Assembly: GCA_964457405.1 (NCBI GenBank)
Contig: CAYWEP010000002.1
Coordinates: forward strand, 1 to 48,094
Length of the DNA stretch: 48,094 bases
DNA from: an uncultured Gammaproteobacteria bacterium
GTDB taxonomy: Bacteria; Patescibacteriota; Microgenomatia; Levybacterales; UBA12049
Direction: 5' to 3'
Shown here: piece after piece, positions 1 through 48,094 of the stretch
Layout of the letters: each line of letters begins with the position of its first letter
How positions within the stretch are numbered: the first letter of the stretch is position 1
The notes under the pieces: model-generated
Database searches by the model: none
What the model saw: only the letters and a program-made list of their open reading frames with translations
What the model was told of the DNA's origin: nothing
Translations under genes and position numbers: made by a program

Positions 1-61
1 GCGCTACTTCATGCTCTGCTGACCTGCCGCCGAAGAGGATGCCTATTCGTTTCTTTCGCAT
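1..61 (-). CDS. ddl: D-alanine--D-alanine ligase, N-terminal fragment (the gene runs off the left edge)
   Basis: The reverse complement of 2-61 reads MRKKRIGILFGGRSAEHEVA, the typical Ddl N-terminus (GILFGG.SAEHEVS). The ATG is the complement of 59-61. Only 20 codons are visible. Confidence 0.5.
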   Translation of the reverse strand, partial: MRKKRIGILFGGRSAEHEVA

Positions 62-140
62 CGGTCTAAGCATAATAGACCAAAGACAGTGATGAGTCAA
101 ATTTGAAGAAAAACAAGCCCTATGTAATAATACCCCTGCC

Positions 141-701
141 ATGGGCAAACGAGTGTTTTTGGTACATGGTTGGGGAGGGTATCCTGAAGAAGGCTGGCGA
201 CCGTGGCTGAAAGAAGAATTAGAAAAAAGAGGTTTCAATGTTTTCAACCTCGCGATGCCCAATGCCGATAATCCAAAGCAAGCTGAGTGGGTAGCGCATA
301 TAAGACAAGAGGTTAAGACAGCAGATGAAGATACGTATTTTGTGGGTCACAGCCTTGGGGTTATTGCTATTCTGAGGTACCTTGAGACGCTTCCTCCGGA
401 ACAATCAGTCGGCGGTGTCGTAATGGTCGCCGGATTTGATAATGATTTAGGCATATCCGAATTGAGCGATTTTTTCCGAGCTCCGATTGACTGGAAAAAA
501 ATAGGAAGCCACAGCGATAGTTTTACATCTATAGAATCAGACAACGATCCCTATGAGCTTCTGCGTTACAATGAGATATTTAGAAAAAAATTACACGCAG
601 AAGCAATCATAGAGCACAATGTGTTTCATTTTTCAGCAGACGACGGTATAACAGAACTGCCGATTGTTTTGAAGAAATTGTTAGAGATCTCTGTTAAATA
701 G
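141..701 (+). CDS. Small alpha/beta-fold serine hydrolase (YdeN/RBBP9-like)
   Basis: 186-aa ORF with the nucleophile elbow GHSLG (FVGHSLGV), VHGWGG near the N-terminus and a His-containing C-terminal segment (HNVFHF). Confidence 0.6.
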   Translation: MGKRVFLVHGWGGYPEEGWRPWLKEELEKRGFNVFNLAMPNADNPKQAEWVAHIRQEVKTADEDTYFVGHSLGVIAILRYLETLPPEQSVGGVVMVAGFDNDLGISELSDFFRAPIDWKKIGSHSDSFTSIESDNDPYELLRYNEIFRKKLHAEAIIEHNVFHFSADDGITELPIVLKKLLEISVK

Positions 702-730
702 TTTATCCAAAGGTGTAGCTACGAAATCAC

Positions 731-767
731 CCTTGGGGTGAAAACGAGGCTGCACCCCAGGGGTGCA
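731..767. repeat. GC-rich palindrome TGCACCCC-A-GGGGTGCA (751-767), with an alternative 9-bp stem 732-740/753-761
   Basis: Read directly from the sequence. It shares the TGCACC...GGTGCA ends with the hairpins flanking the RAYT gene. It lies between the hydrolase stop and the maf start. Confidence 0.5.
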
Positions 768-771
768 AATT

Positions 772-1350
772 ATGAAGAGGAAGGTAATTTTGGCTTCGTC
801 GTCGCCGAGAAGGAGAGAGTTGCTCGAAAGTATTGGGTTAAAATTCTCTGTAAAGCCTAGTAATATTCCGGAGACAATGAACCCGCGGCTTGGGCCACGT
901 GCACAAGCAGAATATTTATCGCAGCAAAAAGCAAAGGCAGTTTCTGAGAGAGTAAAGCATGCAATTATTATCGCGGCAGACACGCTTGTTGTGCTCAATA
1001 AAGAGATAATTGGCAAACCTTCCTCAGTCGAGCAGGCGAAAAAGATGCTCAAAAAGCTAAGTGGTAAAACGCATACGGTTATTACCGGATTTACGATCAT
1101 TGATACTGCAAGCAATAAGACGACAACAAAGTCTTCGCAGACAAAAGTTTTTATAAGAAAACTTTCAAAAAAAGAAATAGATGCGTATGTAAAGAAGGAA
1201 CAAACGCTTGACAAAGCCGGAGGATATGCGATTCAGGGGATTGGCAGTTTGCTCATCGAGAAAATCGAAGGAGATTTCTCAAATGTTGTAGGATTGCCCT
1301 TAGCGACGCTTTACCAAGAACTTAAGAAATTTGGAATCTTTCTGCTATAA
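772..1350 (+). CDS. maf: Maf-like nucleoside-triphosphate pyrophosphatase / septum formation protein
   Basis: MKRKVILASSSPRRRELL..., IIAADT, GYAIQG and GLPL are characteristic Maf motifs. The ATG at 772 is preferred over the track's GTG at 763, which lies inside the palindrome. Confidence 0.85.
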   Translation: MKRKVILASSSPRRRELLESIGLKFSVKPSNIPETMNPRLGPRAQAEYLSQQKAKAVSERVKHAIIIAADTLVVLNKEIIGKPSSVEQAKKMLKKLSGKTHTVITGFTIIDTASNKTTTKSSQTKVFIRKLSKKEIDAYVKKEQTLDKAGGYAIQGIGSLLIEKIEGDFSNVVGLPLATLYQELKKFGIFLL

Positions 1351-1360
1351 TCGTTGCGTA

Positions 1361-1412
1361 TGATTGTCACCTGTGATTGTCACCTGAAAGTGATTGTCAC
1401 CTGAAAGGTGCA
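1361..1412. repeat. Three copies of the 13-mer TGATTGTCACCTG (1361, 1374, 1391), ending in the hairpin CACCT-GAA-AGGTG (1398-1410)
   Basis: Read directly from the sequence. The segment 1398-1412 (CACCTGAAAGGTGCA) is the exact reverse complement of 2157-2171. Confidence 0.8.
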
Positions 1413-1469
1413 ATAGCCTCGTCGCCTCTTGAATTTCATTTTCAGAATTGATATATTCAAATATAAAGT

Positions 1470-2147
1470 ATGCCGGATATTAGGGTACCATTGGTAAACG
1501 GTGAATATTACCATATTTTTAATCGAGGAGTAGCGCATCAACCAATATTTCTTCGGCAAAGAGATTATGAACAGAGCATGCTTGCTTTGGCTTACTACCG
1601 GTTCAAAGACCCTCCCATTCGTTTATCCCGCTTGAAAGAATTAGGGAGAGAACGACAGCAAGAAATTCTTACTCAACTTACGACACGCAATGAAACGCTT
1701 ATTCGAATTATCAGCTTTGTTTTTATGCCAAATCATTTTCACTTCCTGTTACAACAAGCTACAGAAAATGGTATCTCAAAGTTCGTAAGCCAGTTCAGCA
1801 ATAGCTGCACAAAATATTTTAATATGAAATATCAAAGAATCGGACCATTATTGCAAGGGGTATTTAAGGCTGTACGGATTGAAACGGATGAACAGCTGCT
1901 CCACGTGTCCCGATATATTCATTTAAATCCACTAGTTTCATTTGTTGTAAAAGATGACGATTTTCTTTCCTATCCCTGGTCGTCTCTTGAGGAGTATCTG
2001 CGGGGAAAATCAAATCTGGTCTTTCTCGATCCAGTATTGTCTCACTTTTCCTCCCCAGAAGATTATAAAACGTTTGTTTTAGATCAAGCAGATTACGGAA
2101 AGAAATTGGAACAAATAAAGCATTTGTTACTTGAGCAATTCAAGTAG
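1470..2147 (+). CDS. IS200/IS605-type Y1 HUH transposase-like protein, REP-associated tyrosine transposase (RAYT)-like
   Basis: The HUH motif is in FVFMPNHFHFLLQ. The catalytic Tyr context is SRYIHLNPL. The N-terminus YHIFNRG is typical of the Y1_Tnp family. It is a single gene of 225 aa with no tnpB partner. Confidence 0.75.
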   Translation: MPDIRVPLVNGEYYHIFNRGVAHQPIFLRQRDYEQSMLALAYYRFKDPPIRLSRLKELGRERQQEILTQLTTRNETLIRIISFVFMPNHFHFLLQQATENGISKFVSQFSNSCTKYFNMKYQRIGPLLQGVFKAVRIETDEQLLHVSRYIHLNPLVSFVVKDDDFLSYPWSSLEEYLRGKSNLVFLDPVLSHFSSPEDYKTFVLDQADYGKKLEQIKHLLLEQFK

Positions 2148-2156
2148 CGATCCTGT

Positions 2157-2173
2157 TGCACCTTTCAGGTGCA
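2157..2173. repeat. Perfect hairpin TGCACCT-TTC-AGGTGCA immediately 3' of the RAYT gene
   Basis: 7-bp stem with a 3-nt loop. It is an inverted copy of 1398-1412. Confidence 0.8.
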
Positions 2174-2203
2174 CATACATACACAGAGTTTGTGATCTTT
2201 TCT

Positions 2204-2291
2204 TGGTAGCCGAGGAGGGGGTCGAACCCACATGATCTTTTGGATCACACGCTCTTGAGGCGTGCGCGTCTGCCAGTTCCGCCACTCGGCC
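2204..2291 (-). tRNA. tRNA-Leu, anticodon CAA, long variable arm, encoded CCA
   Basis: The minus strand reads GGCCGAG-TG-GCGG-AACTGGCAGA-CGCG-C-ACGC(C)-CTCAAGA-GCGTG-(variable arm)-GTGGGTTCGACCCCC-CTCGGCT-A-CCA. The anticodon loop is CU-CAA-GA. Position 1/72 is G1-U72, so the 5' end may be off by 1 nt. Confidence 0.9.
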
Positions 2292-2346
2292 TTTTTGTGC
2301 CCATACATCTTGAAATACAGGCACTGCATAGTATATACTACAAGGC

Positions 2347-3300
2347 ATGACGATTCAACAAATTTACGATTTGGCAGTTGATTGGGGGATGAAAGCAGAT
2401 CCTCGCGGCGTAGACGTTGTCAAAAAAAACTTAGCCAAGGCCAAAAAAGAGTACGTAGAAATGCCTGCGAAGAAAAAAAAGTACTTTGACCTAGAGAGTC
2501 TAATAAATCCTTATTCTGATTCTCGCATTCTCTATGGCGACCCGAAAAAGCAAGTAAAAAAGCTTCTGGCTGGGATAGACGCTGAAGCGGCAGAAGTACT
2601 GATGGTAGATAGATTAAATGAAAAAGGTGAAAAAATAGATCTTCTTATCTCACATCATCCGGATGGACATGCGCTTGCAAGCCTCTATGAAGTAATGGAT
2701 ATTCAGATTGATATGTTCGCTGACGCCGGAGTTCCGATAAACGTCGCCCACGCGCTTTTTGAGGAAAGAAAAGGAGAAGTACAGCGTCGGTTTAATCCTC
2801 TTAACCATGCGCGGACTGTTGATGCTGCGCGATTGATGAAGATTCCGCTTATGGCGCTTCATACAATCTGGGACAATATGGGCAATGACTTTATGCAAAA
2901 ACACCTTGCCAAACGGGAATTTGAAACAGCAGGGGATGTTTTGGAGTACGTGCAGGAAGTGCCGGAATTTGTTGAAGCGATGAAAGGGAAATCAGGACCG
3001 AGTCTTGTCTCAGGAAGCACGAACAGAAGAGCGGGAAAGGTCGTCGTCGGTTTCACAGGCGGTACAAATCCATCCGTTAAGTTGTATGAGCAGCTCGCCA
3101 AAGCTGGTGTCGGGACGCTGGTTGAAATGCACGTCGGCGAAGATGCGGTAAAGAAGCTTCGCGAGCTCCATATCAATGTCATTGATGCCGGGCACATGGC
3201 CGCCGACTCAATTGGCGCAAATCTTTTTCTCGACGAGCTTGAAAAACGGAGAGTAGAAAGCGTTGCTTGCTCAGGTTTAGTGAGGATTAAAAGGAAATGA
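2347..3300 (+). CDS. NIF3-family (dinuclear metal centre) protein
   Basis: Layout: N-terminal helix, YSDSRILYGD...VKKLLAGIDAEAAEV...IDLLISHHP...ALHTIWDN, as in the NIF3/YbgI family. Assignment is by motif only. Confidence 0.55.
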   Translation: MTIQQIYDLAVDWGMKADPRGVDVVKKNLAKAKKEYVEMPAKKKKYFDLESLINPYSDSRILYGDPKKQVKKLLAGIDAEAAEVLMVDRLNEKGEKIDLLISHHPDGHALASLYEVMDIQIDMFADAGVPINVAHALFEERKGEVQRRFNPLNHARTVDAARLMKIPLMALHTIWDNMGNDFMQKHLAKREFETAGDVLEYVQEVPEFVEAMKGKSGPSLVSGSTNRRAGKVVVGFTGGTNPSVKLYEQLAKAGVGTLVEMHVGEDAVKKLRELHINVIDAGHMAADSIGANLFLDELEKRRVESVACSGLVRIKRK

Positions 3301-3851
3301 TTTCAGTAACAGATCTTCGCGCCGGTACTACCTTTGAAGAAAACGGACAGCTATTCCAAGTCCTCTCCTACGAGCATATCAAAATGGGTCGGGGGAGCGC
3401 CAATATCAAAGTAAAAGTCAAAAACCTCAAAAATGGCGCAACACATGAAAAGAGTTTTATCAATGGCGCCAAGGTGAACAACGTACAGGTTCTCAAAAAA
3501 AATTTGCAGTATTTATACAAAGATCAAGACAACTGCTATTTTATGTATCCTGATACATATGAACAAGTTTCAATTCCTCTGAGCGTTGTGTCTGACCACT
3601 TGTTCCTTAAAGAAGGCGAGGGTTTTCCGGTCAGTTTTCTCAATGACGAGCCGTTATCTGTGATGCTGCCGCCAAAAATGGTGTACAAGGTTATGGAGAC
3701 CGGGCCCGCGATAAAAGGCAATTCGGCAACCAATGTTTTCAAAGACGCTATTTTGGAAAATGACATAAAAACAAAAGTGCCTCTTTTTATCAATACGGGT
3801 GATTCGGTCCGCATTGATACTCGCACCGGCGCCTACAGCGAAAAAGCCTAA
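3297..3851 (+). CDS. efp: Elongation factor P
   Basis: MISVTDLRAGTTFEENGQLFQVLSYEHIKMGRGSANIKVKVKNL, a three-domain protein of 184 aa. It overlaps the upstream gene by 4 nt (ATGA). Confidence 0.9.
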   Translation: MISVTDLRAGTTFEENGQLFQVLSYEHIKMGRGSANIKVKVKNLKNGATHEKSFINGAKVNNVQVLKKNLQYLYKDQDNCYFMYPDTYEQVSIPLSVVSDHLFLKEGEGFPVSFLNDEPLSVMLPPKMVYKVMETGPAIKGNSATNVFKDAILENDIKTKVPLFINTGDSVRIDTRTGAYSEKA

Positions 3852-3853
3852 TA

Positions 3854-5119
3854 ATGAATAACAACTTTTTTGGTGCTTTCTCTCAAAGACCATTCCTTTT
3901 CCTTTGGCTAAGCGAAATCTTCACACAGGTCGCAGTATATATTTTCAATTTTTATTTATTACTTTCCGTTTTTACTATTACCAAATCCAGTACCGCTGTT
4001 GCCGGTGTCGTTTTATCCTTTACTATTCCTCAAATCCTCTTCGGCATTATGGCGGGGATATACGTCGATTACAAAGATAAGAAGTCTATACTTTTGGCAA
4101 CCAATATTATTCGGGCGGTGCTGCTTATCCTTCTCGTTTTCTTTCACGACAATCTTGTTATGATTTATCTCACGACATTTCTTTTTGCCATCGTCACGCA
4201 GTTTTTTATTCCTGCTGAGACACCCATGATACCCCTAACAGTTCCGGGGAAAATGCTTCTCTCGGCAAACGCGCTATTCAGCATGGGTATTTATGGTTCT
4301 ATTTTGCTCGCATATGTTCTCTCCGGTCCGTTGATCCTGTTTTTCGGGAATACGCAAGTAATTATTATTATTGCACTCTTGCTTTTGATAGGATCGCTTT
4401 TTATATCATTTATCAAATCGCATCACATGCAGCCTGAGGCAGCGCCCGAAGGAAATGTTTTGTTGAAAGCCGGACACGAATTAAGAAAGATATTTTCTTT
4501 TTTTTCTTATTCCAAAACAGTCCACCATGCGATGTTTCTCCTCGCGCTTTCTCAGGCGCTTATTCTTATTGTTGCGGTTATCGCTCCGAGCTACGCACGG
4601 GAGGTGCTTGATATCAGGATAGAGGATTTTCCCGTACTGTTTATTGCTCCCGCCGCGCTTGGCGTAGTTGTTGGTGCAGCGCTTTTAGTGCGTTTATTTC
4701 ATAATTATGATAAAGACAAGATTGTCACGTTCGGACTGTTGCTGTCGGGCATTGCGATGCTTGCTCTTCCGTACGGATCAAAGATTGCATCAAGAGAAAT
4801 CGTTCAGGTCATCAATCAATCGTTGCCCGGCTTTCTCAATATCACCAGCATTCATCTTATTATGTTGACAGCGTTTATCTTGGGCTTGGCAAATGCAATT
4901 GTTTTTGTTCCGTCAAATACGACGCTTCAGGAGCATACGAGTGACGAAGAACGTGGGAAGATATACGGGACACTCAATACGATAATCGGCGTACTATCGT
5001 TGCTACCAGTTATTTTGGTCGGAGGGTTGTCTGATCTTATCGGCGTAACTTCGGTGATTGTCGGGATTGGCATAGGGTTGCTGCTTATAGGCACTGCAAA
5101 AATTGTCATACGTTTTTAA
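3854..5119 (+). CDS. MFS-type transporter
   Basis: 421 aa with about 12 hydrophobic segments and an N-terminus typical of MFS_3/EntS-like exporters. The central loop is basic. Confidence 0.6.
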   Translation: MNNNFFGAFSQRPFLFLWLSEIFTQVAVYIFNFYLLLSVFTITKSSTAVAGVVLSFTIPQILFGIMAGIYVDYKDKKSILLATNIIRAVLLILLVFFHDNLVMIYLTTFLFAIVTQFFIPAETPMIPLTVPGKMLLSANALFSMGIYGSILLAYVLSGPLILFFGNTQVIIIIALLLLIGSLFISFIKSHHMQPEAAPEGNVLLKAGHELRKIFSFFSYSKTVHHAMFLLALSQALILIVAVIAPSYAREVLDIRIEDFPVLFIAPAALGVVVGAALLVRLFHNYDKDKIVTFGLLLSGIAMLALPYGSKIASREIVQVINQSLPGFLNITSIHLIMLTAFILGLANAIVFVPSNTTLQEHTSDEERGKIYGTLNTIIGVLSLLPVILVGGLSDLIGVTSVIVGIGIGLLLIGTAKIVIRF

Positions 5120-5124
5120 AAGAT

Positions 5125-5820
5125 ATGGAATTTTTCCTTTTATTTCTTGTTATCGGGTTTGTTATTTTCTTATTTTGTTTATACGTTATCGGAAGGGACG
5201 ATATTGTATTTATTCGGAAGAATGTATCCCTGGAGCATCTTTTTAATATTGTCTTCCTTTGTGTTCTCAGTGGATTGATAGGAGCACGATTGATCTATGC
5301 CTTCTTTTCCTTTAACAAGGCGTTTCTCAGCCCGTTTGTCTTTCTTCTTTTTCCGTATTTCCCTGGACTTTCGCTTATCGGCGGAGTGAGTGGAGCAGCT
5401 CTTTTTATTTTCTTTTTCACAAGACGAAAGAAGATTCCAACCGGTCGGGTATTTGATTACCTTGCGCTTGCGCTTTTAGCTGCTTTGCCGTTTGGGTATA
5501 TCGGAATGCTTTTTCTAGAGGAGAATCTTGATCTTTTTGAGAATATTTATTTACCGTTTATCTATATGTTGTTGTTCTTGTTCTTTCTCAAGTTTCTGTA
5601 TCCTCGGGTTTTACGGAGTGAAATAAAAAGTGGAACGCTCGGAATGTTTTTTTTGCTGACATTTTCCTTCATTTCCCTTGTGATAGGAATAAAAAGTAGA
5701 AAAAATGATGTATTATTTTTACTCAGCGTTGAAGATATTCTTGCTTTTTTCCTCTTCGTTGCATCAATTGTTATTTTGATAAGACAGGAAATGATCAGTA
5801 TTCCTGGAAAAAAATTATGA
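5125..5820 (+). CDS. Polytopic membrane protein, weakly Lgt-like
   Basis: LSGLIGARLIYAFF resembles the Lgt GxxGGRLGY segment, but I did not see the GRxGNF motif. There are about 7 TM segments. Confidence 0.35.
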   Translation: MEFFLLFLVIGFVIFLFCLYVIGRDDIVFIRKNVSLEHLFNIVFLCVLSGLIGARLIYAFFSFNKAFLSPFVFLLFPYFPGLSLIGGVSGAALFIFFFTRRKKIPTGRVFDYLALALLAALPFGYIGMLFLEENLDLFENIYLPFIYMLLFLFFLKFLYPRVLRSEIKSGTLGMFFLLTFSFISLVIGIKSRKNDVLFLLSVEDILAFFLFVASIVILIRQEMISIPGKKL

Positions 5821-6686
5821 AGCCGACAATTCTTTTTGAAGATAACGATCTTCTTGTCGTTACAAAGCCCGCAGATATTACAGTCAATCGCTCGGACACA
5901 ACAAAAGGGGAGGAGACCGTGCAGGATTGGAGTGAGAAATATCTTCAAATCCAAGAGAAGAAGTGGGAAGTGAGAGGTGGGAAGCTAGAAGATGATGTGA
6001 GAAGTGAGAATAACAATGTTCACATTTCCCACATCAGTAATCCACATTCTCACATCCAGCTTCCCACATCGGATAAGTATTTAGAATTTCTGAATAGAGC
6101 TGGTGTAGTTCACCGGCTTGACAAAGAGACGTCAGGGGTTTTGCTTATTGCAAAAAATCCAGCTGCTTTTTCCCATTTGCAAGCGCAGTTTAAAGAGCGG
6201 ACAGTCAAAAAAAGGTATGTTGCCTTGGCACACGGAACCATAACACCGCCTGATGGAGAAGTACGCATCCCTGTCGGGAGGCTTCCATGGAACAGAAAAC
6301 AGTTCGGGATTGTGGCAGGAGGCAGGGAAGCGGTGACGAAATATAAAGTAATTTCTAATTACAAATTTCCCCTCGGCCTGAGCTCGGGGCGAAGGCTAAT
6401 TTCTAATAAAAAAGAAACACTGTCACTAGTCGAGTTATATCCTGAGACAGGGAGAACGCATCAAATCAGAGTGCATCTCAAATACATCGGCCATCCTATT
6501 TTCGCAGATTTTCTCTACGCAGGGAGAAAAACAGCAAGAAATGATAGGAAATTATTGTCTCGAGTTTTCCTGCACGCAGCGAAAATATCGTTTCTGCACC
6601 CGACAACGGCTGCTGAACTTGAGTTTGAAAGCCCGTTGCCAGAAGAGCTGCAGACCTTTCTGAATTCACTAGAGAAAGTTGATTAG
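5817..6686 (+). CDS. RluA-family 23S rRNA pseudouridine synthase (RluD-like) carrying two in-frame insertions
   Basis: ILFEDNDLLVVTKPADI, the catalytic GVVHRLDKETSGVLLIAK, and TGRTHQIRVHL...GHPI. Confidence 0.8.
   Translation: MKPTILFEDNDLLVVTKPADITVNRSDTTKGEETVQDWSEKYLQIQEKKWEVRGGKLEDDVRSENNNVHISHISNPHSHIQLPTSDKYLEFLNRAGVVHRLDKETSGVLLIAKNPAAFSHLQAQFKERTVKKRYVALAHGTITPPDGEVRIPVGRLPWNRKQFGIVAGGREAVTKYKVISNYKFPLGLSSGRRLISNKKETLSLVELYPETGRTHQIRVHLKYIGHPIFADFLYAGRKTARNDRKLLSRVFLHAAKISFLHPTTAAELEFESPLPEELQTFLNSLEKVD
5963..6070. repeat. Imperfect long palindrome inside the rluD-like gene
   Basis: GTGGGAAGCTAGA...TGTGAGAAGTGAGAAT (from 5977) pairs with ATTCTCACATCCAGCTTCCCAC (to 6067). It encodes about 40 extra residues (KKWEVRGG...SHIQLPTS) not found in E. 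coli RluD between the TV.. and RAGIVHRLD segments. Confidence 0.6.
6349..6407. repeat. 37-bp GC-hairpin insert flanked by exact 11-bp direct repeats TAATTTCTAAT (6349-6359 and 6397-6407) inside the rluD-like gene
   Basis: Read directly from the sequence. The repeat period is 48 bp, or 16 codons. The protein shows the duplicated ISN...ISN. Confidence 0.7.
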
Positions 6687-6767
6687 AGAGAAAATTTATT
6701 ATAAAATATAAGCACCTAATAGTTTAGAAATTAGATATTAGGAATTAGAAATTGGAGCGTAGCGATT

Positions 6768-6911
6768 ATGGCTGGTTTTGGTGGATTTTATAAAGGCGAG
6801 AAGAAAAAACCCAAAAAAGGAAAAGACATGAAGCAGGGAAGCAGCGTTTTTGGTACGAGTGCTCCTGTTTTTCGTCCACCCGAGGTAATCTCAAAAAAAA
6901 AGAACTATTGA
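6768..6911 (+). CDS. Candidate 47-aa Lys-rich small protein (MAGFGGFYKGEKKKPKKGKDMKQGSSVFGTSAPVFRPPEVISKKKNY)
   Basis: ATG at 6768 preceded by GGAG at 6754-6757. The ORF is below the track's length cut-off and has no recognised family. Confidence 0.3.
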   Translation: MAGFGGFYKGEKKKPKKGKDMKQGSSVFGTSAPVFRPPEVISKKKNY

Positions 6912-6973
6912 CTCCGCAATACCCTCCGCAATACCCACTTGACAATTTGGTTTCCTTGGTTCTTAATAGAGTT

Positions 6974-7234
6974 ATGGCCAAAGAAAACCATGGAAAGCAC
7001 ATCTCAACGATTCAGGCATTTATTGCTTTTCTCATTGCTGCGATAGCAAGCGGTATATTGTTGTTATTTACCACATATAAAGATGCAATTGTTGCATCGC
7101 AGAATTTTCAACTTTTCATGGTACTGGCATCTATAGGATTTGCTCTTTTATTGGTACTGCTTTTTCTTGTAAATAAGGCCCACCACACGCACCATACCGC
7201 CTCAGCCCACCATAGGAGAAAAAACAGTAGGTAA
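6974..7234 (+). CDS. Small two-TM membrane protein with a His-rich tail
   Basis: MAKENHGKH..., two hydrophobic helices, and the tail KAHHTHHTASAHHRRK. The ATG at 6974 is preferred over the track start at 6908. Confidence 0.4.
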   Translation: MAKENHGKHISTIQAFIAFLIAAIASGILLLFTTYKDAIVASQNFQLFMVLASIGFALLLVLLFLVNKAHHTHHTASAHHRRKNSR

Positions 7235-7276
7235 ACCACTTGCGAATCTATAGCGTCATTCGTGGGAGCAACCACT

Positions 7277-8092
7277 ATGAGAAGAAAGAAAGCTGAGGAA
7301 AAACGCGGCCAAAGCCTCAAAACACTATTTCTCTTTTGCCTCATTGTATTTCTTCTTGTTGTCGTGTCGCTGTCGGTAAAAGCATTTGCGATTATAAAAG
7401 CGAGTAAATTTGATGGATCTCACCGTTTCACGCTTGCTCTGCGTACTCAGGAGAAAAACAAAGTAGACATACTGTCATTTGACCCAAAGAATGAGGCAAT
7501 CTCGTCTCTTACGGTGAAAGGAAAAATAGATAACCGAAAAATCGGTCAAGCCCTCGCGACGTTTATCGATGGAGAAATTGTTTCCAGGCCTGAAGCAGAG
7601 GAGCAAAAAATCGGAAAAAAACTATTTTCCCTTGCTATGCGCTTTGACTTAGCGAAAACAAATATTACATTTCTCGATCTTGTCAGATTATCATATTTTG
7701 CCAACGGTGTTGCCGACAAGAATATCACGACAAAAGAAATAATGTTTCCGCAAAGCGATACACAAATAGACCGATTGTCAGAGGATTTTTTTGAGGATCC
7801 TGATATTGTAGCTGAAAGTATAAGCCTTGAAGTTGTCAATGCGACCGGAGTTTCCGGTTTTGGGAGGAGACTTGAGAGAATGCTTACCAACCTCGGTAGT
7901 CAAGTTATCTCGATTTCAACCGCACGCAAAGACGAGACCATGACAAAGTTGCAATACGCAGAGAGCAAATCGTATACGGTCGAAAAATTGGAGCGAATCC
8001 TTGGGGTTACAGCAGAGAAGCAGGAAGGCTTATCGATTTCAGATATTAGAGTTATTCTAGGAAAGCACAGCTTGTCAACAAAATCGTTTTAG
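7277..8092 (+). CDS. Membrane-anchored LytR_C (LytR/CpsA/Psr C-terminal) domain protein
   Basis: N-terminal basic stretch plus one TM segment. The C-terminal LEVVNATGVSGFGRRLERMLTNLGSQV...TKLQY matches the LytR_C pattern. The ATG at 7277 is preferred over the GTG at 7262. Confidence 0.6.
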   Translation: MRRKKAEEKRGQSLKTLFLFCLIVFLLVVVSLSVKAFAIIKASKFDGSHRFTLALRTQEKNKVDILSFDPKNEAISSLTVKGKIDNRKIGQALATFIDGEIVSRPEAEEQKIGKKLFSLAMRFDLAKTNITFLDLVRLSYFANGVADKNITTKEIMFPQSDTQIDRLSEDFFEDPDIVAESISLEVVNATGVSGFGRRLERMLTNLGSQVISISTARKDETMTKLQYAESKSYTVEKLERILGVTAEKQEGLSISDIRVILGKHSLSTKSF

Positions 8093-8108
8093 AGTATTAT
8101 AGCAAAGC

Positions 8109-8261
8109 ATGATGTTGATTTTTGTTATTATTGCACTTGCCATACTGTCAGTAGCATTGGCGTACAAGTCACTAAGGAGCATGCAAAAATTAGAGGAAGT
8201 CGGTGAGGCAAAAAAAGAGCTGACAAAGGGAAAGGTAATTTTTCAAAACGATTCGTCCTGA
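8109..8261 (+). CDS. Candidate 50-aa single-TM small protein
   Basis: MMLIFVIIALAILSVALAYKSLRSMQKLEEVGEAKKELTKGKVIFQNDSS. It is below the track cut-off and overlaps the 3' end of the convergent TPR gene by 19 nt. Confidence 0.3.
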   Translation: MMLIFVIIALAILSVALAYKSLRSMQKLEEVGEAKKELTKGKVIFQNDSS

Positions 8262-8956
8262 TTCTCTCTGTTTTCTTTATTCTCGTGCTGGTCTTGTACA
8301 TGCAGATGGGTTTCATAGCCATTTTTGAGCGTGAATTTGGTTTTTTCAAACGAGGCAAATGATGGCTGGTTCTTAAATCGAATCGAGCGCTTGGTTTCTT
8401 TCACAAAAGTAATCAACCGATGGTTATCGACAGTCTTCACATACGCTTCATATTTATTTCCGCCATTCATGAATTTAATCAACCGTTTACTCATATCGTC
8501 GGGAAGCATGCCGACGTATTGTTTGTTGCTATCTAGGACAAAAATTTTCATTCTCTTTACAAGAAGCGTGAGTGTTTCACCGCATCGAAGGAGGGAAATG
8601 ATTTTTTGTTCAGCGACGTTAATGAGCTCGATAACCTTTGTCCTTCCCGGCTCCTCGATAAAAATATTATTCATCTGCGCGTTGACCGCGCTATTTGGGG
8701 TATGTTTTGTCTGGTTATTAGTGAGCCGTTTGAGATTTCTTATCGCAATAGGATTTTGCATGTCAAGTGCCAGCACTTTTTGGTAGATGTGTTTTGCTTC
8801 TTTAATATTGCCGAGGCTTGCAAATGCAAAAGCAAGGCGGTTTAGGGTATCGATGTCTTCAGGGTTATCTTCAAGAAGCAGGCGGTTGAGAGTAACTGCG
8901 CTATCCCAATCTCCCATGAGCGCCGTCTGGATTGCTTGTGTTTTACGTTGCGTCAT
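8243..8956 (-). CDS. TPR-repeat protein with an uncharacterised C-terminal domain
   Basis: MTQRKTQAIQTALMGDWDSAVTLNRLLLEDNPEDIDTLNRLAFAFASLGNIKEAKHIYQKVLALD gives two or three TPR units. The ATG is the complement of 8954-8956. Confidence 0.55.
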   Translation of the reverse strand: MTQRKTQAIQTALMGDWDSAVTLNRLLLEDNPEDIDTLNRLAFAFASLGNIKEAKHIYQKVLALDMQNPIAIRNLKRLTNNQTKHTPNSAVNAQMNNIFIEEPGRTKVIELINVAEQKIISLLRCGETLTLLVKRMKIFVLDSNKQYVGMLPDDMSKRLIKFMNGGNKYEAYVKTVDNHRLITFVKETKRSIRFKNQPSFASFEKTKFTLKNGYETHLHVQDQHENKENRENQDESF

Positions 8957-9030
8957 TCGGGCAAAGAAAGAATATGGTAATTTGGCATTGTACAAACATT
9001 TCTTGCAAATGTCAAGAGAGAAAAGGTATA

Positions 9031-9864
9031 ATGAGTGGTCATGACCCATTCGACTCTCCGCCAGTTGGCGGATCGCTCAGGGTCATAGTGAGTGTAATCG
9101 AATCTATGAGTGGGCATTCGAAGTGGTCAACAATAAAACGTCAGAAGGGCGCTGCCGATACCAAACGTGGGAAAATATTTACTAAGCTTGCCAATACGAT
9201 AACGATTGCGGTTCGGGAAGGGGGGAATGTCACAGACCCGGACGGGAATCCGCGACTCCGTATCGCAATTGATGCCGCACGTGCGAATAACATGCCCAAA
9301 GACAATATTGACCGCGCAATCCAGAGAGCGCGAGGTCGGCAAGGAGAAATGGTGTCCGAGGTCGCATATGAGGGTTTTGGTCCCGGGGGATTTAGCGTCA
9401 TTGTTGCAGCAGTGACCGATAACAAGCAACGAACGTTCGCTGAGGTAAAAAATGTTTTTGACAAAAATGGGGGAAGCTTGGGCAGTAGCGGATCTGTCTC
9501 GTATCAGTTTTTAAAGATGGGGTGCGTAACGGTTGGTAAAGATACAAAATCAGCTGATGAAATATTTCTGGTCGCCGCCGATACCGGTGCAGAGGATGTT
9601 GAAGACGCAGGACCGGAAGTGCTTATTTATACAAGCCCCCAAGACCTTGCGCGTATCAGAGATGCTGTGCAAAGCGAGGGACTGACTGTTCTTTCCGCAG
9701 CATTGACGAGAAAGCCTGTCATTACGGTATCGTTGACTGATAAAGATACTATACAGAAAGCACTGACATTTATGGAGAAACTTTCCGATCTTGATGATGT
9801 CCAGGAAGTATACGCCAATTTCGATATTCCTACCGCAAATGTTGCGGATGCTGCAACTTCATGA
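9031..9864 (+). CDS. yebC: YebC/PmpR-family transcriptional regulator. The conserved core starts at 9106, and an in-frame alternative start lies at 9031.
   Basis: MSGHSKWSTIKRQKGAADTKRGKIFTKL... The codons MSGH occur twice (9031 and 9106), 75 nt apart. The track's TTG at 8932 is not credible. Confidence 0.85.
   Translation: MSGHDPFDSPPVGGSLRVIVSVIESMSGHSKWSTIKRQKGAADTKRGKIFTKLANTITIAVREGGNVTDPDGNPRLRIAIDAARANNMPKDNIDRAIQRARGRQGEMVSEVAYEGFGPGGFSVIVAAVTDNKQRTFAEVKNVFDKNGGSLGSSGSVSYQFLKMGCVTVGKDTKSADEIFLVAADTGAEDVEDAGPEVLIYTSPQDLARIRDAVQSEGLTVLSAALTRKPVITVSLTDKDTIQKALTFMEKLSDLDDVQEVYANFDIPTANVADAATS
9043..9105. repeat. 63-bp GC-rich palindromic element flanked by the 12-bp direct repeat ATGAGTGG(T/G)CAT (9031-9042 and 9106-9117)
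   Basis: Read directly from the sequence. It contains the hairpin TCCGCC-AGTT-GGCGGA. It shares CCATTCGAC...CTCAGG...TGAGTGTAATCGAA with 31502-31537. Confidence 0.75.
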
Positions 9865-10715
9865 ATGGAATGAAACGACGGCTCTTCGGAAGCTTGGGAA
9901 ATCGCCTGCAAGGTCAGAAAAAGGGAAGAAAAACGATTCAGCTTGTCCTAGATAAACGGCAAAAATTTATCATAGCGGTTGTTTCGCTATCAATTGTATT
10001 ATTTATCGCTCAATTTCAGTTCGGCACATCAGGACTCCTCGGTCCAATTATTCTCTCACTATTGACTATGCTTCTTCTCTGGTGGGCGATAAAAGGGGAT
10101 CTGAAAGGCAATTTCCAAATCAGCGTTTTTATTTTGCCCTTTTTTTATAGCCTGGCATTTGGCTTGTTCTACTTCCTCGTCCCTACGCGTTTGCTCTCAA
10201 GGGTAGTCTTGACCGGTTTGTACGCATTTGGTCTTTACTCGTTGTTCCTTTCGCAAAACATCTTTGTTGTCGGCTCAATACGGACAATAGCATTACTCTC
10301 AGGCGCAAGGATCGTTTCTTTTGTCATTACGCTTGTGTCGTTTTTCTTCCTCTCCAATATCATCTTTACTTTTCATTTGTTTATTTTTCCGCTTATCATT
10401 GTTATCTTTATCTATACATACCTTCTGATGTATCAGTCGATTTGGTCGTACGCCTTGCAAAAAACAACAGTCTCATTGCTGCTATGGGTGCTTGCCCTGA
10501 CGCTTTGTGTTGTAGAGGTTTCGGTTATGTTGTGGTTCTGGCCAAGCAATCCGACAGTAATTGCGCTTTTCCTTACTGGCATTTTCTACACGGTTGTCGG
10601 GCTCTCTCATGTCTGGTTTGAGCGGAGGCTTTTTCGGGGAGTCTTATGGGAGTATGTATGGGTCGGCGTGGTTGTATTTTTCGTCCTCATCCTTTTTACC
10701 TCATGGGGGAAATGA
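9861..10715 (+). CDS. Polytopic membrane protein, function unknown
   Basis: 284 aa with about 8 hydrophobic segments. The start overlaps the yebC stop (ATGA). Confidence 0.5.
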   Translation: MNGMKRRLFGSLGNRLQGQKKGRKTIQLVLDKRQKFIIAVVSLSIVLFIAQFQFGTSGLLGPIILSLLTMLLLWWAIKGDLKGNFQISVFILPFFYSLAFGLFYFLVPTRLLSRVVLTGLYAFGLYSLFLSQNIFVVGSIRTIALLSGARIVSFVITLVSFFFLSNIIFTFHLFIFPLIIVIFIYTYLLMYQSIWSYALQKTTVSLLLWVLALTLCVVEVSVMLWFWPSNPTVIALFLTGIFYTVVGLSHVWFERRLFRGVLWEYVWVGVVVFFVLILFTSWGK

Positions 10716-10747
10716 CCCTTAAAGGGGAATTTCAAATAAGTACCAAT

Positions 10748-10780
10748 TTCCCTGCGGGGCAGGGAAGAGGGGGTAGGGGG
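10748..10780 (+). other. 7-bp-stem hairpin TTCCCTG-CGGGG-CAGGGAA (10748-10766), overlapping a four-tract G-run GGGG..GGG..GGGGG..GGGGG (10756-10780)
   Basis: Read directly from the sequence, 33 nt after the stop of the membrane-protein gene. No U-tract follows, so I do not call it a terminator. Confidence 0.5.
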
Positions 10781-11525
10781 TGTAAAAAAAGAAAGATGCA
10801 TAAATGTCCTATAAGATATGATATAGTTCGATATATATAATTAATTATAGTACAGTTTTTGAGGCTAAATGTGGATAAATGTATGAATTTTCACGGTTTT
10901 TAAGGGTCAGTTTTCACAGATTCTCTGCGCTGAGTTACGGGTCCTGGAAATATCTTTGATGTGAGGAGCTAGAGCGGAGAGATACCTGATTGAAGCCAGC
11001 GATCAGAGAGAAGGATTCTTCTTACATTCGCTTCTCCCCAGGAGCGAACACACGTCTTTTAAAAAAAATACGAACATTTTTTTATATAATTCTTGAAGCT
11101 AAAAATGATAGATTTGATTGATTTGGCAGTCTAAATCAACTTCCGTTCTGTTGGAGAGAAAACAGCCAATCCCTCTCATTGAGTCATACATAAGAGTATA
11201 TGCTTCAATCGTTGTGTTCTCGGTGTAGTAAGCGAGTGTGGTACTCTCAAGTGCCTATGTACTATCTCTCTCAATGTAAAGGGTTTATTTATTTATGTCG
11301 CACAATAATACTTTTACGACGTCACGACGCAGAGATATTGAGGGGAGGAGCCACAAAAATTTCTAATTTCTAATTTCAAATTTCAAATATCCAATTATGA
11401 CTTTTTGGGAGGAGGTTGAGATTCTCTATCCTTATAGAAAGGCAAATTTTTTATCCCTTCCCTACTATAGGTTTAAATGAATACAAAAATAGCTTTGCAC
11501 ACGCACTATTTGAGGCTAAATCGTG

Positions 11526-11580
11526 GTGAAAATGCCTTCTCCGTCTCTTTTTGCGCAAGGGAAGGCATTTTCACTGCTTT
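11526..11580 (+). terminator. Strong hairpin GTGAAAATGCCTTC (11526-11539) / GAAGGCATTTTCAC (11561-11574) followed by TGCTTTT
   Basis: 14-bp perfect stem, 21-nt loop and a short T-run on the plus strand. No annotated gene ends here, so it would terminate an unannotated plus-strand transcript. Confidence 0.3.
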
Positions 11581-11756
11581 TCCTATGGAATAAGTCAAAA
11601 CGTACTATTTATTTTTTCTGATACTTAGGAGTTAGATGACTATGTACTAAGGTTTCGTTCCAGACAGGTCTTAAAATCAATTGTAGGGCCTCAGGGCTGA
11701 GGCGGATTGGAGAGGGTTAGGAAAAAGCGTTTTTGTTGAGGGGTTTCAGGATCTGA

Positions 11757-11853
11757 TTCAAATTTGAAATTTTCAATTTTCAATGAATTTTCAAAATTTA
11801 AATTTTGAAACATTTAAGTTTCATTTCAAATTTCAAATTGTAAATTGAAAATT
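11757..11853. repeat. About 100-bp AT-rich satellite built from AATTTCA/TTGAAAT-type units with nested perfect palindromes
   Basis: TTCAAATTTGAA (11757-11768) and TTTCAAAATTT|AAATTTTGAAA (11789-11810) are perfect palindromes. The same unit recurs at 11358-11388, about 25620-25700 and 48044-48071. Confidence 0.8.
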
Positions 11854-11908
11854 CTTAAAGATGCGAATCAAGTTCGCGTGACAGGAGCCGGTTGCGTCGC
11901 ACAATTTC

Positions 11909-13264
11909 TTAATGCAAGATTCCCGTGAGGCTGTATGGCGGACCGGCTGTGAGCGCTTCATCGGTGAAGATTTTGCCTTGTCTCGCTTCAATTAATTCGA
12001 GTATCTTGACATAACGATAAAAAATCGCATTTGTCCAGCCAAAACCAAATTGTGGCGCGTACCAATAGAATTTCGGCTTCTCACCGGTGGTCGAGTCAAT
12101 TTTCTCAAGAAGCGCTCCGTATTTCTTAAATACTCGATGGTTTGCTTTCACCGATTTCGTCATAATGCGGACCGCATCATCAATAAATCCATAGCGCAGA
12201 AGTCCAATGACAGCGAGATACTCAAGCGGTGGCCAAATATTCGGGAAATCCCATTGCTTCGGCTCCATTAGTTCTTCAATCGAGAGTCTAAAAGCTTTGG
12301 GAATATGATCAAAATAAATAGGTCCGGGCATGGAAGTCTTTGCGGTAATTGTGAGGCCGTACTCTGTTTCAAAGAGCGATAGTTTTTCGCGTGCGCGTTT
12401 TGCTTCCTCGTACGTTGCGAGCTTCGCCCAAAGCGGCACAAACCCAGCCAATGAGTAAAATTCACTCTGCAAGTTATTGACAAAGTCATAGTCAAAGAAA
12501 AATCCTTTTTCTTCATTCCACATATACTTTTTCATAGTTTCATGCCGTTTGCTCGCGCGACTCTCCCAGTGTGCTTCGTCTTTTTTATCTCCTAGGATAT
12601 TTGCTGTTTTGGCAAAGTCTTTTTCGTATTTATGTAAATACGAATTCAGATCAATCGGCAGAAAATCATCACACCGGTTATAAAAGCGCGTCGTGAAGTC
12701 CCAGCCTGATTCTCGTTCAGACGTTAGGGCATAGCCAACATCGCGGTCTCCATAGCGGCTTAAGCCAAATTCAGGTATCTTGTGTCGGAATGTCTCTGAA
12801 TCCTCCCAAACGTGCGTATACTCACTCTTCGCAATTGACATACGATGTTTGAGCCAGTGGCGGATGTAGGGACCCTTGCCGTACTCGACAATACCTGATG
12901 AGCGCTGAATGGCATAGTAGGCATCAAAAATCATTGAGGTAAGAAACGGTGGCTGTGAATGTCCTAAAAATGCCCACATACTCGCATTGGGAATAATGCC
13001 AAAGGTATTAAACATATAAACAAAATTGTCAACGACTTCAGGGATTACCCAGTCGCGGTCAGTGGCAATAAGGCCGCGAAGCATAAAGAAGCTGTCCCAA
13101 TAAAACATAGACGTTTTCCAGTGCGATTTTGCGTTTGGTGTTATAAAGGTATTTGGAAGGGGTATCACATGAGGGTCGCCTTGGCTGTCTTTGGGGTCGT
13201 GGATAATTTGATTCCAGTAGTTGTCAATGAAATCAAGACAGTCATGGTATTGATCAGAAAGCAT
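11909..13264 (-). CDS. Glycoside hydrolase, trehalase-like (GH37-type)
   Basis: MFYWDSFF and QWDFPNIWPPLEY match the two GH37 trehalase signatures (..YYWDSY.. and QWD.P.[GAV]W[PAS]P). Confidence 0.6.
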   Translation of the reverse strand: MLSDQYHDCLDFIDNYWNQIIHDPKDSQGDPHVIPLPNTFITPNAKSHWKTSMFYWDSFFMLRGLIATDRDWVIPEVVDNFVYMFNTFGIIPNASMWAFLGHSQPPFLTSMIFDAYYAIQRSSGIVEYGKGPYIRHWLKHRMSIAKSEYTHVWEDSETFRHKIPEFGLSRYGDRDVGYALTSERESGWDFTTRFYNRCDDFLPIDLNSYLHKYEKDFAKTANILGDKKDEAHWESRASKRHETMKKYMWNEEKGFFFDYDFVNNLQSEFYSLAGFVPLWAKLATYEEAKRAREKLSLFETEYGLTITAKTSMPGPIYFDHIPKAFRLSIEELMEPKQWDFPNIWPPLEYLAVIGLLRYGFIDDAVRIMTKSVKANHRVFKKYGALLEKIDSTTGEKPKFYWYAPQFGFGWTNAIFYRYVKILELIEARQGKIFTDEALTAGPPYSLTGILH

Positions 13265-13267
13265 ATT

Positions 13268-14182
13268 TTACGTTAGTATTTCCTTCCAGTCCTGCGCGAA
13301 TCGGATTATCCCTTTTTCCGTGAGCGGATGGGTGATATCCAATTTCCCTGATTCTATAGTCTGCATAAATGTATCAATGTTGTCAATTGTCAAAAGCTCC
13401 TCTGGCGTTTCCCAATGGGGAATGGGGCGGAGGCTTTGTGCATAGGTGACAATATCGAGTTTTTCCTGCTGTTTTTTGGAAAGCGCGAACCACTCACGGT
13501 ATGCTTTAACAGGCGCTGTGAGGATATCTGATCCAATAATCATACTTCTTTTCATATGCATAGCATTTCGGATCGAAGATGTGAGCATCCAGACCGCCAG
13601 CTGGCGGTCGAAATGGATTTTCAGTTTTACTCCTTGTTCTGCAAGACTCATGCCGTCCTCCCCTATATCATCAAGCCTGCCGACAAACGGCGAAATAAAT
13701 GGCGGCCAATGATTCTGAATCGGACCGAAATTTTTTTGCACAAGATGCTCGTGCATGCAAATAGCAAAGATTTGCTTTAGAGAAAAAACCAATGTATTGT
13801 TAATCGGAATTTTTTCTTTTCGTAAAATTGTCCGCGCTTTCAGTCCCTCAAGCGTCGTTGGCAGCTTCACGACTACCCGTTCATGCCAGGCTGCGATCTC
13901 TCTCCCCTGCTCTACCATTTCTTGCGCTTTGGTTTTTTCATCTGCGTATACCTCTGCCGAGACTGCGCCGGGAACAATCTGCAGTATTTCCATAACGATT
14001 TTTTTCTGCAACTCGTAGGCTTCTTGGAGTGTATATTTCTTCCCGGTCAGTTTTTTAGCAATTAACGTGGGGTTAGTAGTCGCTCCCCAGAGCTCGCTTC
14101 CTTGTCGTGTTGCCAGATCCTTTATTTCTCGATACTCCTCTGGGTCTCCGCTATCGAGGAGAAATTTCATCACCGTTTGCAT
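13268..14182 (-). CDS. Transaldolase / fructose-6-phosphate aldolase family protein
   Basis: KFLLDSGDPEEY, GATTNPTLI, VVVKLP (Schiff-base Lys context) and ISPFVGRLDD. An alternative ATG lies at 14170. Confidence 0.75.
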   Translation of the reverse strand: MQTVMKFLLDSGDPEEYREIKDLATRQGSELWGATTNPTLIAKKLTGKKYTLQEAYELQKKIVMEILQIVPGAVSAEVYADEKTKAQEMVEQGREIAAWHERVVVKLPTTLEGLKARTILRKEKIPINNTLVFSLKQIFAICMHEHLVQKNFGPIQNHWPPFISPFVGRLDDIGEDGMSLAEQGVKLKIHFDRQLAVWMLTSSIRNAMHMKRSMIIGSDILTAPVKAYREWFALSKKQQEKLDIVTYAQSLRPIPHWETPEELLTIDNIDTFMQTIESGKLDITHPLTEKGIIRFAQDWKEILT

Positions 14183-14208
14183 ATATGCAATAATAGCATA
14201 ATTCGACG

Positions 14209-14238
14209 TTGACAGTGTTTTGCCTTGCGTCGTAGAAT
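14209..14238 (+). promoter_or_regulatory. Candidate sigma-70-type promoter TTGACA-N18-TAGAAT ending 7 nt before the ATG at 14246
   Basis: -35 at 14209-14214 and -10 at 14233-14238. This geometry would give a leaderless xer mRNA. Confidence 0.35.
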
Positions 14239-14239
14239 A

Positions 14240-15175
14240 ATGATTATGGTTTCCCCACTTCCTGAGCTGATTAATAACTTCCTTGAATACCTCGAGATTG
14301 AGAAGAATTGTTCGAAATTAACTATCCGAGATTATAAGCACTATTTACAGACGTTTGAAGGGTGGTTTGTAACGCAGAAAGGAAAATCAATTGAGGGTCT
14401 TGATCTTGCCACAGTCCGTAAATATCGTGTCTTTCTTTCCAATAAGCCAACACAAAATGATCTCCCTCTAAAAAAAGTAACCCAAAACTATTATGTTATC
14501 GCGCTTCGATCGTTCCTTCGGTATCTTATAAAAAACGATATCCCAACGCTTGAGCCGTCAAAAATCGATTTACCAAAAACAGAGAGCAGAAGTTTGAAAT
14601 TTCTTGAACGCGACCAGATTGATAGGCTTGTCACGGCACCTGATACGAGTAAAGAAGAAGGTGTACGGGATCGTGCGATTTTAGAGCTTCTCTTCTCCAC
14701 TGGGCTTCGCGTTTCAGAACTTGTGCAGCTGAATCACAAGCAAATTAACCTTGATCGACGAGAATTCGGCGTGATCGGTAAAGGCGGCAGAAGTCGTATT
14801 GTTTTTGTTTCAGAGCATGCTGCCGAATGGGTCAAGCGGTATCTGGACAAGCGAAACGATCCCTTCAAGCCGCTTTTTATCCGGTATTCTGGACGAGTTG
14901 AGGAGCTCGATGAAGGGGAAAAAATGCGCCTGACAGCCCGAAGCGTTGAGCGGATTGTGAAAAAATATGTACGGCTTGCGCGCTTGCCGGTTGATGCGAC
15001 TGTCCATACCTTGAGACATTCGTTCGCAACTGATTTACTCACCAACGGCGCGGATCTTCGCTCAGTCCAGGAGATGCTCGGACACAAAAATATCGCAACA
15101 ACTCAGATTTATACGCATATTACCAATAAGCAATTACGGGAGGTTCACAAATCATTTCACTCAGGAAATAGATAG
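14240..15175 (+). CDS. xerC: Tyrosine site-specific recombinase, XerC/XerD family
   Basis: The N-terminal SAM-like domain (FLEYLEIEKNCSKLTIRDYKHYL), R..ELLFSTGLRVSEL and HTLRHSFATDLL..GADLRSVQEMLGHKNIATTQIYTH cover the R-H-R-Y catalytic set. The start is at 14240 or 14246; the track's TTG at 14225 is unlikely. Confidence 0.8.
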   Translation: MIMVSPLPELINNFLEYLEIEKNCSKLTIRDYKHYLQTFEGWFVTQKGKSIEGLDLATVRKYRVFLSNKPTQNDLPLKKVTQNYYVIALRSFLRYLIKNDIPTLEPSKIDLPKTESRSLKFLERDQIDRLVTAPDTSKEEGVRDRAILELLFSTGLRVSELVQLNHKQINLDRREFGVIGKGGRSRIVFVSEHAAEWVKRYLDKRNDPFKPLFIRYSGRVEELDEGEKMRLTARSVERIVKKYVRLARLPVDATVHTLRHSFATDLLTNGADLRSVQEMLGHKNIATTQIYTHITNKQLREVHKSFHSGNR

Positions 15176-15182
15176 GTAGAGG

Positions 15183-15935
15183 CTAGAGAGTTTCGTAGGA
15201 CAAAGAGACAGTGACGCGGACGGTATTTTCTCCAGGCTGCAGGTCGGTCTCAGGCACATCGCCACCACTGCCACCTGCGGCTCTTGATTCTAGATAAATG
15301 GGAGGTTGTGGTACGGCGCTGCTGTCGGTAACACTGATAATGCGGCCCAGCTTGATATCTGCAGCACTTGCGATGCTTCGCGCTTTCCTTTTTGCGTCAT
15401 CGATTGCAATACGTCGTGCCTGATCCTCAAGCTTCTCCTGCTTTTCATCATCTATTGTGAAGCTTACGCCGCTGACTTGATTCGCGCCGTTCCCTGTCGC
15501 ACTATCAAGCGCTTTATTCGCCAAATCGACATTTTTTACTTTTACTTGCAACTCCTGTCGTGCCGTGTAGCCAGTGATGGTATTTCGCCCACCGGCATAA
15601 TCCTGGTTGGGATAGACGTTGTAATTTATTGTTTTAATATCGTCCTCTTTTATTCCCAACCGTTTCAGATCGGCGATAATCTTGTTTGCGCTTTCGGTAA
15701 TCTGGTTTTTTGCAGCCTCAACTGTATTTGCCGTTTGGGTGACACCTACTGTAAATGTTGCGGTATCAGGGACAGCTGTTACTTCCCCTTCCCCGCTCAC
15801 AGTAAAAAGGTCAGTTTTTGTCGTCGTGACGCTATTGACCGAAAATGGCAACGGCCCGAAAAACTTGGCAAAAAGGTAAAAGAAGGCGAAAATAAGAAAG
15901 ACTGTGAAAAAAGGGGTTTGCAGTTGGCGCCACAT
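15183..15935 (-). CDS. SIMPL/DUF541-family secreted or periplasmic protein
   Basis: N-terminal TM or signal segment, then VSGEGEVTAVPDTATFTVGV....AKNQ and a repeated beta-rich architecture typical of the SIMPL family. The ATG at 15935 is preferred over the GTG at 15950. Confidence 0.65.
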   Translation of the reverse strand: MWRQLQTPFFTVFLIFAFFYLFAKFFGPLPFSVNSVTTTKTDLFTVSGEGEVTAVPDTATFTVGVTQTANTVEAAKNQITESANKIIADLKRLGIKEDDIKTINYNVYPNQDYAGGRNTITGYTARQELQVKVKNVDLANKALDSATGNGANQVSGVSFTIDDEKQEKLEDQARRIAIDDAKRKARSIASAADIKLGRIISVTDSSAVPQPPIYLESRAAGGSGGDVPETDLQPGENTVRVTVSLSYETL

Positions 15936-15973
15936 AGGAGCAATGCTCACTATACTGTCTCAGCAATTATTTG

Positions 15974-16657
15974 TCAAATATATGTTTTTTTGAGATCGTT
16001 TTTGCCAAATGTTGTGTAGTTGTTGAGTTTGTCAAGGTTAAGCACTGTTACTCTTCTTCGCTCGACCCGTATAATGCCTTCATCCTCAAGTCGATGGATG
16101 GCAAGTGTTACTGTTTCGCGGAATGCGCCGACAAATTCTGCGATCCGCTGATGCGTCAGCTCAAGGCTGATGAGTATCCCCTTTCCTTTTTTGATACCGA
16201 ATTTTTCAGCGCAGTCACTTAAGAATATCGCAACACGGGGCGTGGTGCTCGCGTAGACAAAGCTCTCAAACTTTTTTTCAGTCAAGGCCAGCCGGTCACG
16301 AAATGCTTGTAAGAGCTCGATAAGAATCTCAGGATCATTGGTGATCCGCTCAAAACATTCCCGGCGTGAGATTGTCTGAACTTTAAGATTGGTAATCGCT
16401 TCGGCCGTATGCATGGTCCGATCGTCTTTTGAGAGGAGTGTACGGATACCAAGTAACTGTCCAGGACCGAGGAGATAACTTGTCGTCTCTCTTCCCTCCT
16501 CGGATAACCGATAAATTTTTATGTAGCCTTCTTTAATTAAATAGAGTCTTTCCAAAGGGTCGCCGGTGTTGAAGAGAATCGTTCCTTTTTTGACAAATTG
16601 CATTGGTGGTGAGTTAGGCGTTGAAAAAAGGGACGTGAAGTCCGCAGGATCCCACAT
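15974..16657 (-). CDS. Crp/Fnr-family transcriptional regulator (cNMP-binding domain plus C-terminal HTH)
   Basis: FVKKGTILFNTGDPLERLYLIKEGYIKIYRLSEEGRETT forms the beta-roll. LTHQRIAEFVGAFRETVTLAIHRLEDEGII forms the HTH. The start is uncertain: an ATG at 16657 or the track's TTG at 16735. Confidence 0.7.
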   Translation of the reverse strand: MWDPADFTSLFSTPNSPPMQFVKKGTILFNTGDPLERLYLIKEGYIKIYRLSEEGRETTSYLLGPGQLLGIRTLLSKDDRTMHTAEAITNLKVQTISRRECFERITNDPEILIELLQAFRDRLALTEKKFESFVYASTTPRVAIFLSDCAEKFGIKKGKGILISLELTHQRIAEFVGAFRETVTLAIHRLEDEGIIRVERRRVTVLNLDKLNNYTTFGKNDLKKTYI

Positions 16658-16826
16658 TCGATCAAGCCGTCCTTTCAATCTTTTCCGCGATTCATCCACG
16701 AGTAGACTATAGCATACAAAATCATGCGTTTGCAATGTAAATTTCTTACAATTTTAGCCTGATAACGCATACAGACAGTTTTTGTGGATGAGCATAAGAT
16801 GTGGGATAGATTGTCAGAGCAGCCTA

Positions 16827-16855
16827 TTGACAGGATTTTTTCTTGTTGTTAGTAT
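16827..16855 (+). promoter_or_regulatory. Candidate promoter TTGACA-N17-TAGTAT ending 7 nt before the ATG at 16863
   Basis: -35 at 16827-16832 and -10 at 16850-16855. It lies in the divergent Crp/KASIII intergenic region and implies a leaderless start at 16863. Confidence 0.35.
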
Positions 16856-16862
16856 CGTATTT

Positions 16863-17933
16863 ATGAGGACAGTACAAGAAATTGGCGAAATACCCATGAT
16901 CGTTGGTCTTGGGAAAGCAGTTGGAAGCCGGACAATGACCAATGCAGATATAGATGCTTTTCGTGGAAAGCCAACTGGTCTTACAGAGAGAGCAATGCGG
17001 ATGACTGGCGCAGGAATTGAAGAAAGACCATGGGTTGATGATACGCAAACGACATCAAGAATGTTGGCAGAAGCGATTGGTGAAGCATTGGAAGATGCAA
17101 AACGCCACCCAAAAGATCTCACTGCTGTGTTTATTGCAAGTACATCTCCAGACAGGCAAGATGGTTCGCTTGCCGGGCGAGTGCAATCAAGAGCCGGTTT
17201 ACGGATAGATATTCCAATTAGCACCAACGCTGATGCGTGCTCAGGCTTTGTCTACGCTGCACATCGTGCAGTTACTGCCATGACTTCGCCATACGGATCT
17301 ATCGAACAGGGGCCGGTTGCAGTTGCTTCATTTGAATTGATGAGTAGAAACCTGAGCAAGAAAGATAGCAATACAATACTTTTTGGTGATGGTGGTGGTG
17401 CAGTTATTTTAGATTGGAGAGTGCCAAGGCCAGGGTATGCAAATAAGATTGCATTCGCATTTGGAGCCAATGGAGGAGAAAATCTGGTTTTTGCCAACGC
17501 AATTCGCCTTTTAGCAGGTGGTACAGAAAAACCAGCAAGCCATGAAACAATCGATGCAGATGAGCATAGACTTACACTGGATGGAGATATGGTGCAGAAA
17601 TATGCGGAAGAAATTATGCCGATTCGATTATTTGAAGCATTACAAAGAGCAGGTTTAACATTAGACCAGATAGATAGGTTCGTTCCTCATCAAGCAAACA
17701 AGTTAATCATCAGTAATGTTGCTTTTAAAACTGGTATTCCTCTTGAAAAAGTTGAGATAGTAATTGATCGATATGGAAATACGTCTGCTGGCTCGATCCC
17801 AATCACATTATACGAAGCAGATCGAGGAGGAAAGCTTGAAGAGGGACAATATTTTGCAGCAGTAGCATTTGGCGCTGGATTTAATTCAGGAGCAATGGTT
17901 TTCCCAAATCCAGTGCACAGTAAAGCTATGTAA
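16863..17933 (+). CDS. 3-oxoacyl synthase III (FabH-like, Cys-His-Asn thiolase fold)
   Basis: NADACSGFVYAAH (Cys), FVPHQANKLI (His), RYGNTSAGSIP (Asn) and AFGAGFNSG. An alternative start lies at 16896; the track start at 16782 is unlikely. Confidence 0.75.
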   Translation: MRTVQEIGEIPMIVGLGKAVGSRTMTNADIDAFRGKPTGLTERAMRMTGAGIEERPWVDDTQTTSRMLAEAIGEALEDAKRHPKDLTAVFIASTSPDRQDGSLAGRVQSRAGLRIDIPISTNADACSGFVYAAHRAVTAMTSPYGSIEQGPVAVASFELMSRNLSKKDSNTILFGDGGGAVILDWRVPRPGYANKIAFAFGANGGENLVFANAIRLLAGGTEKPASHETIDADEHRLTLDGDMVQKYAEEIMPIRLFEALQRAGLTLDQIDRFVPHQANKLIISNVAFKTGIPLEKVEIVIDRYGNTSAGSIPITLYEADRGGKLEEGQYFAAVAFGAGFNSGAMVFPNPVHSKAM

Positions 17934-17939
17934 TACATT

Positions 17940-19181
17940 ATGGCTACTCAAGAAGCTCAAGAAAGAAGACGAGTTGTTGTTACGGGTATTGGAGCAATCT
18001 CCGCTCTCGGTTTTTCAGCTCAGGAAAACTTTCAAAACCTTGTTGACGGAAAGACTGGTCTCTCCTCTCTCCCATTTGAACATCCAACGATAAAACTCGC
18101 AGGACAGATAAAAAATTTTGATCTAAAGACAGTTTTTAGTGCATTTGATGACAAGCGACTGAAAGAAACGAATCGTCTCCCCCGTGCAGCACAAATAGGC
18201 CAAGCAGCTATGCAGGAGGCATTGCAAAGTGCTGACCTTTTGGATGATCATTCATTGCTGAAAGATCCAAGTGTTGCAGAGGATTTTCCAGTCTATCAAG
18301 CAACAGCAATCGGCGGAGGGTTTGACCTAGATATTCTTGAGGGAAAATCGAAGATACATATCATCCAGACGCTTCCAGATACTGTTGCGAGTGGTCCAGG
18401 TAGGATATTTGGATTACGAGGTACTTATTTGACACCTATGGCTGCGTGTGCAGGCGGTGGTGAGGCTATTGGCATTGCTTTTCGATTTATTAGGGATGGA
18501 TACAATGATATTGCTATTGCGGGAGGAGCAGAAAGTGGAATAACGCCAAGACACATTGATCAATATGATCAAATCCACGCCCTATCGCTGTCCGATGACC
18601 CAGAAAGAGCAAGTTTGCCCTTCGATGTTGATGCCTCAGGATTCGTCATGGCTGAAGCCGGAGCTGCTTTGATACTTGAATCAGAAGAACATGCAGTCAG
18701 AAGAGGAGCACAAATTCTTGCAGAAGTAAAATGGTTTGAGTCTGGCTCGGATGCATACCATCCTACGTCAGGAGATGGGTCTGCGCTTCGCAAAACAATG
18801 AGGCGGGTTCGTAAAGTATTGGGAGAGGTTGATGGAGCGCTCTTTGTGCAAGCGCATGCGACAGGGACAAAGGGAGACCTGGTTGAGGGTAAGGTAATTG
18901 AGAAAGTGTTGGAGGATGATCGTGAAAAAGTTGTTTATGCGTATAAACGGCGAACTGGGCACCCGCTCGGTGTGGCTGGTGTTTATGGAGCCTTCGTAAC
19001 AATCTATACTCTCAACGAAGGCGTCGTTCCTCCAAACAATGTTGAACACCCCGTAAAAGAGTTTGCATTTGAATTGCCACGAGAAGCAGTACAAAGAAAA
19101 TTCGCTGCTGGAATGAGTAACTCATTGGGTTTTGGTGGGGATACAAATACACTCGGATTTGTACCATATGTTCCTCGATAG
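17940..19181 (+). CDS. 3-oxoacyl synthase I/II (FabF/FabB-like, Cys-His-His)
   Basis: RRVVVTGIGAISALG, MAACAGGGEAIG (Cys), QAHATGTKGD (His), TGHPLGVAGV (His) and NSLGFGGDTNTLGF. Confidence 0.8.
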   Translation: MATQEAQERRRVVVTGIGAISALGFSAQENFQNLVDGKTGLSSLPFEHPTIKLAGQIKNFDLKTVFSAFDDKRLKETNRLPRAAQIGQAAMQEALQSADLLDDHSLLKDPSVAEDFPVYQATAIGGGFDLDILEGKSKIHIIQTLPDTVASGPGRIFGLRGTYLTPMAACAGGGEAIGIAFRFIRDGYNDIAIAGGAESGITPRHIDQYDQIHALSLSDDPERASLPFDVDASGFVMAEAGAALILESEEHAVRRGAQILAEVKWFESGSDAYHPTSGDGSALRKTMRRVRKVLGEVDGALFVQAHATGTKGDLVEGKVIEKVLEDDREKVVYAYKRRTGHPLGVAGVYGAFVTIYTLNEGVVPPNNVEHPVKEFAFELPREAVQRKFAAGMSNSLGFGGDTNTLGFVPYVPR

Positions 19182-19191
19182 CTTCGTAGTT

Positions 19192-20355
19192 CTACGCTGC
19201 TTTTCGGAGACCGTACTCTATTATCCCCCCATCAGCAGAACCACCGGCGCCATAGCCGACTACCATTATCCTTCTTCCTCCTTTTGCCTCCGGAAGAAGT
19301 CGGTTGTGCGCGATAAGCGTCGTTGCAGCGCTGCTGTTCCCATCTGGAACAACCCAAGGAATAGGTGGGCTCTCAACACCCGCTCTTACCAAGCGTTTCA
19401 CGAGGCCATCGCTCATTGCTTTAGAAGCAGGGTGCGCTGCAGTATATATGATATTTTTGCTTGGAAATTGTTGATTGTGTTCTTTGAGGACCTCTCCTAT
19501 AAATACTACCATCTCTCCCACGAAAAGCATAGAGGTTTTTCTATTATCAAGAACAAGAAGTAGGCCGTCTTGTGGCTTTGGGTATCGTATCAAATGAAGC
19601 CCGTTTTCGTCGTCCTCTTGCCAAATGTCTGCATTCTCTGGATCGAGTAGTCTCTCATAAGTCATATGCGCAGCAAGAGCACCCTCCGTGTCTTTAAAAA
19701 CTTTGCGCTTTACAGTATGTGCGATAATATCTTCCCCAGGAACTATTCCGATCCCTGCTGCTCCGTTTGAAAAAACTTGAATTGAAAAAGGGTCTGCTCG
19801 ATTAATATCTAAGTCCGGTGTAAGCGTGGTCACATTTTCCATTCCCAAAATAAGCACCTTTTTTCCTTGCAGATCTGGATTTGTTAAAGCGCGAAAAAAC
19901 TCGTGCGCGCCAGATGTGCATGCGGCATATGTGCTATGTGTCATGACATCCTCTCGCATCCCTAATTGTTGGGCAACGATGTTTGCGTAATTAACACCTA
20001 CGTTAGGATTATCAACGGGAGGAACACCACTTCCGACGAATACCGCATCAACGTCCGTTGGTTTCCATCCATTCAATTCTAACGTGGTTGTAGCGATTGT
20101 TTCCGCGACACTAAGCTCGTCCTGGATTGCATCATGCCTTTCAATACCAGCTCTTTGATGGTAGATATAGTCAAATCCTGTCGATGTAGAAAGTTCAATT
20201 TGCCTTACTCCCTGAAGTGCGAGCGCTTGGTGGATATCATCCATTGTCTTTTTCTCGCCCCAGTGCCCAACAACTCCTGGGAGATCCTCAGGACTCTCGT
20301 GTACCTCAAGATCAAGAATTGCGCCACTTGGTAAGCTCAGTCTCTCTACAGCCAT
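19192..20355 (-). CDS. Divergent KASIII / type III PKS-like condensing enzyme (Cys-His-Asn)
   Basis: HSTYAACTSGAHEF (Cys), YTAAHPASKAM (His), VPDGNSSAATTL (Asn) and VVGYGAGGS. The ATG at 20355 is preferred over the TTG at 20370. Confidence 0.6.
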   Translation of the reverse strand: MAVERLSLPSGAILDLEVHESPEDLPGVVGHWGEKKTMDDIHQALALQGVRQIELSTSTGFDYIYHQRAGIERHDAIQDELSVAETIATTTLELNGWKPTDVDAVFVGSGVPPVDNPNVGVNYANIVAQQLGMREDVMTHSTYAACTSGAHEFFRALTNPDLQGKKVLILGMENVTTLTPDLDINRADPFSIQVFSNGAAGIGIVPGEDIIAHTVKRKVFKDTEGALAAHMTYERLLDPENADIWQEDDENGLHLIRYPKPQDGLLLVLDNRKTSMLFVGEMVVFIGEVLKEHNQQFPSKNIIYTAAHPASKAMSDGLVKRLVRAGVESPPIPWVVPDGNSSAATTLIAHNRLLPEAKGGRRIMVVGYGAGGSADGGIIEYGLRKAA

Positions 20356-20426
20356 GAATTTATAGTACAAAAAAGAATTGGGGAAATTCTGTAGGAGGTA
20401 TTACAGAAGAGTGGTAAGAAGTTTTT

Positions 20427-21401
20427 TTATGCTGCTTGTCCCTGAAAACGCTTTGATGCATCTTTATAGCTAATAATTCCCGCTGTCATTTTATCGTATG
20501 ATGCTACTAATTCTCCACATTGATTAATAACCTTTGCACCTGCCATAAGGATTCCTCTGTCTCCTGAAATTCTTTTCATAAGACCCTTTGGAATAGTTTG
20601 AAGCTCATCGCCTGCTTTCACAGCTCTATAGTATTTACTCCCCGCTATTCTTTTGAAAAGACCCACGCTAATCGGGACTCCTTGATCATCAAGTTCAAGT
20701 CCATCTATTCCAAGTCCTATAGCTGCAACCGCTTGTACTGCTGCTTCATCAATCTCATCTGTAGGCAGTATGCTCTCGTCTGTTGGTTTGATTCTGAAAT
20801 GGACACCCCTCATATTTATTATTTCTTTTTCCCTATTAGACCCTCTGATATTTGCATAGTAATCACTGCCTTCTTGTCCTAGAAGCTCAGCCATGAAAAC
20901 TCCGGTTCCTCCTGGTTGAACAACCCCACTAAAGTCCACACCTGCAATATCAATCACAACAACTTCACCAGTGAAATCTGCAAGTGAAGTATTTGCTGCG
21001 GTAAGCCCGGCAGTCATAGCACCAGCACGTTCGCTATAGTGTCCTGGAAGCAGCTTATACTGCGATAGTAATCCACCGAAATGTCCAGTAAAATGAGCGC
21101 GAGGGGTGAGCGTTCCTATTCCTGTTTCTCCATCGGCTCTACGAAATCCGGTAATCGCTGGAAGGGATCGAGTCCACGCAACTAATTCAGGCGTAACAGT
21201 GAGAAATCCTCTCGCGTTTTCTCCATCCCCTTCTACTCGATGAATTCGTATTGCATTTGGACCCCAAATATCCTTGGCTGTTTGTGGGACGGTGTCTGGG
21301 AGAACTAAATCATGTTGTGGGAGCGAAAGATCGCCCGATGTTGGCGCTTGGAAACCTGCATCTTGAGGAGATATCGGATGTCTTGGTGATCCGTCTACCA
21401 T
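20427..21401 (-). CDS. FabZ/FabA-like hotdog-fold dehydratase, probably a double hotdog
   Basis: AHFTGHFGGLLSQYKLLPGHYSERAGAMTAG follows the FabZ active-site pattern H-F-x-G-H-F...P-G...E-x-x-A. The C-terminal half (FKRIAGSKYYRAVKAGDEL...VINQCGELV) looks like a second, MaoC-style hotdog. Confidence 0.45.
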   Translation of the reverse strand: MVDGSPRHPISPQDAGFQAPTSGDLSLPQHDLVLPDTVPQTAKDIWGPNAIRIHRVEGDGENARGFLTVTPELVAWTRSLPAITGFRRADGETGIGTLTPRAHFTGHFGGLLSQYKLLPGHYSERAGAMTAGLTAANTSLADFTGEVVVIDIAGVDFSGVVQPGGTGVFMAELLGQEGSDYYANIRGSNREKEIINMRGVHFRIKPTDESILPTDEIDEAAVQAVAAIGLGIDGLELDDQGVPISVGLFKRIAGSKYYRAVKAGDELQTIPKGLMKRISGDRGILMAGAKVINQCGELVASYDKMTAGIISYKDASKRFQGQAA

Positions 21402-21402
21402 A

Positions 21403-22515
21403 TTAAATCGGGCTCCTAAATGTCAACATCGGATGATCCTTTGGTATTTCCCGAACAATGTTAGCCTGCGCCTCTTCTGGAGTATTTGTTGGTCCAAGAA
21501 CATAGAGCTTTCTTGGCTGTCCTGGCGTCCAAAGTTCAGTGTCGTTTGGGTCTGACAGAAGCATTATCTGAACAGCTTTAGCCATATCTGTTCTTGTCAT
21601 GGGTTTGCTTGCTTCTGTATATCGGGTTTGCTCTTCAGCAGTCATGAGTTGAAAAATACCTCCTCGAAACATTGCACCCACATCTGTATCATCGATAACT
21701 TGTCCAATTACGGTATATGGATATACGCTGTCCATCTCCAAGTTTGATTTTCTTTCAGCAGACTGAATTTCAAGGTCAAATGATTTTTTAGGTACTGCTA
21801 CCGGCCAATACCAAAGTGGTACTTCTATGCCTGGTTGCCCAATTTGATCCGTCCAAATACTTCCAAAATTAATAATTTTTGCTCCTCGCTTGAACATACC
21901 TTGATAAAATAACTCGTCAAGAAGAAATTTCGGTCCAAAATAATTTGACTGCATTGCACCTGGCATTGCTTGCCATACCCATTCTCCAAGTTTTCTCTGT
22001 AGATCTACTCTTGCCTCTTGAAACGCTGCTTCAGTGCCCCTTTTCCTTATTCCTCTGAGCCTAACAAGTCCTCCTAGTAATTTGTCTTTTGTGTTGTAGG
22101 CTTGCATACCTTCCGCAGCGGCATGAACCCAGCTATTTAGAACAAAACCCTGACCTTCCAGCTCTATAACTTTTTCGACAATTCCAACGTGGTCGAGTAA
22201 ATCAACATCAAATGGAACAATGCCTTTTTCCAGATTAACTTCTCGAGAAATTTCCCCGGCTTCTTGTAATTCTCTTGCCTCAGCCGCAAATGTTTCAACA
22301 TTAGCAATATCTCGTGTTCCGATGGCTACATTTCCGCCGTTTTTGAGAACATCAAGCGCTACTACTTTCCCGGTACCGCGCCTGCCACCAGTAATGAGGT
22401 GATTTTCATCCCATAAGGGCAATGATTCTGCGGATTCTGTTCGGGGAAGAAAAGCGGCAGAGGCATCAATTGGGAAGGGTTGTCTACCGAGAATTATTCT
22501 TTCTGCGAATGCCAT
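21403..22515 (-). CDS. Rossmann-fold SDR-type oxidoreductase (candidate enoyl or keto reductase)
   Basis: HLITGGRRGTGKVVAL is a TGGxxGxG-type dinucleotide motif. WYWPVAVPKK gives a Tyr-x6-Lys spacing. The protein is 370 aa, longer than classical SDRs. Confidence 0.55.
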   Translation of the reverse strand: MAFAERIILGRQPFPIDASAAFLPRTESAESLPLWDENHLITGGRRGTGKVVALDVLKNGGNVAIGTRDIANVETFAAEARELQEAGEISREVNLEKGIVPFDVDLLDHVGIVEKVIELEGQGFVLNSWVHAAAEGMQAYNTKDKLLGGLVRLRGIRKRGTEAAFQEARVDLQRKLGEWVWQAMPGAMQSNYFGPKFLLDELFYQGMFKRGAKIINFGSIWTDQIGQPGIEVPLWYWPVAVPKKSFDLEIQSAERKSNLEMDSVYPYTVIGQVIDDTDVGAMFRGGIFQLMTAEEQTRYTEASKPMTRTDMAKAVQIMLLSDPNDTELWTPGQPRKLYVLGPTNTPEEAQANIVREIPKDHPMLTFRSPI

Positions 22516-22516
22516 A

Positions 22517-23461
22517 TTATGCTGCTTGAACTTGTCCTCTATAAAGAACTTGCATTTCTTGTCCGGTCAAATTCCCCGTTGTCTCAGCTGCAAAATAGAG
22601 ATATGCCAAGGCAACGTCTTGAGTGTTGATACCTTCAGGCATGCCAGCAAGCTTCAGAACACGTTTCTCGTCTTTTTCTGTTAGAGGTTTGGTCATTTCG
22701 GTTCCTGGAACAAGCCCAGGTGATACAACGTTTGCACGAATTTTAGAGTAGATACCTTCTCGACTAAGTGTTTTCACTAGCGACCGAGTTGCTCCATTCA
22801 GCATTGAGTATGGTGCCTGGCCAGGGCTCCCTTCATTTGCAATGCTCGATGTCGCTATCAACACTCCGCCACGAGGAGACTGATCCCTCATTTGCTTAAA
22901 CGCAGCTCTGAACAGCCGAACATTGCTCATACCTTTTACCTGCCAAAGCTTGTCAAAAGCCTCATCAGGTAAGTCCATAAAAGATCCATCTTCACGAACT
23001 CCATGGTTTGAGCCAACAATATCAAGTCTTCCAAACCTATTGACTGTTTCTTCTATCAGTCTGGCAGGTGCTTCAGGATTAGTGAGGTCGGCTGGAAGCC
23101 AATAGGCCTCGATACCTTTTCCCTGTAGTTCTTGTACGAGACTCTCTCCTTGCTCTCTGCTTCCTTCTGTTGCAGTAAGAACGAGTCGTGCACCCTGCGC
23201 GCCAAATTCTCTCGCGATTGCTGGACCAAGGCTATTATCGATTCCTCGACCTACGCCTGTAAGCAGCACTCCTTTGTCTTTTAGTAATTGTCCTTCACGA
23301 TATTCTGGTATGGTAAATCTAAATGCTTCAGGAATTTCAAATTTGAGGCTGTCTACTACTGGGTCCCCTCCGGCTGTTGCACCAGTATCGGGAGCGTAAA
23401 GAATGCTATCTGCTGGCAAACCAAATCTTGGGCCACCGAGTCTCTCTCCGCGTGCTGCCAT
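22517..23461 (-). CDS. SDR-family reductase with a FabI/FabG-like N-terminal motif and an atypical catalytic segment
   Basis: GVLLTGVGRGIDNSLGPAIAREFGAQGARLVL resembles the FabI sequence TGVASKLSIAYGIAQAM. Also present are SNHGV, ATSSIANEGSPGQAPYSMLNGATRSL and ANVVSPG. A roughly 60-aa N-terminal extension is present. Confidence 0.6.
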   Translation of the reverse strand: MAARGERLGGPRFGLPADSILYAPDTGATAGGDPVVDSLKFEIPEAFRFTIPEYREGQLLKDKGVLLTGVGRGIDNSLGPAIAREFGAQGARLVLTATEGSREQGESLVQELQGKGIEAYWLPADLTNPEAPARLIEETVNRFGRLDIVGSNHGVREDGSFMDLPDEAFDKLWQVKGMSNVRLFRAAFKQMRDQSPRGGVLIATSSIANEGSPGQAPYSMLNGATRSLVKTLSREGIYSKIRANVVSPGLVPGTEMTKPLTEKDEKRVLKLAGMPEGINTQDVALAYLYFAAETTGNLTGQEMQVLYRGQVQAA

Positions 23462-23527
23462 GATGTAAATTTAGCCTATTCTGGCGGACAATTCTGTAAC
23501 CATAATTACAAAAGATGAGTATAAATA

Positions 23528-24523
23528 TTAAGTTTTTGGTTTATATCCTTTTGGTACAACGCCGAGCATTATCTCATAGACGAGATCACCTATTGTAAAA
23601 TTAGGCTCTTTTCCGTCATTTTTCAGTTCTTCATTCCTTTTATGTATATTCGGTTCTGCCTCTTCAAGTGTGAAAGGTTGTGCAAATGTATACTCAGCTG
23701 TTCTCGCTGGACGAAATCCCCCTTTTCTATTGTTTTGGCTGCCTTTTTCGCCGATTCCTGCAACGAGAAATGCAATATTCTTAATTCCCTTTTTTCTTGC
23801 AGCCTTGATAAGTATTTGTATTGGTCCCATCTCAAACCGTGTCATACCTGGTTCTCTTCCCGCTTGTGGGAGTAAAACGTTTATACCAGGTTTTTCTCCT
23901 TCTGATTGGAGTATGTCTGTTGCCGTATCAAGGTAGTGTAAGAGCATTGTCCTTCCGTCTCGTCTTTTTCCCCGCATTTTTTTCTCATACTCCTCTCTAC
24001 CCATGTCAGCTTTGCCTATTCTTGAAGCAACATGATAGGTAAAAATTGTTTTTGCCCTTTCAAGTAGTGGTGGCTGGTCAAAGCTTCCTCCTTGTTCGCG
24101 GGTGTGAGGGGTGACTGTGCGAACTGCTGTAACGCCAAGGTAATTCGCTATTGGTGCGAGGATATCTTTCCATTGGTGATCGCCAACAGGGGTAATAACC
24201 TTAACATCACAGAAATAATCATCGGTAGCCCATAAAACCTCTAGTAATCCAAATGGGTCACGGCTTAATCGATGGTTTGCCACAACGATGCCACCGTTTC
24301 CATTTTGTAATAGTTGAACGAATTTTTTTACCGGTTCTACGGTCTCGCCTTCTGGCCCTTTCAGTATTCTATAAGGGAAAAGTGGCTTTCTGTTTAGGAG
24401 CTCTGCAATTCTTTTTCGTCTTCCTGCAATATCAGGCTGGGGTAAACCCAATCTTCTTGCCAATCGCGTTCTGTGGTCAATGGTAAGTGGTTGCCTTTGC
24501 GCTTGTGCTTCAGTAGCTACCAT
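23528..24523 (-). CDS. PlsC/LPLAT-family acyltransferase
   Basis: VVANHRLSRDPFG contains the acyltransferase motif I, H-x4-D. The protein is 331 aa. Confidence 0.55.
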   Translation of the reverse strand: MVATEAQAQRQPLTIDHRTRLARRLGLPQPDIAGRRKRIAELLNRKPLFPYRILKGPEGETVEPVKKFVQLLQNGNGGIVVANHRLSRDPFGLLEVLWATDDYFCDVKVITPVGDHQWKDILAPIANYLGVTAVRTVTPHTREQGGSFDQPPLLERAKTIFTYHVASRIGKADMGREEYEKKMRGKRRDGRTMLLHYLDTATDILQSEGEKPGINVLLPQAGREPGMTRFEMGPIQILIKAARKKGIKNIAFLVAGIGEKGSQNNRKGGFRPARTAEYTFAQPFTLEEAEPNIHKRNEELKNDGKEPNFTIGDLVYEIMLGVVPKGYKPKT

Positions 24524-24555
24524 GCAGAGGATTATATCATGATGTTAGGCGATAT

Positions 24556-25584
24556 TCATTTCGGAAGCGTGATCGAGTTATAAAAATCCGATAAGTTGGC
24601 GATAAGGTGCGTGTCTGATGACTGCAACGCGAGTTCCGCTGTACGCATAATAACTCCTTTTGACGAAAAGTTATGCGAGCCAAGCAGAGCAATTGCGCGA
24701 TCGACCAATAATATCTTTGCGTGCACAGGATTCTGCTCGTAATAGATAGTAAAATGGGTGTTTCGCAACCTCATTTGTATTTGGCTCATTTTATTCACGA
24801 TTCTGTAGACTCCAATGGTTCTGCCTGGTGGCGGGACTGCCAGCTCTATGCGTACGCCTCGGTTTTCTGCGTTAACCAACGCGTCCAAAAATACGCTATC
24901 TGGGATAAACGCAGTTGCGATTTGAACCAAATGGTCGGCTTTTTCAACCATCCTGACTGCACAATCAAGAATTACTGATTTGCCTGTCTGACCGCTGTCA
25001 ATAAAGAGCGTTGCGTTGTGTCTGGCTCGTAGTGTCTCATCATATCGCAGCGTCCCTTCGTGTACTTTCATAAAGACTTTGGCAATCGGTTCAACGATAG
25101 CATCATCTTTGATCTTTACCATTATATCCTGTCGTTTGAAGTAGCCGTCTGCAAAATTCACGCCACCGATCCAGGCAATATCGTCAATGATGAAAATTTT
25201 CATGTGGTTACGCCCCATCGTGTAGATGAATTTTTCAAGGAGCGTTGGTTTATTCACAAAAGCAACTTTACCTCCTTTATCTTTAATCTTTTGAAATGCT
25301 TCTTTCCTGATCCGGAGCCGCTTTCTCCACTTTCTCGATACAATAATAGGAAGAAAGTTAGGAACGCCATCGGTAACCATGAGCGAGTAATAATCGACAT
25401 TCATTCGCGCATCAAGACCGTTCTCGGCAGCATTTTCAACGATAGTAAGCAAACGACCAACTACTTCACCCGGCTCAACCTCCATTGCCTGCGCCCAAAT
25501 CCGTTTTTTTGCAAATTTTGCTTCTTGTTCTATGTCTGTAAGAAACTCCATTGGAGAAAGGACGTCAAAATGTTTTGCAGGCAT
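24556..25584 (-). CDS. Phospholipase D superfamily protein with two HKD motifs (cardiolipin/phosphatidylserine synthase-like)
   Basis: The motifs are HMKIFIIDDIAWIGGVNF and HAKILLVDRAIALLGSHNFS, each H-x-K-x4-D-x6-G-[GS]-x-N. I see no hydrophobic N-terminal segment. Confidence 0.75.
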   Translation of the reverse strand: MPAKHFDVLSPMEFLTDIEQEAKFAKKRIWAQAMEVEPGEVVGRLLTIVENAAENGLDARMNVDYYSLMVTDGVPNFLPIIVSRKWRKRLRIRKEAFQKIKDKGGKVAFVNKPTLLEKFIYTMGRNHMKIFIIDDIAWIGGVNFADGYFKRQDIMVKIKDDAIVEPIAKVFMKVHEGTLRYDETLRARHNATLFIDSGQTGKSVILDCAVRMVEKADHLVQIATAFIPDSVFLDALVNAENRGVRIELAVPPPGRTIGVYRIVNKMSQIQMRLRNTHFTIYYEQNPVHAKILLVDRAIALLGSHNFSSKGVIMRTAELALQSSDTHLIANLSDFYNSITLPK

Positions 25585-25651
25585 AATATTTGATTATACA
25601 GGAAGATTATCGACAATTTTCAGTCAAATCTAAATGTTTAAAATATTAAAA

Positions 25652-25665
25652 ATTGAATATTCAAT
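25652..25665. promoter_or_regulatory. Perfect 14-bp palindrome ATTGAATATTCAAT about 70 nt upstream of the PLD-led minus-strand gene string
   Basis: Read directly from the sequence. The position fits an operator, but the site sits inside an AT-rich satellite and its spacing (TTGA-N4-TCAA) does not match the Fnr or Crp consensus. Confidence 0.2.
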
Positions 25666-25713
25666 GAAAATTGAGAATTTAAAATTTTAAATTTATTTGA
25701 GGCTCGTTAAAAT

Positions 25714-26940
25714 TCAGAATGACATGAAGCTAAGAATGCGACCGAAACCAGGCTTAACAAGTACTTCCCCATCTTCAAAGACTTTCTTGCCACGCAAGAA
25801 AACTCGCAACACTTTCCCTTTTACTTTCCATCCATCAAACGGCGACCATTTACATTTGGTTAGTAAGTTTTCGTTTTTGATCTCATACGATGCTTTCGGA
25901 TCAACCTCAATATATGTTGTTCGATTATTCGAATAATCGAAGGAAGATAAAAAAATTTTGGCGGGTCCAGTATGGCAGAGACGGATGACGTCATCGATGG
26001 TTAGTCTGTTTTCGGAAACGGCGGTTAGCAATAAGGATAGCGTTGTTTCAAGGCCAGGGACACCAAATGGCGGGTTATCGGCTTGTTTCTCCTCCAACGT
26101 ATGCGGAGCATGATCTGATTCAACCAAGTCGATCGCATCGAGGTGTTTCCAGAGAAAATCCACATCTTTTTTACCTCGCAACGGAGGCCTCATCATACCA
26201 AGATTTTTTAAATGATTTAAATCATTTTCTGTAAGAAACAAATGGTGTGGGGTCATACCGCAGGTTACAGGCAAACCGCTGTTTTTCGCTTTAATAATGC
26301 GTTCCAGTTCATATTTTCTGCTCATGTGGCAAAGGTGTAGCTTTCTCGGGTATTTTCTGAGAACCTCCAAAACATCGTCAAATGTTTGTTCCTCAGCATG
26401 GACAAGGATAGGAAGCTCCGAAGGCCACTCGGCAAAGATTTTCTCAAGATACGATTTATCAAGCAAAAAATTGCCTGTTGTGTGGTTTAGATAAAGTTTT
26501 AAACCAAAGACCGGAAAGTTGTCATCCTGGCCCTTCGGTCCTGAGCTCAAGGTCGAAGGACTTGTCCAGGATCTCTTACGCTGAGAGATTCTGGAGTCCT
26601 CCACGCTTCGCCCTATACCAGACGGTACGGGGCTTCGCTCTGAGTCCCCAGAATGACGTGGTTGTATTTTAAATTTCTCAAATTCATCCAGATTATCCCC
26701 CACTGAGCCAAAGTGAAATCCAACATCGCAAACTATTTTCTCTCTGGCAATCTGCATCTTCTCATTTAATCGCTCAAGAGTCGTAATCGGGGTGGGATTA
26801 TTGGGCATGTCAATGACTGTAGTATATCCTCCAGCAAGTGCAGCGGATGTGCCGGTAAAAAAATCTTCTTTGTCAGTCTGTCCAGGATCTCTGAGGTGGA
26901 CGTGAGGATCAATGAGGCCGGGTAAAATCTGCTTCGACAT
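25714..26940 (-). CDS. pyrC: Dihydroorotase with a roughly 50-aa in-frame insertion
   Basis: LPGLIDPHVHLRDPG, GGYTTVIDMPN, HAEE and ESDHAPH. The ATG at 26940 is preferred over the TTG at 26964. Confidence 0.8.
   Translation of the reverse strand: MSKQILPGLIDPHVHLRDPGQTDKEDFFTGTSAALAGGYTTVIDMPNNPTPITTLERLNEKMQIAREKIVCDVGFHFGSVGDNLDEFEKFKIQPRHSGDSERSPVPSGIGRSVEDSRISQRKRSWTSPSTLSSGPKGQDDNFPVFGLKLYLNHTTGNFLLDKSYLEKIFAEWPSELPILVHAEEQTFDDVLEVLRKYPRKLHLCHMSRKYELERIIKAKNSGLPVTCGMTPHHLFLTENDLNHLKNLGMMRPPLRGKKDVDFLWKHLDAIDLVESDHAPHTLEEKQADNPPFGVPGLETTLSLLLTAVSENRLTIDDVIRLCHTGPAKIFLSSFDYSNNRTTYIEVDPKASYEIKNENLLTKCKWSPFDGWKVKGKVLRVFLRGKKVFEDGEVLVKPGFGRILSFMSF
26521..26657. repeat. 137-bp GC-rich MITE-like element with 10-bp terminal inverted repeats (GTCATCCTGG ... 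CCAGAATGAC) inside pyrC
   Basis: The TIRs match at 9 of 10 positions. There are internal palindromes. It encodes ..PRHSGDSERSPVPSGIGRSVEDSRISQRKRSWTSPSTLSSGPKGQDD.. between conserved DHOase blocks. Confidence 0.65.
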
Positions 26941-26945
26941 ATTTT

Positions 26946-29900
26946 TTAGATATATTCCTCCCAAGATTTTATCAGGAGGTCGTCAAGGGATTTTTGGGCA
27001 ATGGCTTTTATGAAAAGCTCGGCTTTATTGAGATTGGTATAAAGCTGGATATTATGATCAACAGCTGCGCGGCGGATCGCATAGTCATCATCAATATGGC
27101 GTTTGATGTGCGGATCGGCGATATTGATGGCAAGGTCAATTTTGCCATTTTGGAAGTAGTCAAGCACATTTGGTGAAGCATGCTCATGGAGCTTGTAGAG
27201 AGGTTTTGCCGATACTTCCTGACTATTGAGGAATTTGGCTGTTTTTTCTGTAGCGTAAATAGGAAGGTGAAGTTTGGCAAGTTGTTTGGCATGTGGCAGA
27301 AAATCAGCTTTATTTCCCTCACCACCGAGCGAGAGGAATATGCCTAGTTTTGGTATTTTGCCGCCGACTGACAGCTCTCCTTTGAGAAATGCTTCCTCAA
27401 CATCCTCGCCAAAGCAGGCAACTTCGCCGGTTGATGCCATTTCGACTCGTAAAATAGGATCTGCGCCGGTGATGCGTTGGAAAGAAAATTGTGGCACTTT
27501 TACGGCGACAAATGGCAAGGGTCGGACGGATTGGGTTGGAGTTTTCTTGTTAAAAAATCCGTCAACCGCAAGCGATATAAAATCCACACCCATCACTTTG
27601 GATATAAAAGGGAATGTACGGGAGGCCCGAAGGTTAATCTCAATAACAGAAATCTTATTATCTTTTGCCAGAAATTGGATATTGAATGGTCCGGTGATCG
27701 AAAGTGCTTTGGCCAGTTTCTTTGCGACATGCTCGATTGCCTGTTTGGTCTGCACGTATACTTTCTGTGCAGGCAATACAATCGTCGCATCGCCTGAATG
27801 CACTCCGGCATTTTCCACATGCTCTGATATGACGAGAGCCTTGATTTCACCTTTGTTGGCGACCGCATCAAGCTCTATCTCCTTGGCATCTTCTATGAAT
27901 TTGGAAACGGTTATCGGATATTCGGATGAGACAAGCGTTGCTTGCGTGATATACCGTGTCAGCTCTTCCTCGTCGCGGCAGATGCGCATATACGTTCCTG
28001 AGAGGACATAGGAAGGGCGGATCAGGACAGGGTAGTCGACCCGGTCACAGAATTTCCTAAGTTTTGCAAAATCCGAAAACGTATCCCACTGAGGCTGGTC
28101 AACGCCAAGCATATCAAGCAGCTTTGAAAACTTATTCCTATCTTCTGCCTTATCAATATCTGAGGGATTTGTACCCAGAATTATGCATCCGTATGCGTGT
28201 AAGGACTTCGCCCTGTTGTTGGGCGTTTGTCCGCCGACTGAAATAATAACGCCATAAGGATTTTCAAAATCATAAATATCCGCTATCCGTTCAAACGTCA
28301 GTTCTTCAAAATACAGCCGGTCTGAGACATCATAGTCTGTTGAGACTGTCTCAGGATTGCAATTGATCATTACAGACTGTTTCCTATGATTCTTCAGCGC
28401 GAGTGCAGTGTTGACAGTTGTCCAGTCAAACTCGACAGATGAGCCGATCCTATACGGGCCAGAGCCTAGCACCAATACCCCGTCTTTCCCAAGTGGCGCA
28501 AGATCGTTGTGGGATCCGTTGTATGTGACATACAAATAATTGGTTTTTGCCGGAAATTCTCCGGCCAGCGTGTCGATCTGAAAAATAGACGGCATTACTT
28601 TTAGTTTTTTGCGAAGCGCGCGGATCTCAAGCCCTGTTTTTCCCACAATCATGCCGATTCGCTTATCGGAAAAGCCAAGTTGTTTGAGCCCTAATACATT
28701 TTCTTTCGTTAGCGATTTTGTTTTTGCCAGCTTTTTTTCTTCATCAACGATATTTTTTATTCTATATAGAAACCATGGATCTATGCCTGTGAGTTTGTAT
28801 ACTTCATCAACCGAGATATTCTCATAAAACGCTTTTGCGATAGCGAACATACGATGGGATGTTGGCTTTGCGACCATAGCTTTTGTATCCTGCTCATTTG
28901 AGTCGCCCAGCATTTTTTCATTGACCGCGCCCTCAAATTCCAAATCAAGCATGCGAATTGCTTTCTGGTACGCTTCTTCAAATGTCCGTCCAATTCCCAT
29001 AACCTCGCCCACAGATTTCATGCTGCTGCCGATGACGTCTTCCGCGTTATGGAATTTGTTAATGTCCCAGCGCGGAATTTTCACCGTCACATAGTCAAGT
29101 GCGGGTTCAAAGCAAAACTGCGTGGCTTTGGTGACTTTGTTCTGAAGCTCTGTGAGATTCTTGCCGAGAGCGAGTTTGGCCGCGACATAGGCAAGCGGAT
29201 AACCAGTGGCTTTACTGGCGAGGGCGGAGCTTCGGGATAATCTCGCATTTAGCTCAATAACGTAATAATCTAAAGCACGAATATCGAAATCCGAAGTCCG
29301 AAACAAATTCGAATTCTCAAAATTCGAAGGTTCATAAGGTTTCTTGTTTTGGTCATTTGCATTTTGATATTGTTTCGTATTTCGAAATTCGGATTTCGGA
29401 TTTGCCCGCCCGCCATCGCTACGCTCTGGCGTTAGCGGGCGGGGATTAAGGGCGAATTGAACATTACATTCTCCAACTATCTTTAAGCTTCTAACTATCT
29501 TGATAGCAATACTTCGTAAGGTGTGGTACTCAAAGTTGGTCAGCGTCTGGCTTGGTGCGATGACGATTGATTCTCCAGTATGGATGCCAAGTGGATCCAT
29601 GTTTTCCATATTGCAGACAGTGATACAATTATCATCTTTGTCGCGAACCACTTCATACTCAACTTCTTTGTAGTGGTGTAAGTATTTTTCTACTAACACT
29701 TGTGGGACAAAAGAGAATGCTCGTTCAGTAATTTTTCTAAGTGTTTTTTCGTTTTGCGCAATGCCTGATCCCTGGCCGCCTAAGGCAAATCCCGAGCGGA
29801 CCATGACTGGGTATCCCATATCCTCTGCGATTTTGAGCGCTTGTTTTGTGTTTTTCGCAGCGTGGCTTGGCGGCGTGGCTACGCTGATGATCGCCAGATG

Positions 29901-30293
29901 ATCGGCGAATTTCTGCCTGTCTTCTGTCAAGTCGATTGTTTCAACAGGCGTTCCCAAAACCGCAATAGTGTGACGTTTGAGAATATTCTTTCTGTACAAT
30001 TCCAGTCCGCAGTTGAGCGCCGTCTGGCCGCCAAAGGAAAGCAAAATCCCATCTGGTTTTTCTTTCTCTATGATTTTTTCAACAAAATGTGCGTTGACCG
30101 GCAGAAAATATACTGTATCTGCCAGGAATTTCGATGTCTGGATTGTCGCGATATTAGGATTTACCAGTACCGTCTTAATTCCTTCTTCTTTGAGGGCTTT
30201 TATGGCTTGGGACCCGGAGTAATCGAATTCACCAGCCTCTCCGATCTTCAGAGCGCCGCTCCCTAAGACGAGCACCTTTCTGAATTTTTTCAT
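26946..30293 (-). CDS. carB: Carbamoyl-phosphate synthase large subunit with a roughly 50-aa in-frame insertion
   Basis: KVLVLGSGALKIGEAGEFDYSGSQA, two ATP-grasp halves, ELNARLSRSSALASKATGYPLA and a C-terminal MGS-like domain. The protein is 1115 aa. Confidence 0.95.
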   Translation of the reverse strand: MKKFRKVLVLGSGALKIGEAGEFDYSGSQAIKALKEEGIKTVLVNPNIATIQTSKFLADTVYFLPVNAHFVEKIIEKEKPDGILLSFGGQTALNCGLELYRKNILKRHTIAVLGTPVETIDLTEDRQKFADHLAIISVATPPSHAAKNTKQALKIAEDMGYPVMVRSGFALGGQGSGIAQNEKTLRKITERAFSFVPQVLVEKYLHHYKEVEYEVVRDKDDNCITVCNMENMDPLGIHTGESIVIAPSQTLTNFEYHTLRSIAIKIVRSLKIVGECNVQFALNPRPLTPERSDGGRANPKSEFRNTKQYQNANDQNKKPYEPSNFENSNLFRTSDFDIRALDYYVIELNARLSRSSALASKATGYPLAYVAAKLALGKNLTELQNKVTKATQFCFEPALDYVTVKIPRWDINKFHNAEDVIGSSMKSVGEVMGIGRTFEEAYQKAIRMLDLEFEGAVNEKMLGDSNEQDTKAMVAKPTSHRMFAIAKAFYENISVDEVYKLTGIDPWFLYRIKNIVDEEKKLAKTKSLTKENVLGLKQLGFSDKRIGMIVGKTGLEIRALRKKLKVMPSIFQIDTLAGEFPAKTNYLYVTYNGSHNDLAPLGKDGVLVLGSGPYRIGSSVEFDWTTVNTALALKNHRKQSVMINCNPETVSTDYDVSDRLYFEELTFERIADIYDFENPYGVIISVGGQTPNNRAKSLHAYGCIILGTNPSDIDKAEDRNKFSKLLDMLGVDQPQWDTFSDFAKLRKFCDRVDYPVLIRPSYVLSGTYMRICRDEEELTRYITQATLVSSEYPITVSKFIEDAKEIELDAVANKGEIKALVISEHVENAGVHSGDATIVLPAQKVYVQTKQAIEHVAKKLAKALSITGPFNIQFLAKDNKISVIEINLRASRTFPFISKVMGVDFISLAVDGFFNKKTPTQSVRPLPFVAVKVPQFSFQRITGADPILRVEMASTGEVACFGEDVEEAFLKGELSVGGKIPKLGIFLSLGGEGNKADFLPHAKQLAKLHLPIYATEKTAKFLNSQEVSAKPLYKLHEHASPNVLDYFQNGKIDLAINIADPHIKRHIDDDYAIRRAAVDHNIQLYTNLNKAELFIKAIAQKSLDDLLIKSWEEYI
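29271..29441. repeat. Repeat-derived in-frame insertion in carB: an AT-rich CGAAAT/TCGGATT satellite plus the GC hairpin GCCCGCCCGC...GCGGGCGGG
   Basis: Its 57 codons (RPLTPERSDGGRANPKSEF...TSDFDIRAL) replace the roughly 5-residue loop between QFA(L/V)NP and (Y)VIE(L/M)N seen in E. coli CarB ([24 protein letters not shown]). Confidence 0.7.
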
Positions 30294-30323
30294 AAGTAAC
30301 GTAAGTTACTTAGGTTACATAGG

Positions 30324-31460
30324 TTACCTAAGTTTTTCCAAGAAAAAGTCGAATATCCACTCAGTGTCTTGCGGCCCAGGCGTTGCTTCCGGGTGGAATT
30401 GGACCGACATGAAAGGTAATTTCGTGTGGATAATGCCTTCATTTGAACCGTCATTGGCATTTTGGAACCAGGTTTTAAATCCCGACGGGATTTCGTCTAC
30501 GGCAAAGCCGTGGTTTTGTGTTGTGATGAAGCATCTATTTGATCCGGCCATAAGGCAGGGTTGATTCTGGCTTCTGTGGCCGAATTTGAGTTTTTTTGTA
30601 TCTCCTCCTGCTGCAAGACTTAGGAGCTGGTGGCCAAGACAGATACCCAGAAGCGGAATCTTTGCATCAAGCGCTTTTTTGGTTGTTTTGATTGTGATAT
30701 CAGCATATTTTGGATCTCCCGGGCCGTTTGAGACGACAATACCGTCAAATTTTTTCACCTGGAAGGAGTCCATTCGGCCACCTTCCAGGTGGTTTGGCTT
30801 AACACCTACACCTTCTTTCAGGATTTCATTCAGTCTTTTTCCATCGGTGAAAGGGTCAAAATCCCACGGAACCATTAGGCCATTCACACCCCGATGTGTC
30901 AGGCAACGCAGCATATTTCGTTTGCCTCCGCAGTCGATGTAGATGACCGTTTTGCTCTTCTTTGGATCAGTTGTTTCACTGAGCAGAAGTGTTGGTTCTT
31001 TCACGCAGACCTTTGCGACGAGATTTTCCTTATTAGGATCGTAGAACGGAATATCCTTGTTAAAGACAATTTTTCCAAGTTTTGCGCCTTCATCCCGAAG
31101 CTTTTGTGTTAAAAATCGTGTATCTTTTATTTCAAGCGCCGGGATACTTTCGTCTCTGAGCCATTGAGCAAGTGTTCTCTTGCTTTGAAAATGGGATGGT
31201 GTATCGATATAGTTACTGACAATGAGGCCTGAGACTTTTATGCTATCTGATTCCCAGAATGTACTATCAGGAACGCCGTAGTTGCCTATGAGTGGATATG
31301 TGAGGATGAGGATTTGTCCTTGATACGAGGGGTCGGTAAGGCCTTCCGTATACCCAACCATGCCGGTTGAGAAAACTGCCTCCCCAGCCCTTGGGATCTC
31401 TGCCCCAAAGCTTTGCCCTTCAAAGACTGATCCATCCTCAAGGATGAGTTTGCCGATCAT
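30324..31460 (-). CDS. carA: Carbamoyl-phosphate synthase small (glutaminase) subunit
   Basis: MIGKLILEDGSVFEGQSFGA, GICLGHQLL (catalytic Cys) and VQFHPEA. Confidence 0.9.
   Translation of the reverse strand: MIGKLILEDGSVFEGQSFGAEIPRAGEAVFSTGMVGYTEGLTDPSYQGQILILTYPLIGNYGVPDSTFWESDSIKVSGLIVSNYIDTPSHFQSKRTLAQWLRDESIPALEIKDTRFLTQKLRDEGAKLGKIVFNKDIPFYDPNKENLVAKVCVKEPTLLLSETTDPKKSKTVIYIDCGGKRNMLRCLTHRGVNGLMVPWDFDPFTDGKRLNEILKEGVGVKPNHLEGGRMDSFQVKKFDGIVVSNGPGDPKYADITIKTTKKALDAKIPLLGICLGHQLLSLAAGGDTKKLKFGHRSQNQPCLMAGSNRCFITTQNHGFAVDEIPSGFKTWFQNANDGSNEGIIHTKLPFMSVQFHPEATPGPQDTEWIFDFFLEKLR
30756..30792. repeat. REP-like inverted repeat inside carA: CACCTGGAAGG (30756-30766) and CCTTCCAGGTG (30781-30791), including the hairpin CCACCT-TCC-AGGTGG
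   Basis: The two 11-mers are perfect reverse complements. The core CACCT-N3-AGGTG equals the RAYT-flanking hairpins. It encodes ..KPNHLEGGRMDSFQVKK.. in a loop about 23 aa longer than in E. coli or B. subtilis CarA. Confidence 0.6.
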
Positions 31461-31467
31461 AAAAATT

Positions 31468-31606
31468 AAGTCAAAAGTTAGAAGTCAAAACGCAAAAGTA
31501 TCCATTCGACAAGCTCAGGATCCTGAGTGTAATCGAAGGACAAGTTAAAATTCAAAACTTTTTACTTTTTAGTTGCAATTTTGACTTTTACCCTTTGACT
31601 TTTGAA
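31468..31606. repeat. Composite palindromic intergenic element: an AT-rich arm (AAGTCAAAAGTTAGAAGTCAAAACGCAAAAGTA), a GC-rich core (31502-31537) and an inverted AT-rich arm
   Basis: The arms are imperfect reverse complements. The core contains the 14-bp perfect palindrome CTCAGGATCCTGAG and matches the yebC insert. Confidence 0.65.
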
Positions 31607-31620
31607 TTTGCCGGAAGAAA

Positions 31621-32577
31621 TTACATCTTTCCGAGCACCAACGCCATTAAGGCCATGCGCATGTACTTGCCATTTCGTAACTGGTCTGTTAAATATATCG
31701 CCCGTGGGTCATCGTCAACTTCTGTCGTTATTTCGCCTACGCGAGGGAGCGGGTGCATAAGAACCATATCCTTGGTGCCGTATTTGCTCAGAAGTTCTGG
31801 AGTGACAATGAATGAGTGTTTTAGTTTTTCGTACTCCTCAAGGTTTGAGAATCGTTCTTTTTGCACCCTCGTCCAGTACCAGAACTGTGTGTCTTTGGGG
31901 ATATCTTGCTCGCTTGTAATTTCAATAAGTTTAATGCCTCTTTTTGAAAGATCAGCAAAATCCTGCCTTTGTAGTTTAAGTTTTTCAGGCGAGAGGAGAT
32001 AGACGGTGTTGTTTTTGTAATGTGATAAGCCTCTGATCAGCGAGTGTACGGTCCTTCCGTTGAGGATGTCTCCTGCCATGAGTGCGGTCAAGCTATCAAG
32101 CCTGCCGAATCGCTTGTTAAGCGTATAGAGATCCATGAGTGCTTGTGTCGGGTGCTCCCCTGTCCCGTCGCCTGCGTTTATGACCGGTACAAAAAAAGCA
32201 GCTTCCGCTGCTTTTCTGGGCGCTCCAATTTCTGGATGGCGGATGACAATCGCGTCGCAGTACGATTCAAATACCTTGATGGTGTCTGAGAGTGTCTCGC
32301 CTTTTGCGACAGACGAAACGCGAATCGGGTCCTGGACATCAATCGTCTGTCCGCCGAGTCGCTTTATTGCGCCAGAAAATGAGCCAAATGTCCTGCTTGA
32401 GGGCTCAAAAAAAAGCAGCGTTACGATGTTGCCTTTTAGGATATCAGATGGTTTGGCTTCTTTGGCTATGGGTGCAAGTATGTCAACGGTAGTAAAAAGA
32501 GCGGTGAGGCTTTGTGGGTCAAACTGATCTAAAGAAAGGATATCTTTTCCTTTAAAATCACTGCCAATTTTTTGCAT
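31621..32577 (-). CDS. pyrB: Aspartate carbamoyltransferase catalytic subunit
   Basis: FFEPSSRTFGSF, HPTQAL, LHPLPR and GKDILSLDQF. The ATG at 32577 is used. The track's TTG at 32634 is the first three bases of a TTGACA -35 box. Confidence 0.9.
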   Translation of the reverse strand: MQKIGSDFKGKDILSLDQFDPQSLTALFTTVDILAPIAKEAKPSDILKGNIVTLLFFEPSSRTFGSFSGAIKRLGGQTIDVQDPIRVSSVAKGETLSDTIKVFESYCDAIVIRHPEIGAPRKAAEAAFFVPVINAGDGTGEHPTQALMDLYTLNKRFGRLDSLTALMAGDILNGRTVHSLIRGLSHYKNNTVYLLSPEKLKLQRQDFADLSKRGIKLIEITSEQDIPKDTQFWYWTRVQKERFSNLEEYEKLKHSFIVTPELLSKYGTKDMVLMHPLPRVGEITTEVDDDPRAIYLTDQLRNGKYMRMALMALVLGKM

Positions 32578-32584
32578 AAAAAAT

Positions 32585-32634
32585 CCAGGTGGCTCCTGGG
32601 CTTCTACTCTAACAAAAAGAATAGCTAATGTCAA
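32585..32634 (-). promoter_or_regulatory. Candidate pyrB promoter TTGACA-N17-TAGAGT, plus the 5' leader hairpin CCAGG-AGCCA-CCTGG followed by U6 directly before the AUG
   Basis: On the minus strand the -35 is the complement of 32629-32634, the -10 is 32606-32611, the hairpin is 32585-32599 and the U-run is 32578-32583. Confidence 0.35.
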
Positions 32635-32711
32635 TAAAAAACGGAGGATTTTATGCAGTGTGACGTTTTCTGGTCATCGATTCAACTGACATACCAGTAA
32701 GAAGGAATACA

Positions 32712-33557
32712 TTATAGCATACTCTTTTCCGAAGCAATAAGGACATTTTTCAGAAGCATCGCGACATTCACCGGGCCGATGCCGCCTGGGATCGGCGTGT
32801 AATAAGAAGCGATGTTTTTGATATCATTTTCTTCATAGTCTCCATGCAGTTTTCCGTCACTTCCTCGATGCATGCCAATGCCGATCAACACAACACCTTT
32901 TTTCAGGAAATCTGCTTTTATAATTCCTGATTTACCGACGCAGGAGATGATAATATCTGCTTGCCGCATTACTCCCGTGGGATTTTCTGTTTTGCTGTCA
33001 ATAGTCTTCAGTGCAATGGCGAGTTTTTGTAATTTGGCAATTATCGGTGCGCCGCCGGTCTCACCTTTACCGATGACGACAATTCGTTTTGCCGCTAACC
33101 ATTCTGTTAAGGTTCCACCTTGTACAAGGTGGAACCTTATAGTATCGAGTGCGTGTATCGCTGCTTCTGCGATTGGTGGTGTGAATGAAGAGTCAATGTG
33201 AAATCCGTCGACGTCTTTTTTTGGATCAGTATTGTCTACGAGTTTTTGTGTATCAATGTGGCCTGGAAGCGGCTGTTGGACGACTATTGCATGGACGAGC
33301 GGATCCTGATTGAGCTTGAGAATTTCTGTGAGTAACTGGTCTGTTGTCGCGTCTTCTCCATACATCTGTACGGTAACGAGTGCGCCTATTTCTTCTCCTT
33401 TCTTTTGCTTTTGTTTGACATATGCATGAGACGCCTGGTCATTCCCAACGAGCATGACGACAAGGTGTGGGGTGATCTGTTTTTTTTTGAGTTTTTCAAT
33501 GCGTTTTTTGAGGTCAGCAAAGATAGTAGAGGCAATTTCTTGACCGTCAATTCTCAT
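32712..33557 (-). CDS. folD: Bifunctional methylenetetrahydrofolate dehydrogenase/cyclohydrolase
   Basis: MRIDGQEIASTI..., YVKQKQK, DVDGFH and PGGIGPVNVAMLL. The ATG at 33557 lies 1 nt after the gyrA stop. Confidence 0.9.
   Translation of the reverse strand: MRIDGQEIASTIFADLKKRIEKLKKKQITPHLVVMLVGNDQASHAYVKQKQKKGEEIGALVTVQMYGEDATTDQLLTEILKLNQDPLVHAIVVQQPLPGHIDTQKLVDNTDPKKDVDGFHIDSSFTPPIAEAAIHALDTIRFHLVQGGTLTEWLAAKRIVVIGKGETGGAPIIAKLQKLAIALKTIDSKTENPTGVMRQADIIISCVGKSGIIKADFLKKGVVLIGIGMHRGSDGKLHGDYEENDIKNIASYYTPIPGGIGPVNVAMLLKNVLIASEKSML
33109..33138. repeat. Perfect 30-bp palindrome AAGGTTCCACCTTGT|ACAAGGTGGAACCTT inside folD
   Basis: Read directly from the sequence. It is exactly 10 codons (..RFHLVQGGTL..). 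This FolD segment is about 12 aa longer than the equivalent E. coli segment between TP.G and VVIG. Confidence 0.8.
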
Positions 33558-33558
33558 G

Positions 33559-36500
33559 TTATGCTCTTTCAATGCAAGTTGCGGATGCAACTTTGTCTGA
33601 TTTGTCCGAGAAGCGCATGAGGATAACGCCTTGTGTATCACGAGAAAGCTTAGGGACTGACGTAATATCCAGCTTCACGACCTGCCCTTTTTTCGAGGTA
33701 ATAATAATTTCAGCGGTTCCAGCCGGAATAACCTGTGCCATCGCAACCTTCCCAGTTTTATCTGTTACTTTCGCTACCTTTATCCCCTGCCCTGCCCTGC
33801 TTTGGCCACGGAAGAGATCGACATTTGTCTTTTTCCCAAGGCCATTTTCCATGATGGTTAGAAGATCGGGCTTATCTCCCTTGGCTATGACATCCATGCC
33901 GATAACTTCATCGTTGCCAATAAGTTTTATTCCCCGAACACCGGTTGTTGCGCGTCCCATGGGTCTTGCTGATCTTTCATGGAACCGTATTACTTTTCCA
34001 TCTTTTGTGACGATAAAGACATCATCATCGCCTGTTGTGAGGTTGCTCCATATCAGCTCATCGCCAGCGTCAAGTTTTATAGCAATAATACCGCTCCTTT
34101 TGATATTTTCAAACTCAGAGAGAGCAGATTTCTTGACCGTGCCTTTTTTCGTAGTGAGAAATACATATTTCCCTTTTTGATCTTTCAGGCTGTACGTTAC
34201 CAGCGACTCGACTTTTTCACCTGACTCAATATTCAATAGGTTAACAATTGCTGTGCCCTTGCTGACTCGTGAGCTTTCGGCTATCTCAAACGCTCGGAGT
34301 TGATAGACTTTTCCTTTATTGGTGAAGAAAAGGATGTTGTCATGTGTTTGGGCAAAGCGGATATACGCAATCGCATCCTCTTCTTTTATCTTCATGCCGG
34401 TAACGCCTTTCCCGCCGCGATTTTGCGTATGGAAGCTATTAAGGGATTGGCGCTTTATATAACCGGTGTTCGTCATCGTGATAACTGTCGGTTCGTTCGG
34501 GATGAGATCTTCCTCTGAGAATTCGCCGACTTTGCTTTTGTACACTTTGGTACGCCTCGGATCAGCATATTTCCCCCTGATGTTTTGCAGCTCGTCTTTT
34601 ATCACGTCAAGAATTTTTTCAGAATGTGCTAGCAAGTTCTCTAAATAGGCGATGGTTTCTTTGACCATGAGGAGCTCGTCTTCAATTTTTTGTCGCTCGA
34701 GTGCTGCGAGGCGGCGAAGCTGCATATCAAGGATTGCTGTTGCTTGCATTTCAGATAGTTTAAATTTGCTCATCAGGTTATTCTTGGCGTCTTCCTGGGT
34801 TCTTGATTCGCGGATAGTTTTTATAACCGCATCAATATGATCTACTGCAATTTTCAACCCCTCTAAAATATGCAGCCGCGCCTTTGCCTGTTTGAGTTCG
34901 AATTCCGATCTTCGTCTGACAACGAAGTAGCGGTGTCTGAGGTATTCTTCAAGAATCACTTTTAAGTTGAGCGTTTGCGGCGTGCCGTCAACGAGCGCAA
35001 CGATATTCACCGGGAATGTCGTCTGGAGGCTTGTAAATTTAAAGAGATTATTTAGGATCTTCTTTGGGATTGCATCGCGTTTCAGCTCGATAAAAATTCT
35101 GAGTCCCCGCCTGTCCGATTCGTCACGAAGGTCGGTGATCCCTTCTACTTTTTTATCCTTTGCCAAGTCTGCGATACGCGCGACGAGTTGTGCTTTATTG
35201 ACCTGGTATGGTAACTCTGTCACGATGATAGCAGATTTTCCCTGCCCGATATCTTCTATATCTGCTTTCCCGCGAATGGTAATCTTTCCGCGGCCGGTCA
35301 TATACGCATTTTTAATCTCCGCGCTATCATAGATGCTGCCTGCGGTTGGAAAATCAGGTCCTTTGATATACCCCAAAAGTTCATCGATTGTAACAGATGA
35401 GGTGAATGAGGCAGAGGGGCCAGGAGAGCCAGAAGGGACATAAGAAGCCTCCCCGTTTGGCTCTTTTGCTTGTCCTTCAGGGTGAACCTTCAGGGTGAAC
35501 CCCTCGGAGTCCTGTACCGCTTCTGGTACGGGGCGAAGCGGGGTCCCACTAGACTTCTTTATAGTGGTTTTTCTGATCATAAAGATGATCGCGTCGATGA
35601 CTTCACCGAGATTGTGGGGTGGAATCTTGGTCGCCATGCCGACAGCAATACCTTCTGATCCCATGAGGAGGAGATTTGGAAGCTTGGCAGGTAAGAAGAC
35701 AGGCTCCTTGAGCGTCGCGTCAAAATTCTCCGCGTACTCAACGGTATTCTTATCAATATCAATGAGCATCTCAGCCGTGATTGTGGCCATGCGGGCTTCT
35801 GTGTTGTGGTTAATAAAGCCGTTCGCGACAAATGAGTGGCAGGCGCTCTCAACTTTGAGCGAATAGACACGTTTTCTCTCTCCGTTTGTTACGGTCTCAA
35901 TTTTGTCAAAGACATAATTATTTGCCAAAAGATTTGAAAATAAGGTTTGTATATCTGGCTGCAACTGAGAAATAACAGGAACACTGACTGTTTGGCTGTG
36001 TTGGGAAAGACCGTTGTATCTATCAAAGTTATGTTTATAAACAAACGCTCGAATATTGTCGTAGGAAAGCGTTTTGTCAAGAACAGAGTAGATATAGTCT
36101 TTTAAGAACGGAACGAAATCGAAAAGGCTACTGTCTTTTTTCAATTGCTCAAGAATTCGTTGTAGTTTTTCTTTTTTTCGCTTAGAAAGAAAGCCAATAG
36201 CGTTTTGGAATTCTTTATAATTTTTTCTTCCACGAAGATAGAGTTTGTATACTCCTCGATGACGATCAAATCGCTTCGTCCCTAAAATGCCAAAACGCAT
36301 TAAAAGAATTTGCATGTCCTGTACCAAGCACTCGCTCTTTGATATGCAGGAAAGCTCAATCATTTTTCGACTACTACTACTTATTGAGCCGTCTCCTTCA
36401 AAATAGGCTTGCAAAAATGCTTTAGCTACATGTTTTGGCGACTTAAGGAGTAAAGGAGGGATACGTCGCTTTGCGGATTTATGAGGAGCAAGTCCGATAT

Positions 36501-37512
36501 TTCTGAGGAATGCAATGACATACAGTGAATGGATTTCGATCCGATAATATGGCATCCTACCGTAGGATGATGGTTCTTTTTTAAAGATATGAAGTCGTGT
36601 ATCAGGAAACGTACGTTGCCACTCACTGACAAATTGCGCAATCCATCTCTCGTCACTGTTCCCGAACTCAAGTTTTGTTGGCGCTGCGAGGCTGCCTTCT
36701 GCGATAAGACTCCCAAGTAAAAAGGCGAGACTTTTGGAGAGCGTTTTAGGCAGTTGCTTTACCTTTGTACGCGGATTGCTTATGTTCGGTTTGTATTTTT
36801 CAAGGGAAATTTCCTTTTCTGGCCAAAGAAGATTTGGTGTTCTATCCAACACGGCTATATCGCCGGGTTTTATGTGTGCTAACATCTTCCATCCAAACTG
36901 TGGTTTTCCTGACTCATCTTTTGTCCAAATGAGCACAGGATGATTGTAGGAGCCTTCGAGGCGAAAGCCGTGCCCTGTCGTTAGTGCAATAGTTGGATGT
37001 ATTCCGCTATCAAACCACTTGGATGCTTCATGGATTTTTTTATTGATCGAGAGAACTGATATATTTACTGATTCACTAGCATTATGAGCAATCGATTGTA
37101 TCGGTTCTAACCCATTGTTTGTTACGACAAGGGTTTCTCCGGTGACGCAGTAACGCATGGCCGCAGGCGGATCTCCATCAATCGAACCGAAATTTCCCTG
37201 CCCATCAATCAAGGGGTAGCGCATGGCAAAATCCTGCGCTAGGCGTACCAGAGCATCGTAAATTGGCATATCGCCGTGCGGATGGTATTTTCCCATGACC
37301 TCCCCGACAATTTTTGCGCTTTTTGCATACTTGGCGCTATGAGACAATCCCATTTCGTGCATTGCGTAGAGAATACGTCTGTGTACCGGTTTTAGTCCGT
37401 CTCTGACGTCTGGTAGCGCACGGGCAACAATGACAGACATGGCATAGTTGAGGTACGCCTTCTTCATCTCATGGGTAATAGCAACTGCTTGAATTTTGCC
37501 GATTTGAGCCAT
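33559..37512 (-). CDS. gyrA: DNA gyrase subunit A, interrupted by an intein and carrying a second low-complexity insertion
   Basis: [32 protein letters not shown]|C...HN|[13 protein letters not shown] and C-terminal beta-pinwheel repeats. The full ORF is 1317 aa and the extein is 868 aa. Confidence 0.95.
35395..35556. repeat. Repeat-derived in-frame insertion in gyrA (about 54 codons)
   Basis: It contains the tandem CCTTCAGGGTGAA x2 and GGTACGGGGCGAAGCGG, which resembles GGTACGGGGCTTCGCTC in the pyrC element. It encodes [55 protein letters not shown], where E. coli GyrA has about 8 residues. Confidence 0.6.
35803..37149 (-). mobile_element. GyrA intein (449 aa) with a LAGLIDADG homing-endonuclease domain
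   Basis: Cys1 (TGC, complement of 37147-37149) follows AAMRY. Block B is SYNHPVL. The LAGLIDADG motifs are [14 protein letters not shown] and [14 protein letters not shown]. The C-terminal sequence is [11 protein letters not shown], followed by a +1 Thr (TEARM). Confidence 0.9.
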
Positions 37513-37538
37513 ATGTGTTTCCTAAAAGAAGGTAACGA

Positions 37539-39575
37539 TTATATCAGAAAGGATGCAATCAAGAGCGCAACGATATTGATGACTTTTATCATCGGGTTAA
37601 TCGCAGGACCGGCAGTGTCCTTATACGGATCACCGACCGTATCTCCGGTGACTGCAGCTTGATGCGCAAAGCTTCCTTTGCCGCCTAAGAATCCCTGCTC
37701 AATGTATTTTTTTGCATTGTCCCATGCAGCTCCACCAGTGGTCATGGAAATAGCGATAAAAAGCCCTGTTATGATTGATCCAACGAGCATTCCCCCGAGC
37801 GCTATTGGTCCGAGTATAAAACCAACCAAAAGAGGTGCTGCAACAATAATAACCGTTGGAAGAATCATTTCGCGAATTGCCGCTTTAGTGACGATGTCGA
37901 CGGCGCGTCCATACTCGGGTTTGGCTTTCCCTTGCATGATGCCTTTTATTTCTTTAAATTGTCGTCTTACCTCATTCACGACCGCAACACTCGCTTTGCC
38001 GACAGCCTCCATAGCGAGCGCTGCAAAGAAATACGGCAACGCACCGCCGAGGAAAAGACCGATTAACACCCTCGGATCTGAGAGTGAGAAGGTTAGCGGT
38101 AATCCGTTATTTCCGGCGCTCAGTTCTTGGGTGTATGAAGCAAAGAGCACTAACGCCGCGAGCCCGGCAGAACCGATGGCGTACGCTTTGGTGATGGCTT
38201 TTGTCGTATTGCCGACTGCATCCAGGGGATCAGTAATCTTTCGTACTTTTTCATCAAGGCCGGCCATTTCTGCGATACCGCCTGCGTTGTCTGTTATCGG
38301 TCCGAATGCATCAATAGCAACGATAATGCCGGTAAGCGAGAGCATACTCATAGCGGCGATGGCAATGCCATAGAGTCCGGCAAGGTGAAAGCTAAGAAAT
38401 ATGCCAAGACAGATAAGAAGGATCGGCGCGAGCGTTGACTTCATAGATACCGCAAGCCCGGCGATGACATTTGTTCCGTGTCCCGTGTTTGAGGCGTTGG
38501 CGATGCTTTTTACTGGATTAAAATTTTTTGACGTGAAATACTCGGTGATCGCGACCATGCCGATTGTTGTCACCAGCCCAATAATGCCACTGTAAAAAAG
38601 GCTCATTGCCGAGATGTGATTCAGTCCCTCCGGAAAAAGAGCTGTTGTGACAAAGTACATGCCGATGAACGCGAGAACGCATGCCGCGCCAAGGCCGGCA
38701 TACAGCGCAGCCATAATTGATTTTCCTCGTAGCTTTACAAACCACGTGCCGACAACACTTGCGAGGATTGAAACTGCACCGATTAGGAGCGGGTAGACCA
38801 ATACCGCCTGATTGCCAGGAAACAACAAATTACCAAGAATGATTGCAGCGACCGCTGTTATGACGTAGGTTTCAAATAAATCAGCTGCCATGCCTGCGTC
38901 ATCACCGACGTTGTCGCCCACCAAATCAGCAATAACACCAGGATTTCGTGGATCATCCTCTGGTATCTCTTTCTCAATTTTCCCAACCATATCTGTTCCA
39001 ACGTCTGCACCCTTGGTGTAGATTCCCCCACCTAATCTGGCAAAAACTGAGATAAGTGAGCTGCCAAATCCTAATGCAACAAGCGGCTTAAGGGACGCTT
39101 CTTGGAAAACAACATTACTCATCATAATAAAGACAACAAGCGAGAGGAGTGCTAGGCCCGCGACCATGAGTCCTGTGACTGCGCCGCCTGAGAAAGCAAG
39201 TGAGAATGCTTTTGCTAAACCATTTTTTGCCGCTTGTGCTGTTCGTATGTTTGCGCGTACAGCAACGCTCATGCCAATAACGCCTGCAACTGCGGATGCG
39301 ATAGCGCCGATAGCAAACCCAAGTGCCGTGAGAAAGTTAAAGGCAAGATACAGGATAACGAAGATGACAACGCCTATAAACGCAACAACCATGTATTGAC
39401 GCTTCATATACGCGACTGCTCCTTCTGCGATTGCATCGGCAATCACATTCATCTTTTCGTCTCCACGCGGGTGGCTTAAGACACGTGAAGTTAAGTAAAT
39501 CCCGTAGACGATGGAGAGGATGCTTGCTCCAATAATAAGAGCAGAGGCGTTATGTAATAAAAAAGATACATTCAT
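37539..39575 (-). CDS. hppA: Membrane-bound proton-translocating pyrophosphatase, probably the K+-independent type
   Basis: About 16 TM segments, with [26 protein letters not shown] and AVGNTTKA. The Lys in GNTT-K-A marks K+-independent enzymes. The ATG at 39575 is preferred over the TTG at 39587. Confidence 0.9.
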
Positions 39576-39635
39576 CGTGCTCAACAATAATTATATAATA
39601 GGCGGAGCATAAAATCAAAAGTTAGAAGTTTTGAA

Positions 39636-41597
<1,962 letters not shown>

Positions 41598-41648
41598 CTA
41601 TTATAGCGAATTTTTCGATCACTTACAACCCTTTTTGCGTTATGGTAA

Positions 41649-42374
41649 CTATGTTTGAGTATTGTTACGTAGTGTTAAGAACATCGTTTCAAGCTGGAGG
41701 CGGGCATTAGCATTTGTCGTTTTGAGAATAGTATATGTATCGGTTAGTTTTCTTAAAAGAGAAACAAGCGCACCGTTTCGATACGTGTCCTTTTGAGAAA
41801 GAGTCTTTATGAGGAGCGTTCTTGCTACAAGGATAGCTTTTTCAAGCCATTCTATTGCGTGTTGTTTGTTTTTACTCAAATCCTGTGCAAGCCTCAAACT
41901 TTCACCGATTGAGTGTTCGGGAAGTTTGCGGGTGAGTATCTCGAATGCTTTTTTGTCATCGTCAAGCAGGACCTTAGGACTTGATGAAATCGATATTATT
42001 TTGCATCGGGAAAGGATTGTTTTCAGAAGTATGTCTTTTCGCTCCGTCGTTAAGATGATTAAGGTATTATTCGGCGGCTCTTCAAGGACTTTCAGTAATG
42101 CGTTTTGTGCAGGAATTGTTAAGCTTTCCGCATTTTGCATGATAAGCGCTTTCATCTCTCCCCGTAACGGCTTAAGAAACAGTTTTTGTTTGAGGAGTTT
42201 GATATCGGAAACACCGATAGATACATCGGTCTTAGTCGGGCTTTCGGAATCGGCTGATCTTTCAGGGGAAAAGACGGTAATATCCAAAGAATCAATGCCT
42301 GCGTCTTGGCAGATCTTCATTGCCTCCTCTATCTGCTTTTTTTCATTAGCGCCTTCGATGACAAAACTTGTCAT
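41649..42374 (-). CDS. holB: Short DNA polymerase III delta-prime-like clamp-loader subunit
   Basis: NAESLTIPAQNALLKVLEEPPNNTLIILTTERKDILLKTILSRCKII contains the box VII / SRC motif. No Walker A is seen. A GTG alternative start lies at 42386. Confidence 0.65.
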   Translation of the reverse strand: MTSFVIEGANEKKQIEEAMKICQDAGIDSLDITVFSPERSADSESPTKTDVSIGVSDIKLLKQKLFLKPLRGEMKALIMQNAESLTIPAQNALLKVLEEPPNNTLIILTTERKDILLKTILSRCKIISISSSPKVLLDDDKKAFEILTRKLPEHSIGESLRLAQDLSKNKQHAIEWLEKAILVARTLLIKTLSQKDTYRNGALVSLLRKLTDTYTILKTTNANARLQLETMFLTLRNNTQT

Positions 42375-42410
42375 ATTCTTGTCCACCCTATCTTAGCACT
42401 CAGCTTTTCA

Positions 42411-42478
42411 TCCGCCAGCTGGCGGAACGCTTCGTGCTGCGATAGTTGGTGGACTGCGTCGTCCCGCCAAGGCGGGAC
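42411..42478. repeat. Two GC-rich hairpins in the holB/pilB divergent intergenic region: TCCGCC-AGCT-GGCGGA (42411-42426) and GTCCCGCC-AA-GGCGGGAC (42461-42478)
   Basis: Read directly from the sequence. The first stem is identical to the one in the yebC insert (TCCGCC-AGTT-GGCGGA). Confidence 0.7.
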
Positions 42479-42481
42479 TCC

Positions 42482-42510
42482 TTGCATTATACTCGCTTTT
42501 TTCCTACTAT
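42482..42510 (+). promoter_or_regulatory. Candidate promoter TTGCAT-N17-TACTAT ending 7 nt before the pilB ATG (42518)
   Basis: -35 at 42482-42487 and -10 at 42505-42510. The geometry matches that at xer and the KASIII gene. Confidence 0.3.
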
Positions 42511-42517
42511 TGTAGTA

Positions 42518-44293
42518 ATGCCTGGTTCTCCGACAACCATTTCTGATTTCAGTGCGAAAAGTGATACTGTCACAGCCAATATTTCTTTTTCCGAAAATAA
42601 ATCTCTCTTGGATGTCCTTCTTGAGGAACGACTGGTAACGCAGGAACAGTATAACGACATCAAAGTAAAAAGTGCGAGCCAGGGCACATCGACAGATGCG
42701 ATGCTTGAGCAGATGCGGATTGTCCCTGAGGATAAGCTTGCGGAAGCAAAGGCCAGGACGCTCGGCGTTCCCTTTGTTTCGCTATCCGGAACATCGTTTT
42801 CTCCTCAAGCGCTGACGCTGCTTTCTAGAGCGGTTGTCGAGCGTTTTTCTCTCGTGCCGTTTTTCTACGATGACAGTACAAAAACACTCTCAATTGCCAT
42901 GGCAAACCCTGTCGATTTGGATGCTATCGCATTTGTCAGGCAGAAAACAGGACTGAATATTAAGGCATTTGCCGCATCGCCTCGGGAGGTGAAAGCCGCA
43001 ATTGGCGAGCAATACCGACAGGCACTGGTCGGGCAGGTTGGCGAGGCGATTAAGGAAACGGAAGAATATACTACCGAGCGTACAGTCGACAGCACACAGA
43101 TTGCACAAATCATAAAAGAGGCGCCGATTGCAAAAATTGTCTCGACGATCCTTGAGTATGCAGTCACAAGTCGCGCATCAGATGTCCATATAGAGCCTCA
43201 GGAAGACAGAGTACGGGTTCGGTATAGAATCGACGGTATTTTGTACGATAAGCTTTCCCTTCCGAAAAATGTTCAGGAGGCTGTCATTTCCCGCACAAAA
43301 ATTCTCGCCGAAATGAAAATTGATGAGCATCGAGCTCCCCAGGACGGACGGTTTAATTTTAAAGTCGGAGATGAAGAAGTCGACCTTCGTATTTCCCTTA
43401 TCCCGACTTCGAATGGGGAAAAAATCGTTATGAGGCTCCTTCGTAAGGCAGGCGGGATTCCTTCTTTATCCGAACTTGGCCTTACAGGTACTGCGTTGCG
43501 AAATCTTGAGACATCCATTCTAAAGCCGCACGGCATCATCATCGTCTGCGGTCCAACAGGATCCGGAAAAACGACGACTCTCTACGCTGTTCTCTCGCGT
43601 CTTAATACGACACGGGTAAATATCGTCTCGCTTGAAGATCCTGTGGAATATGAGATACATGGCGTGAATCAGGTCCAGATCAATCCCGCCGTGGGGCTGA
43701 CGTTTGCCTCGGGACTTCGATCGTTTCTCAGGCAGGATCCAAATATTATCCTGGTTGGAGAGATTAGAGATACGGAGACAACCGATCTCGCGCTTCAGGC
43801 ATCCTTGACCGGCCATCTGGTCTTTTCAACGCTCCATACGTCAAATGCTTCAGGAGCGCTGCCGCGTTTGCTTGATTTGGGGGCAGAAAATTTTCTCCTT
43901 GCTTCGACAATCAATGCAATTGTCGGGCAACGAATCGTCAGGAGGATTTGTAACTATTGCAAGGAAAGTTTTGTACCGCCACAGCAACTCGTTGAGGAAA
44001 TAAAGCATATTCTCGGAAATCTCTATAAGGAAAACGTAAACGGTCCTGTTTTGTATAAAGGAAAAGGGTGTGATGAGTGTGGACTCTCAGGCTATAGCGG
44101 GCGAATCGGCATTTTTGAGGTTTTGCCTGTGACAGAAAAAATGGCACGACTCATTTTGCAGCGAACAGACAGTGCGACATTTGAGAGAGAGGCGGTTGCG
44201 GAGGGAATGATTACATTAAAGCAGGACGGGTATTTAAAGGTGCTGCAAGGCATAACGACGATTGAGGAAGTTATACGGGTCGCACAGGAATAA
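42518..44293 (+). CDS. pilB: Type IV pilus assembly ATPase (PilB/GspE family)
   Basis: The N-terminal GspE_N-type domain, the Walker A GPTGSGKTTT, GEIRD, LTGHLVFSTLHT and the tetracysteine CNYC...CDEC. The ATG at 42518 is used; the upstream track extension runs through the GC-rich repeat. Confidence 0.85.
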   Translation: MPGSPTTISDFSAKSDTVTANISFSENKSLLDVLLEERLVTQEQYNDIKVKSASQGTSTDAMLEQMRIVPEDKLAEAKARTLGVPFVSLSGTSFSPQALTLLSRAVVERFSLVPFFYDDSTKTLSIAMANPVDLDAIAFVRQKTGLNIKAFAASPREVKAAIGEQYRQALVGQVGEAIKETEEYTTERTVDSTQIAQIIKEAPIAKIVSTILEYAVTSRASDVHIEPQEDRVRVRYRIDGILYDKLSLPKNVQEAVISRTKILAEMKIDEHRAPQDGRFNFKVGDEEVDLRISLIPTSNGEKIVMRLLRKAGGIPSLSELGLTGTALRNLETSILKPHGIIIVCGPTGSGKTTTLYAVLSRLNTTRVNIVSLEDPVEYEIHGVNQVQINPAVGLTFASGLRSFLRQDPNIILVGEIRDTETTDLALQASLTGHLVFSTLHTSNASGALPRLLDLGAENFLLASTINAIVGQRIVRRICNYCKESFVPPQQLVEEIKHILGNLYKENVNGPVLYKGKGCDECGLSGYSGRIGIFEVLPVTEKMARLILQRTDSATFEREAVAEGMITLKQDGYLKVLQGITTIEEVIRVAQE

Positions 44294-44358
44294 TATTAAG
44301 TCAAAAGTGAGAAGGGTACTACTTTTAACTTTTGCCTTTTGAGTTTTGCATTGCGTGT

Positions 44359-45441
44359 ATGAGCATACAAGATTTGTTGACATTAACAATTGATAATAAA
44401 GCTTCAGACCTTCACCTTCTGGTAGGGGTTTCTCCGTCTTTGCGCATTGACGGAGAGCTTCGGGGTCTTCCGAACATGCCGGCACTAACAAGAAACGACA
44501 TTGAAGCGATGATTTTTTCTCTCTTAACGCCCGAGCAAAAAGAATTACTTATCGCAAATAAAGAGCTTGACTTTTCTATCGGATTTGGCGGAGGTTTGTA
44601 CGGGAACGCAGGGAGATTTCGTGTAAATGCATATTTTCAAAGAGGATATTTATCAGCGGCATTTCGCTACCTGCCTCAAAGGATCCGGACAATTGAAGAG
44701 CTTCATTTGCCCACCGTGTGTCACCGTTTTGCGAATCTGAAGCAGGGGTTTGTCCTGGTGACCGGGCCGACAGGGCATGGAAAATCCACAACACTCGCCG
44801 CGATTCTCAGTGAAATCAGTACAACAAAACCATCCCACATCGTCACAATCGAGGATCCGATAGAGTATATTTACCCAACAGGAAGCAGTATTATTTCACA
44901 AAGAGAGATGGGCGCTGACACGCATTCATGGGCTATGGCGCTTCGCTCTGTGCTCCGCGAGGATCCAGATGTTGTGCTTATCGGTGAAATGCGAGATCCT
45001 GAAACAATGCAAGCGGCTATGACGATTGCCGAGACAGGTCACGTTGTATTTGCGACCCTCCATACGAATTCCGCGTCGCGGACGATCGACAGGGTCGTCG
45101 ACTCGTTTCCCGATTACCAGAGAACACAGATACGTACGCAGCTCGCATCGTCCCTTCGCGGTATCATCTCACAACGTTTGTTACCGGTCATAGGCGGCGG
45201 CATGGTGCCTGCGGTTGAGATACTGCTTTCAACCTCGGCGGTAACGAGTAATATCCGCGAGGGAAAAACCCATCTTATTGACTCTATTATTCAGACCTCA
45301 AAAGATGTCGGGATGATGACGATTGAAGAGTCTTTGGCGCAACTAGTTATGGCGGGAACAGTAACGCTTGAGGATGCCAAACGTTATGCGCTGCAGGAAG
45401 ATTCATTCCTGCGCATGGTTGGACGAACGCCGACGAAGTAA
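44359..45441 (+). CDS. pilT: Twitching-motility/retraction ATPase (PilT family)
   Basis: ASDLHL, the Walker A GPTGHGKSTT, GEMRD, ETGHVVFATLHTNSA and AVEIL. The ATG at 44359 is preferred over the TTG at 44332. Confidence 0.85.
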   Translation: MSIQDLLTLTIDNKASDLHLLVGVSPSLRIDGELRGLPNMPALTRNDIEAMIFSLLTPEQKELLIANKELDFSIGFGGGLYGNAGRFRVNAYFQRGYLSAAFRYLPQRIRTIEELHLPTVCHRFANLKQGFVLVTGPTGHGKSTTLAAILSEISTTKPSHIVTIEDPIEYIYPTGSSIISQREMGADTHSWAMALRSVLREDPDVVLIGEMRDPETMQAAMTIAETGHVVFATLHTNSASRTIDRVVDSFPDYQRTQIRTQLASSLRGIISQRLLPVIGGGMVPAVEILLSTSAVTSNIREGKTHLIDSIIQTSKDVGMMTIEESLAQLVMAGTVTLEDAKRYALQEDSFLRMVGRTPTK

Positions 45442-45450
45442 GAGTACCAT

Positions 45451-46659
45451 ATGAAGCTTTACTACAAGGCCGTTTCGGAAGATGGAGAAATGTATCGAGG
45501 TTTCCTGGATGCAAAAAATCCCCGGGAAGCTGCGCTGTTTATCCGCCAGCGAGACCTTATTCCGATAATGATCGAAGAAGAATCAAAAACAAATCTTCTT
45601 ATCCTTTTTCGTCGGAAGAGCCAGTTCGGCGCAAGAGATCTCACGTTTTTCACGAGACAACTTGCCTCCATGCTCTCATCCGGACTGACGCTTATGCAGT
45701 CTCTGAACATTCTGAAAAACGAGGTGCAGAATCCGTATAAAGCCGAGGTCATCCAAAAAGTCATTGAAAATATAGAAGAAGGAAAACCCTTTTATATTGC
45801 ATTGTCAAAATACCCGAAGATATTTTCTGACATTTACATTATGGTCGTTAAGGCGGCTGAGGAATCAGGGCTTTTGGATAAAGTACTCCTCCGTCTTGCC
45901 GAAACGCTTGAAAAGCGCGAAAGACTAAAAAGCACCATACGGGCAGCGCTTGTATATCCTGCGATTGTACTCGCGCTTATGGTAGTTGTCATCATAATCA
46001 TGATGGTTTTTGTTGTTCCGCAGCTGACTGTCTTTTATAGTAATTTTGAAAATCTTACGCTCCCTCTTACAACACGGGTTGTTATCGGGCTTTCAAATTT
46101 CATGATCACGTTCTGGCCAATTCTTTTAGGCGGCATAGTGCTTTTCCTCTACCTTTTTAAAAAATGGTATGCAACGAGAGACGGGAGACTGCTCACGGAC
46201 CGTTTTATCCTGATAGTGCCAATCGTTGGAAAATTGATAAAAGAATCGATTATGGCAGATTTTTCCCGCACATTCGGCCTTATGGTCGGTACGGGCTCGC
46301 TTGTCGTTGATTCCTTGCAAAAAACCGCAGATACTATTGGAAATCATTTGTACAAGAACGCAATTTTGGCAGTATCTCAGAAAGTCGTTAGAGGTGTTAC
46401 CATAGGTAACGCAATGGCAAGCACTCCCCTTTTCCCTGCTGTTCTCGTCGAGATGGTAAAAATCGGTGAGCAAACAGGAAAATTGGACGAGTCGCTCATC
46501 CGGATTTCAGAATACTACGAGCATGAGGTTGATCAATCAATAAAAATACTTATGACTGCCTTGGAGCCAGCGATCATTATCGCGCTGGCAGTAGGCGTAG
46601 GCTTTCTCCTCTTTGCTATTTTGACACCGCTGTATAATATACTCTCAGCGCTGCAATAG
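45451..46659 (+). CDS. pilC: Type IV pilus platform protein (PilC/GspF family)
   Basis: 402 aa with two GspF-type repeats, three TM segments and the motifs FTRQLASMLSSGLTL and FSRTFGLMVGTG. Confidence 0.85.
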   Translation: MKLYYKAVSEDGEMYRGFLDAKNPREAALFIRQRDLIPIMIEEESKTNLLILFRRKSQFGARDLTFFTRQLASMLSSGLTLMQSLNILKNEVQNPYKAEVIQKVIENIEEGKPFYIALSKYPKIFSDIYIMVVKAAEESGLLDKVLLRLAETLEKRERLKSTIRAALVYPAIVLALMVVVIIIMMVFVVPQLTVFYSNFENLTLPLTTRVVIGLSNFMITFWPILLGGIVLFLYLFKKWYATRDGRLLTDRFILIVPIVGKLIKESIMADFSRTFGLMVGTGSLVVDSLQKTADTIGNHLYKNAILAVSQKVVRGVTIGNAMASTPLFPAVLVEMVKIGEQTGKLDESLIRISEYYEHEVDQSIKILMTALEPAIIIALAVGVGFLLFAILTPLYNILSALQ

Positions 46660-46672
46660 TATTCTCGAAGGG

Positions 46673-46701
46673 TTGACAAAACGAAGCAAAACTGATGTAC
46701 T
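46673..46701 (+). promoter_or_regulatory. Candidate internal promoter for the pilin gene, TTGACA-N17-TGTACT
   Basis: -35 at 46673-46678, which is the TTG the ORF track used as a start. A weak -10 lies at 46696-46701. The SD-like AAGGA at 46709-46713 precedes the ATG at 46721. Confidence 0.3.
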
Positions 46702-46720
46702 AAGCAAGAAGGAACGAGAA

Positions 46721-47245
46721 ATGAAGTCTCGAATAAACAACCAGCATTTGACATTTGAAATTGGAAATTGGAAATTTGATATTCCCCGCCTCAGCGGGAC
46801 TGGCTTTACTCTGATTGAGCTTCTTATTGTCATTGCGATTTTAGGTATTTTGGGAGTTGCAGTCCTTGTCGGTATCAACCCTGTTGATAAAATTCGATCG
46901 GCAAATGACGCGAAAGTGATTCATGATATAGGGACGATTGCAGGCGCTACAGAATCGTACGCTGCAACGCACGATGGCATCTATCCTGATAGCATCACAG
47001 AACTTGTAACATCCGGTGAGCTAAAGACAGAGCCGATTCCCCCATCCGGATATAACCCACCGTCAAATAAATACAATTTTGTTCAGGTTCCCAACCCGTG
47101 CAGCGCAACTATTACATGCGAAAATGCAATTATCTGGATGAATTTAAAGTCACTGAAATATAAAAACAATCCGAAGCATGTCTATGATTCGGAAACAGGG
47201 AAAACGTGTGACGTTGCTGACAGTACAGACCCAGCGTGCCCATAA
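46721..47245 (+). CDS. Type IV (pseudo)pilin with a class III signal peptide
   Basis: ...RLSGTG|FTLIELLIVIAILGILG. The Gly-1/Phe+1/Glu+5 prepilin peptidase site gives a 28-aa leader from the ATG at 46721. There are four C-terminal Cys residues. Confidence 0.75.
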   Translation: MKSRINNQHLTFEIGNWKFDIPRLSGTGFTLIELLIVIAILGILGVAVLVGINPVDKIRSANDAKVIHDIGTIAGATESYAATHDGIYPDSITELVTSGELKTEPIPPSGYNPPSNKYNFVQVPNPCSATITCENAIIWMNLKSLKYKNNPKHVYDSETGKTCDVADSTDPACP

Positions 47246-47269
47246 AAATTGACTAGGGTAATATGAGAG

Positions 47270-48037
47270 ATGTTTTTATTTCTGCTTTTCGTATTTGGTC
47301 TTTGTGTTGGTAGCTTTTTGCTTGTTCTCGCAGACAGAATCCCCCGTGGCGAGCCTATTTTTCTCGGTCGGTCTCAATGTGACAGTTGCCGAAAAACGCT
47401 TTCGTATAGAGATCTCGTCCCCTTTTTCTCATTTATCGCTTTGAATGGAAAATGCCGGTATTGCAAAAAACCATTATCCCTGTACTATCCCATGGTTGAA
47501 TTATTAACAGGCATTTTATTTGTCATAACGTATTTGATGGTTGCGAAGGAGAGTATCAAGTATGGCGAATTTGCTTTTTTTCTTTTTATCGTTAGCGTAT
47601 TGATCGTTATTTTCTTCACGGATCTTAAGTATGGTTTAATTCCTTTTGTCGTGATATTTCCCGCCATTATTCTTTCGTTTTTATACGTAATACTTAATAC
47701 GCAATACGCAATACCAAACCGCCTGCTTTCCGCTCTCGGTGCTGCGGGATTCTTCTTGGCTATTTTTCTTATAACCCGCGGTCGCGGGATGGGGTTTGGC
47801 GATGTCGTGCTAGCGTTTTTTATGGGGGTACTACTCGGCTTTCCCGGGATTGTGGTCGCTCTCTATGTGGCGTTCTTGACAGGCACGATCGTATCTCTCA
47901 TACTGATTTTAGGAGGGAAGAAAAAATTCTTCGGAAGCACGATTCCCTTTGGGCCGTTCCTTATCCTTGGGACATTTATTAGTTTGTTTTGGGGAGAGAT
48001 GATCGTTGCGTTTGTGCTGCCATATATAGGACTATGA
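47270..48037 (+). CDS. pilD: Prepilin peptidase (A24 family, PilD-like)
   Basis: The N-terminal CDSC...CRYC zinc-binding motif, polytopic topology and two Asp-containing segments (FFTDLKYGLIP and GMGFGDVVL). Confidence 0.85.
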   Translation: MFLFLLFVFGLCVGSFLLVLADRIPRGEPIFLGRSQCDSCRKTLSYRDLVPFFSFIALNGKCRYCKKPLSLYYPMVELLTGILFVITYLMVAKESIKYGEFAFFLFIVSVLIVIFFTDLKYGLIPFVVIFPAIILSFLYVILNTQYAIPNRLLSALGAAGFFLAIFLITRGRGMGFGDVVLAFFMGVLLGFPGIVVALYVAFLTGTIVSLILILGGKKKFFGSTIPFGPFLILGTFISLFWGEMIVAFVLPYIGL

Positions 48038-48043
48038 CGAAAA

Positions 48044-48071
48044 AATTTCAAATTTCAAATTTCAAATTTCA
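48044..48071. repeat. Four perfect tandem copies of the heptamer AATTTCA
   Basis: Read directly from the sequence, immediately after the pilD stop. It belongs to the same satellite family as 11358-11388 and 11757-11853. Confidence 0.85.
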
Positions 48072-48094
48072 AATAAATACCAATAATTGGAAAT

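Follow-up and report, generated by a model that had tools for sequence, protein, structure and literature searches.

Positions 1361 to 2173 of the window, the whole 48,094-nt stretch of DNA analyzed here, are probably occupied by a TIRtron, consisting of an intact gene for an HUH/Y1 enzyme of the TIRYT type and its cognate terminal inverted repeats (TIRs) of about 38 nt. The host is a groundwater Candidatus Levybacteria, represented by an assembly of 1.24 Mb that is 83% complete. Counting this gene, the genome holds at least five divergent paralogues. Several of them are accompanied by their own hairpin types, some of which are also found in frame within genes, for instance in carA and folD. 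The arrangement as such is known and is seen here in a new lineage, the Levybacteria; taken alone, the result for this window is mostly ordinary, namely, a low-copy element of a known kind.

The enzyme belongs to the TIRYT family

The gene at positions 1470 to 2147 of the plus strand is intact, and its 225-aa product is predicted to be a TIRYT-type (TnpA_Y1 subclass 2.1) single-strand DNA endonuclease/transposase. The initial annotation had described a single-gene, RAYT-like HUH/Y1 enzyme, and this was borne out. Both the MPNHFHFLL and the YIHLNP motifs are present in the product, which scores 31.9 bits against the Pfam family Y1_Tnp (PF01797; gathering threshold, 23), a cut-off that all five full-length paralogues of the genome exceed. 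The HUH motif corresponds to H89 and H91 and the catalytic tyrosine to Y149; these residues and N153 are invariant in an alignment of 53 relatives. An AlphaFold model of the protein has a pLDDT of 94, and a Foldseek search with this model returned 4er8, 2xma, 2a6m, and 2xm3 as top matches, corresponding to the Y1 transposase fold. The best fold match in the PDB was 4er8_A (E value, 3.2e-7), TnpA-REP bound to a REP hairpin, followed by IS200-type TnpAs at about 2e-4. A search of the PDB with a profile of the family again placed 4ER8 first; the family profile and the fold search were needed here, as a single-sequence phmmer search of the PDB gave marginal matches only (E value, 0.4).

Similarity to TnpA-REP did not extend to membership in the family of REP-associated RAYTs. 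The NCBIfam RAYT equivalog model NF047646 gave 44.9 bits at a cut-off of 80, and none of the five full-length paralogues passed it. With the family profile, 12 published long TIRYTs scored 61 to 118 bits and published RAYTs 7 to 55 bits. In the phylogenetic tree, a branch with a support of 99/93 separates the RAYTs from a group made up of the 12 long TIRYTs and all 25 CPR sequences. Within this group, the CPR sequences form a separate, long-branched clade (branch length, 1.51; support, 100/100) that is sister (93/85) to the TIRYTs gbm_2474, dau_2153, and rba_2408. Judged by profile scores and tree, the protein is thus classified as a TIRYT and as distinct from both the canonical REP-associated RAYTs and the IS200 TnpAs. 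The placement in the tree that had been suggested as a check sets it apart from the reference RAYTs, and the view of the locus as the REP/RAYT arrangement known from proteobacteria had to be abandoned in favor of a grouping with the TIRYTs.

TIRYTs and TIRtrons were described by Di Nocera et al. in 2013 (PMC3733652), and the TIRYTs are the same proteins as TnpA_Y1 subclass 2.1 of Quentin et al. (2018; PMC6006769) and RAYT group 1 of Bertels et al. (2017; PMC5581495). For subclass 2.1, a length of about 238 aa and a signature composed of NH[YF]H or NHVH, FQ or W[EQ], Y[IV]HLNP or YIELNP, and a tail SS have been reported (PMC6006769). The family signature NHFH/FQ/YIHLNP/WSS equals this entry (PMC6006769, Table 1), and the family consensus reads FMPNHFHFLL, GPLFQG, YIHLNP, and YPWSS. 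The window protein is of the same length class as the TIRYTs and shares with them the NH[YF]H, FQ, Y[IV]HLNP, WSS signature, with LLQG at the FQ position. It differs from the published TIRYTs in belonging to a new lineage, the Patescibacteria/Microgenomates, and from subclass 2.1 in that Pfam detects no HTH tail: the C-terminal HTH-like domain of that subclass (DnaA_C, HTH_23, HTH_28) had no Pfam match at an E value of up to 1. The 70-aa C-terminal tail is helical in the AlphaFold model.

The REPtrons, i.e., E. coli TnpA-REP (RayT/YafM, 4ER8) with its REP/BIME elements and the RAYT-REPIN systems of Pseudomonas, provide the best structural and PDB-profile match and share several features with the locus. 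The window protein has the class-2 Y...NP motif, inverted cognate hairpins bracket the gene, each paralogue has its hairpin type, and related hairpins occur in genes. However, besides the score below the NCBIfam RAYT cut-off and the position across the 99/93 branch, the window protein has 225 aa as compared to 150 to 165 aa, with an N-terminal YHIFNRG motif and the 70-aa tail, the hairpins have no GT[AG]G foot, and the repeat exists in 4 copies as opposed to tens to hundreds.

The gene is bracketed by an inverted 38-nt unit

The left TIR spans positions 1398 to 1435 of the plus strand and comprises the hairpin CACCT-GAA-AGGTG (1398 to 1410), which lies within the flanking hairpin sequence CACCTGAAAGGTGCA (1398 to 1412), followed by the inner box CAATAGCCTCGTCGCCTCTTGAATT. 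Its inverted copy, the right TIR, covers positions 2137 to 2173 on the minus strand and contains the hairpin TGCACCT-TTC-AGGTGCA, TGCACCTTTCAGGTGCA, at positions 2157 to 2173. The initial annotation had claimed that exact inverted hairpins enclose the gene, and indeed the exact inverted match between both flanks is 16 nt long (1398 to 1413 versus 2156 to 2171); when a single 3-nt indel is allowed, it reaches about 38 nt (1398 to 1435 versus 2137 to 2173). The inner end of the right repeat overlaps the last codons of the gene and its TAG stop codon (2145 to 2147), and the right hairpin starts 10 nt past the stop. An alignment of seven related units revealed the invariant pattern ACCT..AGGT..AG..TCG..C.T, with AAYAG-nn-TCG-..-CCT as the conserved inner box. 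Both flanking hairpins are weak structures, with stems of 5 and 7 bp and folding z scores of about -2.

Upstream of the gene, the direct repeat TGATTGTCACCTG was found in the predicted number of three exact copies (plus strand; 1361 to 1373, 1374 to 1386, and 1391 to 1403), and there are no others in the whole 1.24-Mb assembly. Each copy combines the 5' flank of the hairpin with its left arm, and the last two are located within a 17-nt duplication, TGATTGTCACCTGAAAG. The layout of tandem half-hairpins followed by a hairpin recurs at C63, C59, and C21 as well as at G001:C53 and G022:C11, and such arrays adjoining the hairpin are a difference from the published TIRtrons. As in the published TIRtrons, the gene lies between partly self-complementary TIRs that overlap its 3' end, the repeat forms a small dispersed family, and the genome harbors several divergent paralogues with different repeats. 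The motif GGGGWSAS, present in most but not all published TIRs (PMC3733652), is only partly matched here; its nearest counterpart, according to a by-eye reading, is CAGGTGAC (the reverse complement of GTCACCTG), with 6 of 8 positions. The feet of the hairpins are TTGT/CAAT and GTTG/ACAT, and none of the seven aligned units has GT[AG]G in this place.

The hairpins might instead be purely regulatory, the left one serving as operator/promoter and the right one stabilizing or terminating the RNA, in which case they would not be cleavage substrates and the look-alikes elsewhere would be unrelated. Several features fit this idea. A promoter-like site, defined by consensus match only, is present at positions 1429 to 1457 of the plus strand (TTGAAT, 17 nt, TATATT, with TG before the -10 box), and its -35 box falls within the inner end of the left repeat. 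This hairpin-to-promoter layout recurs in paralogues, with TTGACA in the equivalent position after the hairpin at C21, C45, C59, and G001:C53. The right hairpin is only 10 nt away from the stop codon, and E. coli REPs are known to function as 3' RNA elements. A role of the right hairpin as a terminator was rejected, as no terminator-like site was found there and no T-run follows the hairpin. Furthermore, the left and right sequences are inverted copies of one 38-nt unit, an arrangement that a purely regulatory role would not call for, solo units exist far from any paralogue, related hairpins are insertion-polymorphic in carA, and hairpin counts are at background level where the gene is absent. 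An exclusively regulatory function is therefore improbable. Autoregulation through the promoter overlap may nevertheless occur and could coexist with the TIRtron explanation.

Location next to tRNA-Leu and comparison with insertion sequences

The gene for tRNA-Leu(CAA) was confirmed on the minus strand at positions 2204 to 2291, its 3' end being 30 nt away from the right hairpin. The position next to the tRNA gene varies among congeners: both congeners inspected carry def where the transposase gene is located here, and congener G001 has a GIY-YIG gene too, across the tRNA-Leu. The best congener match to the transposase shares 60% identity, as compared to 86 to 94% for the neighboring housekeeping proteins, and the gene is patchily distributed among 31 relatives, with 0 to 9 copies per genome.

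Absence from the syntenic slot, a divergence above that of the neighbors, and the patchy spread would all be expected of an autonomous IS200/IS605-like insertion sequence that arrived recently beside tRNA-Leu and of which the hairpins are the ends. Bertels et al. also consider group 1 as more IS-like among the RAYT groups (PMC5581495), and the protein shares the HUH/Y1 fold, the catalytic residues, and the hairpins at the ends with the TnpAs of IS608 and ISDra2. However, the two hairpins have the loops GAA (left) and TTC (right) and are inverted instead of being same-strand subterminal hairpins; the hairpin sequence is consequently found on opposite strands, at odds with an IS200-style single-strand excision of the whole unit. 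In place of the Y---Q of IS200, the tyrosine motif is YIHLNP (class 2), the protein has a length of 225 aa compared to about 150 aa in IS200/IS605, and PDB matches to IS200/IS605 TnpAs were weaker than that to TnpA-REP. No TnpB above the family cut-off is encoded in the genome, and gene-less solo repeat units exist. Near-identical copies of the gene are also lacking in the genome, where four further full-length paralogues and one fragment show 27 to 48% identity. Clustering with IS200 TnpAs in multiple identical copies, which the initial annotation had named as grounds for dismissing its reading, was thus not observed: the best paralogue is 48% identical, and the protein is closer to RAYTs than to IS200. 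The suggested search for an empty site was unproductive; in the two congeners, where the slot holds def and GIY-YIG, neither a clean empty site nor a target duplication could be defined. Taken together, these data render the insertion sequence explanation unlikely, albeit somewhat less so than purely regulatory hairpins.

Hairpins and genes are associated across Patescibacteria

The TIRtron explanation is supported by the relatives. Of 74 loci from other Patescibacteria, 48 have a hairpin common to both flanks of the gene (score of at least 12), whereas this was the case for 2.7% of mismatched flank pairs. This contrasts with the report by Quentin et al. that subclass 2.1 has no REP-like structures (PMC6006769). 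Paired flank hairpins were inverted at 16 loci and direct at 12, so that hairpin orientation is not a fixed feature among relatives. Stem type and protein clade go together: the CACC[CT] core was found in the upstream flanks of 26 of 39 loci at 45% identity or above and of 10 of 35 below this value. There is also a compensatory stem change between two likely orthologous units, namely, CGACC/GGTCG at C59 and CCACC/GGTGG at G001:C53.

Numbers of hairpins and genes are linked as well. Over 31 related genomes, counts of CACCT-N3-7-AGGTG correlated with the number of genes (Spearman coefficient of 0.66, uncorrected for kinship), and the same correlation was seen within two subsets (0.74 and 0.75, equally uncorrected). 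The 19 genomes with the gene contain on average 10.5 hairpins, as opposed to 1.5 for a reversed-pattern control, while the 12 genomes without it are at background, with means of 3.7 and 3.2, respectively. TIRYTs/subclass 2.1 are the largest and least understood group of RAYT-like proteins and have no known substrate. In Microgenomates, expansion of this group has given genomes of about 1 Mb several divergent paralogues each, and the pairing of genes with clade-specific hairpins whose numbers track them provides concrete candidate enzyme-substrate pairs. Within the literature collection searched, nothing relevant was found on links of CPR/Patescibacteria to REP or IS200.

By homology with E. 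coli TnpA-REP and with the TnpAs of IS608 and ISDra2, we infer a mechanism of binding, cleavage, and mobilization for the TIRtron. The enzyme would bind its own hairpin in single-stranded DNA, for example at replication forks, and would cut next to the hairpin via Tyr149, with a metal ion held by His89 and His91, generating ends that could be rejoined. As a result, its own hairpin unit may be seeded, moved, or maintained.

Copy number in the host genome

The unit of the gene at 1470 to 2147 is present in four copies in the 1.24-Mb assembly, i.e., the two flanks and two solo units (C17:154-170 and C63:2776-2815). Both solo units share the hairpin and the inner box, are intergenic, and are distant from any paralogue. 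An undercount caused by assembly breaks was considered and rejected, since the terminal 500 nt of the contigs showed no excess of hairpins (4 of 32 versus 9.3% expected; P = 0.35). With just two solo copies, both of them outside genes, activity in the host genome is low or strongly selected against, and because the copy number is this low, a role of the gene in spreading repeats is weakly supported.

Core motifs, on the other hand, are frequent. The genome-wide count that had been proposed as a check showed cores above the expectation from Markov-4 simulations, with 19 occurrences of CACCT-N3-7-AGGTG versus 1 to 4, 9 of CACCTT..AAGGTG versus 0, and 13 of CACCC..GGGTG versus 0 to 2. The idea that the shared core denotes a single family was rejected after 32 core hairpins had been sorted by stem extension, loop, and flanks. 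Most paralogues are flanked by a hairpin type of their own.

Hairpins in neighboring genes belong to other paralogues

The initial annotation had noted that the core motif recurs at 751 to 767 and in carA, folD, and gyrA, gene names that were confirmed by Pfam, and had suggested that REP-like units land in frame in essential genes. The sites do exist, but they are not copies of the repeat of this gene. A double hairpin, CACCCTTGGGGTG plus TGCACCCCAGGGGTGCA, is located at positions 728 to 767 in the intergenic region between a serine-hydrolase gene and maf (z score, -3.3). Its part at 751 to 767 belongs to the CACCC/GGGTG family; similar doubles were found at C92, C105, C12, and C16, and single CACCC..GGGTG hairpins flank paralogues on C45 and G002:C26. 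The carA hairpin (30756 to 30791, minus strand) comprises 36 nt, CACCTGGAAGG...CCTTCCAGGTG, is of the CCACCTGGAAGGTGG family, and has a z score of -6.2. It forms part of a clean in-frame insertion of 42 nt (14 aa) that is present in G000 and G001 and absent from G002, G003, and G013, and it matches the flank hairpin of the congener paralogue G001:C53.

In folD, a perfect palindrome with a 14-bp stem (33108 to 33139; z score, -8.9) is translated into RFHLVQGGTL. It is a member of a 30-nt family, AAGGTnnCACCTT-N4-5-AAGGTGnnACCTT, also present in the flanks of the paralogue on C110. The encoded loop has the same length as in other FolD proteins, and congeners G001 and G002 have a different palindrome at the same site. 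In gyrA, a variable loop carries an in-frame insertion of about 117 nt relative to congener G001 (35428 to 35544, minus strand), which holds two tandem copies of the 13-nt sequence CCTTCAGGGTGAA (at about 35474 to 35499). This tandem had been taken for a REP-like unit and was rejected as such, since it does not form a complete hairpin, with a self-complementary stem of only 4 bp; a link of the insertion to the transposase families is unproven.

These sites bear on a further explanation, according to which one REP family, mobilized by this gene alone, has spread in frame into carA, gyrA, and folD. All of them share the CACC(T/C)...(A/G)GGTG core, which is enriched in the genome. Beyond the 5-nt core, however, the elements within genes differ in stem extension, loop, and flanks and match families tied to the paralogues C110 and G001:C53, the four copies of the gene's own unit are all extragenic, and the gyrA tandem is no hairpin. 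A single family of this kind is highly improbable. The hairpins within carA and folD belong to the types of other paralogues and not to the unit of the gene at 1470 to 2147, so that of the claim on essential genes, palindromes with the same core stand, including the polymorphic one in carA, whereas their attribution to this gene does not. This also has consequences for the annotation of CPR genomes: certain unusual loops of essential proteins, CarA and FolD among them, are palindromes that have been translated, and bare "transposase" labels conceal a multifamily system.

As in-frame translated palindromes, these elements resemble intragenic REPs and Rickettsia palindromic elements (RPEs; PMC3733652), an example being the 14-aa insertion in carA that is polymorphic among congeners. 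They differ from both in that the palindromes of folD and of an F420-ligase-like gene span the native number of codons, i.e., they appear replacement-like and not inserted. In the F420-ligase-like gene, a palindrome of 33 nt stands in place of 11 native codons with the length unchanged. In another genome, a paralogue with 58% identity carries this palindrome at the corresponding codons. An 80%-identical orthologue retains the native sequence. It is conceivable, although we regard it as rather doubtful, that the transposase-associated palindromes of these CPR genomes, in addition to being inserted into genes, take the place of native codons without a change in length, and do so at recurrent positions. 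If so, this would suggest that the Y1 enzymes target quasi-palindromic sites and convert them in a templated manner, thereby rewriting short protein segments, as opposed to a simple cut-and-paste insertion.

The Window Gene and Its Repeats Form a TIRtron

The segment at 1361-2173 is a TIRtron, namely, a gene encoding a Y1 enzyme of the TIRYT type (with terminal inverted repeats) and, on either side of it, the cognate hairpin repeats in inverted orientation; the genome is one of Levybacteria. The layout described in the initial annotation was borne out: three direct copies of TGATTGTCACCTG (starting at 1361, 1374, and 1391), the last of which leads directly into the left hairpin CACCT-GAA-AGGTG (1398-1410), are followed by the ORF at 1470-2147, the right hairpin TGCACCT-TTC-AGGTGCA on its 3' side (2157-2173), and a tRNA-Leu(CAA) gene on the minus strand (2204-2291). 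In the 1.24-Mb, 115-contig assembly, these three are the sole exact copies of TGATTGTCACCTG. The left and right flanks of the gene share an exact inverted match of 16 nt, which extends to approximately 38 nt (1398-1435 versus 2137-2173) once one 3-nt indel is allowed, and the right repeat extends over the final codons of the gene and its TAG stop. The -35 element of a promoter-like site (TTGAAT, 17 nt, TATATT; 1429-1457) falls within the left repeat, at its inner end; a terminator-like site was searched for at this unit and none was found. Folded as single strands, both flank hairpins are only marginally stable (z of about -2).

Family and Subgroup of the Encoded Enzyme

The 225-aa product, which public sources name only "transposase," scored 31.9 bits against Pfam Y1_Tnp (cutoff of 23). 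Residues Y14, H15, H89, H91, G125, Y149, and N153 are invariant in 53 relatives, the consensus of which contains FMPNHFHFLL, GPLFQG, SRYIHLNP, and YPWSS; record titles of relatives refer to Levybacteria, Daviesbacteria, Gottesmanbacteria, and other Microgenomates. When the family profile was compared with the PDB, E. coli TnpA-REP (4ER8) ranked first (E value of 5e-4), with ISDra2 TnpA behind it (7e-3). The AlphaFold model (pLDDT of 94, pTM of 0.89) likewise had 4er8_A as its best structural match (E value of 3.2e-7, target TM score of 0.67), followed by IS200-type TnpAs (about 2e-4).

The initial annotation had proposed a REP/RAYT arrangement. Membership of the canonical RAYT family is rejected, since the protein reached 44.9 bits against the NCBIfam REP-associated tyrosine transposase model, below its cutoff of 80, and RAYTs fall across a well-supported branch of the tree. 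This maximum likelihood tree of 48 sequences, 25 of them from CPR, included reference RAYTs and TIRYTs taken from Additional file 5 of PMC3733652; its 99/93 branch separates classical RAYTs and three short acidobacterial TIRYTs from the 12 long TIRYTs and all 25 CPR sequences. The latter form a single clade on a long branch (support of 100/100), with gbm_2474, dau_2153, and rba_2408 as its sister group (93/85). In addition, the family profile scored 61 to 118 bits for the 12 long TIRYTs versus 7 to 55 bits for the 8 classical RAYTs used. The window gene is thus a TIRYT within a CPR-specific clade. The consensus of its family also agrees with the signature of subclass 2.1 (NH[YF]H, FQ, Y[IV]HLNP, an SS tail motif, and about 238 aa; Quentin et al., Table 1, PMC6006769), which according to that study corresponds to group 1 of Bertels et al. 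and "probably" to the TIRYTs of Di Nocera et al. By homology, the TIRtron may work in a manner similar to a REPtron, the combination of a RAYT with REPs.

Identity as an IS200 element is also rejected. The IS200 score of the protein, 17 bits, is far under its REP-associated tyrosine transposase score, and the Y1 genes of this genome (five complete ones, plus a fragment where a contig ends) share only 27 to 48% identity, so that IS-like duplicates are absent. No TnpB was detected over its cutoff in the genome. One paralogue (C70:2252-3385) encodes 377 aa, with a C-terminal extension of about 200 aa that contains a hydrophobic stretch; no matching hairpin was seen in its flanks, and similar long forms are present in the related genomes G019 and G023.

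Association of Hairpins with Y1 Genes

Across 74 loci taken from genomes of other Patescibacteria, upstream and downstream flanks shared a hairpin (score of at least 12) in 48, versus 2.7% of mismatched flank pairs. The orientation of the shared hairpins was mixed (16 inverted, 12 direct), and at these loci the stem type goes with the protein clade. The genome studied and 30 relatives possess 0 to 9 Y1 genes of this family, a number that correlates with the CACCT-N3-7-AGGTG count (Spearman coefficient of 0.66 overall; two subsets gave 0.74 and 0.75), the genomes being non-independent through kinship and the P values hence optimistic. In genomes devoid of the gene, the hairpin count equals that of a reversed-pattern control (3.7 versus 3.2).

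In the genome studied, CACCT-N3-7-AGGTG occurs 19 times versus 1 to 4 times in Markov-4 simulations, CACCTT..AAGGTG 9 times versus 0, and CACCC..GGGTG 13 times versus 0 to 2. On the basis of their stem extension, loop, and flanks, the core hairpins split into four families. Family A, the unit of the window gene itself, has four sites: the two flanks and two intergenic solo copies (C17:154-170 and C63:2776-2815). These were aligned with three more units: the one upstream of the gene fragment on C59 and the two that flank a gene of the congener G001 (contig C53) that is 60% identical to the window gene. The hairpin and an inner box are common to all seven units, the invariant pattern being ACCT..AGGT..AG..TCG..C.T, and outside the hairpin several carry tandem copies of the 5' flank plus left arm. 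These arrays might conceivably have arisen by slippage or by repeated cutting and rejoining at the hairpin. Two copies of a repeat of about 24 nt (AAAAyTGCGAAgATTGAGATTTCC) stand at the start of contig C17 (1-50), about 100 nt ahead of the solo unit, where the assembly may have broken inside a longer tandem array.

Family B is a 30-nt palindrome, AAGGTnnCACCTT-N4-5-AAGGTGnnACCTT, with 9 exact-pattern copies and additional looser ones, whose nn positions vary in a compensatory fashion; two copies flank the paralogue on C110. A further family B-like palindrome (C10:7692-7735) has its left half duplicated (CACCTTGTAACCTTGTACAAGGTG), echoing the tandem half-hairpin arrays beside transposase genes. 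Family C comprises CCACCTGGAAGGTGG and its flanks, and matches the flank hairpin and adjacent repeat unit of the C53 gene of G001. Family D consists of CACCC/GGGTG hairpins, which are often paired, as at 728-767; single hairpins of this type also occur in the flanks of paralogues on C45 and on C26 of the congener G002.

Palindromes inside Genes

The motifs that seemed, in the initial annotation, to land in frame in essential genes are present, but none of them is a copy of the window gene's repeat. The carA element, of family C, is a 42-nt (14-aa) in-frame insertion with a 36-nt hairpin (z of -6.2) that is shared with G001 and missing from G002, of the same genus, and from the related genomes G003 and G013. 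Compared with G001, a variable loop of gyrA is longer by about 117 in-frame nucleotides, and the 13-nt tandem within them does not form a core hairpin. The gyrA frame (33559-37512, minus strand) is lengthened to 1,317 aa by an intein that includes a LAGLIDADG domain (Pfam Intein_splicing, residues 131-570; LAGLIDADG_3, residues 363-440); the corresponding frames measure 1,281 aa in G001 and about 830 to 856 aa in G002 and other genera.

The folD palindrome (33108-33139), of family B, encodes the residues RFHLVQGGTL, which lie in a loop as long as that of several relatives. At the same codon position, G001 (locus L105) and G002 (L089) instead have a longer palindromic insert of another sequence, GAGCGGAGTCGAGAA...TTCTCGACTCGCT, which reads SSGVEKNSSRLASARSNN in translation; the G001 contig ends within it, and a similar peptide is present at this place in G003, which belongs to another genus. 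In an F420-0:gamma-glutamyl-ligase-like gene, another family B palindrome (C28:7621-7653) stands in for 11 native codons and leaves the length unchanged. A 58%-identical paralogue in G002 (L150, contig C86) bears this palindrome at the same codons, whereas an 80%-identical orthologue retains the native sequence. Both palindromes look like replacements rather than insertions.

Locus History beside the tRNA-Leu Gene

In both congeners, def occupies the slot of the window gene, and the closest match to its protein in either is 60% identical; vertical conservation of the gene at this site is therefore rejected. A clean empty site was sought in both congeners and none could be defined. Beyond the tRNA gene, G001 has a 94-aa GIY-YIG-like gene (locus L108 from contig C32, positions 2602-2886) between tRNA-Leu and a NIF3-like gene, which are only 56 nt apart in the window. 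Within 140-780, G002 lacks a serine-hydrolase gene (141-701) along with the double hairpin at 728-767. The sequences flanking the missing stretch are only about 17 nt apart there, which places the double hairpin at the edge of an indel.

Follow-up and report, generated by a model that had tools for sequence, protein, structure and literature searches.

A cassette of nine genes, identified by open reading frame (ORF) calls and profile searches, occupies positions 15974-25584 of the window (the whole 48-kb stretch of DNA that was analysed). The flanking DNA had been judged CPR-like, and the genome is indeed that of a CPR member, classed at NCBI as Candidatus Levybacteria. The host is a groundwater bacterium with a tiny genome, and its group is thought to be incapable of synthesizing its own lipids. 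ORF checks gave the coordinates, order and strands of all nine genes as originally predicted (Table 1). The Crp/Fnr regulator gene is divergent from fabH-fabF, and the remaining genes form a minus-strand operon that is led by the PLD gene and ends with KAS3b. The nine ORFs, all intact, lie close together, separated by 1-66 nt, and identical cassette proteins are encoded in four independent assemblies. The enzymes end in -Ala-Ala at an unusually high frequency (KAS3b, the double hotdog protein and SDR314). Each FAS-type protein scored below the NCBIfam cut-off of its own family, and the catalytic residues of the three ketosynthase (KS) enzymes and the dehydratase are kept across relatives at 31-71% identity.

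Table 1. Genes and candidate regulatory features of the cassette, in window coordinates.
Feature	Position	Strand	Evidence
Crp/Fnr-family transcription regulator	15974..16735	-	cNMP_binding 2.8e-16, HTH_Crp_2 1.4e-15
Palindrome TGTAAATTTCTTACA, candidate operator	16736..16750	.	crp-fabH intergenic region
FabH-like KASIII, Cys-His-Asn triad	16782..17933	+	ACP_syn_III_C 1.1e-28
Promoter-like site TTGACA-17-TAGTAT (with TG)	16827..16855	+	5′ of fabH-fabF; 10/12 matches
FabF-like elongating ketosynthase, Cys-His-His + Lys	17940..19181	+	ketoacyl-synt 1.1e-31
KAS3b, second, very divergent KASIII/thiolase-fold enzyme with Cys, His, Asn	19192..20370	-	PF08541 1.3e-4
Tandem double FabZ-like hotdog dehydratase (pseudo-dimer)	20427..21401	-	10-sequence profile vs FabZ
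SDR370, divergent SDR (370 aa), candidate enoyl reductase	21403..22515	-	FabI/FabL-type Y-x6-K spacing
SDR314, FabG-like ketoreductase (314 aa)	22517..23461	-	adh_short_C2 1.1e-35, KR 1.3e-12
GPAT/LPLAT-like acyltransferase, soluble, basic (331 aa)	23528..24523	-	HX4D + PQAGR motifs
Two-HKD PLD-superfamily enzyme (342 aa)	24556..25584	-	PLDc_2 7.9e-24, PLDc 1.7e-10

Condensing, reducing and dehydrating enzymes

Profile searches bore out the three condensing enzymes named beforehand. The FabH-like KASIII scored 184.6 bits against NCBIfam KASIII (cut-off 249), and its nearest solved relative is Thermus thermophilus FabH (PDB 1ub7, 1.2e-39), with an alignment that begins at residue 40. Translation probably starts at M39 (ATG at 16896), 3′ of the conserved promoter-like site, to give a protein of 345 aa. 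The FabF-like KS scored 252.6 bits against TIGR03150 fabF (cut-off 493.75) and is nearest to Bacillus subtilis FabF among solved structures (PDB 4ls5, 1.5e-50); active-site motifs are retained across all KS variants of the locus. For KAS3b the other matches were also weak (NCBIfam KASIII, 3.8e-8; PDB 6a9n, 9.3e-5). In the related locus L004, the DACSGF, PHQAN and GNTS motifs of the FabH-like enzyme are kept, as are the AACxS, AH and DGNSSAAT motifs of KAS3b in an orthologue of 31% identity.

Both predicted SDR-fold reductases were recovered, SDR314 by a strong family match and SDR370 by a weak adh_short match to its N-terminal Rossmann region (PDB FabG 4dml, 1.9e-4). The top matches of SDR370 orthologues and fused relatives were NCBIfam PRK07806 and the FabL N-terminus. 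The Y-x6-K motif aligned with what we take to be Y156/K163 of Escherichia coli FabI, which makes SDR370 a candidate FabI-type enoyl reductase. SDR314 reached 122 bits against TIGR01830 (cut-off 297.75) and reads YSMLN at the YxxxK site of its orthologues, so that the catalytic Lys is replaced by Asn; its counterparts in loci L004, L015 and L016 retain the Lys.

The hotdog protein had no Pfam or PDB match as a single sequence, whereas a profile built from 10 relatives matched FabZ in both its N half (1.6e-9) and its C half (about 1e-5). The predicted FabZ similarity was therefore found, but in a tandem double hotdog rather than a single FabZ. Three residues, H107, R125 and E219, are invariant in the family; R125 occupies the alignment position of the catalytic Glu of FabZ, and E219 lies in a ‘DEIxEA’ helix that resembles FabZ ‘IEAxAQ’. 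We predict from these alignments one active site per double hotdog, formed by His107 and Glu219. In its arrangement the protein recalls the dehydratase domains of PKS and FAS-I, in which a single chain also contains both hotdog folds, the N-terminal one supplying the His and the C-terminal one, from its central helix, the acidic residue. However, both halves resemble stand-alone FabZ and not the PS-DH models (no Pfam match), the acidic residue is a Glu in an ‘IEAxAQ’-like context, and the protein is free-standing. The family is small (9 members among 1.84 billion representatives). In other Patescibacteria, P0008 and P0012 are fusions of an SDR to a double hotdog, and P0013-15 are fusions of an SDR to FabZ that adjoin a KS. 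Because the same SDR type is fused to the same hotdog type, the reduction and dehydration steps appear to be linked functionally.

Taken together, the families are those expected for the four reaction types of a FAS cycle, and the conserved catalytic residues agree with this. As predicted, a condensation, ketoreduction and dehydration set adjoins an acyltransferase, a PLD enzyme and a Crp/Fnr regulator, with enoyl reduction probable. The stronger claim, that every chemical step is covered, is weakened by the enoyl reductase, which was assigned from its Y-x6-K motif, and by the ketoreductase without its catalytic Lys.

Lipid-assembly enzymes and regulator

No family matched the acyltransferase above threshold (PF01553 gave E=0.098 over the HX4D region), and the family is very rare, with 4 matches in 5.8 billion representatives. 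The H84-x4-D89 and P-Q/E-A/S-G/E-R motifs are invariant in its six family members. In a Foldseek search with a low-confidence AF2 model (pLDDT 49), the top two matches were GPAT1 (8e4y) and plastid GPAT (8ia1), with probabilities of 0.94 and 0.93, and PlsC (5kym) ranked 15th. The candidate assignment is a GPAT/LPLAT-like protein with the HX4D acyltransferase motif. The assignment of the adjoining gene to the two-HKD PLD family was upheld, with both HKD motifs present. The PLD enzyme scored 64.7 bits against cardiolipin synthase TIGR04265 (cut-off 290) and is soluble and basic (pI 9.4), with zero predicted TM segments. In every relative that has the acyltransferase gene it adjoins the PLD gene, and the pair co-occurs beside KS, SDR and dehydratase genes in four further loci. 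PLD orthologues (42-73% identical) adjoin pyrC in L013-L016.

The annotated start of the Crp/Fnr regulator in the public record gives 241 aa. Its top NCBIfam match was NtcA, at 96 bits far under the cut-off of 245. The regulator gene also adjoins the cluster in L004 (80% identical) and L006 (95%). The palindrome TGTAAATTTCTTACA is the single such site in the whole window, and in the corresponding intergenic region of L004, TGTAAATTTGTTACA occupies the matching place; we consider the palindrome a candidate operator for the Crp-family regulator. The TTGACAG...GTTAGTATC of the promoter-like site is likewise kept in L004.

An old, variable island

In all relatives recovered, the locus lies between pyrC and SIMPL/xerC, although its gene content differs sharply even among close relatives. 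Between the window and L006, for example, Crp and Xer are 95% and 90% identical, whereas the KS is 27% and the acyltransferase 35% identical. L006 retains a 70-aa ketoreductase fragment and has gained a methyltransferase-like gene, L004 is without the acyltransferase and PLD genes, and L013 and L015 carry an inserted ABC-2 transporter (exporter). This variable content, with conserved Crp and Xer but divergent KS and acyltransferase, indicates that the cassette is accessory or mobile. In a comparison of composition with the flanking genes, which had been proposed as a check, GC3 was 0.28-0.39 in cluster genes and 0.42-0.48 in the flanks, and the dip is common to all locus variants in relatives. 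Given the shared position and the shared GC3 dip, the suggestion of a recent acquisition was not supported; the comparison indicates instead an old island that has been reshuffled repeatedly. The contrast drawn earlier with REP-like insertions in neighbouring genes had no basis at the DNA-repeat level: no dispersed REP-like repeat was found in the window, and PyrC carries a 57-aa low-complexity in-frame insertion.

One explanation for the presence of these genes is that this Levybacterium makes its own fatty acids and phospholipids and that the cluster is its very divergent housekeeping fab/pls/cls set. The cassette has all four FAS reaction types together with a GPAT/LPLAT-like enzyme and a cardiolipin-synthase-like PLD, and it lies at a conserved position amid the housekeeping genes pyrC, carAB, pyrB, folD and gyrAB, in a genome that is unusually well equipped for CPR (de novo pyrimidine synthesis, H+-PPase, transaldolase). 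However, we consider this explanation improbable, since close relatives differ drastically (the ketoreductase fragment of L006, the missing acyltransferase and PLD of L004), the ketoreductase of the window is without its Lys, and PlsX/Y, CdsA, Pgs and ACC were not found in the window. The exporter and methyltransferase-like additions in relatives also resemble specialised-lipid clusters, and even in CPR metagenomes the hotdog and acyltransferase families are hardly ever found. It is more improbable still that a FAS/PKS cluster was acquired horizontally and that the cassette is what remains of it, in decay or without function. The Lys to Asn change, the L006 fragment, the deviant codon composition, the scores under all family cut-offs and the absence of carrier genes nearby would fit decay, but the intact packed ORFs, the identical proteins in four assemblies, the retained KS and dehydratase residues, and the conserved promoter and operator-like palindrome 5′ of fabH-fabF all argue against it. 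Judged from sequence, the FAS-like gene set is real, very divergent and fast-changing.

The carrier and the proposed pathway

As originally noted, no ACP, FabD, AcpS, ACC, PlsX/Y or CdsA was found in the 48 kb, in searches of the 40 main ORFs, intergenic small ORFs and six-frame ORFs of at least 30 aa. Pgs was also not found in the window, nor was a malonyl-CoA source seen there, and ACP, AcpS, FabD and ACC were absent from 21 kb of L004 and from L006. In contrast, the same locus in L016, a relative of similar phylogenetic distance (PyrC 63% and SIMPL 60% identical to those of the window), encodes a 4′-phosphopantetheinyl transferase (PPTase; PF01648, 8e-16) and a FabD-like malonyl transferase (PF00698, 4e-14) with GLSLGF, GAFHS and the Arg in ‘KARG’. 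These two and a 520-aa protein stand exactly where the window has its two KASIII-type enzymes; no homologues of the PPTase and FabD were found in the window, the 21 kb of L004 or L006. Pfam, PDB and hhalign comparisons gave no support for an ACP-like ORF in L016, whose GC3 is aberrant (0.67), and a carrier protein was not confirmed in that locus either. The L016 pair points to a malonyl- and carrier-dependent system, so the cassette family would be carrier-dependent in at least one variant. Most likely, the carrier is a phosphopantetheinylated protein encoded outside the window or too divergent for recognition.

Alternatively, CoA or pantetheine thioesters may be the substrates of the reductive enzymes and of all three condensing enzymes, a type of system proposed for archaea, with acyl-CoA as the substrate of the acyltransferase. 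ACP, AcpS and FabD are absent from the 48 kb and the partial loci of two relatives, and two enzymes of the CoA-primer (KASIII) class stand at the place of the PPTase, FabD and 520-aa protein of L016. Moreover, the FabH-like protein reads PHQANKL at the site of PHQANLR in E. coli FabH; the Arg of the latter, presumably Arg249, we take to be the ACP-docking residue. The same possibility was raised for Nealsonbacteria (Probst et al. 2020, PMC7242380). We nevertheless consider carrier independence unlikely: a sister variant carries the PPTase and FabD-like enzyme, genes missing from one contig may still lie elsewhere in the genome, and the FabF-like protein, with its Cys-His-His-Lys set complete, is nearest to ordinary ACP-dependent FabFs. 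We know of no FabF-type KS that acts without a carrier.

The reading that we favour, with about an even chance of being right, is an accessory, clade-restricted type II FAS-like cassette, repeatedly reshuffled by horizontal transfer, that makes an acyl chain for a glycerolipid on a carrier encoded elsewhere. Its gene content, folds and families, intact catalytic residues, synteny, variability and composition, and the lack of carrier genes in the window, are observations from sequence; we infer its substrate, product and carrier, and the roles of the acyltransferase, PLD enzyme and regulator, as follows. The FabH-like KASIII, possibly with KAS3b, would prime synthesis from acyl-CoA, and the FabF-like KS would extend the chain with malonyl units. 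SDR314 would reduce the 3-keto group, the double hotdog protein would dehydrate, and SDR370 would reduce the enoyl bond. The acyltransferase may then pass the finished chain to a glycerol-phosphate or lysolipid acceptor, and the PLD enzyme may move phosphatidyl groups, in a reaction of the cardiolipin- or PS-synthase type or by exchanging head groups. The Crp/Fnr-type regulator would act on the divergent promoter region of fabH-fabF.

Like bacterial type II FAS (FabH, FabF, FabG, FabZ, FabI/FabL), the cassette has discrete enzymes for condensation, ketoreduction, dehydration and probably enoyl reduction, with Cys-His-Asn and Cys-His-His KS, a FabZ-type His/Glu hotdog and a Y-x6-K SDR. It differs in that all members fall under NCBIfam cut-offs and acpP, fabD, acpS and acc are absent from the window; its dehydratase consists of two fused hotdogs that share a single predicted active site, the enoyl-reductase-like SDR has a large insertion, the ketoreductase is without its Lys, a very divergent KASIII is added, and gene content varies among close relatives. 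The HX4D and two-HKD enzymes parallel PlsC-/GPAT-type acyltransferases and PLD-type cardiolipin/PS synthases, although the cassette PLD is soluble and predicted to have no TM helices. Discrete KS, KR and DH with an LPLAT-type acyltransferase also occur in aryl-polyene and type II PKS-like lipid clusters, which share an exporter with L013 and L015; unlike these, the cassette has no KS-CLF pair, ACPs, thioesterase or MMPL/LolA-type export genes. Its enoyl-reductase-like SDR argues for a saturated chain.

ACP-independent fatty acid synthesis has been proposed for archaea (Lombard, Lopez-Garcia and Moreira 2012, as cited in PMC7242380). What is shared is the idea that an organism lacking ACP and AcpS could run a FAS-like cycle with CoA esters. 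The archaeal scheme reportedly uses thiolase/DUF35, MaoC-type dehydratase and MDR/SDR enzymes, and not FabH-/FabF-type decarboxylating ketosynthases or a FabZ-type hotdog. Nealsonbacteria, also CPR, were described as having FAS-II homologues and phospholipid acyltransferases without recognisable ACP-processing machinery (AcpS, FabD), and an ACP-independent pathway was raised for them (Probst et al. 2020, PMC7242380). By description the window resembles that case, so a similar gap is already known. However, Nealsonbacteria belong to Parcubacteria and the host to Microgenomates/Levybacteria, a different superphylum, and the genes here form one compact, hypervariable island with a PLD and a GPAT-like enzyme. 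That study found no PPTase or FabD-like enzyme in CPR genomes (PMC7242380), whereas the L016 island has both.

Organization and regulation of the locus

The segment from 15974 to 25584 contained nine closely packed ORFs, in which a string of six minus-strand genes was convergent with the plus-strand fabH-fabF pair. The gaps between these genes were 1-66 nt, except for a crp-fabH promoter region of ~160 bp if translation of fabH begins at the ATG at 16896. This ATG is probably the true start, since the alignment of the FabH-like protein to its best solved relative, T. thermophilus FabH (1ub7, 1.2e-39), begins at residue 40. Every FAS-type protein of the cluster scored below the curated NCBIfam cut-off of its nearest family, and the hotdog protein, the acyltransferase and SDR370 are each called 'hypothetical protein' in the public record.

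Genes and other features of the window, with strand, place and best family match
Feature	Position	Strand	Place	Match
IS200-like Y1 transposase gene	1470-2147		within a 24-nt inverted repeat (1398-1421 and 2148-2171)	
tRNA-Leu(CAA)	2204-2291		adjoins the IS200-like element	
284-aa protein, CdsA-like in size and topology	9861-10715			no Pfam match
AT-rich stretch (1.2 kb)	10716-11908			no Rfam match
Crp/Fnr regulator	15974-16735	-		PF00027 cNMP_binding 2.8e-16; PF13545 HTH_Crp_2 1.4e-15
Palindrome TGTAAATTTCTTACA, candidate operator	16736-16750		adjoins promoter-like site for crp	
Promoter-like TTGACAG-N17-TAGTAT	16827-16855		crp-fabH intergenic region	
FabH-like KASIII (ORF)	16782-17933	+	divergent from Crp/Fnr	ACP_syn_III_C 1.1e-28
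FabF-like KS	17940-19181	+		ketoacyl-synt 1.1e-31
KAS3b (392 aa)	19192-20370	-	last in transcription order	weak thiolase-fold match
Hotdog protein (324 aa)	20427-21401	-	fifth in transcription order	none for the single sequence
SDR370 (370 aa)	21403-22515	-	fourth in transcription order	weak Rossmann match
SDR314, FabG-like	22517-23461	-	third in transcription order	adh_short_C2 1.1e-35
Acyltransferase-like protein (331 aa)	23528-24523	-	second in transcription order	none for the single sequence
Two-HKD PLD protein	24556-25584	-	first in transcription order	PLDc_2 7.9e-24
PyrC	25714-26964			
GyrA with intein	33559-37512			Intein_splicing 9e-13; LAGLIDADG_3 1.2e-16

The regulator had both a cNMP-binding domain and a C-terminal Crp-type HTH, and none of the NtcA, CRP and FNR subfamily models was reached. 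The crp-fabH intergenic region contains a perfect palindrome and a promoter-like sequence, both of which were kept in the otherwise diverged intergenic region of L004, the version of this locus in assembly GCA_016188975.1. Because the palindrome abuts a promoter-like site for crp on the minus strand, it is likely to be the operator of the Crp-family regulator.

Enzymes of the putative acyl cycle

The FabH-like KASIII carried the Cys-His-Asn triad in the motifs DACSGF, PHQAN and GNTS and scored 184.6 against the NCBIfam KASIII model (cut-off 249). The ACP-docking Arg249 of E. coli FabH is the Arg of PHQANLR; at that position the FabH-like protein (16896-17933) has Leu ('PHQANKL') and its L004 counterpart has Ser, and in both proteins the residue just before it is Lys. 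In the alignment of the FabF-like KS with B. subtilis FabF (1.5e-50), the Cys, His, Lys and His residues and the GFGG motif all fell at matching positions. The KS thus has the Cys-His-His plus Lys set of elongating KAS enzymes (ACAGG, HATGT, YK..GHPLG and GFGG), at a TIGR03150 score of 252.6 (cut-off 493.75). KAS3b is a second, divergent KASIII-like enzyme, whose Cys, His and Asn motifs were retained in the L004 orthologue at 31% identity.

Close relatives of the hotdog protein numbered three in a search of 5.8 billion proteins, a search of 1.84 billion cluster representatives gave nine relatives, and the single sequence had no match in Pfam, NCBIfam or the PDB sequences. A profile of ten relatives matched solved FabZ structures over both the N-terminal half (1.6e-9) and the C-terminal half (about 1e-5), which shows it to be a double hotdog, with the two folds in tandem. 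His107 is invariant and aligned with the catalytic His of FabZ, the position of the FabZ catalytic Glu in the N half was occupied by an invariant Arg, and the C half contained an invariant Glu219 within a FabZ-like 'IEAxAQ' helix. The His and Glu of FabZ/FabA were both present in this arrangement, split across two fused folds. From these residues we infer a pseudo-dimer that would have a single active site, the same logic as in PKS dehydratase domains, where two folds share one active site. An AlphaFold2 model of the protein from 3 sequences had a pLDDT of 31 and was not used. Among more distant relatives, two (P0008 and P0012) were fusions of an SDR with a double hotdog, and three (P0013-15) combined an SDR with a single canonical FabZ (Pfam FabA) and adjoined a KS on another Patescibacteria contig.

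The SDR fold of SDR314 was clear, but its catalytic site read YSMLN, which departs from the Ser-Tyr-Lys of FabG; residues ~215-219 form Tyr-x3-Asn, and the catalytic YxxxK Lys was present in the orthologues of three relatives' loci (L004, L015 and L016). The SDR370 orthologues and the SDR domains of the fused relatives had a common Y-x6-K motif, which aligned with Y156/K163 of E. coli FabI. Their best matches were NCBIfam PRK07806 and the N-terminus of FabL, and no enoyl-reductase family model was reached. The FabI alignment and the PRK07806/FabL matches make SDR370 a candidate enoyl reductase.

The acyltransferase family comprised four members plus two paralogues in the related locus L006. 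Two blocks, H84-x4-D89 (block I) and the PEGxR-like P219-Q-A-G-R223 (block III), were invariant or conserved in the 6 sequences and correspond to LPLAT motifs I and III. The single sequence had no match in Pfam, NCBIfam or the PDB sequences, and the family profile had none in the PDB; the similarity to PF01553 over the HX4D region (E=0.098) amounted to 12.9 bits against a cut-off of 23. With a low-confidence AF2 model (pLDDT 49), the top two Foldseek matches were GPAT1 and plastid GPAT (probabilities 0.94 and 0.93), at E values of about 1e-2 and TM scores of 0.33-0.39, and PlsC stood at rank 15. The motifs, PF01553 and the model agree and point weakly to an LPLAT/GPAT-type acyltransferase.

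The PLD protein had two HKD motifs (HMKIFIID and HAKILLVD) and matched PLDc_2 over two stretches as well as PLDc (1.7e-10). Its score against cardiolipin synthase TIGR04265 was 64.7, below the cut-off of 290, and no hydrophobic segment was found in it, so it lacks N-terminal TM helices of the Cls type. A defence-system reading, as a PLD nuclease, was set aside because the gene constantly adjoins acyltransferase, KS and ABC-2 genes.

The ORFs of the locus are intact, the catalytic residues are conserved, and the promoter and the palindrome are conserved as well, all of which makes it very improbable that the locus is a decaying remnant.

Search for a carrier protein

All 40 main ORFs of the 48-kb window were assigned or checked, and there was no ACP, AcpS, FabD, ACC, PlsX/Y or CdsA among its genes. 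An ACP HMM built from E. coli and B. subtilis ACP sequences had no match when six-frame ORFs down to a length of 30 aa were screened, both in the window and in the loci L001-L006. Likewise, Pfam gave no carrier match for 15 small ORFs in non-genic space and four more in or beside the cluster. The original observation, that no ACP is visible and that fabD, acc, acpS, plsX/Y and cdsA are missing, was thus upheld for the 48-kb window. Carrier domains fused within N-terminal extensions were also considered ('VVDSLKF' in SDR314 and a DltC-like stretch in SDR370, E=0.14) and rejected as too short or as an ordinary SDR beta3-alpha4 segment. The 284-aa protein of the window has about nine hydrophobic segments, and its size and topology are CdsA-like, with no detectable similarity to CdsA.

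Another version of the locus, L016, holds a 4'-phosphopantetheinyl transferase (PPTase; PF01648, 8e-16) and a FabD-like acyltransferase with GLSLGF and GAFHS (PF00698, 4e-14). Between their genes, at 10895-12457 of L016, lies a gene for a 520-aa protein that has no Pfam match and is without homologues both in the window and in the other loci; for each of the extra proteins of L016, homologues were absent from the window, L004 and L006. About 500 nt of L016 (13825-14350), between the FabD-like gene and the gene for the SIMPL protein, had a GC content of 53-62% inside a locus of 45% GC and no Rfam match; candidates for this stretch are a gene of foreign origin, a carrier that has diverged strongly, or an RNA of some kind. 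Its only protein-like ORF (100-161 aa, 'NLDSSSIGEAL', ending in -AA) resembles an ACP by eye and is at most a putative carrier: its GC3 of 0.67 is aberrant, and Pfam, PDB and hhalign comparisons gave it no support above the level of shuffled controls.

The absence of carrier genes, together with the two KASIII enzymes that stand in place of the PPTase, FabD and 520-aa protein of L016, would suit a carrier-free, CoA-based cycle, which we consider unlikely. A carrier protein would be expected elsewhere in the genome, since the sister variant encodes a PPTase together with a malonyl-transferase-like enzyme and the KS most resembles the ACP-dependent FabF; we see about an even chance that the cluster is an accessory type II FAS-like cassette of this kind. 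In such a cassette the KASIII enzymes would prime and the FabF-like KS would elongate, keto reduction, dehydration and enoyl reduction would complete the cycle, and the acyl chain would be passed to the soluble GPAT/LPLAT-like enzyme, with the PLD enzyme carrying out phosphatidyl transfer. Aryl polyene and type II PKS clusters have a KS-CLF pair, one or more ACPs, a thioesterase and an exporter, whereas no CLF, ACP or TE was present among the ORFs here.

Variation of the locus and its significance

The proteins are named Candidatus Levybacteria by NCBI, and three further assemblies carry identical ones. On one side the locus is flanked by genes for trehalase, transaldolase, an XerC-like recombinase and a SIMPL protein, with genes including those for EF-P, an MFS transporter and Lgt further upstream, beyond trehalase. 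On the other side are pyrC, carB, carA, pyrB, folD, gyrA (with an intein) and the genes for H+-PPase, gyrB, DNA polymerase III delta' and type IV pili. In all relatives recovered, the locus lay between pyrC and SIMPL/xerC, and its content varied. L004 had the six core enzymes and Crp, with neither acyltransferase nor PLD. The close relative L006 (Crp 95% and Xer 90% identical) had two acyltransferase paralogues, an ER-like SDR, a 70-aa KR fragment and a methyltransferase-like gene; its double hotdog was 61% identical to that of the window and its KS was different (27%). An ABC-2 transporter was inserted between the PLD and acyltransferase genes in L013 and L015. L016, whose distance from the window is similar to that of L004 (PyrC 63%, SIMPL 60%), and L014 had pyrC-PLD-AT followed by a convergent 498-aa KS, a 296-aa double hotdog and two SDRs; in L016 the order continued with PPTase, the 520-aa protein, the FabD-like acyltransferase and SIMPL. 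A scan of GTDB representative genomes with the FabF-like protein found only an unrelated Magnetospirillum locus.

Total GC was flat across the window. In the core enzymes and the acyltransferase (16896-24523), GC3 was 0.28-0.39, compared with 0.42-0.48 in the flanking genes, and GC1 and GC2 were higher to match; PLD and Crp resembled the flanks. The same GC3 dip was found in L004, L006, L015 and L016, and identity between relatives fell sharply inside the locus relative to its flanks. These two features of the compared sequences indicate an old insertion site whose cargo would have been repeatedly replaced or fast-evolving, and not the recent acquisition originally proposed. That proposal had invoked REP-like insertions in the neighbouring genes, and no dispersed REP-like repeat was found in the window. 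PyrC does have a 57-aa Ser/Arg/Pro-rich low-complexity in-frame insertion (residues ~103-160), which does not recur elsewhere in the window as a DNA repeat; the site holds a different insertion in L004 and is free of insertions in L015 and L016.

Several other features of the window were recorded. The intein of GyrA contains a LAGLIDADG homing-endonuclease domain. No RNA gene was found in the window besides the one tRNA. The AT-rich stretch has no credible ORF, and its AAATTTC-type short repeats recur at 48041-48075. Three locus proteins end in Ala-Ala (KAS3b, ..LRKAA; hotdog, ..GQAA; SDR314, ..VQAA), compared with 0 of the 37 other proteins of the window. Such endings were over-represented in locus genes of L004, L006, L013 and L016 too, and by our count they occurred in 15 of 46 locus genes and 1 of 52 flanking genes across loci (Fisher p=4e-5). 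They resemble the C-terminus of the ssrA degradation tag and are possibly a proteolysis or assembly signal.

A role in housekeeping de novo lipid synthesis is improbable, given that the locus is variable and rare. We attach a small probability, lower still, to a FabH/FabF-type cycle that would run without any ACP, its substrates being thioesters of CoA or of free pantetheine; extra KASIII-like enzymes would take over from FabD, ACP and PPTase, the product would serve to build or remodel the cell's own glycerolipids, and the cassette would be exchanged among Levybacteria as a variable island, its enzymes bearing a C-terminal Ala-Ala tag.

The usual description of CPR bacteria is of organisms that cannot make fatty acids or phospholipids and have host-dependent membranes (PMC7242380). 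Probst et al. 2020 found a complete lipid pathway in no CPR genome and did not identify enzymes producing or requiring ACP in their CPR genomes (PMC7242380); the present locus has a gap of the same kind, in a different CPR lineage. Our literature search on fatty acid synthesis in Levybacteria/Microgenomates and on ACP or PPTase in Patescibacteria found nothing specific, and only Probst et al. 2020 was relevant. New relative to that study are the fused double FabZ, the FabI-like SDR, the GPAT-like and PLD pair, the hypervariable island and the occurrence of a PPTase and a FabD-like enzyme in one relative; the PPTase and malonyl-transferase-like enzyme of this sister variant contrast with the lack of ACP enzymes in the CPR genomes of PMC7242380. 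The locus also adds unannotated protein families, namely a fused double-FabZ dehydratase, a GPAT-like acyltransferase and a Y-x6-K SDR. As a compact, intact and regulated island of FAS-like, acyltransferase and PLD genes in Levybacteria, it is a concrete, clonable test case. It could reveal whether a FabF-type synthase is able to function with no recognisable ACP, and it could demonstrate that synthesis, elongation or remodelling of lipids is carried out by some CPR lineages themselves.
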